Source: Heterodontus francisci (taxonomy: Eukaryota). Taken from it: a stretch of 64,000 nucleotides of DNA. Positions within the stretch are counted from its first letter, which is position 1. Every line of letters starts with the position of its first letter. Positions 1 to 64,000 of this stretch are shown piece by piece. The stretch spans positions 1-64,000 of the forward strand of contig NW_027140807.1 of assembly GCF_036365525.1 (NCBI RefSeq). The letters are read 5' to 3'. Position numbers and translations under genes: made by a program. Below the pieces are notes generated by a model. It searched no databases. It was not told the DNA's origin and was given only the letters and a program-made list of their open reading frames with translations.

Positions 1-318
1 CTCTTTACCTCTTTTTGTCATTTCTTTTGTCTTTGTCTCTACCTCTCCAAACTTTTTCTCTCTAATTCTCTGTCCCCTTTTGCCTGCATTTTGCTCCCAA
101 TCTGTCTCTCTGTAGATATGGTTTGCCTCCCTAGCCTTCCTCCATTTCCACCTCGCCATTCCCCTATGTTTATTTGTTTTAACTCTTGCTTCGTTACTCT
201 TTGTTTTTTTCTAAAGTTTACGTTCTCTCCCCTTTCTTCAAACTGACGGGAGCAAACCGGCCGACAGTTTTAATACTTACTGAGACCACTGATATGGTTC
301 GACAAATATCTCACTCAC

Positions 319-376
319 CCAGGATTGTTAACTTAGTGCCGTCTCCGAAATATGATGGCTGGTTATTTCCTGCTCC
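319..376 (-). CDS. TRBJ: TCR beta J segment J2.6 (type F), GAGNNQPSYFGDGTKLTIL, apparently functional
   Basis: FGXG motif; GTGAGT donor at 318; 12-RSS read on + strand: heptamer CACATCA 377-383, 12-bp spacer, nonamer ACAAAAACA 396-404. Confidence 0.92.
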
Positions 377-927
377 CACATCATTATGTCACAACACAAA
401 AACATTCCTCAATTGCGCCCTGCCAGTTTTCAGTGTCCATCTCATTAATATTTGATATTGCCCTTTGACTAACATGAGCTGACCAGACAACAAAGTATAC
501 CCATAAAATAACCGGGTGGGGAGGTGGGGGAGCGGGGGCTTGACCATTAAAGCTAGCAACATTCACAGTACCGTCTATCTATCCATCTGTGAATATGTTA
601 GATGTCCACAGATACAGTGCTTATAATACAGGAAGATTTTACATGGAGTTCTTCATAATTATTAATTAACTTCGACTCACAAGTTGGGGACCAGATAGCT
701 CCAGTTGCCTAACGTGCCAGTTAGAAAAACGCTTACAGAACGGATTCATTTCTCACCGTGTCTGGTGAAGGCAAGGGGTAGCCTCCTCATAGGCACTCCT
801 CCCTATTCATGCTCCTCTCTCCTGCTGGAGAAAAGGAGCAGAGAGCCAGTCCATCAGATGACCACCAGCCTGCACAGACAAGATGAACCCAGCATCCCTG
901 GCTTCATTGAATGAAAGTCTAACTCAC

Positions 928-987
928 CCAATACTGCTGTTAGAGCCGAACCGTCCCCATAATGTCAAGGCTGGTAGCTCCCGCCTG
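928..987 (-). pseudogene. TRBJ: TCR beta J pseudogene J2.5 (type E), GGSYQP*HYGDGSALTAVL
   Basis: Paralogue of the Js at 6578 and 10172; in-frame TGA, F-to-Y change in FGXG and a one-codon insertion; RSS CACTATA 988-994, 12 bp, ACCAAAACA 1007-1015. Confidence 0.85.
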
Positions 988-1141
988 CACTATACTAAAC
1001 AACAGTACCAAAACACACCTTTGGATAGACAGATACACCGACAGAAAAGTAGCTACGTAGATCGATAAACATAAAGATGGATACACAGAAAATACATTGT
1101 GGATGATGGAACAATAGATGTTTATATAGATGCTAACGTAC

Positions 1142-1191
1142 CTAAAACAGTTAACTTGGTACCAGCTCCGAAGTAGTAAATATCAGAAGAG
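1142..1191 (-). CDS. TRBJ: TCR beta J segment J2.4 (type D), SSDIYYFGAGTKLTVL
   Basis: FGAG motif; GTACGT donor; RSS CACAAAG 1192-1198, 12 bp, ATCAAAACC 1211-1219. Confidence 0.9.
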
Positions 1192-2731
1192 CACAAAGCT
1201 AAATCCCTGTATCAAAACCTCTCACCTCTCTCTGATTCTTGTCCTGAAGGAGCCTTTCACAACTAGAAAGAACCTACAGGAGTATTGGCACAAAGGAACA
1301 TAGAAATACTGTAGCTGGAGTAGGCTATTCAGCCCGTCGAGCTTGTTCTGACATTCAGTGAGGTCATGACTCATCTGTATTGTAACCCCATCAGCCTGTT
1401 TGTGTTCCAGACCCTTTTCCTAACAAGGCTGTATCATTCTCAGATTGGGAAGTGACAATTGACCCTGTGGCCTCAGCAGTTTCTCAGGGTGGAGAGGCCC
1501 AGATTTCCGCCACCGTTTGTTCAGTTATGTCCTTTCTGGCATCACCCCTGAACGGCCAAGCTTTAATGTTAAGCTAATGCTCCCCCCCACCCTCACCCTT
1601 GTTCTGGGCTCTGACACCCGCGGAAATTGCAGCTCTATCTACCCGATCGAATCCTCTCATGATCTTAAACACATCAGTTGGATCAATCCTTAATCTCCAA
1701 TGCTCAACATCTCTAAGCAACCTGCCCCCACAATTTAATTCCGGCATGATTCTGGTAAATGAGGAAAGATCATTCGCAATCTGCCCTGGACTTTCCACTC
1801 ACGTTCCCCAGGCCGTTCAATGTGCATTCTACACCCAGTCTCCATTCACAAATTTAAAAAATCCCTTTTGATATTTCTCATCCATTTAAACGTTTCAGGT
1901 TAATGGGGAATACATCAAATCATATCGACACTTCAGCACCGAACCAGACCATTCAGCCCACTACATCCTAGCCGATTAAATGCTCCACATTATCCTTCTC
2001 ACACCCTCTTCATCTCACCCCATCAATAGGTCCTTTTATTCCTTTCTCCCCCATATGTTTATCCAGCTTCCCTCTTAAAAACATCTCTGCTATTTGCCTC
2101 AGCCCACTCCCTGTGGTAGTGAATTCCACATTCTTGCCACTCTCTGGTTGAAAAGGCTTCTCCTGAATTCCATATTGGATTTATTAGTGACTGTCTTATA
2201 TTGATGGTCCCCTGGTTCTGGTCTCCCCAACAAGTAGAATCATCTTGCCTCTGTCATAATCATAAAGACCTCGATCAGGTTATCCTCTCTGCCTTCTCTT
2301 TTCTAGAGAAAACAGCACCAGCCTCTTCATTCTTTACCTGTAGTTATATTCTCTCAGTTTTGGGAGCTCACTTGTAAATATGTTTTGTTTTGCTCTATCC
2401 AGTGCCTCTGCTTTTTTAATCATATGCAGAACAGAACGGCATACTAAAGAATTGAATCTGACAGTTTTCGTTCTGTGGTTGTGTCCTCTTGTTCTGCTCT
2501 CATTTGCAGCTACAATTGCCGTTTGCACTGTTTATTTTAGAGACCCTCCCTTATGTTCCACTCAAGCCCCTTTCCATCCAGTGACATGAATTCAGCAGTT
2601 GTAGGTCTCCCTTTGTAAGCTCAAGAGTCGAAATTAATTCACCAAATTCCCATATTTTCACTCCCTCGACCACCCCACGTGAATTCCCAAATTGAATCAA
2701 CTTTTCCAGCATTAGGAATGCATTCACTCAC

Positions 2732-2781
2732 CTAAAACCACCAGTTTGGTCCCATCTCCGAAATATGCTTCTCCAGCATTA
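2732..2781 (-). CDS. TRBJ: TCR beta J segment J2.3 (type C), NAGEAYFGDGTKLVVL
   Basis: FGDG motif; GTGAGT donor; RSS CACAATG 2782-2788, 13-bp spacer, GCAAAATCC 2802-2810. Confidence 0.92.
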
Positions 2782-3371
2782 CACAATGGTATGGGGCTGT
2801 CGCAAAATCCCCCTCAAGTCTAGATTGTTAAGTCTGTTCCATTGAAGTTCTGACTGTGTCAATGGCCTGTAAAGGTCGTTGGAACATGGGGACAGGAGGT
2901 GGCCATTCAGCCCTTCGTACCTGTTCCACCATTCAGTTAGATCAGGGTTGTTCTGAACCTTAACTCCATCATCCCACCTTGCTTCTGTAAACCTCAATAC
3001 TTCTGTTTAACAAAAATCAAACAATCTTGGATTTGAACTTATCAATTGACCCCCAGCCTCAACAGTATTTTATTTGTTGTGGGGGGTTCGGGGAGAGTTC
3101 CTGATCTCACCCCTGAACGGCTCGAATTTAAATTGTTCTGGATTCCCCCCAACCTGAAGAAGCAGTTTCTCTCTTTCTATCCAACACCTCAAGCACCTCG
3201 ATTATATCAACCCTTAATGATCTAGGTTCAAGGGACTGTCAGCTTAGTCTGAGTAACCAGTCCTCATGATTTAACCCCTTTCTGCATCTAATATCTGAAC
3301 TTACTCCCCGCGATTTTATAACCGCATATAGACCTCGATGTTGATCTGATAGGAAGAACAGAGTCCGTTAC

Positions 3372-3419
3372 CGAAAACTGTTAACTTGGTCCCGTCGCCG
3401 AAGTAAGCTATGTTTCCTG
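3372..3419 (-). CDS. TRBJ: TCR beta J segment J2.2 (type B), GNIAYFGDGTKLTVF
   Basis: FGDG motif; GTAACG donor; consensus heptamer CACAGTG 3420-3426, 12 bp, weak nonamer TCATGAACT. Confidence 0.9.
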
Positions 3420-3794
3420 CACAGTGGCCTAAACCCAGTCATGAACTGGCCCGGGAACTGTTACCCTTGCAGCTGAACGGGTCTGTGCCGGGCGGTTTAC
3501 CGTGGAACACATCACCAAGCGGGTGTCCCGTTGGACTGGTCTTTGCGAACCAGAAGGAAGGGCCAGTGTCGTCCCGGGGAGAGAAATACCGCGCCAAAGT
3601 GACATACGGACGCTTGTGGCAGGAGGGAAATTAGGCGCAATTCTCGGCGGTCATGAGACAGATCTAACCGACTGACTAACTCGTTAAACTGTCCGGGGTT
3701 GGGGGGGTGGGTGGTGAGGGGGGGGGTGCAGTAAGCTGTGAATGCTCACAGCTACACATGAAGGTAGAGAGAACAAAAGACCCCATTATCTTAC

Positions 3795-3845
3795 CTAACA
3801 CCGTCAGTTTGGTGCCGGTCCCGAAATTGTGTGGTGCTGTCTGGG
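3795..3845 (-). CDS. TRBJ: TCR beta J segment J2.1 (type A), QTAPHNFGTGTKLTVL
   Basis: FGTG motif; GTAAGA donor; RSS CACATCA 3846-3852, 12 bp, ACATCAACC 3865-3873. Confidence 0.9.
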
Positions 3846-4366
3846 CACATCAGCAAATCATGTTACATCAACCCGGTCGAAAACGGTTTGCTACAAGTGG
3901 GCTGCTCAGCGTTTAGGAAGCACTGGTCAAGACAATCAGGAGGCACAAAGCAGCTTACAGCCAATGAAGCAGTTTGTTTAGGAAGTGGTCACCACAGGGA
4001 GACAGAGCAACTGATATTGTACCAAGGAAGTCCCATCAAACAGCAGTGAGATTAATGAGCAGATCATTGTGATGTTGGTTGAGGGATCAATATTGGTCCC
4101 AAGACACCGGGGTGGTGTTTCAGGGGTTGAAGAGTAACCAGTTTTCACACAAATAACACAGTTATTCTCTTTTCCAGAGGAATGCTCTAGGTTATAAAGC
4201 TGGACCATTCTGAGGCATCTACAAGATTGAAAGGGCCCAGCTCCCGCCATAATCCAGAGGAGATGTTTATTCGTTTACTCTGTTGCCACTGCTCTTCTGC
4301 TGATCTTCCTCGAGGTGTGTAGAGCGAGGTTTTTGTACGGAGGCTGCATTGGATTCTATCACAGTG

Positions 4367-4379
4367 TCCCCCCTGTCCC
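4367..4379 (-). CDS. TRBD: TCR beta D segment D2 (GGGACAGGGGGGA), open in all three frames (GTGG/GQGG/DRG)
   Basis: 5' 12-RSS (heptamer 4380-4386, nonamer 4399-4407) and 3' 23-RSS (heptamer 4360-4366, perfect nonamer 4328-4336); core matches the conserved vertebrate Dbeta GGGACAGGGGG. Confidence 0.97.
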
Positions 4380-4544
4380 CACGGTGATAGACACTCATAC
4401 AAAAAAGAACGCGAATTTTGCAAGGCCCTGCCTCTGAAAAGACTCCCGAGGGCTTCACTTGGTGAAGTCAGTTGAGATTGAGCTGCTGAAAGTTTTTTAG
4501 TCCTTTGGACCAGAATTAAAGGCCGTTCATTCCGTCTCAAAACT

Positions 4545-4710
4545 GTTAGCAGGAACAGGAGGTGGCCATTCCGCCCCTTCTCAGCCTGCTACACAGGTGC
4601 AGCAAGAGGCCATTCAGCCCCTCTAGACCTTGTTACACAGGAAGAAGAGGAGGCCCATTCAGCCCCTCTTGAGCTGCTTACACAGTAACAGGCCCATTCA
4701 TCCACTCAAG
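4545..4710. repeat. Short (~4 copy) version of the 44-bp minisatellite upstream of D2, followed by a polypyrimidine tract
   Basis: Repeated acaggaacaggaggnggccattcagcccctct units; same unit as 13680-14785. Confidence 0.75.
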
Positions 4711-5354
4711 CCTCCTTCCTTTCCTCTACTTCCTTCCTTCCTTTCTTTCCGTCCTTCCATCCTTCCTCCCTTCCTTCCTTTCATGGTTTTTTTCTTGCTT
4801 GCTTTCTCTCTTTCTTTCTCTCTCTCCATTCCATCTCTCTGTTGCACCCCTTCTCCCATTCCCCCTCCCCGATCCCTTACCCGCTTCATGATCTGCATTC
4901 TCTCTTCTACAACGAGCAGGACCTCAGGACATACCGGCCACGGGACCTCAAACAGAAGCCACTTACTCTAGACAGTAAATCGTTCACACTGCTATCTCTT
5001 ATCTTATCACTCAGAGAGACCCATGTCTGCCAAACTAGTGCAAGTTTCCCAGGTGTCGTGTTGATGTGCGCGGTGCTGTTATCATTCCTGCAGATCTCAT
5101 TGCACACCAACCCCCATCGCCATGCACCTGACATGAGGGAGAAAGGAATAGAAGTTTAGATGGTGTAGTGGGGGTGGGGAGAGGAGGCTCATGTTCAGTA
5201 TCACCACTGGCTTGATGACACATTTCTGGGGGGATTCGAGCAATGTTTGAAAATGAATAATCCGCCCTCTGAGAAAATGGGTCAAAAAAGGAACTTCCTT
5301 AAAAACACTGTGGAAATACCTAAAACACATTGAACGCAGGCGTGACGCTAGCAA

Positions 5355-5660
5355 AATGATAATGTTGCTGGGCTAGTAATCCTGCAGCCCGGGCTAGTGT
5401 TCTGGTTGTGTGAATTCAAATGGCCGCAGATGGGATTTAAATTCAGCTGATTCATAAAAATCTGTCAGGGTGCCATGAAACTGTCGTCGATTGTCATAAA
5501 AACCCATCTCCCATCTTATATGGGACTCCAAACCTGCAGCATGCAGTTGACTGTTAACTGCCCTCTGAAATTGCAAAGCACTCAGTTCAAGGGCAATTAG
5601 GGATGGGCAACAAATGTTGGCCTTGCCATCGGTGCCCACATCCCATGACAAGAATAAAAA
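5355..5660 (+). mobile_element. Shark SINE-like element with LINE-derived 3' tail
   Basis: Tail gggcaattagggatgggcaacaaatgttggcc...gcccacatccc recurs at ~42075, ~60090 and, reversed, at ~7250. Confidence 0.6.
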
Positions 5661-5998
5661 CATGGCCTAACAAACCACTCAGAAGGCAATTATGGGTGGC
5701 CAATAAATGCATCCCAGCACGAATTAACAATGACTTTTCCTGTTCATTTTTGTCTGTATTTTGCTCCCTATCTGTGTCTCTCTGTATATGGTTGCCTCCC
5801 TAGCCTTCCTCCACTCTCCACCTCGCCTTTCCTCTATGTTTAATTGTTTTAACCTTTGCTTCTTTACTGTAATGCTTACGGTTTATTTTTACAAATTTCA
5901 TGTTCTCTCCCCTTTCTTCAAACGGAAGGGAGCAAACTGCCCAACAGTTTCAGTGCTGATTGAGCCCACTGATATATTTCGACCAATATTCTAATCAC

Positions 5999-6056
5999 CT
6001 AGGACCGTTAACTTCGTGGCATCTCCAAAATATGATGGATGGTTACTTCCTGCTCC
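5999..6056 (-). pseudogene. TRBJ: TCR beta J segment J1.10 (type F), probably non-functional, GAGSNHPSYFGDATKLTVL
   Basis: Close copy of the J at 319, but FGXG is FGDA and the nonamer is removed by an 8-bp deletion (heptamer CACATCA 6057-6063 intact). Confidence 0.82.
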
Positions 6057-6577
6057 CACATCACCATGTCACAACATTCCTCAACAGTGTCCTGCTTATT
6101 TGCATTGTCCCGATCATTAATATTTGATATGGGCCTTTGAGTGACATAGGCCAAAGTAAACTCATAAACTAACCAGGGTGTTTGGCAATTAAAACTAGCA
6201 ACATTCCCAATACTGGCTCTCCATCAATGTATGGACCAGTTAGTCAGATGTCCACAGATACAGCTCTGACAATACTGGAAAATTTTACTTGGAGTTCGTC
6301 ATAATTATTAAGTAAGTTGTGCATGCAGGATGGGGACCGATTAGTTCGGTTAGCTAGATGGCTCACGTGTGATTCAGAGCAAGGTCAACAGCAGGGGTTC
6401 GGCTATCGTCTTGTTCTGACGAAAGTAACGGGAAACCGCCTTACCTACCTTTTTCCCTTGTCATTCTCATCTCTCCTGCTGGAGTAAAGGAGCAGAGATC
6501 CATGGACGGAACATCTGCATGACACAGGCAATAGGAACCCAGCCATCCTGGCTTAATCGAATAAACATCTAACACAC

Positions 6578-6634
6578 CCAAAACTGTTAGAGTCGAGCCT
6601 TCCCCAAAATGTAGAGGCTGGACGTTCCCGCCTA
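6578..6634 (-). CDS. TRBJ: TCR beta J segment J1.9 (type E), GGNVQPLHFGEGSTLTVL
   Basis: FGEG motif; GTGTGT donor; RSS CACTATA 6635-6641, 12 bp, ACCAAAACA 6654-6662. Confidence 0.85.
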
Positions 6635-6793
6635 CACTATACTAAACAACAGTACCAAAACACAGCGTTGGGTAGACAGGTACAGCCTCAAGCAAGTAAT
6701 GTATCGATATCTAAACACATGGATGGATGCACAGATACATTGTGGATCGATCGAACAATGGATATTTGCACATTTATGTAGATGGGATATTGC

Positions 6794-6835
6794 CTAAATC
6801 TTAGATCCAGTTCCGAAGTATTAATATCAGCAGAG
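6794..6835 (-). pseudogene. TRBJ: Decayed TCR beta J segment J1.8 (type D)
   Basis: Aligns to the J at 1142-1219 with an internal deletion, GC instead of GT donor, and loss of the CAC heptamer start. Confidence 0.75.
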
Positions 6836-7334
6836 CAAAAGCTAACTCCCTGAATAAAACCTCTCACCTCTCTGTGGTTCTATCCCAAGAGAGCCTTTCA
6901 CAACAATGGAGAACATACAAGTACAGGAACATTGGCTGACAGCAGCACGGGAACAAAAATAGACTGTTCAGCCCTTCGAGTGGGTTCCGACATGCAAAAG
7001 GAACATGTATGTTAGTATCGTCAAGGTGGATGGAAAGAAAGGTGCAGAGCTGAGTGGTTACGTGCACAGCTCTCAATGGTGGATCGATGAAAATCGGACA
7101 GTCCAGAATTTCAGGATCACAAAGATCTCGGAGAGTTGTAGAGGCTGGAGGAGGTTACAGAGATAGGGAGTGTTGTAGAGGCTGGAGGAGGTTACAGATA
7201 TAGGGAGGGTTGTATGAGGCTGGAGGAGGTTGAGGCCATTTTTATTAACTCATTCATGGGATGTGGGCGTCACTGACAAGGCCAGCATTTGTTACCCATC
7301 CCTAGTTGCCCTTGACAACTGCGTGGCTATTTCA

Positions 7335-7965
7335 GAAAGCAGTTAAGAGTAAAGCAAAATAGTTGATAGGTAGAATGAGGTAGAAGTCGTGTTTCAGCTA
7401 TACAGAGCCCTGGTTACACCACATCTGGAGTTCCTCTGAGCATTTATGGGCACCAGACATTAGGAAGGATATGCTGGTCTTGGGGGAAGTGTAGTGTAGA
7501 TTAAACAGACTGATTCTTGGACGCCAAGGGTTAAATTGCAAGGAAAGATTCGACATTTCCTATTCTTTGGAAAAGAGAAGGTTAGAGGGTGGTTTGAGCA
7601 AAGTTTTCAAGATATTAAGGGGAATACATGATGTAGATAGAGAGAAACGATCTCCATTGGTTGTGCAGTCTAGATCTACGGGACAGAGTTTAAGAATTAG
7701 AGCCAGAACTTTTCAGGCATGAAATTAGAAAACATCTTTTCACATAAAGGATGGTAGAAGTTTGGAACTCTCTTCTGCTGGAACAATTGTCAATTTTAAA
7801 TCTCAAATTGATAGATTTTTGTTAACCATAGCTATTAAGGGATTATGGGGCAATGGGGGTAGATGGAGTTAGGTCACTGATCAGTCATGATCGCATTGAT
7901 TGGCAGAACAGACTCGAGGGGCCGAATGGACTACTCCTGCTCCTGTGTACCGATGATCCTATGTT
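7335..7965 (+). mobile_element. Degenerate CR1 LINE 3' fragment
   Basis: Decayed QLYRALVxPHLE...RKD...LEKRRLRG coding remnant and gggccgaatggnctactcctgctcct tail. Confidence 0.7.
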
Positions 7966-7989
7966 CCTGTAACTTCTATTTAAACATAG

Positions 7990-8560
7990 AGTCAGCATTC
8001 TGCTTCAGTTAGAGTGTCCCAAATTCTGACAACTCTGAGTGAAAAGGAATCTAGTAATTGTCCTTGTAGATCTTTTGTCAATGATTTTAAATATCTGACC
8101 TTTGTTTATTGACCCATCCACCAGTAGAAATAATTTCCCCTTCAAGTAATTGTTCAGTCCCCCTTTGAAAGTTACTATTGAGTCTGTTTCCACACCCTTT
8201 CAGGCAGCGCATTCCAGATAACAACACACCGCATAATTGTTTTATTCTTCATATCAGCCCTGTTTATATCGTCAATTACCTTAACTCTGTGCCCTTTGTT
8301 TACCAACGCTTCGAGCATTGGAAATTGTTTCTGAGCATGTACTGTGTCCAAAGCCTTCATTGCTTTGGACACCTCTGTCAAATCCCCCCTAAACTTTCTC
8401 TGCTCTACTCTCTGGACGCAACTGAAGACCCTCATCGCTGGAACCAGTCGAATAAATCATTCGTGCAACCACTCTAAGGCCTTGACATCCATCCTAACAT
8501 GTGACACCCACAATTCTCCAGCTGGGACCTAACCAGCGATTCATCGAGGTTCAGCTTAAC
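7990..8560 (-). mobile_element. Degenerate CR1 LINE 3' fragments
   Basis: ORF-track peptides EQRKFRGDLTEV...VVIWNALPERV are CR1 ORF2 C-terminal motifs. Confidence 0.65.
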
Positions 8561-8978
8561 TCCCTTGCTCAACTCCTCGTCAATCCTTCATCAACGAAGG
8601 TGCTTTCCAGCTTCCTCAACTCTTCATTCTAAATCTCTTGATCGGCACGTATTTGTCCCTGTCCCTCACTCCTATCATCAACTCGTATTACGCCGATTTA
8701 GCTACATTAGGGACTGGATTAGGCCGTTCAACCTCTGATATCCAAGGTACTTATCACATGTCGATTTCCACATGCACAATGCGTCTCTAGTTTGTTTCAG
8801 GAAATATTCCATATGGGGCTCGGAAGTAATGCATGAAGTCTGAACACGAATACAAGGTGTATGTTTATATATAAGGTTCTCAGTTCCGCAACTAGGTTTG
8901 AATAATTTTAAATTTCAACCAGGCAGCCCTCTGATCCCACTTTACTTTAAAGAGCTAATTCGACTCTATATCACTTAG

Positions 8979-9030
8979 CTAAAACCATGAGTTTTGAATT
9001 ACCCCCAAAAGTATAACCATCGTTGCCTGA
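8979..9030 (-). pseudogene. TRBJ: TCR beta J pseudogene J1.7 (unique type G), SGNDGYTFGGNSKLMVL
   Basis: J-like FGGN-SKLMVL; donor CTAAGT instead of GTAAGT; heptamer CGCAATG 9031-9037, 12 bp, ATCAGAACT. Confidence 0.7.
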
Positions 9031-9769
9031 CGCAATGTTACACTTTTGTATCAGAACTCGCGTTTCTTTAACTCGATACACAATAGTTAATGAACATAGT
9101 TGGAACATTTTGTATTGTGTTATATTCATTATTCCACCCTATTGCTCTTTATCTTATATTCTGTTACAATTGATCTCCTCGTCTTTGTCTCTTTTTTATT
9201 GTTTTAAATCTAATTTCCCATCTCCCTCCAGTTCTGTCTGCTGTTTGCTCTCCATCTGGAGTGAAGAAGAATGGGAGATAATCTTCTGGGAAATTCTAAG
9301 ATTCTGAGTGCGCTTGACAGGTTAAATGCTGAGAGGATGTTCCCATGTAGAATTAAAGGGCGCAGTTTCAGAATGAGGGGTCGCTCATTAAGGACGGAGT
9401 GGAGGAGGAATTTCTTCTATCAGGGAGTCGTGAATCTTTGGAATTCCCTCCTCCAGAGCGCTGTGGAGACTGAGTCCGTGAATGCATTCAAACTGAGATG
9501 GAGAGCGGAGCCAAGGATTATGGAGAGCAGGTAGGAAAGAGGGATCGAGGCCAACATCAGATCAGCCATGATCTCTGGTTGCAAATTCCTCTCTCACCAG
9601 CCCTCCTCCAATCTCCTCCATTTAGCTATTTAAATTCTTGCTTCTTCAATGCAATGCTTACTCTTTTGCCTGTTTTCACATTCTCTCTCCTTTCTCTAAA
9701 TTGAAGAGAGTAAACTAGTCGACGGTTTCAATGCTACTAAGAGACATATTTGACTAACATCTCACTTAC

Positions 9770-9827
9770 CCAGGACAGTTAATTTAGTGCCATCTCCAAA
9801 ATACACAGGTTGAATATCCCCTGCTCC
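9770..9827 (-). CDS. TRBJ: TCR beta J segment J1.6 (type F), GAGDIQPVYFGDGTKLTVL
   Basis: FGDG motif; GTAAGT donor; RSS CACATCA 9828-9834, 12 bp, ACAAAAACA 9847-9855. Confidence 0.92.
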
Positions 9828-10171
9828 CACATCATCACCTCACATCACAAAAACATTCCCCAACTCTCTTCTGGAAGAAAGGAAACTCACTGCCCCATTC
9901 CTTAATATTTGATAGTGGCCTCTGGTTAACGCAAGCTAACCGTAAGTTAATGTAAACTGGTGGACTAACCAGGCAGTTTGCAGTTATAACTCTCAGAATT
10001 CCCAAGACTGTCTGCCCCGTCCACATGTGTACCTGTTAGTCAGTTATCCACCGTGACAGTCCTGACAATAGGAGATTTTCTGCAAGTCCCTCACAATTAT
10101 TCATTCAATCCTTCTTGCAAGATGTTTACAGGTGACCCTTGCTTCATTGAAAACAAAGAAACTGAACTCAC

Positions 10172-10228
10172 CCAAAATCGTCAACGTGGACCCTTCCCCA
10201 AAATGTAGCAGGTTGGTATACCCGCCCG
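10172..10228 (-). CDS. TRBJ: TCR beta J segment J1.5 (type E), GGYTNLLHFGEGSTLTIL
   Basis: FGEG motif; GTGAGT donor; RSS CACTGCA 10229-10235, 12 bp, ACCAAAATA 10248-10256. Confidence 0.9.
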
Positions 10229-10439
10229 CACTGCACTGAACAACAATACCAAAATACAACGATGGGTAGACAGATATATGGACAGACAAATAGATAAGTA
10301 GATGGACAAACAGACAGACAGATGGATCCACAGACCAACAAATAGATAGGTCCATTGATAGATAAAGAAATAGAAAGACTTACAGATGAAAAGAGATGTT
10401 TACATATATAAATATCTACATGTGCAAACATAATCTTAC

Positions 10440-10489
10440 CTAAAACAGTGAGTTTAGTACCAGCTCCGAAATAATAAATCTCACCAGAG
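10440..10489 (-). CDS. TRBJ: TCR beta J segment J1.4 (type D), SGEIYYFGAGTKLTVL
   Basis: FGAG motif; GTAAGA donor; RSS CACAATG 10490-10496, 12 bp, ATTAAAACA 10509-10517. Confidence 0.92.
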
Positions 10490-11998
10490 CACAATGATAA
10501 ACTCATGTATTAAAACATTACCTGTCTTTGAGTCCTTTCCCGAAGTAGCCCCTCATAATAAGGGAGAACCGACAAGTATAAGGAAATTTTGTCCAAAGGA
10601 ACATAGCAACTGGGGAACAGGAGTAGACCATTCAGCCCTTCGTGCTTATTCCGACATTTAATTAGATTATTAATCATTTGTACCTTAACGCCTTCGACCT
10701 GCCTTCTTGGTTCCATAACCTTTAGCATCTTTGCCGATCAAAAAATAATCAACCACACATTTGAAATTTTCAATTGACCCCCTCAGCTTTCTGTGGGAGA
10801 GATTTCTGGATTCCACGGGGCATTTTGTAAACAAGTCCTTCTTGACATCATTCCTGAATGGTCTAGCTATCAGTTTAAGGTTTTGCTCTCTTGTTCTGGA
10901 CCCATCACACCAGAGGAAATATCAGATCCTATCATTATCTTAAACACATCAATTGGATCACTCCTGAATCTCCAATTCTCAATTTACTGTAACCCTACTT
11001 TAAACAACACATCGTCATAAATTAAACTCTTTTGATTCCGGTATTATCCTGGTGAATGAGGAAAGGTCATGAGGCCCTTGACACCTCATTGTCCACTGGA
11101 TATGGACAGCTCACCAGTTCGATTAGTAACTTGAAAATAGTGTGTCTCAAAATGGTTTCATCCATTGCTGCTCGAGGCCAAGAGGGAATATTTCGAATTG
11201 CAGAGAATTTACAACACACAAACAGGCCATTCAGCCCATCTGCTCCATACCAGTGTTTACACTCCACTTGAGACTCCTCTCATCCCCTTCATTTAATCCA
11301 ATTTTTTTTATCCAATCTACTTTTTTAAACCCACTCCTTGTGGTAGTGAGTTCCACATTCGCACCACTGTCTGGGTAAAGAAATTTCTCCTGAATTCCCT
11401 ACTGAATTTATTACTGACTATCTGACATTTATGCTCTCCCCGTTCTGGTCTCCCCACAAGTGGAAAAAACTTCGGTGTGTCTACCTTATCGAAACCCCTT
11501 TCAAAATCGTACAGACCTCTACCAGGACACCCCTCAAACTTCACTGCTCTCGAGAAAGGAGTTCCAGTCTGTCCGACCTTCCCCAATAGTTATAACTTCC
11601 CAGTTTGGGCAGCACAGCTGTTAATCTGTTCTGATTTACCTTATCCAGAGCCTCTACATCATTTCTTTGATAATATGCAGACCAGAACTGCATACTAAAC
11701 GATGCAATTGGACATTTTTCGTTCTATCTCTGTGTCCTCATATTCTTCTCTCACAAGTGCAATCATTCTATTTGTATCTACATCGCTGTTTGTTCTGTTT
11801 CTTTTAGAGACCCTCCCTTCTGTATCCACTCAAACCCCTTCCCTACAGTGAAACAAATTCGGCAGTTGTAGATCTCCCCTTGTAACCTGAACAGACGAAA
11901 GAAATTCACCAAATTTCTATATTTTCACTCTTTCGACCACCCCACGTGAATTCCCAAATTGAATCAACTTTTCCAGTATTAGGAATGCATTCACTCAC

Positions 11999-12048
11999 CT
12001 AAAACAACCAGTTTGGTCCCATCTCCGAAATATGCTTCGCTATTGGAG
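11999..12048 (-). CDS. TRBJ: TCR beta J segment J1.3 (type C), SNSEAYFGDGTKLVVL
   Basis: FGDG motif; GTGAGT donor; RSS CACACTG 12049-12055, 13-bp spacer, ACAAAATCC 12069-12077. Confidence 0.92.
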
Positions 12049-12661
12049 CACACTGATATGGGGCTGTCACAAAATCCCCCTCAATCCCCTTAGATTGTTA
12101 AGTCTGTTCCATTGAAGTTCCTATTATGTCAATGACCGTAAAGGTCGTAGGAACATGGGGACAGGAGGTGGCCATTCAGCCCTTCGAGCCTGTTCCACCA
12201 TTCAATCAGATCAGGGTTGATCTGAATCTTAACTCCCGCCTTGGTTCTGTAACCTTCGATACGCAATACTCTATCAATCTTGGATTTGAATTTATCAATT
12301 GATCCCCAGTCTCAGCAGATTGTTTTTTATGGTGTGGGGGTGGAATCCATCATTTCCACTACCCTTTGTGTGAAGAAGTGCTTCCTGATATCATCCCTGA
12401 AAGGCAATAATTTAAACTATTCTGAGCTCCCCCCAACCTGAGGAAGCAGTTTCTCTTTCTATCTATCCAACACCTCAAAACACCTCCATTATATCAGACC
12501 TTAATGTTCTAGATTCGAGGGATTATCAGCTTCGTCTGAGTAACCATTCCTCATGAGTTAACCCTTTTATGTATCTAATATCTGAACATTACTCCTGGTG
12601 ATTTTTTAACTAGACATAGAGTCTGATCGATAGGAGGAACAGAAATACACAGTCGCCTTAC

Positions 12662-12709
12662 CCAACACTGTCAACTTGGTCCCATCGCCGAAGTAAGCTA
12701 TCTCTGCTG
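12662..12709 (-). CDS. TRBJ: TCR beta J segment J1.2 (type B), AEIAYFGDGTKLTVL
   Basis: FGDG motif; GTAAGG donor; RSS CACGATG 12710-12716, 12 bp, TCATGAACA. Confidence 0.9.
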
Positions 12710-12950
12710 CACGATGCTCGAAACTCAGTCATGAACAGACCCGGGAGATGTTCCCCTTGGAACTGAACGAGACAGGACGGGGTGGTTTACAGGCGAGGGT
12801 CATATTGGACTGGTCTTTGCAAATCAGAAAGAAGGGCCATTGTCATCAGCCTGACTTTTTAAACTGCCCGTGGAGGGTTGGGGGGAACAAGCTTGGAATA
12901 CAAACAGCTGGACATGAAGGGAGTGGGAAAAAAATGTCCCTTTTTCTTAC

Positions 12951-13000
12951 CTAACACCGTCAGTTTGGTGCCGGCCCCGAAGTTGAGTGGTGTGTTGTAG
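12951..13000 (-). CDS. TRBJ: TCR beta J segment J1.1 (type A), YNTPLNFGAGTKLTVL
   Basis: FGAG motif; GTAAGA donor; RSS CACGTCA 13001-13007, 12 bp, ACATCAACC 13020-13028. Confidence 0.9.
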
Positions 13001-13524
13001 CACGTCAGCAGATCACGTTACATCAACCCAGTCGGAAACTGATTGCTAAAAGTGACCTGCTCAGCATTTAGGAAGCACTGGTCAAGACAATCAGGACGCA
13101 CAAAGCAGCTTACAGCCAATGAAGCAGTTTGTTCAGGAAGTGGTCACACAGGGAGACACAGCAACTGATATTGTAACAAGAAAGTCCCATCAAACAATAG
13201 TGAGATTAATGAGCAGATCATTGTTTGTGATGTTGGTTGAGGGATCAATATTGGTCCCTGGACACCAGGGTGGGGTTTAAGGGTTAAAGAGTAACCAGTT
13301 TCCACACAAATGACACACTGCTGTTCTCTTTTCCACAGGAATGTTCTAGGTTATAAGGCTGGACCATTCTGAGACATCTTTAAGATGAAAAGGGCCCAGT
13401 TCCCGCCATAATCCTGGGCCATGTTGACTCGTTTACTCTGTTGTCACTGCTCTTCTGCTGATCCTCCACCAGGTGTGTTGAGCGAGGTTTTTGTACGGAG
13501 GTTGCATTGGATTTTATCACCGTG

Positions 13525-13537
13525 TCCCTGTTGTCCC
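13525..13537 (-). CDS. TRBD: TCR beta D segment D1 (GGGACAACAGGGA), open in all three frames (GTTG/GQQG/DNR)
   Basis: 5' 12-RSS (heptamer 13538-13544, nonamer 13557-13565) and 3' 23-RSS (heptamer 13518-13524, perfect nonamer 13486-13494); GGGACA Dbeta core. Confidence 0.97.
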
Positions 13538-13679
13538 CACAGTGATAGACACTCATACAAAAAAGAGGAACGCAAAACTTCCAAGTCCCCACCGCTTAAA
13601 CGGCTCCCGAGGACTTCACCTCGTGACGGCAGCTGAGACTGAGGTGCTGAAATTTAGTTAGAGCTACGGAGCACAATTA

Positions 13680-14785
13680 GAGGCCATTCAGCCCCTCTCA
13701 AACCTGATTGTCTGGAACAGGAGGTGGACATTCAGCCGCTCTACAGTCTGTTACACGGGAACAGGAGGTGGACATTCAGCCCCTCTCCAGTCTGTTACAC
13801 AGGAACAGGAGGAGGATATTCAGCCCCTGTCCAGTCTGTTACACGGGAACAGGAGGAGGACATTCAGCCCCTCTCGAGTCTGTTACACAGGAACAGGAGG
13901 AGGACATTCAGCCCCTCTCCAGTCTTTTACTCAGAAACAGGAGGAGGACATTCAGCCCCTCTCCAGTCTGTTACACAGGAACAGGAGGAGGACATTCAGC
14001 CCCTCTCGAGTCTGTTACACAGGAACAGGAGGAGGACATTCAGCCCCTCTCCAGTCTTTTACTCAGAAACAGGAGGAGGACAATCAGCCCCTATCCAGTC
14101 TGTTACACAGGAACTGGAGGAGGAAATTCAGCCCCTCTCCAGTCTGTTACACAGGAACAGGTGGTGGACATTCAGTCCCTCTCCAGTCTGCTGCACAGGA
14201 ACAGGAGGAGGACAATCAGCCCCTCACGAGCCTGCTACACAGGAACAGCAGGAGGACATGCAGCCACTCTCCAGTCTGTTACGCAGGAACAGGAGGTGGA
14301 CATTCCGCCCCTCTCGAGCCTGTTACACAGGAACAGGAGGAGGACATTCAGCCCCTCTCGAGCCTGTTACACAGGGACAGGAGGAGGACATTCAGCCCCT
14401 CTCCAGTCTGTTGCACAGGAACAGGAGGAGGACATTCCGCCCCTCTCGAGCCTGTTACACAGGAACAGTAGGAGGACATTCAGCCCCTCTCCAGTCTGTA
14501 ATACAGGAACAGGAGGAGGACATTCAGGCCCTCTCCAGTCTGTTACACAGGGACAGGAGGAGGGCATTCAACCCCTCTAGAGCTTGTTACACAGAAACAG
14601 GAGGAGGACATTTTGCCCCTCTAGAACATGTTACGCAGAAACAGGAGGAGGACATTCATCCCCTTCTCAAATCTGTTACACAAGAACAGGAGGAGGACAT
14701 TCAGCCCCTCTGGAGCATGTTACACAGAAACAGGAGGAGGCCTTCAGCCCCTCTTGAACCTGTTACACCGGAACAGGAGGAGGCC
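13680..14785. repeat. 44-bp minisatellite, at least ~25 copies, running into an assembly gap
   Basis: Unit aggaacaggaggaggacattcagcccctctccagtctgttacac; it produces the spurious 44-aa-periodic ORFs; resembles the reverse complement of CR1 3' tails in this window. Confidence 0.92.
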
Positions 14786-15074
14786 NNNNNNNNNNNNNNN
14801 NNNNNNNNNNNNNNNNNNNNNNNNNNNNNNNNNNNNNNNNNNNNNNNNNNNNNNNNNNNNNNNNNNNNNNNNNNNNNNNNNNNNNNNNNNNNNNNNNNNN
14901 NNNNNNNNNNNNNNNNNNNNNNNNNNNNNNNNNNNNNNNNNNNNNNNNNNNNNNNNNNNNNNNNNNNNNNNNNNNNNNNNNNNNNNNNNNNNNNNNNNNN
15001 NNNNNNNNNNNNNNNNNNNNNNNNNNNNNNNNNNNNNNNNNNNNNNNNNNNNNNNNNNNNNNNNNNNNNNNNNN
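14786..15074. other. Assembly gap
   Basis: Run of N. Confidence 1.
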
Positions 15075-15619
15075 CTTCCCTCTGTTGCACCCCTTATCCC
15101 AATCCTTGCCTCCGTTCCTTACGCTTTTCTTTACCTGCATTGTCCCTCTACAACCTGCAGGATCTCAGGAAGCACCGGCTACGGGTCCACAAACAGAACG
15201 CACTTAATGTATATAGTAAATCGTGCACACTGCAATCTCTTCACCTATCACTCAGAGAGTCCCAGGTCTGCCAAACCAGGGGTGTGCAAGTTCCCAGGTG
15301 TTCTGTTGCGGTGCTGTTATCATTTCAGCTGATCTGTCTGCACACCAACACCCATCGCCCATGCACCTGGTCCTCAACTCTAACATTGAGGGTTTTACTC
15401 TTTTGTTCGGTTCTTATGCTGCTTGCTCTTCAGATGAAGGTAACGCGAGGTTCTGGGTTGAAGAGGTTCAAAACATTTCTAACAATAAAGGCGGACGTTG
15501 AATGAAGGATTGGGATATGGACACAAAACATTTTCAAAGAAAGGCGATTATGGAGTCATCAAAGTAAGTACATTTCCCTTTGTCCTTTTGCAAACATGGC
15601 ACAAAGTAGGAATCTATTG

Positions 15620-16190
15620 CTGCTTCTAAATGTTCACTGGACATTATAGAGCGAGGAGAAGTCATGTTAAACTTGTATAGAATCTAGCTTAGACCACAGT
15701 TAGAGCACTTTTCCCAGTTCTGGTATTCATTTTAAAGAGATATAGAGATACAGGAGAAGGGGCAAAAAAGTAATGACAAGGATGATATCAGAACTGAGAG
15801 GTTATAATTATCAGGAAGGGCTGTAAAGAGAAGGCTGAAGGGTGATCTGATGGATGGATTTAAGATTATGAAAGAGTTTTTGATAGGGTAGACGTGCAAA
15901 AGATTTGTGGGGGACTCAGGAACTCCGAACCATCAATAGAAAGATAGTCACTAATAAATAAAATCGGGAATTCAGGAGAAACTTCTTTACCCAGAGAGTG
16001 GGAGGATGTAGGGAGTGGGATAAGGTGAATAGCGGAGATGTATTCAAGAGGGAATCTGGATAAACAAATGGGGTGGGGGAGATTTGGAAGGATCTACTGA
16101 TGGGGTGAGATGAAGACGGGAGCGAGGAAGCTCGTGCGGAGGATGAACGCCAGCATGAATGTGTTGGGCCGAATGGCCTGTTTCTTTGCG
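15620..16190 (+). mobile_element. Degenerate CR1 LINE 3' fragment
   Basis: Decayed VMLNLYRxLVRPQLE coding remnant and gggccgaatggcctgtt tail. Confidence 0.65.
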
Positions 16191-16279
16191 ATTTGCCTCA
16201 GGACACAGTCCAAGGGATAAAGTGTGTCTCACCTGAGAAGGCAGACAAGCCGCTGGTTTAAAATCTCAGGTGCAAATTC

Positions 16280-17318
16280 AGCACTCCCTCTGTACTGACC
16301 CTCTGAGAGTGCAGCACTCCCACAGTACTGACCCTCGGACAGTGCAGCACTTCCTCAGTACTGACCCTCTGACAGTGCAGCACTCCCTCAGTACTGACCC
16401 TCGGACAGTGCAGCACTTCCTCAGTACTGACCCTCTGACAGTGCAGCACTCCCTCAGTACTGACCCTCTGACAGTGCAGCACTCCCTCAGTTCGGACACT
16501 CAGACAGTGCAGCACTCCCTCAGTACTGACCCACTGACAGTGCAGCACTCCCTCAGTACTGACCATCTGAGAGTGCAGCACTCCCTCAGTACTGCCCCTC
16601 TGACAGTGCAACACTCTCTCAGTACTGACACTCTGACAGTGCAGCACTCCCTCAGTACTGACACTCTGACAGAGCAGCACTCCCTCAGTACTGACCCTCT
16701 GACAGTGCTGCAATCCCTCAGTACAGACACTCTGACATGCAGCACTCCCTCAGTACAGACACTCTGCCAGTGCAGTGCTCCCTCAGTACTGACCCTCTGA
16801 CAGTGCAGCATTACCTCAGTACTGACCCTCTGACAGTGCAGCACTCCCTCAGTACTGACCCTCTGACAGTGCAGCACTCCCTCAGTTCGGACACTCAGAC
16901 AGTGCAGCACTCCCTCAGTACTGCCCCACTGACAGTGCAACACTCTCTCAGTACTGACACTCTGACAGTGCAGCACTCCCTCAGTACTGACACTCTGACA
17001 GAGCAGCACTCCCTCAGTACTGACCCTCTGACAGTGCTGCAATCCCTCAGTACAGACACTCTGACATGCAGCACTCCCTCAGTACAGACACTCTGCCAGT
17101 GCAGCACTCCCTCAGTACTGACACTCTGACATGCAGCACTCCCTCAGTACTGACCCTCGGGCAGTGCAGCACTCCCTCAGTGCTGACCATCTGATGGTGC
17201 GGCACTCCCTCAGTACTGACACTCCAACAGTGCAGCACTCCCTCAGTACTGACCCTCTGACAGTGCAGCACTCCCTCAGTACTGACCCTCCAACAATGCA
17301 GCACTCCCTCAGTACTGA
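16280..17318. repeat. 33-bp minisatellite (~31 copies) derived from a SINE core
   Basis: Unit cagtgcagcactccctcagtactgaccctctga; related sequence occurs once, reversed, in the SINE at 18328-18640. Confidence 0.92.
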
Positions 17319-17351
17319 ATTAACGAAATTGGCTGCATTGACGATCGATGG

Positions 17352-17365
17352 GCGGTAGGTGGCGC
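17352..17365 (+). promoter_or_regulatory. Candidate CTCF site facing the V array
   Basis: tggGCGGTAGGTGGCGCta versus consensus tggCCASYAGRKGGCRSta. Confidence 0.55.
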
Positions 17366-18327
17366 TATTGCTCCGCTAATCCTAATCGCTTCTTCATTTC
17401 ACAGCCGCTCCTTCCTCTGACAGCGACCTCAGGTCTGCCATTCCCTCCCAAAGCCCCTCCACATCTCTCTCCTCCAAATCTTCCCAGCTTTGGCCCACAC
17501 CTCCTAACAATTTCTGCTGTAACTCTGTGTCAAATAGTTGGCAGATTTACGCTATTCGGGCCGTTTATCTCGGGACGGTGAAGTCGCTATATAAATGCAA
17601 ACTGCAGCTGTTTAATTACACGCTCGTGCTGACCTGTGAACAGGAGGTTTGGGACTTGGAACATGTCTTCCAGAAACGGACTCTGTCGGCAGTTTCGCTT
17701 GACGTTTCTTCCACGGGGGGAGACGAATTAAACTCTGCATTCACAGAAAATTTGATTCGAATTTGTCATGACCGGGATTTCGCGTCCTGTTGCTATAGTT
17801 TTCAGCACTTGTATCTTGTCGCTTGATGTAACGTCCTCTTAAAATCTATCACCATCCTCCTCACGGTTCACAATACTGCAAAGTTTGCAAATGTGCCCTG
17901 CACACCCAAGTCTATGTTATTAATATCGATCAAGACAAGCAGTGGTCCCTGGAGAACCCCACTATATACCTTCCTTCAGACTGAACACCAACTGTTTACC
18001 ACTACTCTGTTCCATGTTGCTTTGTATCCATGTTGCTAATGCCCCTTTTATTGCATGGGCTTTATCTTTGCTGACAAGCCTGTTATGTAGTACTTTATCA
18101 AACGCTTTTTTTGAAGTTCATGTACACCACATCAACAGCATTACCCTCATTAACCCTCTCTGTTACCTCATCAAAAAATGTGTATCCGACTCTTGGTTTC
18201 CTGATTAGTCTACAGAGTGCTGGTTGTTTCAAAAGGCCATGCAGTATTCATCATCTCCACAGATGGGAGAACCTCAAAGCATCTTGTATGACTGACCACT
18301 TCCTCTGATGTGTCTTTATATATCAGA

Positions 18328-18640
18328 CGTGGTTTAGTGGGGAGCACCTCGGCACTGAGTCAAAGGTTTGTGGGTTTAAGTCCCCGGACCGAGATTTAAG
18401 CATAAAATCGAGGCTGACACCCCCAGTGCAGGACAGAGGAAGTGCTGCACCGTGTGGAGGTGTAGCACCGAGGTACTCTCTTTATTTTGGCTGAGATGTT
18501 AAAACGAGGTCCCGACTGCAGATGGGAAGGATCTCATAGCCACTATTTCGGAGAATAACAGGGGCATTCTCGAGGGTTATCTGGGGCGATAGACATCCCT
18601 AAACCAACTTTACTAAAACAGATTATCTGGTCATTCTCAG
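18328..18640 (+). mobile_element. tRNA-derived SINE with Deu-domain-like core
   Basis: A-box-like gtggtttagtgg and B-box-like gggtttaagtccc, then gctgacaccccagtgcag...gtgctgcac...tgagatgttaaaacgagg core. Confidence 0.65.
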
Positions 18641-18646
18641 TTTCCA

Positions 18647-18751
18647 CCAGGAGATGGCGCAGTACTCCGCAGATCTCGTAGCTGCAAATGGAATTCGAGC
18701 AGATGTCAGACAATGAATTTCCATTCAGCGAGTGATCGCGCCCTCTGGCGG
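18647..18751. promoter_or_regulatory. Cluster of candidate CTCF sites in the V-D interval
   Basis: + strand CCAGGAGATGGCGC 18647-18660, weaker + strand CGAGCAGATGTCAG 18696-18709, - strand CCGCCAGAGGGCGC 18738-18751. Confidence 0.6.
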
Positions 18752-19489
18752 CCGCAGAGGGAATACGATGAAGTCTGAATAATTTTCATCACCATTCACC
18801 ATTTGGATCATTCTTCTGGCGTTACCGAGTCGCAGCCGGAGTGTGATCAATGCTACCTACTTCCAGTGAGATGTAGTATTATTTATTGCCATGTGCAAAG
18901 ATGACCAGATGGTGACAAATGGAGTGAAACTCCCCCCCCTCCCCCACCCACCCCTCCACTAACACTATTGGATCTAAGATGCATCAGTTGGAATTCATTC
19001 CTGGTTATGTGCATTCACCTCACATTGGAATTTCGAGACAGGGTGCCGACTGGGAGTTTTATAACGCTGCTCGATCTTGGACCCTGCAAGTAAAGGGTTA
19101 CTATCTTGTTGGCACGTGGAAAAGACTTCTGATCTGCATCCCTGCAATTTTGCTTCAATAATTAGAGAGCACATTAGCTCAGGATCTCACTTTCGACTTC
19201 ACTCGCATAATGCAGGTTGGAAATGTGCACAGCATCTCGAATCCGTAAAGACTGGGGGAAATCTTAGCGCCGGGAGCCCATTAAAAGTCTTCCACTTAAT
19301 AAAAGCCAAGAAAAAGAAATGACGGCATGTTGTAGATTTCGGGAACTCCAGTCCAATCTGAAAATATCTGGGGCTGTAGCAAAAGTGGTCGAGCAACAGG
19401 GTGAGTAATTTCAATAGCAACATTCTTCTCATTATTGATACTGCAAGAGGGACTCGTGTATATGAACCAGAATAATTTTACATCAATGT

Positions 19490-20140
19490 ACAGCAAGGAA
19501 TTAGGAAGGCGAGTAACATGTTAGCTTTTATTATAAGGCGTTTGAAACATAAGAGTAAGAAAATTCTTCTGCAGCTAGTTAGGACTTTGGTAACAACACA
19601 CCTATAGTGTTGTATAGAGTGTTGCTTTCCTTATCTTCTGAAGCATGTATTTGCCTCAGAGGAGGTTGCAACGAAGGTTCACTCAATTGGTTCCTCGGAG
19701 GAGAAGGCTGCCCAATGAGGAGAAATTGAGTCGAATGGGCTGTTATTCTCTGGAAGAATCAGAGGTGATCCATTTGAAACGTACAAGATGATGAGAGGGT
19801 TTGACAGGGGACACACTGAGAGGCTGTTTCCCCCCTGGCTGGAGAACCTAGAAATAAGGGGTCGAAGCTTCAGGATAAGGGGTCGTCTATCGTACTTAGA
19901 TGAGGAGGAATGTCTTCACTCAGAGGGTTATGACTCTTTGGAATTCAGAGAGCTTTGGATTCTCAGTCATTGAAAATATTGAAGACATGAGATCCATAGA
20001 TTTTAGGCACCAAGGGAATCCAGGGATGTAGGAATATGGCGGGAAAGTGGAGTGAAGGTAGCAGATCCTCAAGATCTTCATTACGTGGAGGAGCAGACAC
20101 GGCGGGCCGAATGGCTTACTCCTGCTCCTATTTTCTAATG
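19490..20140 (+). mobile_element. Degenerate CR1 LINE 3' fragment
   Basis: Decayed IRKAxxMLAFI...LLQL...QRRFT motifs and the typical tail. Confidence 0.65.
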
Positions 20141-22758
20141 TTCTGATGTAAGTGGTTCCTGCGTGTTTGCAGTGTCAGGTCATTGTGTCATCACAGCACA
20201 TACGGTCTAAAATATTATCTTTCTCTTCTGGTCTATCCCGTGTTTCACTTGACCATGAAGTCTCGTCATGGCAAACCCTGAAGCCAGTTACGGGCCAACA
20301 GATCTTGATAAGGGAAGTTTGTCGATTTCAGTGCAATTTCCAGGCAATCGGAATGAATTATAATCAGAGCAGAGAAAGTTAAGGGACCCAGCGGAAGGTG
20401 GTGTTGGAAATCAGGAAGGGTTTTGATAAATTGAACAGGGAGAAGCTGTTTTCTGTGGCAGGAAGTTCGCTAACCAGGAAGGCGCTGATTTAGGGTCAGT
20501 GGTAAAAGAAGCAGAAGCGGGACGAGGAGAATGATTCTGACTGGGACGGGTATTAAAGATCTGGAACACATCGCCTGAAAGGGCAGTGGAATGGGATTCA
20601 GCTTTCAACAGGGAGTTGGATAGATCCTTGGAACAGAAGATTTCCAGGGCTAGGGCAAAAGGGCAGGAGAGTGGGACTAACTGGATAGATTTTTCACAAA
20701 AGCAAGCAGAGACGGGATGATCTCCTTTGTGTTGAATCTTTCTGTGATGCTAAAATGTGGACAGATCAGAAAGGAACAACTTGACATCATTGCCTTTATT
20801 TAAGAAAAGTAAAACTATTCTCCACCCTTTGGCATATGAAACGTGACAACAAAGATATTGGGAGTCTGTGAACCTTATCTGTTATCTCTATGGGTGCATT
20901 CTCACTGCAGACAGGGTTCCAGTCAAGCAAACCCTACTTATATGGCTGTGTTGGAGTAGTAACTGCCCTGGGACAAATTCCTCCCGGTACACCAGGGAAT
21001 TCTGTCAAGAGCAGGCTGGTTATCATCTGAACAGGTCAGTGTTGAAGAGGTTTAACATGACATGTGGAAGTATGTCAATGAGACACCGGTCATTCTTTAT
21101 TCAATAGGGGCCCTAAGACTGTGTTTGCCTCGTGGTATTAATCCATCCATATCCAGATTTGATAGATTTCCTTCAGTGAGGAACATTTTGGGATTAAGTT
21201 GAGACATGACATGTGACAAGAGCTGCCTGCTTGGGAGGAACAGGGACTTTGGGCCTGACATTTTGGTGCTTTCCACACCTCATGCCTGGGCCCTGTTGTA
21301 GATCAAGTAACCGCAATTGGTTTATTTCTGTTCTGTTACGGGATGAGGGCTGGCGAGGGCTACGTTTATTTCCAAGTCTAACCGCTCTTGAGCAGACTTC
21401 TTCTTGAATGCAACTGCGTGGCTGACTAGGCCCATTCCTCAGGGCAGTGAAGGGTGAACAGCACTGCTGCCGGGGTCTGGAGTCACTGAGAGTCCAGATT
21501 GGGTGAGGGAGGCAAAATCCCTTCCCTCAAGGATATCACTGAACCAGGTGGCTCTTTCCGCCAATCCAGCAGCTTTATGCTGAGCATCATTGCTGGAATA
21601 CCCGTCCTGGAACAGAACAACTACTGTTACAAAGGCTACCATCATCAACAACGACATTATTGGTCTACAAGGATACCAGAAGTTGAACGAGGTGTCCTGG
21701 TTTTTTTTTTGGCATCTAGCAAATCCTGCATTCCGAAGCCTGCCTCTTCAGAATGCAGCCTTCCATACCAGTGCCCTGTTTAGCTTAGTGCTGGAACCCA
21801 ACACAGTTTAATTCAGAGAGTACAGAGCTGAGAGATGCCAGATAAACCTTATTCTTCAGATTCACTGTGACACCAGTGACAGTCTCATTCAACTTGATGG
21901 ACCCTCCACCAGTTGGACCAAGTTTCAGCTGAAAGACCGGCCCCAGCGCCTGGGAGTTCCTGCTGCGCCTTCGTTAGACCAAAGTACGTGAATTGAATGC
22001 AGTTATGAGACAGTGCATTCCAGGAAGGTGGGGATTGCTCTACCGAGGGATATCGGAATATAATTTCTGAAAATGAGATGGATAAGTTAGCGGTTTGTCA
22101 ATAAAAAGATACTGATACGCAGATTAACCACAAGCATTATTCATGGTTGGCGCTGGACAGGTTGAGAGAGCAGTTAATAAAGCCTTCTTGTGTACTGTTC
22201 CAATTTTCTGATTCTGTGATTAGGAATATCGATGATAAGTGGCAGTAACTTGATTGCTAACCTGATGATCAAGGTTGGGTAAAATTTGTGATAAACACAA
22301 CAATGTTCAGTTTAAATGGTACAGGGTGATATTCTAAGATAATAAGATGTATCTATCCATCGGGACTTTGATAGCTCTATCTTTCAGCAGAACCAAGCCA
22401 TCCATTTATCACTTTGAGAGCTGCTTGCAAGCTGTAAGATACAGATGCAGACTCACACAGACAACACCAGCACAGACGAAGAGATTTTTCTTTTAACTTG
22501 TTGAGTTATTCTTATCAGGAATGCGATGCCTGAAAGGATGGAGCAAGCAGATTCAACAGTAACTTAGAAAGGAGATTGGGAAATATATTTGAACAGGAAA
22601 TATCTACACTCTGAAAGTTGATGGAAAACTCTGCAAAGTTTCATCAATGAACAGCTGTCTTTATGAACTCTGCTTACTTGAGTTTTCCTCTCGAACACTC
22701 ACAGTATAAGAGGGTGGTATGTTTTTGACCCAGCCCTGCACCTGTTTGAATCACTGTG

Positions 22759-23420
22759 ATCACTAGCAGCACAGTAATACACCGCCCTGTCAGTCTGATC
22801 CACCCTCAGTATTTTCAGGCTGCAGGTTTTAAGATCGGGTCTGGTGACCTTAAATCTCTCCTTGAAACCCTCTTCAGGGCTGGTATCAGAGGTGCCAATC
22901 GAGGTCACTATGAGCAGTAACCCTGCTCCGCTCTGCTGGCGATACCAGTACATGTAACTGTCGCTGGTGTCATTCTGGAAACAGTGCATTTCCACCGTTT
23001 TCCCCTCTGCGACCGTCAGCCGGTTCCCCCACTGGGTAACGAGAGCGCTCCTGGACCGGGCTGTGGAGGAACATGAGAAACAGATCGGGTCAAAGAGAAC
23101 AGACACAATAAGGAGAGAGAGAGAGATTTAATGGTAAAGCTCACGATGCACACCACAGTCGATCAGCTCGCTGCCGCCCCAGCACAGGGGTCATGTGCTG
23201 ATTCCCAGAATCGCTGGGCACAACTGCAGCGGTGCTAAATAACGACACTTGTCCTCAACAGCAAAACCAAACCAGTAAATCTCTAACTGATTGGAGCCCT
23301 TCGATATCAACAGGAATTGTGTCTCAAAGCTGATTAACTGGGGCCTGAATTTCCCTCCAAGTAGAAGCAGTAACCCTTGAGCAGCAGAAACAGTAGATGG
23401 AGGTAAACAGTACACAGCAT
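22759..23420 (-). CDS. TRBV: TCR beta V gene V1 (family A): leader 23375-23420 (MLCTVYLHLLFLLLK), V exon 22759-23060
   Basis: Ig V domain (MHC...WYRQ...AVYYCAASD); 23-RSS heptamer 22752-22758, nonamer 22720-22728; AG acceptor 23061-23062; leader donor GTTACT is weak. Confidence 0.92.
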
Positions 23421-23486
23421 GATGCAGGAATGTGAACCCTTCTTTCAACCTTCCAGCTTCGTCCCGCTCTCACACACTGCAGTCCT

Positions 23487-23532
23487 ATTGGTGCACAGCC
23501 TGCTTTTGTGATGCAGTGCGGAAGTGACGTCA
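23487..23532 (-). promoter_or_regulatory. Vbeta promoter: CCAAT box (23487-23491) and CRE/decamer AGTGACGTCA (23523-23532)
   Basis: About 70 and 105 bp upstream of the V1 ATG; paralogous AGTGACGTTA at 28186-28195 upstream of V2; matches the known Vbeta promoter decamer/CRE. Confidence 0.7.
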
Positions 23533-23696
23533 TTGCAAGGGCAACGAATAGAACCTTCCTTGTGTATCCAACAAAGCAGATGTTTCTTTCCGATGTGTGG
23601 GTGTGAAAAATAGAATTACACAGGATTGACTTGCAAAGTCCCATCTATTGCAGGGTTTGGGAATATGCATAACGATTGGAATGGTTGACATATATA

Positions 23697-24937
23697 CCAA
23701 CTTGATTGAATTTTTCGTGGCGGTGACTAGATGTATAGATAAGGGTCAAGCAGTTGATATAGTCTACATGGCTTTTGATAAAGTCCCGCATGGGAGATTG
23801 GTTAGGAAGGTCAGAGCCCATGGGATCCAGGGCAGTTTGGGAAAATGGATTCAAAATTGGTTTCTTCGCAGGAGGCAGAGGGTGATGGTCGAGGGTTTTT
23901 TTTCTGAGTGGAATCCTGTGAACAGTGGTGTACCACAGGGATCAGTGCTGGGACCCTTGCTGTTTGTGGTGTACATTAATGAATGAAGTGTGAATATAGG
24001 AGGTATGTTACGTAAGTTCGCAGATGACACAAAAATTGGTGGTGTCGCAAACAGTGAGGAGGAAAGCCTTAGATTACAGGACAATATAGATGGGCTGGTA
24101 GGATGGGCAGAGCAGTGGCAAATGGAGTTTAATCCTGGGAATTGTGAGGTGATGCATTTTGGGAGGACTAACAAGGCAAGGGAATATCCAATGGATGGTA
24201 GGACCCGAGGAAGTACAGGGTGTCAGAGGGATCTTGGTGTACTTGTCCATAGATCACTGAAGGCAGCAGCACAGGTAGATAAGGTGGTTAGGAAGGTACA
24301 TGCGATACTTGCCTTTATCAACCGAGGTATAGAATATAAGAACAGGGAGGTTATGATGGAGCTGTATAAAACACTAGTTAGGCCACATCTGGAGTAATGT
24401 GTACAGTTCTGGGCACCACACTATAGGAAGGATGTGATTGCACTGGAGAGGGTGCAGAGGAGATTCACCAGGATGTTGCCTGGGATGGAGCATTTCAGCT
24501 GTGAAGAGAGACTGAAAACACTATGGTCGTTTTCCTCAGAGCAGAGCATTCTGAGGGGTTACATTATTGTCTTTTTTGAAATTATGCGGGGTCCTGATAG
24601 GTTAGTTAGGAAGACATTTATCCCGTTCTTGGAGGGGTCAATAACCAGGTGGCATAGATTTAAGGTAAGAAGCAGGAGGTTTAGAGGGGATTTCATGAAA
24701 AAATGCTTCACACAGAGGGTGGTTGGAATCTAGAACACAGTGCCTGAAGAGGTGGGAGAGGCAGGAACCCTCACAACATTTCAGAAGTATTTAGATGAGA
24801 ACTTGTAACGCCATAGCATACAACGCTACGGGCCACGTGCTGCAATATTTGATTAATATAGTCAGGTCCTTGATGGCCGGCACAGACAGGATGGGCAGAA
24901 TGGCCTGCTTCTGTGCTGTGTAACTGTATGACTCTAG
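23697..24937 (+). mobile_element. 5'-truncated CR1 LINE (reverse transcriptase, with stops)
   Basis: TNLIEFF, AFDKVPH, SGVPQGSVLGP, KFADDTK and QRRFTRMLPG motifs; interrupts sequence that is contiguous upstream of V2. Confidence 0.92.
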
Positions 24938-25679
24938 ATGTGCTTTATAGAGAGATATCTCACCTGAAGTGATTGTAGAAACTCCTGGGGGAGACCTCAT
25001 TTCACCGCTCGGTATCTCAGGAGCGCAGTGAGCAGACAGTCAAACAAGGCGTCCCCTTATAAAGATTTCCAATCACAGGACAGCACTTTTAGTAATGCAG
25101 AAACTGGGACTGTTCTCCGGAGAGCAGAGATGGTTAGGAGGAGATGTGATAGTGAGGTTCAAAATCAGGAAGGGTTTAGACAGAGTAAATAAGGAGAAAC
25201 TGTTTGCAGTGGCAGAAGGGTCGGTAAAGAGAGGACAAGAATTAAAGGATTCACAAAAGAGGAAGAGGGAAGATTAGGAGTTTTTTCTTTAACTTGGTGA
25301 GTTATTCTGATCAGGAATGCACTGCCTGAAAGGATGGAGGAAGCAGATTCAACAGTCACTTTCAAAAGAGATTGGGATGTATATTTGAACAGGAAATATC
25401 TGCCACCCATTGAGGATAGAGTGTAGAGTGGGATGAAACAAGTAGATCTTTCAAAATGTTGGCACAGGAACGATGGGCCGAATAGCCTCTACTGTTCTGT
25501 ATGATTTTCAACTTCTCTGGAGATTATTTCCTCTGCTTTGGAAAGTACTGAAATGAGTCTTTGGATATTGAACTGTCACTCAGGGAGCACTTAGAATCTA
25601 TTGGAATATCCCACACTCTGCTGGGTTTGGAAAACTTCTCAAAGCTCCATCCATGAACGGTTAACTTTATGATCTCTCC

Positions 25680-26795
25680 TGGAAAGTATAAACAGGATTG
25701 GACCAAGTCAGCATGGGTTTGCGAAAGGGAAATCATGCTGAACAAATCTACTGCAGTTGTTTGAGGACTTAACACGTAGAATAGATAAGGGAGAACCAGT
25801 GGATCTGGTGTATTTGGATTTTCAAAAAGCTTTTAATAAGGTCCCACATAAGAGGTAAGCGTGCAAAATTAAAGCACATGGGATTGGGGGCAATATACTG
25901 GCATGGATTGAAAATTGGTTGACAGACATGAAACAGAGAGTAGGAATAAACGGGTCTTTTTTCCAGGAAGCAGACAGTGACCAGTGGGATATCACAGGGA
26001 TCAGTGCTTGGGCCCCAGCTATTCACAATATATATTAATGACTTGGGTGAGGGAACTAAATGTAACATTTCCAAGTTTGCAGATGACACAAAGCTCGGGG
26101 TAATGTGAGCTGTGAGGAGGATGCAAAAAGACTCCAATAAGATTTGGACAAGTTGGGTGAGTGGGCAAATGCATGGTAGATGCAGTATAATGTGGATAAA
26201 TGTGAGGTTATCCACTTTGGCTGTAAAAACAGAAAGGCAAATGATTATCTGAATGGTGATCGACTGGGAAAGGGGAGGTTCAGTGAGACCTGGGGATCCT
26301 TGTACCCCAGTTGCTGAAAGCAAGCATTCAGGTGCAGAAAGCAATTAGGAAGGCGAATGGTATGTTGGCCTTCGTTGCAGGAGGATTTGAGTACAGGAGC
26401 AAGGATTTCTTACTGCAGTTATACAGAGCCTTGGTGAGATCAGATCTGGAGTATTGTGTGCAGTTTTGGTCTCATTATCTGAGAAAGGATGTTCTTGCCA
26501 TGGAGGGAGTACAAAGAAGATTTACTAGGCTGATTCCTGGGATGGCAGGATTGACGTATGAGGAGAGATTGGGCCGACTAGGCCTATCTTAACTAGAGTT
26601 TAAAAGAATGAGAGGGAATCTCGTAGAAACCTCTAACATTCTAACAGGACTATACAGGCTAGAAGCAGGAAGGATGTTCCCGATGGCTGGGGAGTCCAGA
26701 ACCAGGGGTCACAGTCTCAGAATACAGGGTATGTCATTTACAGCAGAGATGAGGAGAAATGTCCACACTCAGAGGGTGGTGAACCTGTGGAATTC
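25680..26795 (+). mobile_element. Degenerate CR1 LINE (reverse transcriptase region)
   Basis: [34 protein letters not shown] and QRRFTRLIPG motifs with frameshifts. Confidence 0.9.
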
Positions 26796-26914
26796 TCCTG
26801 CTCTTATTTTCTGTGTTTCCATGTTTCCCTACTTGACTTTTCCTCTCTAACAGCTCACAGTATAAGAGGGTGGTATGTTTTTGACCCAGCCCTGCACCTG
26901 TTTGAATCACTGTG

Positions 26915-28081
26915 ATCACTAGCAGCACAGTAATACACCGCCCTGTCAGTCTGATCCACCCTCATTATTTTCAGGCTGCAGGATTTAAAATCGGGTCTGG
27001 TGACTTTAAATCTCTCCTTGAAACCCTCTTCAGGCCTGGGATCAGATGTACCAATCGAGTTCACTATGAGCTGTAACCCTGCTCCGCTCTGCTGGCGATA
27101 CCAGTACATGTAACTCTCGTTGGTGTCATTCTGGAAACAGTGCATTTCCGCAGTTGTCCCCTCTGCGACCATCAACCGGTTCCCCCACTGAGTAAGGAGG
27201 GCACTCCTGGACCGGGCTGTGGAGGAACATGAGAAACAGATCGGATCAAACATTTAAATAGGCACAGTAAGGACAGAGAGATACTTAATGTTTAAAATTG
27301 CGATGCACGCCACAGTCCATCAGTTCACTGAACAAACATACAGACCGGTCATCTCTGGAGGCTCAGTATCCGCTGGGCACACCTGCAGATGCGCCCAAAT
27401 CGCTGCACTTGGCCTCTGTGCCCATTGCTGGGGAGGACAAAAGTCAGCCAGCTTGCCCACTTTCCCCGCCGCCAACACTGGCTCTATTGCAATGTCCTTG
27501 CACCGTCCGCCAGTCCAGCGACACTGACTGGGTCAGCTCATTGACATTGTGGGCAATGTGCCCATAATCAGCTGCCTAGGACTGGCCAACCTTCAGGTAA
27601 TGGGCAGGGCGAACAAGGCAAGTTACATTTATTATTGAACAGAGTAAGAAACAATTAGGACCCAAAATAAAGGCATTTAAAGAGCCAGAGATGATACAGC
27701 TCAGCAGGAGGCCCTTCGGCCAATCGCCCCTGTGCTAGCTTTTTGAAGAACCTTTCCAAATATTCCAACTCCCCTGCTCTTTACCCAGAGTCCTGCAAAT
27801 ATTGCCCATTCAGGAATTTATCCAGGTCTCTCTTTTTTTTTAAAGAAAAGGTTGCAATTGCATCCACCCGGCTTTCAGACAATGTATTCCAGAGCAGAAC
27901 AATTCACTGCTTCAAACAGTGAAGAATCCTCCAAGTGATCGAACTGTTTGAAGACTTTCAGCAACAACGAGAATTGATGTTGTCCAGAAGCAGATTAATC
28001 CGGTCCCGGATTTCCCTACAAGTAGGAGCAGTAACCTGGGAGCAACAGAAACAGTAGATGGAGGTAAACAGTACACAGCAT
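26915..28081 (-). CDS. TRBV: TCR beta V gene V2 (family A): leader 28036-28081 (MLCTVYLHLLFLLLP), V exon 26915-27216
   Basis: Paralogue of V1, open frame to YYCAASD; 23-RSS heptamer 26908-26914, nonamer 26876-26884. Confidence 0.92.
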
Positions 28082-28862
28082 GATGCAGGAATGTGAACCG
28101 TGCTTTCAACCTTCCAGCTTCGTCCCGCTCTCACACACACTGCAGTCCTATTGGTCCTGCACATGTCTTTGTCATCTAGGGTGCAAGTGACGTTATTGCA
28201 AGGGCAACCAATAGAACGACCCTTGTGTATCCAAGCAAATCAGATCCTCCTTTCCAATGTCTGAATGTAAGAATTAGAATGACACAGGACTGACTTGCAA
28301 AGTCCCATCTATTGCAGGGTTTGGGGATGTTCAGAAAGATTGGAACGGTTGACAAATATGTACTTTAAAGAGAGATATGTGATGTGAAGTGACTGTAGAA
28401 ACTCATGGGGGAGAACTCATTTCACCAATCAGCATTTCAGGTGGCCAGTGAGTGGATAGTTAAGCCAGACCTCTCTGTATAAACCTTCCCCATCATAGGA
28501 CAGCTGTATTAGTAATGTAGAAACTGGGACTGTCCTCCTTAGAGCAGAGAAGGTTAAGAGGAGATTTGATATAGAGGTTCAAAATCAGGAAGGGTTTTGA
28601 TAGAGTAAATAAGGAGAATCTGTTTGCAATGGTAGAAGGGTCAGTAAACATGGGACACGGATTGAAGGTGATTCATCAAAGAACCAGAGAATGTCTGGAG
28701 GCTCGGTGTCCGCTGCACAGAACTGAATCTGCTCGAAATCAATAGCAAAACCAAAGCTCTGAAGGATTTACCTGATTGGAAACTTTTCATATCAACAAGA
28801 GTTGCTGATGTTCAAAGCTGATTAACTGGTTCCCGAATTACCCTCCAAATAGGAGCAATAAC

Positions 28863-28908
28863 CTGGGAGCAGCAGAAACAGCAGGTGTAGGTAAACAGTA
28901 CACAGCAT
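28863..28908 (-). other. Orphan family-A leader exon (MLCTVYLHLLFLLLP) with no V exon of its own
   Basis: Same peptide as the V2 leader, ATG and GT donor intact; no V exon before the V2 leader. Confidence 0.8.
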
Positions 28909-29389
28909 GATGTGGGAATTTGAAGCCTCCTATCTCAGCCCCCTTGTCACACTCTGCAGACCTCTCTACCTCCCTCTGCGCCTCCTCTGGTGTTGAAGTG
29001 CGGAGATGCCGTCACTGCATGACCGTCCAATAGAACCTCTTGTTTCTCAATGCAAAGCACATTGTTCCTCCTTAGTTGTGAAGAATATTGAATGGACAGC
29101 AATGACTTGCAATGTGCAAGCAATTCCAGAGGTTCGGGAATCCCCTGAAGGGTGCAATGTGTGGAGGTGTAGATTATTTGGAGAGTTTGGAAGAGTTAGG
29201 ACTGTCTTCCTCTTCACAGAGAAGGTGAAGAGGAGATTCAATAGAGGTGTTCAGAACCATGAGGGGTTTTGATAGGGTAAGTAATGAGACACTGTTTGCA
29301 GTGACAGGAGGGTCGGTAACCAGAGGGGCACAGATTTGAAATCATGGGCAAAAGAACCTATGTCCCCTCGTCCTTGTACCATCAGCTCA

Positions 29390-30062
29390 TGAGAAAAACA
29401 CCAAAAAAATCAACAAAAGCCTCAGCAGGTGAAAAACACCAATAAATTCAACAACATTAGCAGGAAAATAAATCAACAATTTCAACAACAATTTCAACAG
29501 GAGAAAAACACCAACAAACTCAACAACAACCTCACCAGGTGAAAAACACCAACAAACTCAACAACAACCTCAGCAGGAAAAAGCACCAGAACATTCAACA
29601 ACAACTTCAACAGGTGATAAACACCAACTAATTCAACAGAAACCTCAGCAGGTGAAAAACACCAATAAATTCAACGACATTAGCAGGAAACAAAATCAAC
29701 AATTTCAGCAGGAGAAAAACACCAACAAATTCAACAACAACCTCAACATATGAAAAACACCAACAAACGCAGCAACAACTTCAGCAGGAAAAGTCACCAC
29801 AAAATTCAACAACAACCTCAACAGGTGAAAAACACCATCAAATGCAGCAACAACTTCAGCAGGTGAAAAACAGCAACAAATTGAACAACAACTTCAGCAG
29901 GAGATAAACACCAACAAATTCAACAACAACCTCAACAGGTGAAAAACAGCAACAATTTCAACAACAACTTCAATCAGAAGAAGGCACCAACAAATAAAAC
30001 AACAATTTCAGTCTGAGAAAAACACCAAAAAATTCTACAACAACCTCAGCAGGAGGAAACCC
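29390..30062. repeat. AAC-rich ~38-bp minisatellite (~17 diverged copies)
   Basis: Unit caacaaattcaacaacaacctcagcaggtgaaaaacac. Confidence 0.85.
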
Positions 30063-31459
30063 TCAACATATTGAGAGTGGAAAGGGATTGGTGAAGCTGG
30101 TAGAAATAACACAGCAGGCACATGAGCATTTTGTGGGAGTTTAGGATGGAGGGTTACTGGGGAATGTTAATGAGGGATGCTGGATGGCAGCTCCCCCAAG
30201 TGACTGTGCATGTATCGCGTGAATGGAGGAGGCTGGGGTTAGCAACGGAGCAGTGAGGGGAAAGATTGAAACAGGCCAGATGATGTGTCTGGGAGTGGGG
30301 AATGGCCACGCAGTGTAAAAACACCCGTGTTGAGGCCTCTATTCTATTTTCTTTCTGAATCTCTCTACCTGCTTTCAGTCACAGGATGTGGTTGTGCCTC
30401 TGATGTGCAGCATTCAGTGCCCACCACCTCACTGCCCTTGAGAAGGCGGCGATGAGCCCACCCCCATTGCTGTCTGTGCCCATCACAGCTTTTGTACGAG
30501 CGACTGTCTTGCCCGGCCAATTCAGAGGGCCCTTTAAGAATCAACCATATTGTTGTGGGACTGGAGTCACCTCTTCAGCCAGACCGGATAAGGATGGCAG
30601 TTATCCTTCTCTCTGTGACAGATGAGGTTTTAGTCCAAGACAGTAGGTTAATGTTCACCGTGACTGAGAGCAGCTTTTCATCAATTCCAGCTTTATCTAA
30701 TGAAGGGAATAGAAATAATCTAGCATGCTGGGATTTGAATTCACATCTCCAGGATATTAGCCCAGGCCCTTATATTACTAGCCCAGTAACATAACACTTT
30801 GCTACCTTACCCTTTAACCTACTGTTTTGCCTCAGCCCTAGGAGTGGAAAAATACAAATGTGTGTAGGGTAAACCCACAGAACAGGCTGTTTCTCTTTCT
30901 TGCTGCATCCGTGAACATGTTGAAACATTTACAGCTGCACTCTGATAACCACACATCCTGACGGTGCCTTTCCTGTCTCTGTGTCTCTCTGTACAATGCG
31001 ATTCTGTTGCTGTATTGTGCTGACAAAGTCCTTCCACAACAGCATGCAAAGGAAACAGTGCAGAGGAACTTACAGGTGGTTAAGGGGACAATTTGAATGA
31101 ACAGGGGAGATAGGAGGAGTTGCACTAGCTGGGTTGATCTTGCAGAGAGCTGGCATGGACTCGATGGGCCGAATGGCCACCTTCTATACTGTAACCAGTC
31201 TCTGATTCTATGATCGATTTCCTGTGGTCGGAGAATCTGAAAATATCTTTGATCAGTCAATCAAGTGTGAAGGAAATGCAACACCCAACATGTTTACATT
31301 GCTTGTTCTTTATTCCCTCAGGTAGAGAAGATTAAACGGTGATCTGACTGAGGTGTTTAAAACGATTGAATGGGTTGACAGGGTAGATAGAGATAAACTG
31401 CTTCCTCTTGTTGGGGGCGGGGTACGGGGGCAGAACAGCAGAGAAGGAGCCTGTTCGGC

Positions 31460-32190
31460 CCTTCGAGTCCATGCGGGCTCTCTGTACAGCAATCCAGTTT
31501 GTCCCATTCCTCAAGCAAGTTTATTTCTCTCCAAGTTCCTGTCTATTTTCATATTGAAATCATTCATTCTCTCTGATTCCACCACCCTGGTAGGCAGTGA
31601 GTTCCAGGTCATTACACCTCACTGCGTAAACAAGATATTCCTCACCTCGCCCCTGTATCTCTTGCCCAAAACCGTACATCTGTGTCCCCGAGCCCTTGTA
31701 CCCATCAGCTCATGGGAACAGCTTTTCATTGTCTACTTTACCTAAACCTCTCTTCATTTTGTACACTTCTATCAAATCTCCCCTCAATTTCCTTTGCTCC
31801 AAGGAGAACAACCCCAGCTTCAACAACCGAATCATGTAGCTAAAATCTCTCATCCCTGGAACCATCCCAATCCATCTCCTTTACACCCTCTCAAGGACCC
31901 TACAACGTTCCTCAAGTGTAGTGACCAGAACTGGACTCAATACTCAAGTTGGGGCCGAACAAGAGCCTTATAAATGTTTCGCTCAATCTCTCTGCTTTTG
32001 AACTCTACACCTCTATTTATAAATCTCGAGATCCCATAAGCTTTGTGAACCTCTCTCTCCATATGTCCTGCCACCTTCAAAGATCTATGCACATTAACCC
32101 CCAGGTCCCTCTGTCCTTGAACACTCTTCAGGCCTGTGTCATTAAGTCTGTATTTCCTCTCTGTCTCCCTTCTGCCAAAATGAATCACCT
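31460..32190 (-). mobile_element. CR1 LINE 3' fragment
   Basis: IHFGR...QRDLGVNVHRSLKVA...YKALVRPQLEY peptide in the ORF track. Confidence 0.8.
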
Positions 32191-33670
32191 GATAGCAATG
32201 TAGTTCACTGTTAACTGCCTCTGAGATGGGCTAGCAAGTCATTCAGTTCAGGGCAATTCGGCATAGGTAATGAATTCTGACCTTGTCAGTGATGTGCACA
32301 TCCCTGAATATGTGCTTCTTTATATAAAATTCCTCCTTCTCCATTTTTCTTTCACTGTTTTCTGACTTTGCTTCCCCTCTTTACTTCCTTCAGATCATCT
32401 GTTTTAGTATATCACAAGTGTTGGTCAAACCAGTCACTATGAACGAGCAGACTTGGGGAAATCCAATTGTCTATTTTGTGTGGAATGGTTATGATTTTAA
32501 TCTGTTTCAGAGTTAGTGGAATTGACTATTAGGTGGATGGGTCAAGTCACTGCTGCATTGCTCGCTCAGTCTCTCCAGAAGCAAGTGGGACTCAGGCTGC
32601 GGTGGAGCTCCATCCCCATCTGGTGGCTGTAATGTGTAACTACAGGCACCTGAGATTTGCAAAGTGCAATTGATAAAATAGGCATTATGAAGACATGCTT
32701 TGAAATTGCTCCGTCTTCCCATTTTTTATCCATTGCTTCAGCTGGTGACGCTAGTGACATCGAATTAGAAGGAAATTGCAGCACAGATTCAGGCTATTCG
32801 GCCCGATGGCCCCACGTTCCAGACTAGCCTGGGGCAGATGGTGGTGTAGTTGTCATGTCACTGAGCTGGTGTACCAGAGGCGGGGGTGAATCTCCAGGGG
32901 ACATGCGTTAGAATCCCACCAGGTCAGATGGTGGAATTTAAATTCAATTAATGAATAAATGCAATTATTTCATCAGAAAATCTGCAATTGAAAACTAGTC
33001 TCAGTTAAGGTGTCCTGACACCCAGCTGGCTCACTCATGTCTTTTCGGGAAGGAAATCATCCGTCCAAACCCGCTCTGAAAACCTCAACATACTGAGTTT
33101 CACCTCCTCAATGAACAGACCTGATTAATACAGCCCCTCCACCAGCGCAGTGAGGATATCACAACATGTCAGTGTGAAGCCTTCTGTTCTGAAAACTGTC
33201 TCTCACTTGATCACATGAAGTGAGCACCAGATCTCCCGTTATTCCACCTGGAAACAGGGAGCACGGGAGTGGGGGGCGGGGGGAATGTTACTTTAGACTT
33301 GGCACGATAGATGTGGGAGTTGTGCTAAAGTCACGATGGAAATTCAGGCTCTCTCCTAGTTTCCTACAAACACCTGGGCCAATGTAATTGCAAAATAGAA
33401 CCTGGAAATCTACAAACTGGCATCTGGGTGCAAATATTTCAAGGTTGGAATGATATAAATGTCACTTAATGCCCCCTAAACAATCATATTAAAGGCTCAT
33501 CTACGGGATATCAAATCATTGAGTTTTTTTTTCGCATTGCCGGAATATATTGTGTGAAATAGGTGAGAAGTGAAAAATTTCAGAAGCAGCCAAGTTGACC
33601 TGTGGAGCTGCTGTGGGGAAAGCTCACTCTGTCTGAGCATGTTCTCGGCAGCGGCTGCAGTGGAGTAACA

Positions 33671-33684
33671 CTGGCACCTAGTGG
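33671..33684 (-). promoter_or_regulatory. Candidate CTCF site with upstream TGCAG module, D-facing
   Basis: Minus strand TGCAGTTGCAGCTGGAG-CCACTAGGTGCCAG; duplicated at 38235-38248. Confidence 0.55.
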
Positions 33685-35089
33685 CTCCAGCTGCAACTGC
33701 AAGCACCGATTCTGCAGGCGTTTCAGTGTCAGACCCTGAACCTGTTTCAGTCATTAGTTATCTTCTCCTACTCGACTCGTTTTGGCGCTTGTGGCACAGA
33801 ACTAGATGGAAGTTAGTGCACAGATCCGCGCCATTCGGCCTGACAGCTCCCTGCTTCACTCAAGCCTCAGCCAGTCAAATACATATTGAAGTGCACTGTT
33901 GTCATGTCGGTAAGGAGGCAGACAAGCTGCAAGATCAAGTGCAGCGTTATTCATAAAGAAAAGGGAGTGGGAGTAATTGGACAGGGAGGGTGAAAACCAG
34001 GGATCATAAATGTAAGGTAGTCCTTAATAAATCCAATTCGGAATTCAGGAGGAGGTTCTTTAACCCAGGGAACGTTGAGAATGTAGAATTGGCGACCAAA
34101 TGGAATGGGTTGAGATCGAATAGAGACGATGCAGTTAAGGGGGGAGCTGATTAAATACATGAGTGAGAAAGGAATAGAAGAATCTGCTGATGGTGCAAGA
34201 TAGAGAGAGATGGGAGGAGGTCGCTCTTTCGAACAGCCAGGCCAGGATCGTTGGGCTGAATGGCCTGGATCTATCCTGCATGATTCTATGATCCAATAAG
34301 ACCCGTCAACCTGCTGCCTTGTTTCAGTTTCATTTCCCCCCTTGTGCTAAACGGGAGTTAAAGGGTTAAGTTCTTCACCGCACTGAACTCCAGTCACTGT
34401 GAAAATTCTTCAAAAGACCCCGAGAGACTGAGAGACAAATGGGTTAACAGTTTTGAACAGATGCTGAAGCCGCCGTCTGGAGGCAGGTGTTCCAGTCAGA
34501 GACGGATCTGGAGAGGTGTTTCGCCTTTGCACTGTATGAATCATCAGAGACATGATTAAAGGTTCCAAGATCAACCATTTCCTATTTGTATGGACTTGTG
34601 TCCATTAGAGTAATGAGGGTAAGGGGAGATTTGAAAGATGTGGTCAGAAGTGTCTTGATAGAGAAACTGTATCCAGATGGTTGTATCTACTGTCAGGAGG
34701 GTCGATAAACCAGGAACCAAGAATTGAAGGTAATTGGGAAAGGAACCAGAGTGGGAGATGAGTGGAATCTTTCTCCTCAGTGAATTGTTATCATGTGGAG
34801 GGCACTGACTGAAAGGGCGGTGGAAGACCATCCAATAGTAACTTCCAGATGTCAATTGGAGAAGTAGATGAAGGGGAGATTTATTAGTGCAATGGAGAAC
34901 TAGTCAGTGAATGGGAACTAGTTAGACAACTCTGTCAAAGAGCCAGTTCATTCAACAGCAGACATAGAAACTGACAGATAGTCAGAGTGATAGAATAACA
35001 CCCCAGATAGACAGGTCTATCTCCCATAAGTGAGTTCTGTCAATGTTTAGAGTTTTTGCTGAACTCCGGCGCCTTTCTGAGTCACTGTG

Positions 35090-35703
35090 CTGACTCCAGG
35101 CACAGTAATACACGGCTGATTGATTCGCCAACAGGCTGGAGGACTCCAGGTAAAAATGGGTGTTGTCGGGTATCCTAGCGGTGAAACCGTCCACCTCACC
35201 GGAGGGGTTGACCGTTCCGGCGGGGTAGGAATAGAAAAGATTCTCGGGCTCACGGTCCGGATGCCACCGGTACCAGTAGAAATAGGACGTAGCAGTTGCT
35301 TCAGTGTAAATACACTGGATCCTGACTGGAGATCCTGGGGAATGGGATATGGAAGCAGGAGTCTGTTGGATCAACACGGCCCCCACTTCTGTAAAACAGA
35401 GAGGGAACGAGGGAGATAAACCCAAGGACAATGTCAATAAAGATATCAACAAGAAGAGGTAGAGGCGGGCAGACAGAGAGATAAAGAGAGAGGTGGGGAC
35501 CAGTTGGAGGCAGAGATAAAGGCAGAGAGAGAGATAGAGAGAGAATGAGAGACAGAGAAAGAATTATAGAGGGAGAAGGAGAGAGACAAAGACAGACAGA
35601 GACTGAGAAGCAGAGACACATGTACATCATTGTCACCTCACAGTTCAGACACCTCCTTACCCGTTAACACCAACAACACAACCCAGAGCTGAGACAAAGA
35701 CAT
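35090..35703 (-). CDS. TRBV: TCR beta V gene V3 (family B): leader 35661-35703 (MSLSQLWVVLLVLT), V exon 35090-35388
   Basis: IQC...WYRW...AVYYCAWS; 23-RSS heptamer 35083-35089, nonamer 35051-35059; GTAAGG donor; TATA-like ATATAAAA at ~35730-35737. Confidence 0.93.
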
Positions 35704-36979
35704 CTCTGGAGGGTGAAGGATCCGTGTGGTTTTATATGAAATGACTGAGCACTTTTATTGTCGAGTATCTCAAAGTTCTGGGCACTGACTGAAATTCACA
35801 GCTTCCTTCTCCATCACTTTATCATTCGGATAGGCGGGACCCAGTTTTCTTTCATTTCCGGGGAGGGACCAATGTTAGACTCCTGGTAATCGCTTTCTGG
35901 AACTGCAGTTCTGTGTCATTGACATCTGCAGCCCGATCATTCGGAGCTCTCTCCAAATATGTGCACCTAGTACTCCAGGTGTGTTCTCACCAAGACCCAA
36001 TACAAGTGTAATACGACTTCCTTATTCTTGTACTCCCATCCCCCTTGCAATAAAGACCAACATGCCTGAAATTCAACAGAAGCACTTCATTGGCTGTAGA
36101 ACTCCTTGGGAAGTTCCAGATCGGCTTTCCAACTTTCTCCCCTCTTTCAGATACTGACGTTGACTATATAGAATTGCAGACAATATAGAACACAGCATCA
36201 GGTGAACGGATCTATACAGGTGTTGATGTTCCACAGATACATCCTTTCATCCCTCTTTATCTCAACCTCTCAGCATCTCCTGTCAGTCCTTTCTGCCTCG
36301 TATGTCTACTAGTATCCCACTGAATACTATTTGCCTCCACCACTGCCTATGGTGGTTCGTTCCCCATTCTCACCAATCTCTGGGTAATGAAGTTTGTCCT
36401 GAATTCACGTCTGGATTTGTACTGAGTATTTTATACCTTATAGTTCTGGTCTTGGGCCTCAAGTGAAAATATCTTCTCTACGACTATCCTATCAAACCTA
36501 TTAATAATATTAAAGACTTCTTATCTGGGCACCCCTCATTTCTAGAGAAGGACCCCTGCCTGTTCGATCTCTACTGTTATGTATAATTATACCGTGATCT
36601 AAATGTGGTCTAACCAATGTATATAGACGCCAGAACTGTGCACAGTGCTCCAGTTTTGATCTAACCAATGTATAATGAGAATGGAACAGTGCACAGTTCT
36701 CCAAATGAAGTCTAACCAAGGAATGAGGAGTCCTGAAATGTTGACAGTGCACCCAGTGTGTTTGAACCAAGGAGGTTGGAGGCCAAACATGTGCAAATTC
36801 CAATTTTGGAACCCAGGTACATGAAGATAAAACTGTGGATGAGGCCCTGCTCTTTGAGTTGGTGGAAAAATTACGTGAGTTTGAGGTCAGTCTGTATGTG
36901 GTTCTTTGTCTAGACAGTGGATAACTCTGAACTGCTTTGTCCTGTCAGTCACTGTAAATAAATGCACCTCCACATTGAC

Positions 36980-37590
36980 CTTACCTTGGAGAACCTACAG
37001 TCGACACTTCAAAGCACAGGAGAAGTAACACCAGAGGTGCCTCCGCATTAACCTCCAAATCCAGTGGCAAAACAGGTAGTCCAACAGCATCGTCCTCTCC
37101 CAAACCAATCTGTCTAGTGTCAGGGTTCGAGTCACCCAAAACCAGCTCCACTGGCTAGGACATGTCATTCACATTCCTGCCACCAGACTCCCCAAAGAAG
37201 CAGTTCTACTCAGAACTTAGCCGTGTCAGGAGACTCCCAGGAGGACAGCGGAAACGTTTTAGAGATGTCCTCACAGCATCCCTGGAGAGATGAAACATCC
37301 GCATTGACTCCTGGGAGAACATGGCTCCTGAACGTCCCAGTTGGAGAAAGGACATACGGGAAGGCATTGGACACCTCGAGGAACTTAAGGAACATGCAGA
37401 GGTAAGGCCGAGGCATCGGAGGGAGCGCACAAACCTGCAAACTACTCACCTGCCTGATCCTCAAAGCACCACCTGCCCATCATGTGACAGAGTCTGCAGA
37501 TCATACACTGGACTCATCAGCCATCTCAGAACCCATTGAACCGGAGTGGAAGCAAGTCATCCTCAATCCAGGGGGAACTGCCTAAGAAGG
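36980..37590 (+). mobile_element. RTE-type LINE 3' fragment
   Basis: NQLHWLGHV...LYSEL...GGQRKRFRD motifs and C-terminal CPSCDRVCRSYTGLISHLRTH zinc finger. Confidence 0.75.
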
Positions 37591-38234
37591 TGAACTCTCT
37601 CCAGCTTCCGGGTTAATTTATTATTTTGCACCATTCTGCAAAAGCAAACCCGCTGTTAAAACCTCAACATACTGAGTTTCACCTCCTCAAAGAACAGACC
37701 TGATTAATACAGCACCTCCACCAGCGGTGTGAGGATATCACAACATGTCATTGTGAAGCCTTCTGTTCTGAAAACTGTCCCTCACTTGATCACATGAAGT
37801 GAGCACCAGATCTCCCGTTTTCCACCAGGAAACAGGGAACATGGGGGGCAAATGTTACTTTACACTTGGCACGATACATGTGGGAGTTGTGCTAAAGTCA
37901 GGATGGACATTCAGGCTCTCTCCTAGTTTCCTACAAACACCTGGGACTATGTAATTGTAAAATAGAAACTGGAAATCTACAAACTGGCATCTGGCTGCAA
38001 CTATTTCAAGGTTGGACTGATATTAATGTCACTTAATGACCCCAAAAGGATCAGATTTAAAGATCATCTACCTGATATCAAATCATTGATTTGTTTGACA
38101 TTGCCAGAATATTTTGTGTGAAATAGTTGAGAAGTGAAACATTTCAGAAGCAGCCAAGTTGACCTGTTGAGCTGCTGTGGGTAAAGCTCACTCTGTCTGA
38201 GCATGTTCTGGGCAGCGGCGACACTAGAGTAACA

Positions 38235-38248
38235 CTGGCACCTAGTGG
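38235..38248 (-). promoter_or_regulatory. Candidate CTCF site, D-facing (duplicate of 33671)
   Basis: CCACTAGGTGCCAG with upstream TGCAG. Confidence 0.55.
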
Positions 38249-39695
38249 CTTCACGTGCAACTGCAAGCACCGATTCTGCAGGCGTTTCAGTCTCAGACTC
38301 TAAAATTGTATCAGTCATTGGCTTTGTCATCCTACTCGACTCCCGTTTGCGCTTGTGGCATAGAACCAGATGGAAGTTAATGCACTCTTCCGCGCCATTC
38401 GGCCAGACAGCTCTCTGCTTCACTCAAGCCGCAACCAGTCAAATACATTTTGAAGTGCAGTACTGTTGTACTGTCGGGAAGGAGGCAGACAAGCTGCAAG
38501 ATCAAGTGCAGGGATATTCAGAAAGAACAGGGAGTGGGAGTAATTGGACAGGGAAGATGAAAACGAGGGATCATAAATGTAAGGTTGTCCTTAATAAATC
38601 CAATTGGGAATTCAGAAGGAGGTTCTTTAACCCAGGGAGCGGTCAGAATGTGGAATTCGCGACCAACTGGAATGGGTTGAGGTCGAATAGAGACAATACT
38701 GTTAAGGGGGGAGCTCAATAAATACATGAGTGAGAAAGGAATAGGAGAATCTGTTGATAGGGTAGGATGAAGAGAGATGGGAGGAGGTCGCTCTTTCGAA
38801 CAGCCAGGCCAGGATCGATGGGCTGAATGGCCTGGATTTGTCCTGCATTATTCTATGATCCAATAAGACCCATCAACCTGCTGCCTTGTTTCAGGGCCAA
38901 GACAGTTTCATTCCCCACCCACACCTCCCGCCCCCCCCTTCCCCCACTTGTACTAAACGGGAGCTAAAGGGTTAACTTCTTCACCACACTGAACTCCAGT
39001 CATTGTGAAAATTCTTCAAAAGACACCGAGAGACTGAGAGACAAGTGGGTTAACAGTTTTGAACAGATGCTGAAGCCGCCGTCTGGAGGCAGGTGTTCCA
39101 GTCAGAGACGGATCTGGAGAGGTTTCTCGCCTTTGCACTGTATGAATCATCAGAGACATGATTAAAGGTTCCAAGATCAACCATTTCCTATTTGTATAGA
39201 CTTGTGTCCATTAGAGTAATGAGGGTAAGGGGAGATTTTAAAGATGTTGTCAGAAGTGTCTTGATAGAGAAACTGTATCCAGAGGGTCGTATCTACTGTC
39301 AGGAGGGTCGATAAACCAGGGACCAAAAATTGAAGGTAATTGGGAAAGGAACCAGAGTGGGAGATGAGTGGAATCTTTCTCCTCCGTGAATTGTTATCAT
39401 GTGGAGGACACTGACTGAAAGGGCGGTGGAAGACCATCCAATCGTAACTTCCAGATGTCAATTGGAGAAGTAGATGAAGGGGAGATTTCTTAATGTAATG
39501 GAGAACTGGTCAGTGAATGGGAACTGGTCAGACAACTCTGTCAAAGAGCCAGTTCATTCAACAGTAGACATAGAAACTGACAGATCGTCAGAGTGTTAGA
39601 ATGACACCCCAGATAGACAGGTCTATCTCCCACAAGTGAGCTCTGACAATGTCTAGAGTTTTTGCTGAACTCCGGCGCCTTTCTGAATCACTGTG

Positions 39696-40314
39696 CTGAC
39701 TCCAGGCACAGTAATACACGGCTGATTGATTCACCCACAGGCTGGAGGACTCCAGGTAAAAATGGGTGTTTTCGGGTCTCCTGGCGGTGAAACCGTCCAC
39801 CTCACCTGAGGGGTTGACCGTTCCGGCGTAGCTGGAATAGAAAAGGTCCTGAGGCTCACGGTCCAGATGCCATCGGTACCAGTAGAAATAGGAGCCTGCT
39901 GTTGCTTCTGTGTAAATACATTGGATCCTGACTGGAGAGCCTGGGGAATGGGATATGGAAGCGGGAGTCTGTTGGATCAACACAGCCCCCACATCTGTAA
40001 AACAGAGAGGGAGAGAGAGAGAGAGAGAAATAGAGAGATAAACCCAGGGACAATGTCCATATCGTTACCAACAAGAAGAGGTAGAAGTGGGCAGACAGAC
40101 AGAGATAGAGAGAGCGGTGGGGACCAGTTAGAGGCAGAGAGGCAGAGAGAGAGAGATGAGAGACAGAGAACGAAATATGGAGGGAGAAGGAGAGAGACAA
40201 AGACAGCCAGAGACTGAGAAGCAGAGACACATGTACATCATTGTAACCTCACAGTTCAGGCACCTCCTTACCCGTTAACACCAACAACACAACCCAGAGC
40301 TGAGACACAGCCAT
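39696..40314 (-). CDS. TRBV: TCR beta V gene V4 (family B): leader 40272-40314 (MAVSQLWVVLLVLT), V exon 39696-39994
   Basis: Paralogue of V3, open frame; 23-RSS heptamer 39689-39695, nonamer 39657-39665. Confidence 0.93.
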
Positions 40315-41579
40315 CTCTGGAGGGTGAAGGATCCGTGTGGTTTTATATGAAATGACTGAGCACTTGTATTGTCGAGTACCCCAAAGTTCTGGGTACTGAC
40401 TGGAATTTATAGCTTCCGTCTCCATCATCTTCAACACTTGCCTATGCGGAGCCAAGCTTTCTTTCTTTGCTCATGGGCTCACCGAGGACTCGTCATTTCT
40501 GGGGAGGGACCAATGTTTGACCCTCAGCTCATCGGTTTCTGGGCCTGCAGTTCTGTTTCATGTCTTTGATAGTTGCAGAAGGGAAGGGAGCAAATGTGAT
40601 TTAAACTATCTTCTGTGGTGGAGAGGTGATTAAATGAGCGGGTGTGTTGGGATCATCAATACCTTCAATACTCCCCTGATCATAACCACATTCATCCTGA
40701 CACCATCCTCACACTCATCATTACCATCTGAGGCCACATTGTCACCCTCCTCCCGACCGCCAGCATCTGTGTCAGCCTCACCCTCAGCAGCCTCATAACC
40801 ATGAAAAGATGCTCACTCCACCATCATTATCAAGCTTGTTCTCTTCCAATTGTATCTGAATGTATTCAGTGATGGGATGTGTGCATTGCTGGGAGGGTCA
40901 TTTCAGAAAAGCTGAGATGTTACAAGAGTAAATGTTCACTTTCTTTCTTAAATATCCATCAGGACTCGGTAACAATGGAAATGTTAAAGGTTAGACCAGG
41001 AGTGGGGTGACAAGTTAACTATTCCATAGATGCACTTGACATGAAGTGAGGAGACCATGGATGGAATGGGAAACATTCCAATGTGTGTGGATTGAATGAG
41101 CAGTGGTGTGGTCCAGCATCGCACCCCAAACCTTCTGGATAGGGTTCTGGGACTTTTTGGAACCTTGTGTGTTACAATGAACAGCTTCTCCCACACCTCC
41201 ACATAGCTGAAATCCCTCACGCCCGGTCACCTCCTTGTAAATCTCCTTTGCACCCTCTGCATCCTCCCAACAATGTCATGTACAGAAGTGGACGTAGCAC
41301 ACCGGTTGAAGCCAAAACAGGCTTTTTATAAAGGGTTTAGCATCAATTTGTTGCGTTTGTGTTGCATTCAAAATTGTGTGCGTTAATTCTGCTTAATCAG
41401 GGAAAATAGTATGAAACATGCATTTCGGTACGACATTTTTGCTCGGTGGATTTGTTTTGACTTACCTGCAGTTTTTTGGCACTAATGTGTCAGCCTTTTT
41501 CTTGGCTCCAGTCTGTGGAGTGGGTCCTTCTAACTCAGAGAGGACAGTTCTACCCACTCAGGCAGCGCACGTTGAGTCT

Positions 41580-42130
41580 TGAGTACCTCACCTCCTGACT
41601 CCCCAAAGCCTGTCCACCATCTATAAGGTACAAGTCAGGAGTGTGTTGGAATACTCTCCACTAGAGTGTGGCTCCAACAACACTGAAGAAGCTCGATACC
41701 ATCCAGGACAAAACAGCCCGCTTGATTGGCACCCCATTCACAAACTTTCACCCCTCCACCACCGACGCACAGTGGCAGCAGTGTGTACTATATAGAAAAT
41801 GCACTGCAGCAATGCACCAAGGCTCCTTCGACAACACCTTCCAAAACCACGACCTCCAACACCTAGAAGGACAAGGACAGCAGATGCACGGGAACATCAC
41901 CAACTGCAGGTTCTCCTTCAAGCCACATGCCATCCTGACTTGGAACTATATCGCCGTTCCTTCACTGTCGCTGGGTCAAAATCCTGGAACTCCATTCCTA
42001 ACAGGACCGTGGGTGGACCTACCCCACATGGACTGCAGTGGTTCAAGAAGGCAGCTCACCACCACCTTCTCAAGGGCAATTTGGGATGGATAGCAAATGT
42101 TGGACTGGTCAGCGATGCTCACATCTCAAT
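41580..42130 (+). mobile_element. LINE 3' end fragment sharing its tail with the local SINEs
   Basis: YKVQVRSVLEYSP...APTTLKKLDTIQDK...KSWNSIP...FKKAAHHHLLKG motifs. Confidence 0.7.
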
Positions 42131-42520
42131 AAATAATTATTTTAAAACTATAAATGAACAGAAGCTGCTTCTTTCGGCAGAAGGCAACCAGGAGACATTG
42201 ATTAAATGTAACTGGCAGATGAATAAGTGGGGGGAGGGGGGAGATGTGATGATTTGTTTAAGCAGCGAGTTGTTATGATGTGGCTAGCACTGTCTGAAAG
42301 GGTGTTGGAAGCACCTTGAACATGAACATTCAAAAGGCAATGGATTGCACACGTGAATGGAATCAATGTGCATGGCTATGGGGAAGTAGCAGGGGGGAAG
42401 AGCATAAACTGGACAGTTCTTTCAAATAAGCCAGTACGGGGGAGATGGGCCGAATGGTCTCCTTCTGTTCTGTTATCCAAGATGATTCCATGAACTGGTT
42501 GCAGAAAATGAGCAGTCAGT

Positions 42521-43008
42521 CTACTGCTGCCCCCTGCCGGTGGAAGATGAGCACTGAGATTCAATCTACTGCTGCCCCCTGCCGGTGGAAGATGAGCACT
42601 GAGATTCAATCTACTACTGCCCCCTGCCGGTGGAAGATGAGCACTGAGATTCAATCAACTGCTGCTCCCTGCCGGTGGAGGATGAGCACTGAGATTCAAT
42701 CTACTGCTGCCTCCTGCCGGTGGAAGTTGAGCACTGAGATTCAATCCACTGCTGCCCCCTGCAGGGGGAAGATGAGCACTGAGATTCAATCTACTGCTGC
42801 CCCCTGCCAGTGGATGATGAGCACTGAGATTCAATCTACTGCTGCCCCCTGCCGGTGGAAGATGATAACTGAGATTCAATCTACTGCTGCCCCTCTGCCG
42901 TTGGAAGATGATAACTGAGATTCAATCTACTGCTGCCCCCTGCTGGTGGAAAATGAGCATTGAGATACAATCTGCTGCTGCCCCCTGCCGGTGGAAGATG
43001 AGCACTGA
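42521..43008 (-). repeat. 45-bp tandem array (11 copies), each carrying a CTCF-like motif, immediately 3' of the V5 RSS
   Basis: Unit ctactgctgccccctgccggtggaagatgagcactgagattcaat; minus strand reads CCGGCAGGGGGCAG; copy 10 is CCAGCAGGGGGCAG (42933-42946). Confidence 0.9.
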
Positions 43009-43067
43009 ACTCCTGTTCATCCGCTGCAGGTTTTTGCAGCTGAGTATCCGCTTTCTCAAACACTGTG

Positions 43068-43934
43068 CAATACTACAAGCGCAGAAATAAACAGCGGTGT
43101 GAGATGGAGCGGCGTCTCTCAGTGCCAAAGTAAACAGCGTATCGCTGGCTCTGACTGCCTTAAGTGACTCGGACGTGTAATTGGTAACAGACCCTTCTGT
43201 AGCAGAATAGAACAGAGCTTCCAGTGCCCTGTCTGGTTGTTGTCTGTACCAGTACATATAGGAATTGGCAGTATTGGTCAGCGTGCATCTGAGTGTTGTC
43301 GACCCTCCTGCTGCAATCGATAGGATCGAGGGTGACTGTTCCACATAGGAGGAGAGTATTCCTGTGGAATGGAACATCGATTAGATTATTATTTCAGTCA
43401 ATAATGGATTGGAGCAGGGGCTGCATTGCAAGAAAGAAAGGGCTTACATTAATATAGCGCCGTTCAGGACCTCCGGACATCAGAAAGTGCTTTGCAACAA
43501 ATGCAGTTACTCCATCAGTACTGCCTATTCGACAGTGCAGCAGTCCCTCAGTACTGCCTCTGCGACAGTGCAGCAGTCCCTCAGTACTGCCTCTGCGACA
43601 GTGCAGAACTCACTCTGTACTGCCTCTGCGACAGTGCAGCACTCCCTCAGTACTGCCTCTGTGACAGTGCAGCACTCCCTCAGTACTGCTTCTGTGAAAG
43701 TGCAGCACTCCCTCAGTACTGCCTCTGCGACAGTGCAGCACTCCCTCAGTCCTGACACGTGGTTTGTCAGCCTTGACATTGAGCTCAAATGTTCTGGAGT
43801 GAGACTCAGACACAGGAGTGTTCCGGACAGAATCACCCCTAACATTACAATACATTATTCGACTCTGTTTCTGACTTTGACTTACGTGGGAACAGGGCAG
43901 GCATCAAGATTAGACAGAGAACTTCGTGCAACAT
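43068..43934 (-). CDS. TRBV: TCR beta V gene V5 (family C): leader 43886-43934 (MLHEVLCLILMPALFP), V exon 43068-43361
   Basis: LRC...WYRQ...AVYFCACS; 23-RSS heptamer 43061-43067, nonamer 43029-43037; GTAAGT donor; intron carries SINE-derived 33-bp repeats (43510-43750). Confidence 0.93.
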
Positions 43935-45347
43935 GATTTCTTCATTCGATACTAACTCGATGTGTGAACGTGTGGAGTTTTCAACAACACACTTGCAGGC
44001 GGTTTCTATATTGTATCCAATTAAATACCCAGCATCCGGTTGTCATTGTGATTGGCAGTCACTTACTGCGACACTCTGCTCCTCCCCATTACTTTACATA
44101 GCAATGTTGTTGAATGATACAACACAGGAGGATAGGGGGAGATTGAATAGAGGTGTTCACATTTCAGAAAGGGATTTGATAGAGTAGAATTCAGGGAAGC
44201 AACCCTCTATACCCAGAGAGTGTGCCCATCCCTTATTGCCCCTGAGAAGGTGATGGTGAACCATCTTCGGGAATACCTGCTGGGCCATATCAGGGCGCAG
44301 TTAACAGTCAACCACATTGCTGTGGGTCTGCAGTCACATATAGGCCAGACCGGGTAGGAATGGCGGATTTCCTTCCCTGAAGGTCATCAATGAAGACGTT
44401 GGGTTTTTAAGACACTCCATGTTCAGGATTACTCATACTTTCCATGACAATTTTTTATTTATTTAATTAATTGAATTTAAATTGCATTTCTGCCCCGGTG
44501 GGAATTGAACTCAAGTCTGGGGATCATCAGTCCAGGCCTCTGGATTACTAGCCCAGTAACATTACTGCCCTGCTGCCGAACCTCTGTGGTGAATGGGAGT
44601 TAAATGGTTAAATTGTTCACTGGTCTGAACTGCTGGCTGCTTTGAAGAACACATTAAATGTGACTCGAGTCTGAGGTGAAAGTGGGTAAAGAGTTTTCAG
44701 CAGCTTCTGAACTCGCTGTCAGGAGGCAGGTGTCCCAGAGATGAAGTTATCTGGAGAGGGGTTTCGCCTTTGAACAGTGTGAAACAGCGCTCAGATGGTT
44801 AATGGTTCTGTGCTGAGTTAGTTCCTGTGCATTGGGGGGTTGTTCGCCTCTGTTTTGTGAAGGTTAGAGGGAGATTAACCAGACTGGTATCAGGGATGAG
44901 GGACTTCAGTTACTGTGGAGAGACTGGAGAAGCTGGGGGTTTCTGCCCTTAGAGCAGAGAAGGTTAATTAGATGTGATACAGATATTGAAGATCACAGAG
45001 GATTTTGATAGATAATTGATGAGAAATCACATCTTCTACTGGTCAATATATAGAAAATCTATGAAAAGATGGTCATTCATTACATTACTGCAGTATGTTT
45101 AATTAGTTCAAACAAACTGTAATTACCTAAAGATAGAGTTAGATAGATAGAGAGACAGAGAGATAGATAACCAGGTAAAGAGATAGATAGATAGAGAGAC
45201 AGAGAGATAAACAATCAGGTGGACAGATAGATATGAACAATAAGCTTCAATCTACTGCTGCCCCCTGCCAGTTGAAGATGAGCACTGAACTCCCGTTCAT
45301 CCGCTGCAGGTTTTTGCAGCTGAGGATCCGCTTTCTCAAACACTGTG

Positions 45348-46215
45348 CGATACTACAAGCGCAGAAATAGACAGCGGTGTGAGATGGAGCGGCGTCTCTC
45401 AGTGCCAAAGTAAACAGTGTATTGCTGGGTCTGTCTGCCTTAAATGACTCGGACGTGTAATTGGTGACAGACCCTGTTCCAGCAGAATTGAACAGAGCTT
45501 CCAGTGCCCTGTCTGGCTGTTGTCTGTACCAGGACCATGTAGGATAGCCAGTATTCTTCAGCGTGCATCTGAGTGTTGTCGACTCTCCTGCGGAAAGCGA
45601 TAGGATAGAGGGTGTCTGTTCCACATTGGAGGCGAGTATTCCTGTGGGACGGAACATCGATTAAATTATTATTTCAGTCAATAATGGACTGGAGCAGGGG
45701 CTGCATTACAAGAAAGAGAGGGCTTACATTAATATATCGCCGTTCAGGACCTTAGGGCATCAGAAAGGGCTTTGCAACCAATGTAGTTACTCCCTCAGTA
45801 CTGCCTCAGCGACAGTGCAGCACTCCTTCAGTACTGCCTCTGCAACAGTGCGGCACTCCCTCAGTACTGCCTCTGCGACAGTGCTGCACTCCCTCAGTAC
45901 TGCCTCTGTGACAGTGCTGCACTCCCTCAGTACTGCCTCTGCGACAGTGCAGCACACCCTCAGTACTGCCTCTGCGACAGTGCAGCACACCCGCAGTACT
46001 GCCTCTGCGACAGTCCAGCACTCCCTCAGCCCTGACACCTGGGGTGTTAGTTTTGACTTTTAGCTCAAGTGTTCTGGAGTGAGACTCTGACACAGCAGTG
46101 TTATGGAACAGAATCACCGCTGACATTACAATACATTATTCGACACAGTTTCTGACTTTGACTTACGTGGGAAGAGTGCAGCCATCAAGATTAGACTGAG
46201 AACTTCATGCAACAT
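45348..46215 (-). CDS. TRBV: TCR beta V gene V6 (family C): leader 46167-46215, V exon 45348-45641
   Basis: Tandem duplicate of V5 at 2280-bp offset, open frame; 23-RSS heptamer 45341-45347, nonamer 45309-45317. Confidence 0.93.
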
Positions 46216-46639
46216 GATTTCTTCATTCGATACTAACTCGATGTGTGAACGTGTGGAGTTTTCAACAACGCACTTGCAGGCGGTTTCTATATTGTATCCA
46301 ATTAAATACCCAGCATCCGGTTGTCATTGTGATTGGCAGTCACTTACTGCACACTCTGCTCCACCCCATTACATTGTGTAGCAATGTTGTTGAATGATAC
46401 AACACAGGAGGATAGGGGGAGATTGAATAGAGGTGTTCACATTTCAGAAAGGGATTTGATAGAGTAGAATTCAGGGAAACAACCCTCTGTACCCGGAGAG
46501 TGTGCCCATCCCTTATTGCCCTTGAGTTGGTGGTGGTGAACCATCTTCGGGAATACCTGCTGGGCAGTTAATAGTCAACAACATTGCTGTTGGTCTGGAG
46601 GCACATATAGGCCAGACCGTGTAAGAACGGCATATTTCA

Positions 46640-46918
46640 CTATGTTCACTATGGAGAAGGATGATGTAGGTGTAGATATCAGGGAGGGGGGTTGTGATAT
46701 ACTTGAACATATTAGCTTTTAAAGGGAGGAGTATTAGCTGTTTTCGCAGTCTTAAAAGTGGATAAGACCGCAGCCCGGATGAGACATATCCCAGGCTGTT
46801 ATGTGAGGCAAGGGAGGAGATTTCAGGGCCTCTGACACAAATTTTCAATTCTCTCTGGCCACAGGAGTGGTCTCAGAGGACTGGAGGACAGCGAATGTTG
46901 TACCATTATTCAAGAAGG
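46640..46918 (+). mobile_element. Internal CR1 LINE fragment
   Basis: YPRLLCEAREEI...EDWRTANVVPLFKK remnant; absent from the paralogous segments at ~44.3 and ~61.7 kb. Confidence 0.7.
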
Positions 46919-48303
46919 ACACTTGTGCTCTTCTGAACTCGCTGTCAGGAGGCAGGTGTCCCAGAGATGAAGTTATCTGGAGAGGGATCTCGCCTTTCAA
47001 CAGTGTGAAACAGCGGTCAGATGGTTAAGGGTTCCGAGCTGAGTTAGTTCCTGTTCATTGGGGGGTTGTTCGCCTCTGTGTAGTGAAGGTTAGAGGGAGA
47101 TTAACAAGACTGGTACCAGGGATGAGGGAGTTCAATTACTGTGGAGAGACTGGAGAAGCTGGGGGTTTCTCTCCTGAGAGCAGAGAAGTTTAATGGTCGA
47201 TGTGATACAGATATTGAAGATGATAAAAGATTTTGATAGATAATTGATGACAAACCACATCATCTACTGGTCAATGTATAGAAAATCCCGGAAATGATGG
47301 TCATTCATTATATTAGTGCAGCATGTTTAATTAGTTCATACAAACTGTAATCACCTAAAGATAGAGTTGAATATATAGAGAGACAGAGAGATAGATCACC
47401 AGGTAGAGAGATAGATTGGTATCGAGAGAGGTAGAGAAATAGAGAGTTGGAAGGAAAGTCAGACAGGTAGAGAAATAGCGAGCTACATGGAGAGACAGTC
47501 ACTGCCCCTGTAAAAGACAGGAATGTTAATTCGCATTCTACCATTTTACGCCAGCTTTGCAGCCAGTGGTAGAGTGGGGAATAGAGAGAGAGGGAGCGAC
47601 AGAGATGGAGAGAGTGGGATGGAGAGAGAGGGATGGAGACAGAGGGATGGTTAGAGAGGAATGGAGAGAGAGGGATGGAGAGAGAGGGATGGAGCGAGAG
47701 GGATGGAGAGAGGGAGCGACAGAAAGTTATTGATAAGTCACGAACTCATTGAAGGGCGGAGTGTTTTCGAGGTGATGAATGTTCTCCTTGTGTTCCCAGG
47801 TCACTTAAACTGTGTTCCAGACTCTGATGTTTATCATGGTCCAACAGCGCACTCTGCTGTCCCTTTGGAGAAAGAAAACGCAGTGAAATAAAACCACACC
47901 GTATCTATCTATCTGTCTATCTGACTGTCTGTCTGTCTTTCTGTTTTTATCTGATCTTCATTTCAGATATTAAAATCTTTAATAATCTCCCTTAGACCGC
48001 TTAAAGTTTACTCTTGTCTTCTCCTTTCTGGAGAAATAATCCCCCGATGTTCAAACTTTCTTGATAACTTTAACCTCTGTGTTCTGATATCATTCCTGTA
48101 AAGTCTATTTCACAATTCCCCTGTGTTTCAATATCTAACCACTCAATTTCTATTTAAATCCGCCCAGTCTTCTTGTGAAAAACATGTTCCCAATGATAAA
48201 AACACCCAACAGGACGCAGCACCGCCTGGTTTTATCTGAAACAGGTATTTCCTGCTGCCTTTGGGGTTTTTGTTGAACTGCTCCATCGCTCTGAGTCACT
48301 GTG

Positions 48304-48759
48304 AAGACTCCAGGCACAGAAATACACGGCCGAGTGATTCTCCCACAGGCTGGAGGACTCCAGGTTGAACTCGTACTCATTCGGTCTCTCAGCGGTGAAA
48401 CCATCCACTGTCCCCTCTGGATCCACATAGTTAGCAGTATTGGAGTAAAACATCAACAGCGGCTCCTTCCCCGGCTCTTGTCTGTACCAGTACATGTTGA
48501 AGTTACTGCGGCTCCCCTCCACAGTGCACCTCAGTTCCACTCCTTTCCCGGGAAATCTGGAGACAGCGGCGGGAGTCTGGCGGATAGTCTGTGAGTTCAC
48601 ATCTGGGAGAGAGATGGAGAGAGGAGGAGATCAGTAAACAGGGAACATCTGGGAATGAAAGGGAGACAGGGAGAGGAGAGGAAGGTTATTAACGATAATC
48701 TTTGTATTTCATACTCACTTACAATGAAATAGGATTATCAGACACAGTAACTGATACAT
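48304..48759 (-). CDS. TRBV: TCR beta V gene V7 (family D): leader 48723-48759 (MYQLLCLIILFH), V exon 48304-48602
   Basis: LRC...WYRQ...AVYFCAWS; consensus 23-RSS heptamer 48297-48303, nonamer 48265-48273. Confidence 0.93.
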
Positions 48760-48946
48760 CTTTCACTTCAACTTGTTCTCTTAATAGACACAGGAGTGAG
48801 ATCAGGAGCTTAGACTCTTGTGAGGGTCCAAATCCACTCTTTACAAATCATTGGGAGGAACATGAAGAGCATTAGGAAGTGATACAATGTTGGAGACGCC
48901 CATTCCCCCAGGTCAACAAATCAGAATTGAATTGGCTGCCAATCTG

Positions 48947-48995
<49 letters not shown>

Positions 48996-49914
48996 CTATC
49001 AGAGTTTACCTTCCGCTCTCTTGCACTCCCTCTCTGTCTCTCTCTCTCTCTCACCTCATGTGTCTCGGGATATGTCTCCCACTCTCTTCCTTTCTTAGAC
49101 TCTCTCTCCCTCTCTATCTCAGTCTATCTTCACTCACTTTCTCTCTCTGACTCTCCCTCTCTCCTCATATATCTAAGGTTATGTCTCCCATTCTCTCCTT
49201 CTCTCTGACTCTCCCTCTCTCATACTCTTGTTATCTCTTTAGTTATTTCCCTTTCTCTGCCTCTCTCTAGATCTATCTCCCTATCCATCGCAGGCTCTTT
49301 ATCACAGTCTCTCTTTCTCTCCGTCTCTCTCTCATTATGTGTCTCTTGCTGTCTCACTGTCTTTGCCTCTATCTCCGTCTCCCTCTCTGTCTCAGTCACT
49401 TTAACTCTGTCTGTCGTTTTTCCTCTCACTCACTGAACCTCGCTCTCTCTTTCACACACATGCACTCTCGTTCTCTCTCTAAAGGAGTGGGTGTCCTTGT
49501 CCTGCTAATGTGTATCAAGCTGGATCGACATGATCTCCTGCTATCTTAGTTGTCTCACTAAATCCTTCTCAAAGCCATTGTCTGGTCCATGGTCCTGGAT
49601 CCCCCTCTGCTGTCCCTGTGGAGAAGGTAAACACAGGGTCAGTGCATAAAAACCCAGATTATTGTCATTGATTCCTGATAGTTACATTCTGAGATCTCGT
49701 GACATCCTCATTAATCATTCATTGCACCCTCAGCAGTACCTGTTAATCTAGTGTGTCACTACAATCATAACTCAACTCTTTTTTTTGTAACAAACACTTT
49801 CACTCTGCATAAGGAAACAACAGGTAGAGGCACCGAACGGTTTTATCCCCCACAGGTGTTTCCTGCTGCCTTTGGGATTTTTGTTGAACTGCTCCATCTC
49901 TCTGAGTCACTGTG

Positions 49915-50399
49915 GTCTTTCCAGGCACAGAAATACACGGCCGAGTGATTCTCCCACAGGCTGGAGGACTCCAGGTTGAACTTGGAGTCAGTCGGTCACT
50001 CGGCGGTGAAACCCTCCACCGTCCCCTCTGAGTCCACCCTTTGTGCAGTTAGGGAGTAAAACATCAGTTGCAGCTCCTTCCCCGGGTATTGTCTGTACCA
50101 GTACATGTAAGGGTTACTGGTACCATCCACGGTGCATTTCAGCTTCACCTGCTCCTCAGAACATCTGGAGACAGTGGCGGGAGTCTGGAGGATAGTCTGT
50201 GAGTTCACATCTGGGAAAGAGACAGGGAAAGGAGGAGATCAGTATACAGGGAAATTCAGTCCAGTGGGGAGAGAGAAAGAGAGAGAAGGAGAGAACGAAA
50301 TAAATAAAAACATATCCTAAAGAAATGTTAAGTAGAATTATTGTTTCAATAAAATCCCTTACGGTGAAACAGGGTGATCAGAGTCAGTAACAGATACAT
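49915..50399 (-). pseudogene. TRBV: TCR beta V pseudogene V8 (family D): leader 50363-50399, V exon 49915-50210
   Basis: In-frame TGA at 49996-49998 (FTAE*PTDS); otherwise intact to YFCAWKD; RSS heptamer 49908-49914. Confidence 0.88.
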
Positions 50400-51159
50400 C
50401 TTTTACTTTAAGCTGCCTTCTGAATCTGCAAAGGGGAGACAGCAGGAGTGATGAGTGTTGTCAATAACCAACCCACTCTTTACAAATCATTGGGAGGAAC
50501 AGGGAGAGCATTAGGAAGTGATGCAGAGATGGTGACGTTCATTTCCCACATCAACAAATGAGAATCGAGTTGGTTGCCAATGTCCCACTTTCTCTCTCTC
50601 TCTCTGTCTCTCCCTGTCCTTTACTTGTGATGCTCCTTTCTTCCTCTCTGTCTCTCTTCTATGCCTCCCTATATGTCTCAGTCTGTTTATTTCAGACTCT
50701 CTCTCACAGATACACACACATTAGGTCTCTCTCTCTGTCTTTGTTTGTCTCTCTCGCTGTGTGTGTGTGTCTCTCTCTCTCTCTTTGTCTCTCTAAGGAT
50801 GTGGATTTCCTTCTCCTGGTCATGTATATCAACCTGGAGGACTGTATGTTCTCTCACTGTTTCAGTTTTCCTGTGAACTCCTTCTCAAAAACCATTGTAC
50901 ATCACATGGTCCTAGAGCTTCCTCAGCTGTCCCTGTGGTCAAAACATAAACAGTGTCAGTCTATAACGGCCCCAGTCCTTTTATTGTTATTCTTTCCTGA
51001 TAGTTACAATCCTGAGATCACGGGATATTCTTATTCAATGAGTTGGAAGATGAATGGGCACGGATACAAAGCTGTGCATGTGTGTGCGTGTGTTTTTCAC
51101 TCGCTCTGTCTTTAGTTCACTGTCTCCCTCTGTTTTAGTGCTTACTGTCTTTCTCTCCC

Positions 51160-51760
51160 TGTCTCATTCTGTGTGTGTGTGTGTCTGTCACCCAATCTGT
51201 CTCACTCTCTTCCTCTGTGTTTTTTTTGCTTTTCTCTCGCACTTCCTTCTTCCCCCTCTCTGTCCTCCTCTCTCTCCTCTGTCTGTCTCTATGTCTCAGT
51301 CGCTTTCCCTCAGTCGCTTTCTCTCAGTCTCTCTCTCAGTCTCTCTCTCTCAGTCTCTCTCTCTCAGTCTCTCTAACGCTCTCTCTCTCTGTCCCTCTCT
51401 CACTCTCTGTCTCGCTCTGTCTCTCAGTCTCTCTCTCTGTCTCTCTGTCTCAGTGTCTCTGTCTCAGTCTCTTCCTCTGTGTTTTTTGTTTTCCCTCTCG
51501 CTCTTTCTTGTTCCCCCTCTCTGTCCTCCTCGCTCTCCTCTCTCTTCTCCTCTCTGTCTCAATCTCTCTTTCTCAGTCTCTCTCTCAGTCTCTCTCTGTC
51601 TCAGGCTCAGTCTCTCTGTCTCTTTGTCTCAGTCTATCTGTCCCAGTCTCTGTCTCTCTGTCTCAGTCTCTCTGTCGCTGTCAGTTTTCCTCTCAATCTT
51701 GTTCTATCCCTCTCTCACACACTCGGTCTCCTTCTCTTTGTCTCTCTCGTTGAGTGTGTG
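51160..51760. repeat. CT-rich microsatellite/low-complexity tract (similar tracts at ~48.95-49.5, 50.6-50.8, 57.45-57.7, 62.7-63.04 and 63.4-63.66 kb)
   Basis: (CT)n/(CTGT)n degenerate runs; source of the S/L-rich spurious ORFs. Confidence 0.9.
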
Positions 51761-52210
51761 TGTATCCCTCTCGAAGGTGATGAATGTGCTTCTCCTGTCA
51801 ATGTGTATGAAGCTCGAGGGCTGTATGATCTCTGCCTCTTTCTGTTTTCCTATTAAATGTTTGCCAGGCCATTGTGTATTCATGGTCCTAGAGCACCCTC
51901 TGTTAACCCTACAGAGGAGGAAAACTCAGTGTCAATGCAGAAGAACTCAAGTCGTTTTATAATTGATCTTTCCTGATAGTTAGAACCTCTGATCTCGTGT
52001 TATCCTTGTCAATTGTTCTTAGCACATTCTCTACTACCTGTATATCTAATCTCTCACTACCACTCTGACCCATCTCTTCTTGTTATCATAAACACTTTCG
52101 CTCTGCAAAACAAAAGAAATTCGAGGCTTCGGGCAGTTTTACCCTCCACAGGTGTTTCCTGCTGCCTTTGGGGTTTTTGTTGAACTGCTCCAACTCTCTG
52201 AGTCACTGTA

Positions 52211-52684
52211 ATCTCTCCAGGTACAGAAATACACTGCCGTGTGATTCTTCCGCAGGCTGGAGGGCTCCAGATTGAACTGGGAGCTAGTCAGTCTCTCGGC
52301 GGTGAAACCGTCCACCGCCTTCTCCGGATTTATGTGATCAGTACCTGTGGAGTAAAACATAAACTGTGGCTCCTTCCCCGGGTATTGTCTGTACCAGAAC
52401 ATGTCAGGGTTACTGCTGCCCTGCACGGTGCATTTCAGCTTCACCTGCTGCTCAGAAAATTTGGAGACAGCGGCGGGAGTCTGGTGGATAGTCTGTGTGT
52501 TCACATCTGGGAAAGAGACATGGAGAGGAGGAGATCAGTAAACAGGGAACTTCAGTCCAGTGGGAGAGAGAAAGAGAGAAATAAATAAATAAAAACATCA
52601 CCTAAAGAAATGTTAAGTAGAATTATTGTTTCAATAAAATGCCTTACGGTGAAACAGGTTGATCAGAGTCAGTAACGGATACAT
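52211..52684 (-). CDS. TRBV: TCR beta V gene V9 (family D), open reading frame but defective RSS: leader 52648-52684, V exon 52211-52506
   Basis: Open frame to YFCTWRD; heptamer 52204-52210 reads TACAGTG (invariant first C lost); nonamer 52172-52180 perfect. Confidence 0.85.
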
Positions 52685-53344
52685 CATTTACTTTAAGCTG
52701 CCCTCTGAATCAGCAAAGGGGAGAGAGCAGGAGCGATGAGTGTTGTCAATAACCAACCCACTCTTTACAAATCATTGGGAGGAACAGGAAGGGCATTAGG
52801 AAGTGATGCAGAGATGGTGACGCCCAGGTAAACAAGTCAGAGTGGAGTAGGTTGACAATGTCTCTCTCTCTCTCTCTATTTGCATATATCCAGCTTTATG
52901 TCTACAACTCTTTCACTCTCTTTCTCTCTCTGTATCTGTGTGTGTTTGTGTGTGTGTGCATCTTTCTGTCTCTGTCTCCCTCTGTCCCGTTCATTTCCAC
53001 TGAGCTTTTCCTCACGACGTCTCCCTGATTCACCCTCTCTGTCTCTATGTTTCATCACCGGATTGATTGAGAACCAGAGGTCATTTATTGAAGGTAATTG
53101 GCAGAAGATCCAAAGGTGAACTGAGGAAACGTTTTGACACAGTGAATGGTTAGGATCTGGAATGCACTACCTGAGAGTGCGGGGGAGGCAGATTCAATCG
53201 TGGCTTTCAAAAGGAATTTTGAATAATTATGTGTAAGGAAAATGTGCAGTGTTATGTAGAAAGGGCAGGGGGAGTGGGACCAGCTGCAGAGACCAAATAC
53301 AGCAACAGGCTAACAGCATTGTGGAACATCCTGCATTCAGGCTG

Positions 53345-53840
53345 CAAGTGTGACCCTGAGATTCCGGTTAGCGGATACTTTTAATTCTCATTCCCACTCC
53401 CACCCTGACCTCTCTGTCCTCGACCTCCTTCTCTGCTCCAGTGAAGCTCAACAGAAACTCGAAGAAAAGCACCTCATCTTTCAATTGGATTCTTTACAGC
53501 TTTCTGGGCTCAACAGTGAGTTAAACAATTTCTGATCGTAACCACTGCTCCGGTTTATATGGGCAGAGGTTTGTTGGTAATGATTGTGTTTCTGCCATTT
53601 CCATCTCCACTAGACCCATCTCTTGTTCTTTACTTGACCCATTAACATCCCCTTTGTCTTGCACCAGCCTTAGTTTTGTTATTAAATCTCTCCTGCATTC
53701 CTCCGATTCTCCCTCTCCCTGGCTTTGTGCTGCTTAAAAGTTGATAGACCTCTAAATCCTTCCAGTTCTGCTGAATGATCTAGGACCTGATATGTTAATT
53801 TTTCCCCCTCCACAGAGGCTGTCTGACCTGATTAGTATTT
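53345..53840 (+). mobile_element. Penelope-like element 3' fragment
   Basis: FNSHSHSHPDLSVL...QQKLEEKHLIFQLDSLQLSGLN resembles the GIY-YIG C-terminal region of vertebrate Penelope elements. Confidence 0.65.
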
Positions 53841-54485
53841 CCATCCTTATTTATTTATAACCCAGAAACGCAATGAGCACCAATATAGTGACAGAGCCCC
53901 AAGAACCTAAACCATCCAGCATCTGCGGTATCTTGTGTTCAGTTCACCAGACTGTAACCGGGATGTATTTCTATAATTATCAGGAGAGGTTCATAGACAA
54001 GTTTCAAAGTCCCTATTGAAACATCATCAATAATCTGATACTTATCACGGTCCTACACCGCCCTCTGCTGTCCCTTTGGATAAAGACAACACAGTCGGTG
54101 AATAAAACACAACAGTGTCTGTCTGCCTGCCAGCTATCTATCGACCTATCTCCCTAGCTATCTGATCTTCACTTCACACATTAAACCCTTTCATAATCTT
54201 TCTAAGAACTATGAATGTTCAGCCTTCAGACTTCTCCTTTCTGGAGCAAAGATGTTCAAACTATCTTTGTTCCGATATCATTCCTGTCAAGTCTATTTCA
54301 CAATTCCCCTGTGCTTCTATATCTAACCTCTCACTTTCTGTTTAAATCCGCCCTGTCTTCTTGTGAAAAACACTTTTCCAATGCCAAAAACAACCAACAG
54401 GACGCAGCACAGCCTGGTTTTATCTGAAACAGGTGTTTCCTGCTGCCTTTGGGGTTTTTGTTGAACTGCTCCATCTCTCACTGTG

Positions 54486-54941
54486 AAGACTCCAGGCACA
54501 GAAATACACGGCCGAGTGATTCTCACGCAGGCTGGAGGACTCCAGTTTGAACTCGTACTTATTAATTTTCTCGGCGGTAAAACCTTTCCCCGTCCCCTCT
54601 GGATCCACATAGTTAGCAGTACTGGAGTAAAACATCAACAGCGGCTCCTTCCCCGGGTGTTGTCTGTATCAGTACATGGAGATGCTACTGCTGCTCCCCT
54701 TGACAGTGCACATCAGTTCTACTCCTTTCCCGGGAAATCTGGAGACAGCGGCGGGAGTCTGGTGGATAGTCTGTGAGTTCACATCTGGGACAGAGATGGA
54801 CAGAGGAGGAGATCAGTAAACAGGGAATTTCTGGGAATGAAAGGGAGACAGGGAGAGGAGAGGAAGGTTATTAACAATAATCTTTGCAATTCATACTCAC
54901 TTACAGTGAAACAGGATTATCAGACCCAGTAACAGATACAT
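54486..54941 (-). pseudogene. TRBV: TCR beta V pseudogene V10 (family D): leader 54905-54941, V exon 54486-54784
   Basis: Conserved Trp of WYRQ is TGA (54669-54671); RSS spacer only 17 bp (54462-54478); promoter truncated at ~55031. Confidence 0.9.
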
Positions 54942-55058
54942 CTTTCACTGTAACTTGTTCTCTTAATAGACACAGGAGTGACAGTAGGAGCTTAGAGTCT
55001 TGTGAAGGTCCAAATCCACTCTTTACAAATCTTTCCTGCTGCCTTTGGTGTTTTTGTT

Positions 55059-56690
55059 ATTAGAATTAGAATTAGAACATTACAGCGCAGTACAGGCCCT
55101 TCGGCCCTCGATGTTGCACCGACCTGTGAAACCATCTGACCTACACTATTCCATTTTCATCCATATGTCTATCCAATGACCACTTAAATGCCCTTAAAGT
55201 TGGCGAGTCTACTTCTGTTGCAGGCAGGGCGTTCCACGCCCCTACTACTCTCTGAGTAAAGAAACTACCTCTGACATCTGTCCTATATCTATCACCCCTC
55301 AACTTAAAGCTATGTTCCCTCGTGTTTGCCATCCCCATCCGAGGAAAAAGACTCTCACTATCCACCCTATCTAACCCTCTGATTATCTTATATGTCTCTA
55401 TTAAGTCACCTCTCCTCCTCCTTCTCTCCAACGAAAACAACCTCAAGTCCCTCAACATTTCCTCGTAGGACCTTCCCTCCATACCAGGCAACATCCTAGT
55501 AAATCTCCTCTGCACCCTTTCCAAAGCTTCCACATCCTTCTTCTAATGCGGTGACCAGAACTGCACGCAATACTCCAGGTGCAGTCTCACCAGAGTTTTG
55601 TACAGCTGCAGCATGACCTCGTGGCTCCGAAACTCGATCCCCCTACTAATAAAAGCTAACACACCATATGCCTTCTTAACAGCCCTATTAACCTGGGTAG
55701 CAACCTTCAGGGATTTATGCACCTGGACACCAAGATCTCTCTGTTCATCTACACTACCAAGAATCTTCCCATTAGCCCAGTACTCTGCATTCCTGTTACT
55801 CCTTCCAAAGTGAATCACCTCGCACTTTTCCGCATTAAACTCCATTTGCCATCTCTCAGCCCAGCTCTGCAGCCTATCTATGTCCCGCTGTACCCTACAA
55901 CATCCTTCGGCACTATCCACAACTCCACCGACCTTAGTGTCATCTGCAAATTTACTAACCCACCCTTCTACACCCTCTTCCAGGTCATTTATAAAAATGA
56001 CAAACAGCAGTGGCCCCAAAACAGAACCTTGCGGTACACCACTAGTAACTAAACTCCAGGATGAACATTTGCCATCAACCACCACCCTCTGTCTTCTTTC
56101 AGCTAGCCAATTTCTGATCCAAAGCTCGAAATCCCCTTCAACCCCATACTTCCGTATTTTCTGCAATAGCCTACCGTGGGGAACCTTATCAAACGCCTTA
56201 CTGAAATCCATATAGACCACATCCACGGCTTTACCCTCATCCACCTGTTTGGTCACCTTCTCGAAAAACTCAATAAGGTTTGTGAGGCACGACTTACCCG
56301 TCACAAAACCGTGCTGACTATCTCTAATGAACTTATTCTTATCAAGATGATTATAAATCCTGTCTCTTATAACCTTTTCCAACATTTTACCCACAACCGA
56401 AGTAAGGCTCACAGGTCTATAATTACCAGGGCTGTCTCTACTCCCCTTCTTGAACAAGGGGACAACATTTGCTATCCTCCAGTCTTCCAGCACTATTCCT
56501 GTCGACAATGATGACATAAAGATCAAGGACAAAGTCTCTGCAATCTCCTCCCTGGCTTCCCAGAGAATCCTAGGATAAATCCCATCTGGCCCAGGGGACT
56601 TATCTATTTTCACACTTTCCAAAATTGCTAACACCTCCTCCTTGTGAACCTCAATCCCATCTAGCCGAGTAGCCTGAATCTCAGTATTCT
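55059..56690 (-). mobile_element. Young 5'-truncated CR1 LINE; ORF2 reverse transcriptase intact except one stop (55543-55545)
   Basis: 363-aa plus 130-aa in-frame ORFs with KSPGPDG, NYRPVSLTS, QHGF, AFDKVPH, PQGSVLGP, FADD; (TTCTAA)n tail at 55059-55078. Confidence 0.95.
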
Positions 56691-56804
56691 TCCACTCTGC
56701 TAAACGAAAGAAGTTCTAGGCTCCGAGCAGTTTTATCTTCCACAGGTGTTTCCTGCTGCCTTTGGGGTTTTTGTTGAACTGCTCCATCTCTCTAAGTCAC
56801 TGTG

Positions 56805-57277
56805 AAGACTCCAGGCACAGAAATACACGGCCGAGTGATTCTCCCGCAGACTGGAGGACTCCAGGTTGAAGTCGAAGATACTCGGTCTCTCGGCGGTGAA
56901 ACCGTCCACCGTCCCCTCTGATTTCACGTTTTGTGCAGCGATGGAGTAAAACATCATCTGCGGCTCCTTCCCCGGGTATTGTCTGTACCAGTACATGTAG
57001 AGGATACTGGTGCTGCTGCCCTGCACGGTGCACTTCAGTTCCACTCTCTCACCAGGCAATTTAGAGACAGCGGTGGGAGTCTGGTGGATAGTCTGTGAGT
57101 TCACATCTGGGAAAGAGACAGAGAGATCAGTAAACAGGGAAATTCAGTGTCTTGGGGAGAGAGAAGAGAGAGAGAGAATCTAAGATAAATAAAACGAAAG
57201 AAATGTTAAGTAGAATTATTGTTTCAATAAAATCCCTTACGGTGAAACAGGGTGATCAGAGTCAGTAACAGATACAT
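56805..57277 (-). CDS. TRBV: TCR beta V gene V11 (family D): leader 57241-57277 (MYLLLTLITLFH), V exon 56805-57106
   Basis: LKC...WYRQ...AVYFCAWS open frame; consensus 23-RSS heptamer 56798-56804, nonamer 56766-56774. Confidence 0.93.
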
Positions 57278-58566
57278 CTTTTACTTTATGCTGCCGTCTA
57301 AATCAGCAAAGAGGAGAGAGCAGGAGTGATGAGTGTAGTCAATAACCAACCCACTCTTTACAAATCATTGGGAGGAACAGGGAGAGCATTAGGAAGTGAT
57401 GCAGAGATGGTGACGCCCAGGTCAACAAGTTAGAGTGGAGTAGGTTGACAACGTCTCTCTCTCTATCTATCTCAATCCGCCTTCCTCTCTCTTTCGTACT
57501 CTTTGTTTCTATCTCTCTCTCTCTCTCTCTGCATGTATCGAGCTTTATGTCTCCAACTCTTTCAATCTCTTTCTCGCTCTGTATCTGTGTGTGTGTGTGT
57601 GTGTGTGTGTGTCGTTCTCTCTCTGTCTCCTTCTGTGCTGAGTTTTTCCTCTCTATGTCTCCCTGATTCACCCTCTCTGTCTCTGTGTTTCATCACCGGA
57701 TGTATTGAGTTCCTGTGCATTGGGGGTTGTTCCCCTCTTTGCAGTGAAGGTGAGAGGGATATTAACCAGACTGGTGCCAGGGATGAGGGACTTCAGTTAC
57801 TGTGGAGAGACTGGAGAAGGTGGGGGTTTCTCTACTTACAGCACAGAAGGTTAATGGTAGATGTGATACAGACATTGAAGATCATAGAGGATTTTGATAG
57901 ATAATTGATGACAAACCACATCATATCTGGTCAATATATAGAAAATCTATGAAAAGATGGTCATTCATTACATTATTACAGTATGTTTAATCAGTTCATA
58001 CAAACTGTAATCAGCTAAAGATAGAGTTAGATAGATAGCGAGAAAGAGCGATAGATAACCAGGTAGAGAGATAGATCGATAGACAGTCAGGTACACAGAT
58101 AGATAGATAGAGAGGCAGAGAAATACAGAGATAGAGGGAAAGTCAGATAGGTAGAGATTTAGCGAGCTAGATAGAGAGGCTGTCACTGCCCGTGTAAAAG
58201 ACAGGGATGTTAATTGGCATTCTCTCGTTTTACACCGGCTTTGTTGCTAGTGGGAGAGAGAGGGAGGGAGAGAGAGGGAGTGTAGGTTTGGAGAAAGAGG
58301 GATGGAGAGAGGGGGAGAGAGGGGGATGGAGAGAGGGATGGAGAGAGGGATGGAGAAAGAGGGATGGAAAGAGGGAGCGACAGGAAGTTATTGATCAGTC
58401 ATGATCTCATTGAAGGTCGGAGTGTTTCCGAGGTGATGAATGGTCTCCTTGTGTTCCCAGGTCACTGTTAAAGTGTGTTGCAGACTCTGATGTTTATCAT
58501 GGTCCGACAGTGCACTCTGCTGTCCCTTTGGAGAAAGGAAACACAGTGACATGACACCACACCGTA

Positions 58567-58637
<71 letters not shown>

Positions 58638-58944
58638 GTGTCTGTCTGTCTATCGTGTTTACCCTTCAGTCTTCTCCTTTCTGGAGCAAAGATCCCCCAA
58701 TGTTCAAATTAATCTTCATAACTTTAAACTCTGTGTTCATGTTAAGTATATTTCGCAATTTCCCTGTTCTTCTTTCTAACCTGCGACCTTCTATTTAAAT
58801 CCACCCTGTCTTCTTGCGGAAAACATGATCCCAATGATAAAAACACCAAACAGGACACAGCACCGCCTGGTTTTATCTAAAACAGGTGTTTCCTGCTGAC
58901 TTTGGGGTTTTTGTTGCACTGTTCCAATTCTCTGAGTCAGTGTG

Positions 58945-59396
58945 AAGTCTCCAGGCTCAGAAATACACGGCCGAGTGATTCTCCTGCAGGCTGGAGGTCT
59001 CCAGATTGAACTGGGAGCTAGTCGCTCTCTCGGCGGTGAAACCGCCCACCGTCCCCTCTGGATCCACATAGTTCGCAGTACTGGAGTAAAACATCAACAG
59101 CGGCTCCTTCCCCGGCTCTTGTCTGTACCAGTACTTGGAGAGGTTACTGCTGCTCCCCTCCACGGTGCACCTCAGTTCCACTCATTTCTCGGGAAATCTG
59201 CAGACAGCGGCTGGAGTCTGGTGGATAGTCTGTGAGTTGACATCTGGGAGAGAGATGGAGAGAGTAGGAGATCATTAAACAGGGAACCTCTGGGAATAAA
59301 AGGGAGACAGAGAGAGGAGAGGAAGGTTCTGAATGATAATCTTTGTATTTGGCACTGACGTTGAACCAGGAATATCAGAGCCAGGAACAGATACAT
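58945..59396 (-). pseudogene. TRBV: TCR beta V pseudogene V12 (family D): leader 59360-59396, V exon 58945-59243
   Basis: TGA at 59182-59184 and TGA replacing the second conserved Cys (58957-58959); heptamer CACACTG 58938-58944. Confidence 0.9.
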
Positions 59397-60430
59397 CTCC
59401 CACTTGGCACTGCCCGATCAAACAGCAAAGGAAGTGGAACAGAGGAAATCAGCTCTGTGACTAACCAATCCGCTCTTTACAAATCATTGAGTAAAACATG
59501 AAGGGCATGAGGAAGTAATGCAGTGTTGGACACGCCCCTTCCACCACCCAACCAATCAGAATGGACGTGGTTGCTTCTGATGGTTGAGTGACTGGAGTAA
59601 GTGTTGTTAACATCCCCAACAAGGGTGTCTGTTGTTCAGTTTCTAATTTACTGATTAGAAATCTCCAATTGTACATAATGAACCTCATCGGCATTCCCAT
59701 ATTAGCCACATGTAGATTTCCAATTATAGACATCTGGATTCCAAATGATCTGCTCCTGTAGGGAATGTATTAGTGCGTGGCTGACTTGACTAGATTCTTA
59801 ATCCACAGCCTCGGCTAGAGTTATAGCGACGTGGGGCGGGGGAGTGGGGGGGGAGGGTGAATCCCACCAACACAGATAATGACATTTCAATGACATTAAT
59901 AATTCTATATTTTCAAAAGAATCTCGTCTAATAATGACCATTGTGGCAACAATCCATCTAGTTCACTGATGTTAGGGAAGGAAATCTACCGCCTTCACCT
60001 GGTCTGGTCTACATGTGACTCCGGATCCACACAATGTGGTTGACCGTTAAATGCCCTCTGGAATGGCCAAGCAAGTCACTCAGTTCAAGGGCAATCAGGG
60101 ATGGGCAATAAATGCTGGCCTAGCCAGCGAGGCCCACATTCCATGAACGAATTAAGAAAAACAGCCAGATGTTGATTCATAAATGGTCAGGTGGGACTCC
60201 TGGCAAACGTTTTCTGCAACATTGGCCCGAGGGATGTAGGTGCAACAATATCTGGGTCACACTGGGCTGCTGATCTATTCGACAGCTTGGTCTGTGCTCA
60301 TTACTGTGCCCATCACCATCAGGGAGGCTCAAATCTACTGCTGCCCCCTGCCAGGGGAAGATGAGCACTGAACTCCTGTTCATCCGCTGCAGGTTTTTGC
60401 AGCTGCGGATACGCTTTCTCAAGCACTGTG

Positions 60431-61264
60431 CGACACTACAAGCGCAGAAATAGACAGCGGTGTGAGATGGAGCGGCGTCTCTCAGTGCCAAAGTAAACAG
60501 TGTATCGCTGGTTCTGACTGCCTTGAATGACTCGGACGTGTAATTGGTAACAGACCCTTCTGTAGCAGAATAGAACAGAGCTTCCAGTGCCCTGTCTGGT
60601 TGTTGTCTGTACCAGTACAGAAAGGAATAGGCAGTATTGGTCAGCGTGCATCTGAGTATTGTTGAATCTCCTGCTGCAATCGATAGGATATAGGGCGACT
60701 GTTCCACATAGGAGGAGAGTATTCCTGTGGAATGGAACATCGATTAGATTATTATTTCAGTCAATAATGGATTGGAGCAGGAGCTGCATTGCAAGAAATA
60801 AAGGGCTTACATTAATATAGCGCCGTTCAGGACCTCAGGACATCAGAAAGGGCATGCAACCAATGTAGGTACTCCCTCAGTACTGTCTCTGCGACAGTGC
60901 AGCACTCCCTCAGTACTGCTTCGACGACAGTGCAGCACTTCCTCAATAGTGCCTCTGTGACAGTGCAGCACTCCCTCTGTGCTGCCTCTGCGACAGTGCA
61001 GCACTCTCTCAGTACAGCCTCTGCGATAGTGCAGCATTCCCTCTGTACTGCCTCTGCGACAGTGCAGCACTCCCTCGGTCCTGACACCTGGGGTGTCAGC
61101 CTTGACTTTGAGCTCAATGTTCTGTAGTGAGACTCTGACACAGGAGTGTTTTGGACAGAATCACCGCTAACATTACAATACATTATTCTGCACACAGTTT
61201 CTGACTTTGACTTACGTGGGAAGAGTGCAGCCATCAAGATTAGACAGAGATTTTCATACAACAT
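60431..61264 (-). CDS. TRBV: TCR beta V gene V13 (family C): leader 61216-61264 (MLYENLCLILMAALFP), V exon 60431-60724
   Basis: Paralogue of V5/V6, open frame to YFCACS; 23-RSS heptamer 60424-60430, nonamer 60392-60400. Confidence 0.93.
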
Positions 61265-63657
61265 GATTTCTTCATTCGATACCAACTCGATGTGTGAACG
61301 TGTGGAGTTTTCAACAACACACTTGCAGGCGGTTTCTATATTGTATCCAATTAAATACCCAGCATCCGGTTGTCATTGTGATTGGCAGTCACTTACTGCG
61401 ACGCTCTGCTCCACCCCATTACATTGTATAGCAATGTTGTAGAATGATACAACACAGGAGGATAGGGGGAGATTGAATAGAGGTGTTCACATTTCAGAAA
61501 GCGCTTTGATAGATTAGAATTCAGGGAAACAACCCTCTCTCCCCAGAGAGTGTGCCCATCCCTTATTGCCTCTGAGAAGGTGGTAGTGAACCATCTTCGG
61601 GAATACCTGCTAGGCCATATCAGAGGGCAGTTAGTAGTCAACTACATTGCTGTGGGTCTGCAATCAGATATAGGCCAGACCGGGTAAGAATGGCAGATTT
61701 CCTTCCCTGAAGGTAATCAATGAAGACGTTGGGTTTTTACGACACTCCATGTTCATGATTACTCATAGTGTCTCTGATAGATTTTTATTTATTTAATTAA
61801 TTGAATTTAAATTGCATTTCTGCCCCAGTGGGAATTGAACTCAAGTCTGGAGATCATTAGTCCAGGCCTCTGGATTACGAGTCCAGTAACATAACTGCTC
61901 TGCTGCCGAACCTCCGTGGTGAATGGGAGTTAAAGGGTTAAATTGTTCACTGGTCTGAACTGCTAATTTCTTTGAAAAACACATCAAATGTGACTGGAGT
62001 CTGAGATGAAAGTGGCTAAACAGGTTTCAGCAGCTTATGAACTCGCTGTCAGGAGGCAGGTGTCCCAGAGATGAAGGTATCTGGAGAGGGGTCTCACCTT
62101 TGAACAGTGTGAAACAGCGCTCAGATGTTTAATGGTTCTGAGCTGAGTTAGTTCCTGTGAATTGGGCAGTTGTTCGCCTCTGTGTAGTGAAGGTTAGAAA
62201 GAGATTAACCATCTGTTACCAGGGATGAGGGACTTCAGTTACTGTGGAGAGACTGGAGAAGCTGGGGGTTTCTCTCCTTAGAGCAGGGAAGGTTAATGGT
62301 AGATGTGATACAGATATTGAAGATCATAGAGGATTTTGATACGTAATTGATGACAAACCACATCTTCTACTGGTCAATGTATAGAAAATCTATGAAAAGA
62401 CGGTCATTTATTACATTACTGCAACATGTTTAATAAGTTCATACAAACTGTAATCACCTAAAGATAGAGTTTGATACATACAGAGACAGAGAGCTAGATA
62501 ATCAGGTAGAGAGATAGATAGATAGAGAGTCAGTCAGGTTGACAGACAGCTATAGAGAGAGGTAGAGATATAGAGAGATCGAGGGAAAGTCATGTAGGTA
62601 GAAAAATAACGAGCGAGATAGAGAGACAGTCACTGCCCTGTAAAAGACAGGGATGTTAATTGGCATTCTCTCATTTTACACCAGCTTGGTAGCGAGAGTG
62701 AAAGAGAGGGTTGGAGAGAGAGGGAGAGAGAGTGATGGAGAGAGAGGCAGAGATGGATGGGGAGAGAGGGAGAGAGAGGAATGGAGATAGGAAGAGAAAG
62801 GGATGGAGAGGAGCAAAGAGAGGGATGGAGAGTGTAGGAGAGAGAGGGATGGAGAGGGATGGAGAGAGAGGGATGGAGAGAGGGTGAGAGAAGGGTGGAG
62901 AGGGAGAGGGAGAGAGAGGGATGGAGACAGGAAGAGAGAGGATGGAGAGTGGGAGCGAGAGGGATAGAGAGAGAGGGAGAGAGAGGGATGGAGAAAGAGA
63001 GGCATGGAGAGAGGGAGAGAGAGGGTTGGAGAGAGAGAGCGATGGGAAGTTATCGATCAGTCATGATCTCAGTGAAATAAAGGATTACTGACCCGAAAGA
63101 AGGGTCACTGACCCGAAACGTTAACTCTGCTTCTCTTTCCACAGATGCTGCCAGACCCGCTGAGTGGTTCCAGGATTTCTTGTCTTTATTTCATGATCTC
63201 AGTGAAGGTCGGAATGTTTTCGAGGTGATGAATGAACTCCTTGTGTTCCCAGGTCACTGTTGAAGTGTCTTCCAGACTCTGATGTTTATCATGGTCCAAC
63301 AGCGCACTCTACTGTCCCTTTGGAGAAAGAAAACACAGTGACATAAAACCACACCTTCAATATCCATTCATCAATCCATCCATCTCTCTCCATCTTTCTC
63401 CCTCTCTCTATCTCTCTCTCTACCTCTCTTTATCTCTCTCTCTCTGTCTCTGTCTCTATCTCTCCCTCTCTCTATCCGTGTCTCTCTTTCTCCCTCTCTC
63501 TCTATCTATCTCTCTATCTATCAATCTCTCTATGTCTCTCTCTATCTATCTATCTATCCATCTCTATTTATTTCTCTCTCTCGCTATCCGTCTCTCTTTC
63601 TCTCTCTTTATCTCTCTCTCTCTATCGATCTCTCAATGCCTCTCTATCTATCTATGT

Positions 63658-63866
63658 NNNNNNNNNNNNNNNNNNNNNNNNNNNNNNNNNNNNNNNNNNN
63701 NNNNNNNNNNNNNNNNNNNNNNNNNNNNNNNNNNNNNNNNNNNNNNNNNNNNNNNNNNNNNNNNNNNNNNNNNNNNNNNNNNNNNNNNNNNNNNNNNNNN
63801 NNNNNNNNNNNNNNNNNNNNNNNNNNNNNNNNNNNNNNNNNNNNNNNNNNNNNNNNNNNNNNNNNN
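63658..63866. other. Assembly gap
   Basis: Run of N within a CT microsatellite. Confidence 1.
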
Positions 63867-64000
63867 TCTCTGTCTCTCTCGCTGTTGTTTCTGAACTTCA
63901 CTTCACATATTAAAATCTTTAAGAAGCTCTCTGAGACCGCTGAAGGTTTACCCTTCAGTCTTCTCTTTTCTGGAGCAAAGATAACCCGATATTCAAACTA

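Follow-up and report, generated by a model that had tools for sequence, protein, structure and literature searches.

In the literature that we found, the steering of V(D)J recombination by CTCF and cohesin is known from mammals, and a search of the open literature, with subscription papers outside its range, turned up nothing on CTCF sites in the antigen receptor loci of sharks. The question raised here is whether the stretch between the V segments and D1 of a horn shark (Heterodontus francisci) TCR-beta locus carries an element of this kind. The locus offers a natural comparison, being compact, with no trypsinogen spacer seen and with what appear to be several copies. A sequence-only reading had described the stretch as containing an IGCR1-like cluster of CTCF motifs; IGCR1 blocks RAG scanning, enforces D–J before V–DJ joining and restrains proximal V genes.

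Layout of the TCR-beta locus

On its minus strand, the window, by which we mean the whole 64,000-nt stretch of DNA that was analysed, carries a TCR-beta locus of the horn shark, with 13 V segments followed by a 9.2-kb V–D interval and then by D1–J–D2–J. The 13 V exons, whose ends lie between 22759 and 60431, are associated with 23-RSS-type heptamers and form a visible array of about 41 kb; three of them have in-frame stops. Twelve canonical J motifs are found, seven behind D1 and five behind D2. No C exon was seen in the 64-kb window, C-beta and the enhancer being located outside it. The elements needed for what follows are these:

22720..23060, minus strand: last (D-proximal) TCR-beta V exon with 23-RSS, assigned from its V-set domain, its identity to AAA61563.1 and its RSS
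13486..13565, minus strand: D1 (13525–13537) with 5′ 12-RSS and 3′ 23-RSS
4328..4407, minus strand: D2 (4367–4379) with 5′ 12-RSS and 3′ 23-RSS
14786..15074, no strand: 289-N gap between the motif cluster and D1, which could hide a site

Over 89 residues, the last V agrees at every position (100% identity) with AAA61563.1, a TCR homolog from Heterodontus francisci, the J of which matches the window at 12047–11994 before the entry runs on into a C domain. As the matching entry carries J and C, this V is rearranged and expressed. The last V and D1 are both placed as the sequence-only reading had them, with the cluster between them, and the V–D interval proper extends from 13566 to 22719 (9,154 bp), including the 289-N gap and two tandem arrays. 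A trypsinogen-like block was not seen in 13566–22719, as judged from the ORF listing and from Pfam on five ORFs rather than from a dedicated search.

Several further features of the locus were recorded. The D–J cassette (1–15369) is duplicated with no C between the copies (D1–J–D2–J), and the D flanks are about 80% alike, 13401–13853 pairing with 4242–4692 and 15077–15369 with 4834–5130; the second of these pairs is a candidate D promoter. A 44-bp tandem array of 25 copies (13680–14783) lies directly 5′ of D1, and three copies occupy the matching place before D2. The stretch before D2 that corresponds to the 289-N gap contains no CTCF motif. J-like segments at 9072–8980 and 6053–5994 have non-canonical motifs and were missed by the FGxG scan, and CpG is densest in the window at 3301–3700, inside the J2 cluster. 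On the V side, the proximal-V leader exon is present in two copies (28864–28908 and 28037–28081) upstream of the V at 26915, one of them seemingly lacking a V exon of its own. In the 23-RSS (54447–54485) of the pseudogene V at 54486, the spacer is shortened, and the V at 49915 and 58945 likewise carry stops.

CTCF core matches in the V–D interval

The window was scored with an MA0139.1-like mammalian CTCF core matrix, and the results were cross-checked with the consensus CTCF motifs (Homer1, Homer2 and EMBL_M1) printed in Table 3 of PMC5859386. The following features were defined in the interval:

17349..17367, plus strand: V-facing CTCF core match, 16.7 bits, p 1.1e-6, four mismatches to Homer1 and Homer2
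17334..17342, plus strand: partial upstream ZF9-11 motif of the 17349 site, 6/9 including the first four bases, at -18
18644..18662, plus strand: V-facing CTCF core match just past the end of a SINE copy, 16.7 bits (p about 1e-6)
18736..18754, minus strand: D-facing CTCF core match, 20.4 bits, p 7.6e-8, the best EMBL_M1 match
18741..18761, no strand: inverted repeat with arms of 7 bp and a spacer of 7 bp, in overlap with the D-facing motif, read from the sequence

The strong minus-strand, D-facing motif reported at 18738–18751 is borne out by the core match at 18736, the strongest non-array site of the window, which lies 4.0 kb 3′ of the last V RSS. Two of the three plus-strand motifs named with it, at 17352–17365 and 18647–18660, were recovered (16.7 bits each), and the third, at 18696–18709, scores 1.0 bit (p 1.3e-3) and was rejected as noise; one contig (depth 27.8) shows a base inserted within it. 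The inverted repeat CCCTCTG-GCGGCCG-CAGAGGG is present at 18741–18761 just as described. Its plus-strand arm scores at most 0.7 bit, so that the site is one-directional, and a two-way CTCF reading of the repeat was discarded. Outside a 45-bp array in the V region, the only other site of at least 16 bits is that at 54056 on the minus strand. The printed consensus motifs place 17349 and 18736 at or near the top of the window; 18644 is weaker by this measure, with five mismatches to Homer2 and no place among the ten Homer1 hits.

The 17349 site is 3.8 kb from the D1 12-RSS, across a span that includes the 289-N gap and two tandem arrays, and the 18644 site is 5.1 kb from D1. Read from the V side, the order is D-facing (18736), V-facing (18644), V-facing (17349). 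The opposite-facing 18644 and 18736 sites are 73 bp apart and convergent, unlike the divergent IGCR1 pair, a distinction already drawn in the sequence-only reading for the 18.65/18.74 kb pair.

The sequence and spacing of the upstream ZF9-11 motif were taken from PMC12885311, bioRxiv 2023.12.05.569896 and the Homer motif. This upstream motif is optional, accompanying 13–15% of CTCF sites (PMC12885311). The candidate at 17334..17342 stands at the longer of the two usual core–upstream spacings; in the background, 6/9 is reached at 3.9% and TGCA at either offset occurs at 1.2%. Its first bases may overlap what we take to be a SINE-like word. At 18644 (4/9) and 18736 (5/9), the upstream motif is absent. 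Differences listed from aligned reads and contigs (four of the eight runs, swamped by repeats) include none inside the three motifs, which is not evidence of conservation, and capture and RAD runs barely cover them. All eight runs listed are DNA libraries under a single species label, none of them ChIP, ATAC or RNA. In human Hox clusters, according to PMC5504073, CTCF binding is poorly predicted by motif scanning alone.

Comparison with null models reveals that the three-motif cluster in the V–D interval is well above chance. In dinucleotide shuffles (n = 2000) of the interval less its arrays and Ns (6,719 bases), the mean number of sites of at least 16 bits is 0.028 against three observed, and none of the 2000 shuffles reaches three; at 12 bits, eight do. 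Local shuffles reach the observed level in 0/5000 cases at 16 bits and 1/5000 at 12 bits. A whole-window scan statistic (three sites in 1.45 kb), which allows for the choice of the region by eye, gives 0/300 shuffles at 16 bits and 2/300 at 12 bits, and not one of 1000 column-permuted matrices yields such a cluster at 16 bits.

Motif polarity and mammalian counterparts

Outside the V–D interval, the following matches were recorded:

42516..43008, minus strand: tandem array of a 45-bp unit, close on the 3′ side of the V RSS at 43029, with 10 D-facing CTCF matches of 10.6–22.4 bits
33669..33687, minus strand: D-facing V-associated site with a paralog at 38233–38251; 13.8 and 13.7 bits, both with an upstream motif of 8/9
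32611..32629, minus strand: D-facing V-associated site, 13.4 bits, upstream motif 7/9
54056..54074, minus strand: D-facing site of 18.2 bits, some 370 bp 3′ of a V RSS

All 16 CTCF matches of at least 12 bits in the V region face D (the tandem array gives 10 at 8 bits), and the only plus-strand matches of at least 12 bits in the 64 kb are those at 17349 and 18644. With the arrays set aside, the V region has no plus-strand and seven minus-strand matches at 12 bits, against shuffle means of 0.99 and 0.80, respectively. These seven represent five independent paralog families, one of them within a V exon (P 0.018, or 0.008 if the 45-bp array is counted as a sixth family). At 8 bits, 29 of 36 matches are D-facing and seven are opposite, and we count these seven against the boundary reading developed below. 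The claim that every V-associated motif converges with the V-facing sites is correct from 12 bits upwards (16/16); with a bias of 29/36 at 8 bits, the word 'every' goes too far. In the scan with orientation and shuffle comparison proposed as a check, motif density (0/2000 and 0/300) and polarity (P 0.018) both differ from those of shuffled sequence. Correctly spaced upstream motifs at 17349, 32611, 33669 and 38233 provide independent support.

A D-facing match of at least 8 bits lies within 1.5 kb 3′ of the RSS in 11 of the 13 V, and a V-facing match does so in one of 13. The last V has no D-facing motif within 1.5 kb 3′ of its RSS, the best score being 4.1 bits. None of eight tiled windows of the D–J region reaches 8 bits, and between D1 and 17340 the best minus-strand score is 4.8 bits, with 289 N unseen.

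The two D-proximal V (22720–27214) are the only ones of the 13 without such a D-facing match (8 bits, within 1.5 kb 3′ of the RSS). The 45-bp array looks like a tandem amplification of an RSS-adjacent CTCF site, and the V at 45348 and 60431, paralogs of the V with this array, have one weaker unit each. Members of the 54056 family also occur at 47845, 49598, 58508 and 63300 (8.5–12.0 bits). A motif family about 400 bp 3′ of V RSSs was considered as leader exons and rejected for want of an ORF. Plus-strand matches at 23387, 28048 and 28875 were dropped as sites, as they lie in V leader sequence and are taken to be coding coincidences.

This V-region polarity is that of mouse Tcrb and Igh. According to bioRxiv 10.1101/2024.10.13.618029, 18 V-region CBEs of mouse Tcrb converge on 5′PC together with CBE1 and CBE3; 5′PC is 27 kb and CBE1 3 kb before D1, with the D-facing CBE2 between CBE1 and D1, and CBE3 faces V from beyond the enhancer. 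These CBEs end loops and insulate the enhancer (bioRxiv 10.1101/2024.10.13.618029; PMC5859386), and CBE1 itself is weakly bound (PMC5859386). The horn shark resembles mouse Tcrb in that the locus is TCR-beta, two V-facing sites lie upstream of D1 (at 5.1 and 3.8 kb), the V-region sites of at least 12 bits all face D–J and one site in the group is D-facing. It differs in that its D-facing site lies nearer to V than either V-facing site does, with none found between 17349 and D1 (289 N unseen), whereas mouse CBE2 stands between CBE1 and D1, and in its 9-kb interval with no visible trypsinogen block. Binding and function have been shown for the mouse sites only.

The Igh IGCR1 is a divergent pair, with CBE1 toward V and CBE2 toward D, and its sites retain substantial activity when inverted (PMC10293834). 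Like IGCR1, the shark cluster has opposite-facing CTCF sites between the last V and the first D, and, as at Igh, V-domain sites are convergent to a V-facing site and some V have RSS-adjacent sites. Unlike IGCR1, the shark pair is convergent, 73 bp apart and joined by a third site, and the locus is TCR-beta, not Igh. As described in PMC5859386, Igk Cer consists of two tandem V-facing sites between V and J and Sis is a mixed pair, but Igk has no D and its V-region sites point both ways, whereas the shark V sites (at least 12 bits) point one way. The INT1–INT2 pair of Tcra/d is similar in comprising two intergenic sites, which shape V usage, but these face TEA (downstream), opposite to the shark tandem sites (PMC5859386). 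The label 'IGCR1-like' does not survive these comparisons, the locus being TCR-beta and the D-facing site being on the V side of both V-facing sites. Judged by motif position and orientation, the closest match of the shark cluster is Tcrb 5′PC/CBE1 and not IGCR1. It may nevertheless work like IGCR1.

The strength and clustering of the motifs, the polarity across the locus, the retained CpG and the recurrence in paralogs all favour a V–D CTCF anchor or insulator. The sequence-only reading is partly supported, shorn of the IGCR1 analogy and of one motif. On balance, we favour the view that the candidate cluster is a functional V/DJ chromatin boundary, both loop anchor and insulator, of the horn shark TCR-beta locus. 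CTCF would occupy 17349, 18644 and 18736 in shark thymocytes. The V-facing 17349 and 18644 sites would stop cohesin loops begun at the D-facing motifs beside V genes and would shield the closest V genes from the D–J enhancer; acting as mouse CBE1 and 5′PC do, they would separate the active D–J centre from V genes at a distance of just 4 kb. By extension from mouse work, convergent V and pre-D sites would anchor loops that bring V genes to the recombination centre. The 18736 site might serve the two proximal V, which have no 3′ site of their own, as a common one, or it might anchor a loop to a partner beyond C-beta. At a spacing of just 73 bp, the opposite sites would together hinder extrusion both ways despite the reversed order. 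Across an interval as short as 9 kb, the proximal V may do without a loop.

A rather unlikely alternative to this boundary is that CTCF does bind here, but at constitutive sites of the ordinary kind or at what is just the last V-type cassette, and that neither the order of V(D)J joining nor the usage of V is really affected. Such a reading gains from the compactness of the locus, with a V–D interval of 9.2 kb and a visible V array of about 41 kb, from the orientation of 18736, which is that of the V sites, and from the mouse, where V-RC looping does not require the DJ CBEs, whose effect is limited to usage (bioRxiv 10.1101/2024.10.13.618029). It does not account for a strict switch in polarity exactly in the V–D interval, for the motif-free D–J region or for the confinement of the window's only strong V-facing sites to the cluster.

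Repeats, CpG retention and paralogous copies

Most of the 1.4-kb motif region is repeat-derived, and the three motifs sit between the repeats. The surroundings comprise the following:

16279..17318, no strand: 33-bp tandem array that directly flanks the 17349 site toward D, its unit SINE-related and matching a SINE copy
17831..18195, no strand: high-copy repeat between motifs, with summed contig depth of 13,000–350,000 against 35–130 in unique bins
18340..18635, plus strand: degenerate SINE-type repeat copy, 5′ limit approximate, matching other copies in the window
18636..18860, no strand: CpG-retaining patch with two of the motifs (18644 and 18736), 14 CpG, o/e 0.99, flanks 0.35–0.62

The SINE-type copy at 18340..18635 presumably belongs to the DeuSINE/SacSINE1 family, and contig depth is very high within it at 18561–18633. 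Rfam gave one chance-level match only, in the 33-bp array. Hundreds of contigs and reads depart from the window at 18635–18639, continuing with a consensus that is unlike the 18644 motif; the motif was therefore not brought by the repeat. Self-search of the window revealed no second copy of the motif-bearing stretches, bar a weak alignment of 18619–18664 to the 45-bp array unit (74%, E 0.006), which we do not count since the shared motif at least partly explains the match. The CpG-rich patch noted in the sequence-only reading is confirmed, with an o/e of 0.99 at 18636–18860 against 0.38 for the window, and the ratio is 1.61 at 17319–17379. Pfam returned no family for five interval ORFs, and the patch is accordingly not read as a gene.

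Three H. francisci RefSeq gene models (P0001, P0003 and P0004), on separate contigs of 1.1–2.0 Mb, each join a V that is 85–95% identical to the window's two proximal V to C-beta by way of mis-predicted exons from the V–D interval. C-beta is nearly identical among the three. Contigs of the H. francisci assembly with TCR-beta V–D intervals include those of XP_067882236.1, XP_067882220.1 and XP_067884561.1. Aligned contigs fall into two sequence classes at 19108–19356, with 4/249 and 20/215 differences. These data point to several TCR-beta loci in the horn shark, the alternative being divergent haplotypes, and the mosaic identity (76–100%) along 15399–23061 suggests gene conversion.

P0001 reads through 18609–18773, and hence both motifs at 18.6–18.7 kb, with 54 of 55 residues identical, and P0004 covers the 18644 motif with 21 of 21 identical. 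In ten other V–D blocks, a tally that leaves out one gapped P0003 block (15399–15722), identity is 290/332 (Fisher p 0.0016; 0.018 for P0001 alone). Three of the ten comparison blocks likewise show 100% identity, and the blocks depend on one another; the motif identity could stem from conversion or recent duplication. Residue identity is, besides, a protein-level proxy, 18–19 of the 63 single-base changes per motif (about 30%) being silent. The 18644 and 18736 motifs are probably common to other horn shark TCR-beta copies, and their identity suggests selective constraint among the copies. The pseudo-ORF at 18636–18785, compared with 1.84 billion proteins, gave three matches, one of them P0001; the others, P0005 (which does not match the window) and P0006 (35%, E 0.009), are unrelated proteins and were dropped as homologs. 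The pseudo-ORF over 17349 gave no candidates. Protein searches, a weak instrument for non-coding DNA, found no homolog outside the horn shark.

It is distinctly unlikely, in our view, that 18636–18860 is instead a promoter or enhancer rich in CpG (driving germline transcripts, for instance) to which other factors bind, with CTCF matches that are partly incidental. The CpG o/e of about 1, the palindromic GC-rich core, the lack of upstream motifs at 18644 and 18736 and a near-identity with the paralog that extends over 165 bp, more than two motifs need, would all suit such an element, and 18644 also resembles what we take to be a YY1 site. Shuffles of the patch, however, reach 16 bits in 4/5000 cases and 20.4 bits in 0/5000, and 17349 and the polarity of the V region would be left unexplained. 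A promoter is in any case compatible with the boundary reading and does not exclude it.

That the motifs arose by chance or as a side effect of repeat fragments or junctions is very improbable, for, although two of the three sites abut repeats (the 33-bp array and the SINE end) in a 1.4-kb region that is mostly repeat-derived and was chosen because motifs were seen there, and although 18619–18664 resembles the 45-bp unit, every null was rejected, the whole-window scan statistic and permuted matrices included, the repeat consensus past 18639 is without the motif and no other motif-bearing copy emerged from the self-search.

If the cluster is a boundary, its wider meaning concerns the age of this form of control. 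A CTCF orientation code is present in the skate (PMC10115646), the CTCF protein of sharks has 11 fingers (PMC7471279) and the two-part CTCF motif is conserved to lamprey (PMC5504073). We raise, tentatively, the possibility that the TCR-beta CTCF polarity code descends from the jawed-vertebrate ancestor, loop-extrusion V(D)J joining then being as old as the receptors, that each of several horn shark loci has its own boundary copy and that the 45-bp array tunes V usage. The motif grammar of shark TCR-beta makes it testable whether such control goes back to the beginnings of adaptive immunity or evolved on two occasions. Other shark species have already been studied by CTCF ChIP (cited in PMC7471279), so that a first test may need existing data only.

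Follow-up and report, generated by a model that had tools for sequence, protein, structure and literature searches.

The question raised by this locus is why a minisatellite whose unit carries a CTCF-type motif should lie directly behind the RSS of one V gene, and whether it could bear on the recombination of that gene. The window (the whole 64,000-nucleotide stretch of Heterodontus francisci contig NW_027140807.1 that was analysed) contains 12 minus-strand V exons with 23-RSSs, spread from 22.7 to 60.4 kb, and D-like segments and J-like ORFs at lower coordinates (Table 1). The best single-domain PDB matches of V5, the gene in question, are TCR beta chains, and the database search returned a single homologue, a catshark V domain (Scyliorhinus torazame, 62% identity); together with the D/J layout, these results support the TRB-like identity that the sequence-only reading had given the locus. 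A TRB-like translocon of a cartilaginous fish, with its D-J side at lower coordinates, is a fair reading of the arrangement.

Judged from its sequence, V5 looks functional, with a leader, splice sites (including the AG acceptor that precedes the V exon), an open V exon and a canonical RSS. In the RNA-like run X5, which comes from the sample used for the genome, the depth was ~5000 over 43018-43365 and 43888-43974, covering the V and leader exons, and 4 over the intron. Because of this difference the V5 family is taken to be expressed; the X5 contigs mix paralogue variants, and the statement holds at family level only. Over the array the X5 depth was ~50-110, versus 1-3 in the unique flanks and up to 4 in the intron. 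Among other V genes of the window, the reading frame of V8 (49.9 kb) is broken, and two members of the other V family have impaired RSSs, V9 with heptamer TACAGTG (52171-52222) and V10 with a spacer ~5 bp shorter than in its paralogues (54455-54497).

Structure of the array and grade of its CTCF motifs

The array lies 3' of V5, with a gap of 20 bp between its edge and the nonamer of the V5 23-RSS. TRF described it as a 45-bp tandem repeat of 10.9 copies with 91% matches and no indels, which places it, as a head-to-tail repeat with a unit of 10-100 bp, among minisatellites or VNTRs. Aligned in register, the copies are near-identical and the motif sequence of the unit on the minus strand is CCGGCAGGGGGCAG; upstream of the array start there may be a degenerate half copy.

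Motifs were scored with a count matrix for CTCF MA0139.1, checked by its column sums (913 down to 908, self-consistent), and exact p-values were computed. Within the array the scan gave p=1.3e-8 once, ~2e-7 five times, and then 8e-7, 2e-6, 1e-5 and 3.5e-5, all on the minus strand. Of the 11 copies, seven thus lie at p<1e-6 and one at 2e-6, with two weak copies and a broken one besides, and the match to this matrix is significant. The tandem array described in the sequence-only reading stands, whereas its 11 CTCF-like sites do not all survive, the PWM grading them as 8 good, 2 weak and 1 broken. In copy 10, the best of them, the CpG is mutated to CpA (G to A on the motif strand), which yields the exact consensus. 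An IUPAC scan of the window for the core CCASYAGRKGGCRS with at most one mismatch returned 12 matches against 0.96 expected from shuffles; seven of the 12 fall in the array, and the one at 42933-42946 is exact, just as had been read for copy 10. The IUPAC scan is in independent agreement with the matrix result.

After correction for composition, only 4 of 20,000 dinucleotide shuffles of the unit attained its score. Its consensus scored 19.2, compared with 16.9 for the FII site of chicken HS4, and departs from the CTCF consensus at a single place, CCG instead of CCA. The chicken beta-globin 5'HS4 FII probe, whose sequence is printed in PMC12885311, has the same CCG variant and the 12-nt half AGGGGGCAGCAG, and agrees with the unit at 12 of 14 core positions. 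HS4 FII, unlike the V5 array, is a lone site from a different locus and species, and the likeness reflects a common binding motif, not homology. The matrix is also meaningful in cartilaginous fish: in the little skate, TAD boundaries are marked by MA0139.1 motifs within ATAC peaks, and these motifs show a bias in orientation (PMC10115646). CTCF's function as a barrier itself appears ancestral to vertebrates (bioRxiv 10.64898/2026.10.19.759930).

Table 1. Positions of the V5 array, its motifs and paralogous units, and of further elements of the TRB-like locus in the window
Feature	Position	Strand	Basis or remark
45-bp minisatellite x10.9, CTCF-type motif per unit	42516..43008	-	TRF, copy register and PWM
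Most distal CTCF motif, copy 1	42525..42543	-	PWM p=2e-7
Further array CTCF motifs	42570, 42615, 42840	-	PWM p=2e-7 each
Further array CTCF motifs	42750, 42705, 42660, 42795	-	PWM p=8e-7, 2e-6, 1e-5 and 3.5e-5, respectively
46-bp copy	42871..42916	-	1-bp insertion in core, PWM match absent; register and PWM
Best CTCF motif, copy 10, CCACCAGCAGGGGGCAGCA	42931..42949	-	PWM 22.4, p=1.3e-8
RSS-proximal CTCF motif, copy 11	42976..42994	-	PWM p=2e-7
V5 23-RSS	43029..43067	-	Heptamer CACAGTG 43061-43067, 23-bp spacer, nonamer GCAAAAACC 43029-43037
V5 V exon	43068..43361	-	Open frame; C23, WYRQ and YFCA landmarks
V5 leader exon	43886..43934	-	ATG at 43934, GTAAGT donor
Single unit behind V6	45243..45287	-	Core CTGGCAGGGGGCAG (45258-45271), PWM p=3.6e-5
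Single unit behind V13	60326..60370	-	Core CTGGCAGGGGGCAG (60341-60354), PWM p=9.4e-5
CTCF-like motif, V1 (22.7 kb)-D1 (13.5 kb) interval	18644-18662	+	PWM p=1.1e-6; facing the Vs
CTCF-like motif, V1-D1 interval	17349-17367	+	PWM p=1.1e-6
CTCF-like motif, V1-D1 interval	18736-18754	-	PWM p=7e-8
GGGACAGCAGAG-type elements	47845, 49598, 54056, 58508, 63300	-	PWM
D-like segment GGGACAGGGGGG	4367-4380 (~4.37 kb)	-	12- and 23-type RSS flanks
D-like segment GGGACAACAGGGA (D1)	13525-13537 (~13.53 kb)	-	12- and 23-type RSS flanks
J-like ORFs	~10.1-10.5 kb	-	FGxGTxLTVLG

Copy 11 ends 34 bp from the V5 nonamer when measured from the 19-mer and 37 bp when measured from the 14-mer core (42978-42991), in accord with the 37 bp reported earlier, so V5 has a CTCF motif 34-37 bp 3' of the RSS of an intact V, facing D-J and well inside the ~100 bp taken for an RSS-associated CBE. 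All motifs of the array are aimed at D-J, as the sequence-only reading held, since the D-like segments and J ORFs share the minus strand and have lower coordinates. The sequence CAGTGC, 6 bp 5' of the 19-mer, may be an upstream half-site, judging by the half-site consensus. The upstream half-site bound by ZF9-11 commonly has one of two spacings, 5 or 6 bp, from the 19-mer (PMC9004084, PMC12885311). Since the N-terminal (ZF3) side of CTCF corresponds to the motif 3' end (PMC12885311), the array would show N-termini to cohesin coming from the D-J side.

At the level of the locus, the plus-strand motifs at 17349 and 18644 converge on the V5 array, which gives the array convergent partners at the motif level. 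The pair at 18644 and 18736 is facing, 90 bp apart, whereas the IGCR1 pair of mouse Igh is divergent. In the 600 bp 3' of the nonamer, a minus-strand PWM match (p<1e-4) is present in nine of the 12 Vs and a plus-strand match in none, against a background in random 600-bp windows of 0.24 for the minus and 0.08 for the plus strand; counted by independent family, RSS-linked matches occur in 4 of 5 (P ~0.01). Strong RSS-linked matches are confined to the V5 array and a V10 site at 54056-54074 (p=4e-7), those behind the other Vs being mostly weak (scores 8-13). Another V family has a second, unrelated CTCF-like element, GGGACAGCAGAG[T/G]GCGCTG, ~260-400 bp 3' of the RSS. Among the copies of this type only 54056-54074 is strong, and the rest carry T where the matrix wants G.

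Paralogues, copy number and CpG decay

V5, V6 and V13 lie in cassettes of 1.4-1.6 kb that are ~90-92% identical, and their homology runs precisely to the distal edge of one 45-bp unit and no further. The unit is present in 11 copies behind V5 and in one copy each behind V6 and V13. The earlier claim that V6 and V13 keep one copy at the same 37-bp offset was correct, but the strength it implied was not, as both units score weakly (Table 1) and their core CTGGCAGGGGGCAG has 2 mismatches to the core consensus. The weak scores are due to a C-to-T change at the CpG, giving CTGG where the V5 unit has CCGG; in the matrix this position is near-invariant.

Of 13 copies, five no longer have the core CpG, namely 3 of the 11 array copies and those of V6 and V13. 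This decay pattern suggests that the core CpG is methylated in the germ line and that selection on it is weak. The decayed C is core position C2, the methylation-sensitive base of the CTCF core. CTCF binding is methylation-sensitive in general (PMC12408068). No motif constraint was seen within the array, where 9 of 209 cells are changed in the 19-bp core versus 18 of 286 in the rest of the unit. In the V5/V6/V13 conservation profile the RSS-distal flank is no better than the cassette average, and the promoter region is the best-conserved part of the cassettes.

The unit starts with GAGAT and the post-array sequence with GAACT, which have a short GA in common, and CACT precedes both; such microhomology at the unit ends is consistent with simple tandem duplication from one copy. 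A private variant common to the neighbouring copies 8 and 9 is the usual trace of local duplication. Amplification of a pre-existing RSS-linked site, as first proposed, is plausible in view of this microhomology and of the variants common to adjacent copies, but contraction is equally possible, in which case the single units of V6 and V13 would be shrunken arrays. The DNA fold of three units was nothing special (z=0.06), which rules out hairpin-driven slippage as the origin of the array, and an Rfam scan of the array returned no known RNA or TE family. The element bordering the distal array end (42409-42495) is moderately repeated (depth ~17,500 in the DNA run), and the outer edge of the V5 cassette was probably set by a transposon insertion there.

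In a short-word BLAST search of the window with two units, the unit was found elsewhere only as the single copies of V6 and V13. In contigs of a DNA run from the same organism, the summed depth over the array was 67-1833 per bin (mean ~700), compared with ~110-140 over the unique flanks, ~700 over the V exon and ~1e6 over the SINE-like repeats at 41.8-42.1, 43.6-43.8 and 44.2-44.4 kb. The depth of the unit follows the V family and lies ~1e3-1e4-fold under that of the neighbouring SINE-like repeats, and its copy number, from collapsed-contig depth, is tens to a few hundred. A dispersed satellite or transposon-borne repeat is thus ruled out, and with it the concern that the 45-mer is a genome-wide satellite unrelated to RSSs. 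Unit-like contigs, together with a V-RSS contig reaching the unit edge, were found in a related species (organism B), and neither kind was found among the contigs of a more distant one (organism D). Unrelated minisatellites detected by TRF in the window include a 44-bp unit x25, a 33-bp unit x31 and a 38-bp unit x18. A 33-bp minisatellite also occupies the leader introns of the V5 family (43509-43754 in V5, 45789-46029 and 60871-61083) and has a 31-copy relative at 16279-17318; its depth of ~1e6 marks it as a very abundant genome-wide repeat, which is also present in other species.

To account for the growth of such an array, ordinary slippage or unequal exchange is enough, and with many other minisatellites in the window the expansion alone needs no function. 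The array may be a neutral minisatellite that expanded by slippage at the cassette edge, its CTCF match the relic of a single site that may or may not have functioned once, and the array itself methylated, unbound and without effect on recombination, a reading to which we give rather less than an even chance. The unrelated minisatellites and the 33-bp array in each V5-family intron agree with it, as do the absence of excess motif conservation within the array and among paralogues, the CpG decay that includes V6 and V13, the duplication trace in copies 8 and 9, and an array GC of 0.53-0.54 with no CpG island over it. On the other hand, chance expansion falling on the one strong CTCF-type site in a 1.5-kb cassette would be a ~3% event, and its convergent partner motifs give it a geometry like that of known loci.

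A possible barrier or loop anchor beside the V5 RSS

We tentatively favour, at somewhat below an even chance, the view that the V5 array is a CTCF barrier or loop anchor beside a V(D)J recombination site. Motif quality, co-orientation, RSS adjacency, the intact V gene, convergent partners and low copy number are shown here and plausibly fit this reading; CTCF binding, methylation dependence, cohesin stalling and any effect on V usage are what we infer. The sequence-only interpretation is accordingly supported in part, while the favouring of V5, the shielding of upstream Vs and the tuning by copy number that it put forward are putative. The CTCF-binding element would be native to the 3' end of the V cassette, ~35 bp behind the RSS nonamer, and behind V5 slippage or unequal exchange would have multiplied it into the 45-bp minisatellite, in which a unit is long enough to hold one full CTCF site (a 19-bp core and possibly an upstream half-site). 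With the single core CpG unmethylated, possibly its state in developing T cells, the array could bind several CTCF molecules, their N-termini turned towards D-J, although simultaneous occupancy of all sites at 45-bp spacing may not be reached. The bound CTCFs would stall cohesin extruding from the D-J recombination centre, or alternatively the array would anchor a ~24 kb loop whose other foot lies on the opposing motifs at 17.3-18.6 kb. In both cases the V5 RSS would be kept close to D-J and accessible to RAG, and extrusion to more distal Vs would be damped.

Two further explanations would leave the array bound yet give it another role. It is improbable that the unit is bound by a factor other than CTCF, for example a recombination-hotspot zinc-finger protein or another lymphoid DNA-binding protein, and that its CTCF likeness is incidental. 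Minisatellites are frequently found at recombination hotspots, and in the zinc-finger version the factor would promote meiotic unequal exchange at the array; the V5/V6/V13 duplicon ends exactly at the unit, as expected if exchanges happen there. The match to CTCF, however, is long and strong (19 bp, p=2e-7), better than the match of the validated HS4 insulator site, and no E-box, ETS or RUNX site was recognised in the unit by eye against consensus sequences. Least probable is a CTCF-bound array that acts mainly locally, as a 0.5-kb nucleosome-free transcribed zone raising RAG access with neither loop nor barrier: CTCF sites do exclude nucleosomes, and the X5 depth over the array, set against 1-4 in flank and intron, is compatible with read-through germline transcription, but that depth, a contig depth that copy number inflates, is no proof of transcription, and orientation and convergent partners, both present, would be irrelevant to such a role.

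Known systems and significance

For the barrier or anchor that we favour, the precedent cited in the sequence-only reading holds: in mouse, a CBE lies immediately 3' of the RSS in proximal VH genes, and VH81X is used less when its CBE is mutated (PMC7930373). Like VH81X-CBE and VHQ52.2.4-CBE, the V5 motif lies tens of bp 3' of a 23-RSS, in V orientation, facing D-J and behind an intact V; unlike these elements, which are single and belong to mouse Igh, it is an 11-copy 45-bp array of predicted sites in a TRB-like locus of a shark. When 20 CBEs were inserted as an artificial array, in inverted orientation, into the VH region of mouse Igh, loop domains changed (cited in PMC7930373). The engineered array and the V5 array are alike in being clustered in a V region, and they differ in that the V5 array is natural, forward-oriented and attached to an RSS.

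With respect to locus type, mouse Tcrb is the nearer comparison. Its Vbeta CBEs sit promoter-side. PMC10772921 describes CBEs interspersed among the V segments, 18 in the V region, all convergent to 5'PC, CBE1 and CBE3 upstream of Dbeta1, and working via V-anchored loops and diffusion-based synapsis, not by RAG scanning alone. The shark locus resembles mouse Tcrb in locus type, in V-side motifs facing D-J and in opposing motifs upstream of D1, and it differs in that the V5 sites are tandemly repeated whereas the mouse CBEs are single sites. Because the mouse Tcrb V CBEs do not act through RAG scanning alone, the Igh scanning model may be the wrong analogue for the shark TRB-like locus.

A structural counterpart is DXPas34 of mouse Tsix, a 34-bp minisatellite with a CTCF site per monomer; species differ in its numbers of copies and of sites (PMC3149622). 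It shares with the V5 array a short period and a CTCF motif in the unit; unlike the V5 array, it is CpG-rich, belongs to the X-inactivation centre and has no connection with RSSs or V(D)J recombination. The closest analogues are distributed over three systems, the proximal VH CBE being the functional one, mouse Tcrb that for the locus and DXPas34 the structural one. Our literature search on CTCF sites in shark antigen-receptor loci found no paper. An RSS-linked CTCF-type element is known from mouse, and its predicted minisatellite form behind shark V5 appears to be new, no paper describing it having been found.

If the arrays are unbound, the V5 array is one more minisatellite in a repeat-rich locus. 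In mouse, single CTCF sites by V RSSs decide V use by stalling cohesin-driven scanning. Should shark TCR beta Vs carry a device of this type, the link between RSS and CTCF would be common to sharks and mammals, by ancient inheritance or by convergence, and the natural arrays of 1, 1 and 11 copies would constitute a dosage series relating CTCF number to extrusion and repertoire. We consider it unlikely, though worth stating, that V choice in the TCR beta loci of cartilaginous fish is set by a heritable dial, namely RSS-attached CTCF minisatellites tunable by copy number. The array would then be a graded cohesin barrier, whose length would set how often the V and those beyond it encounter the D-J centre.
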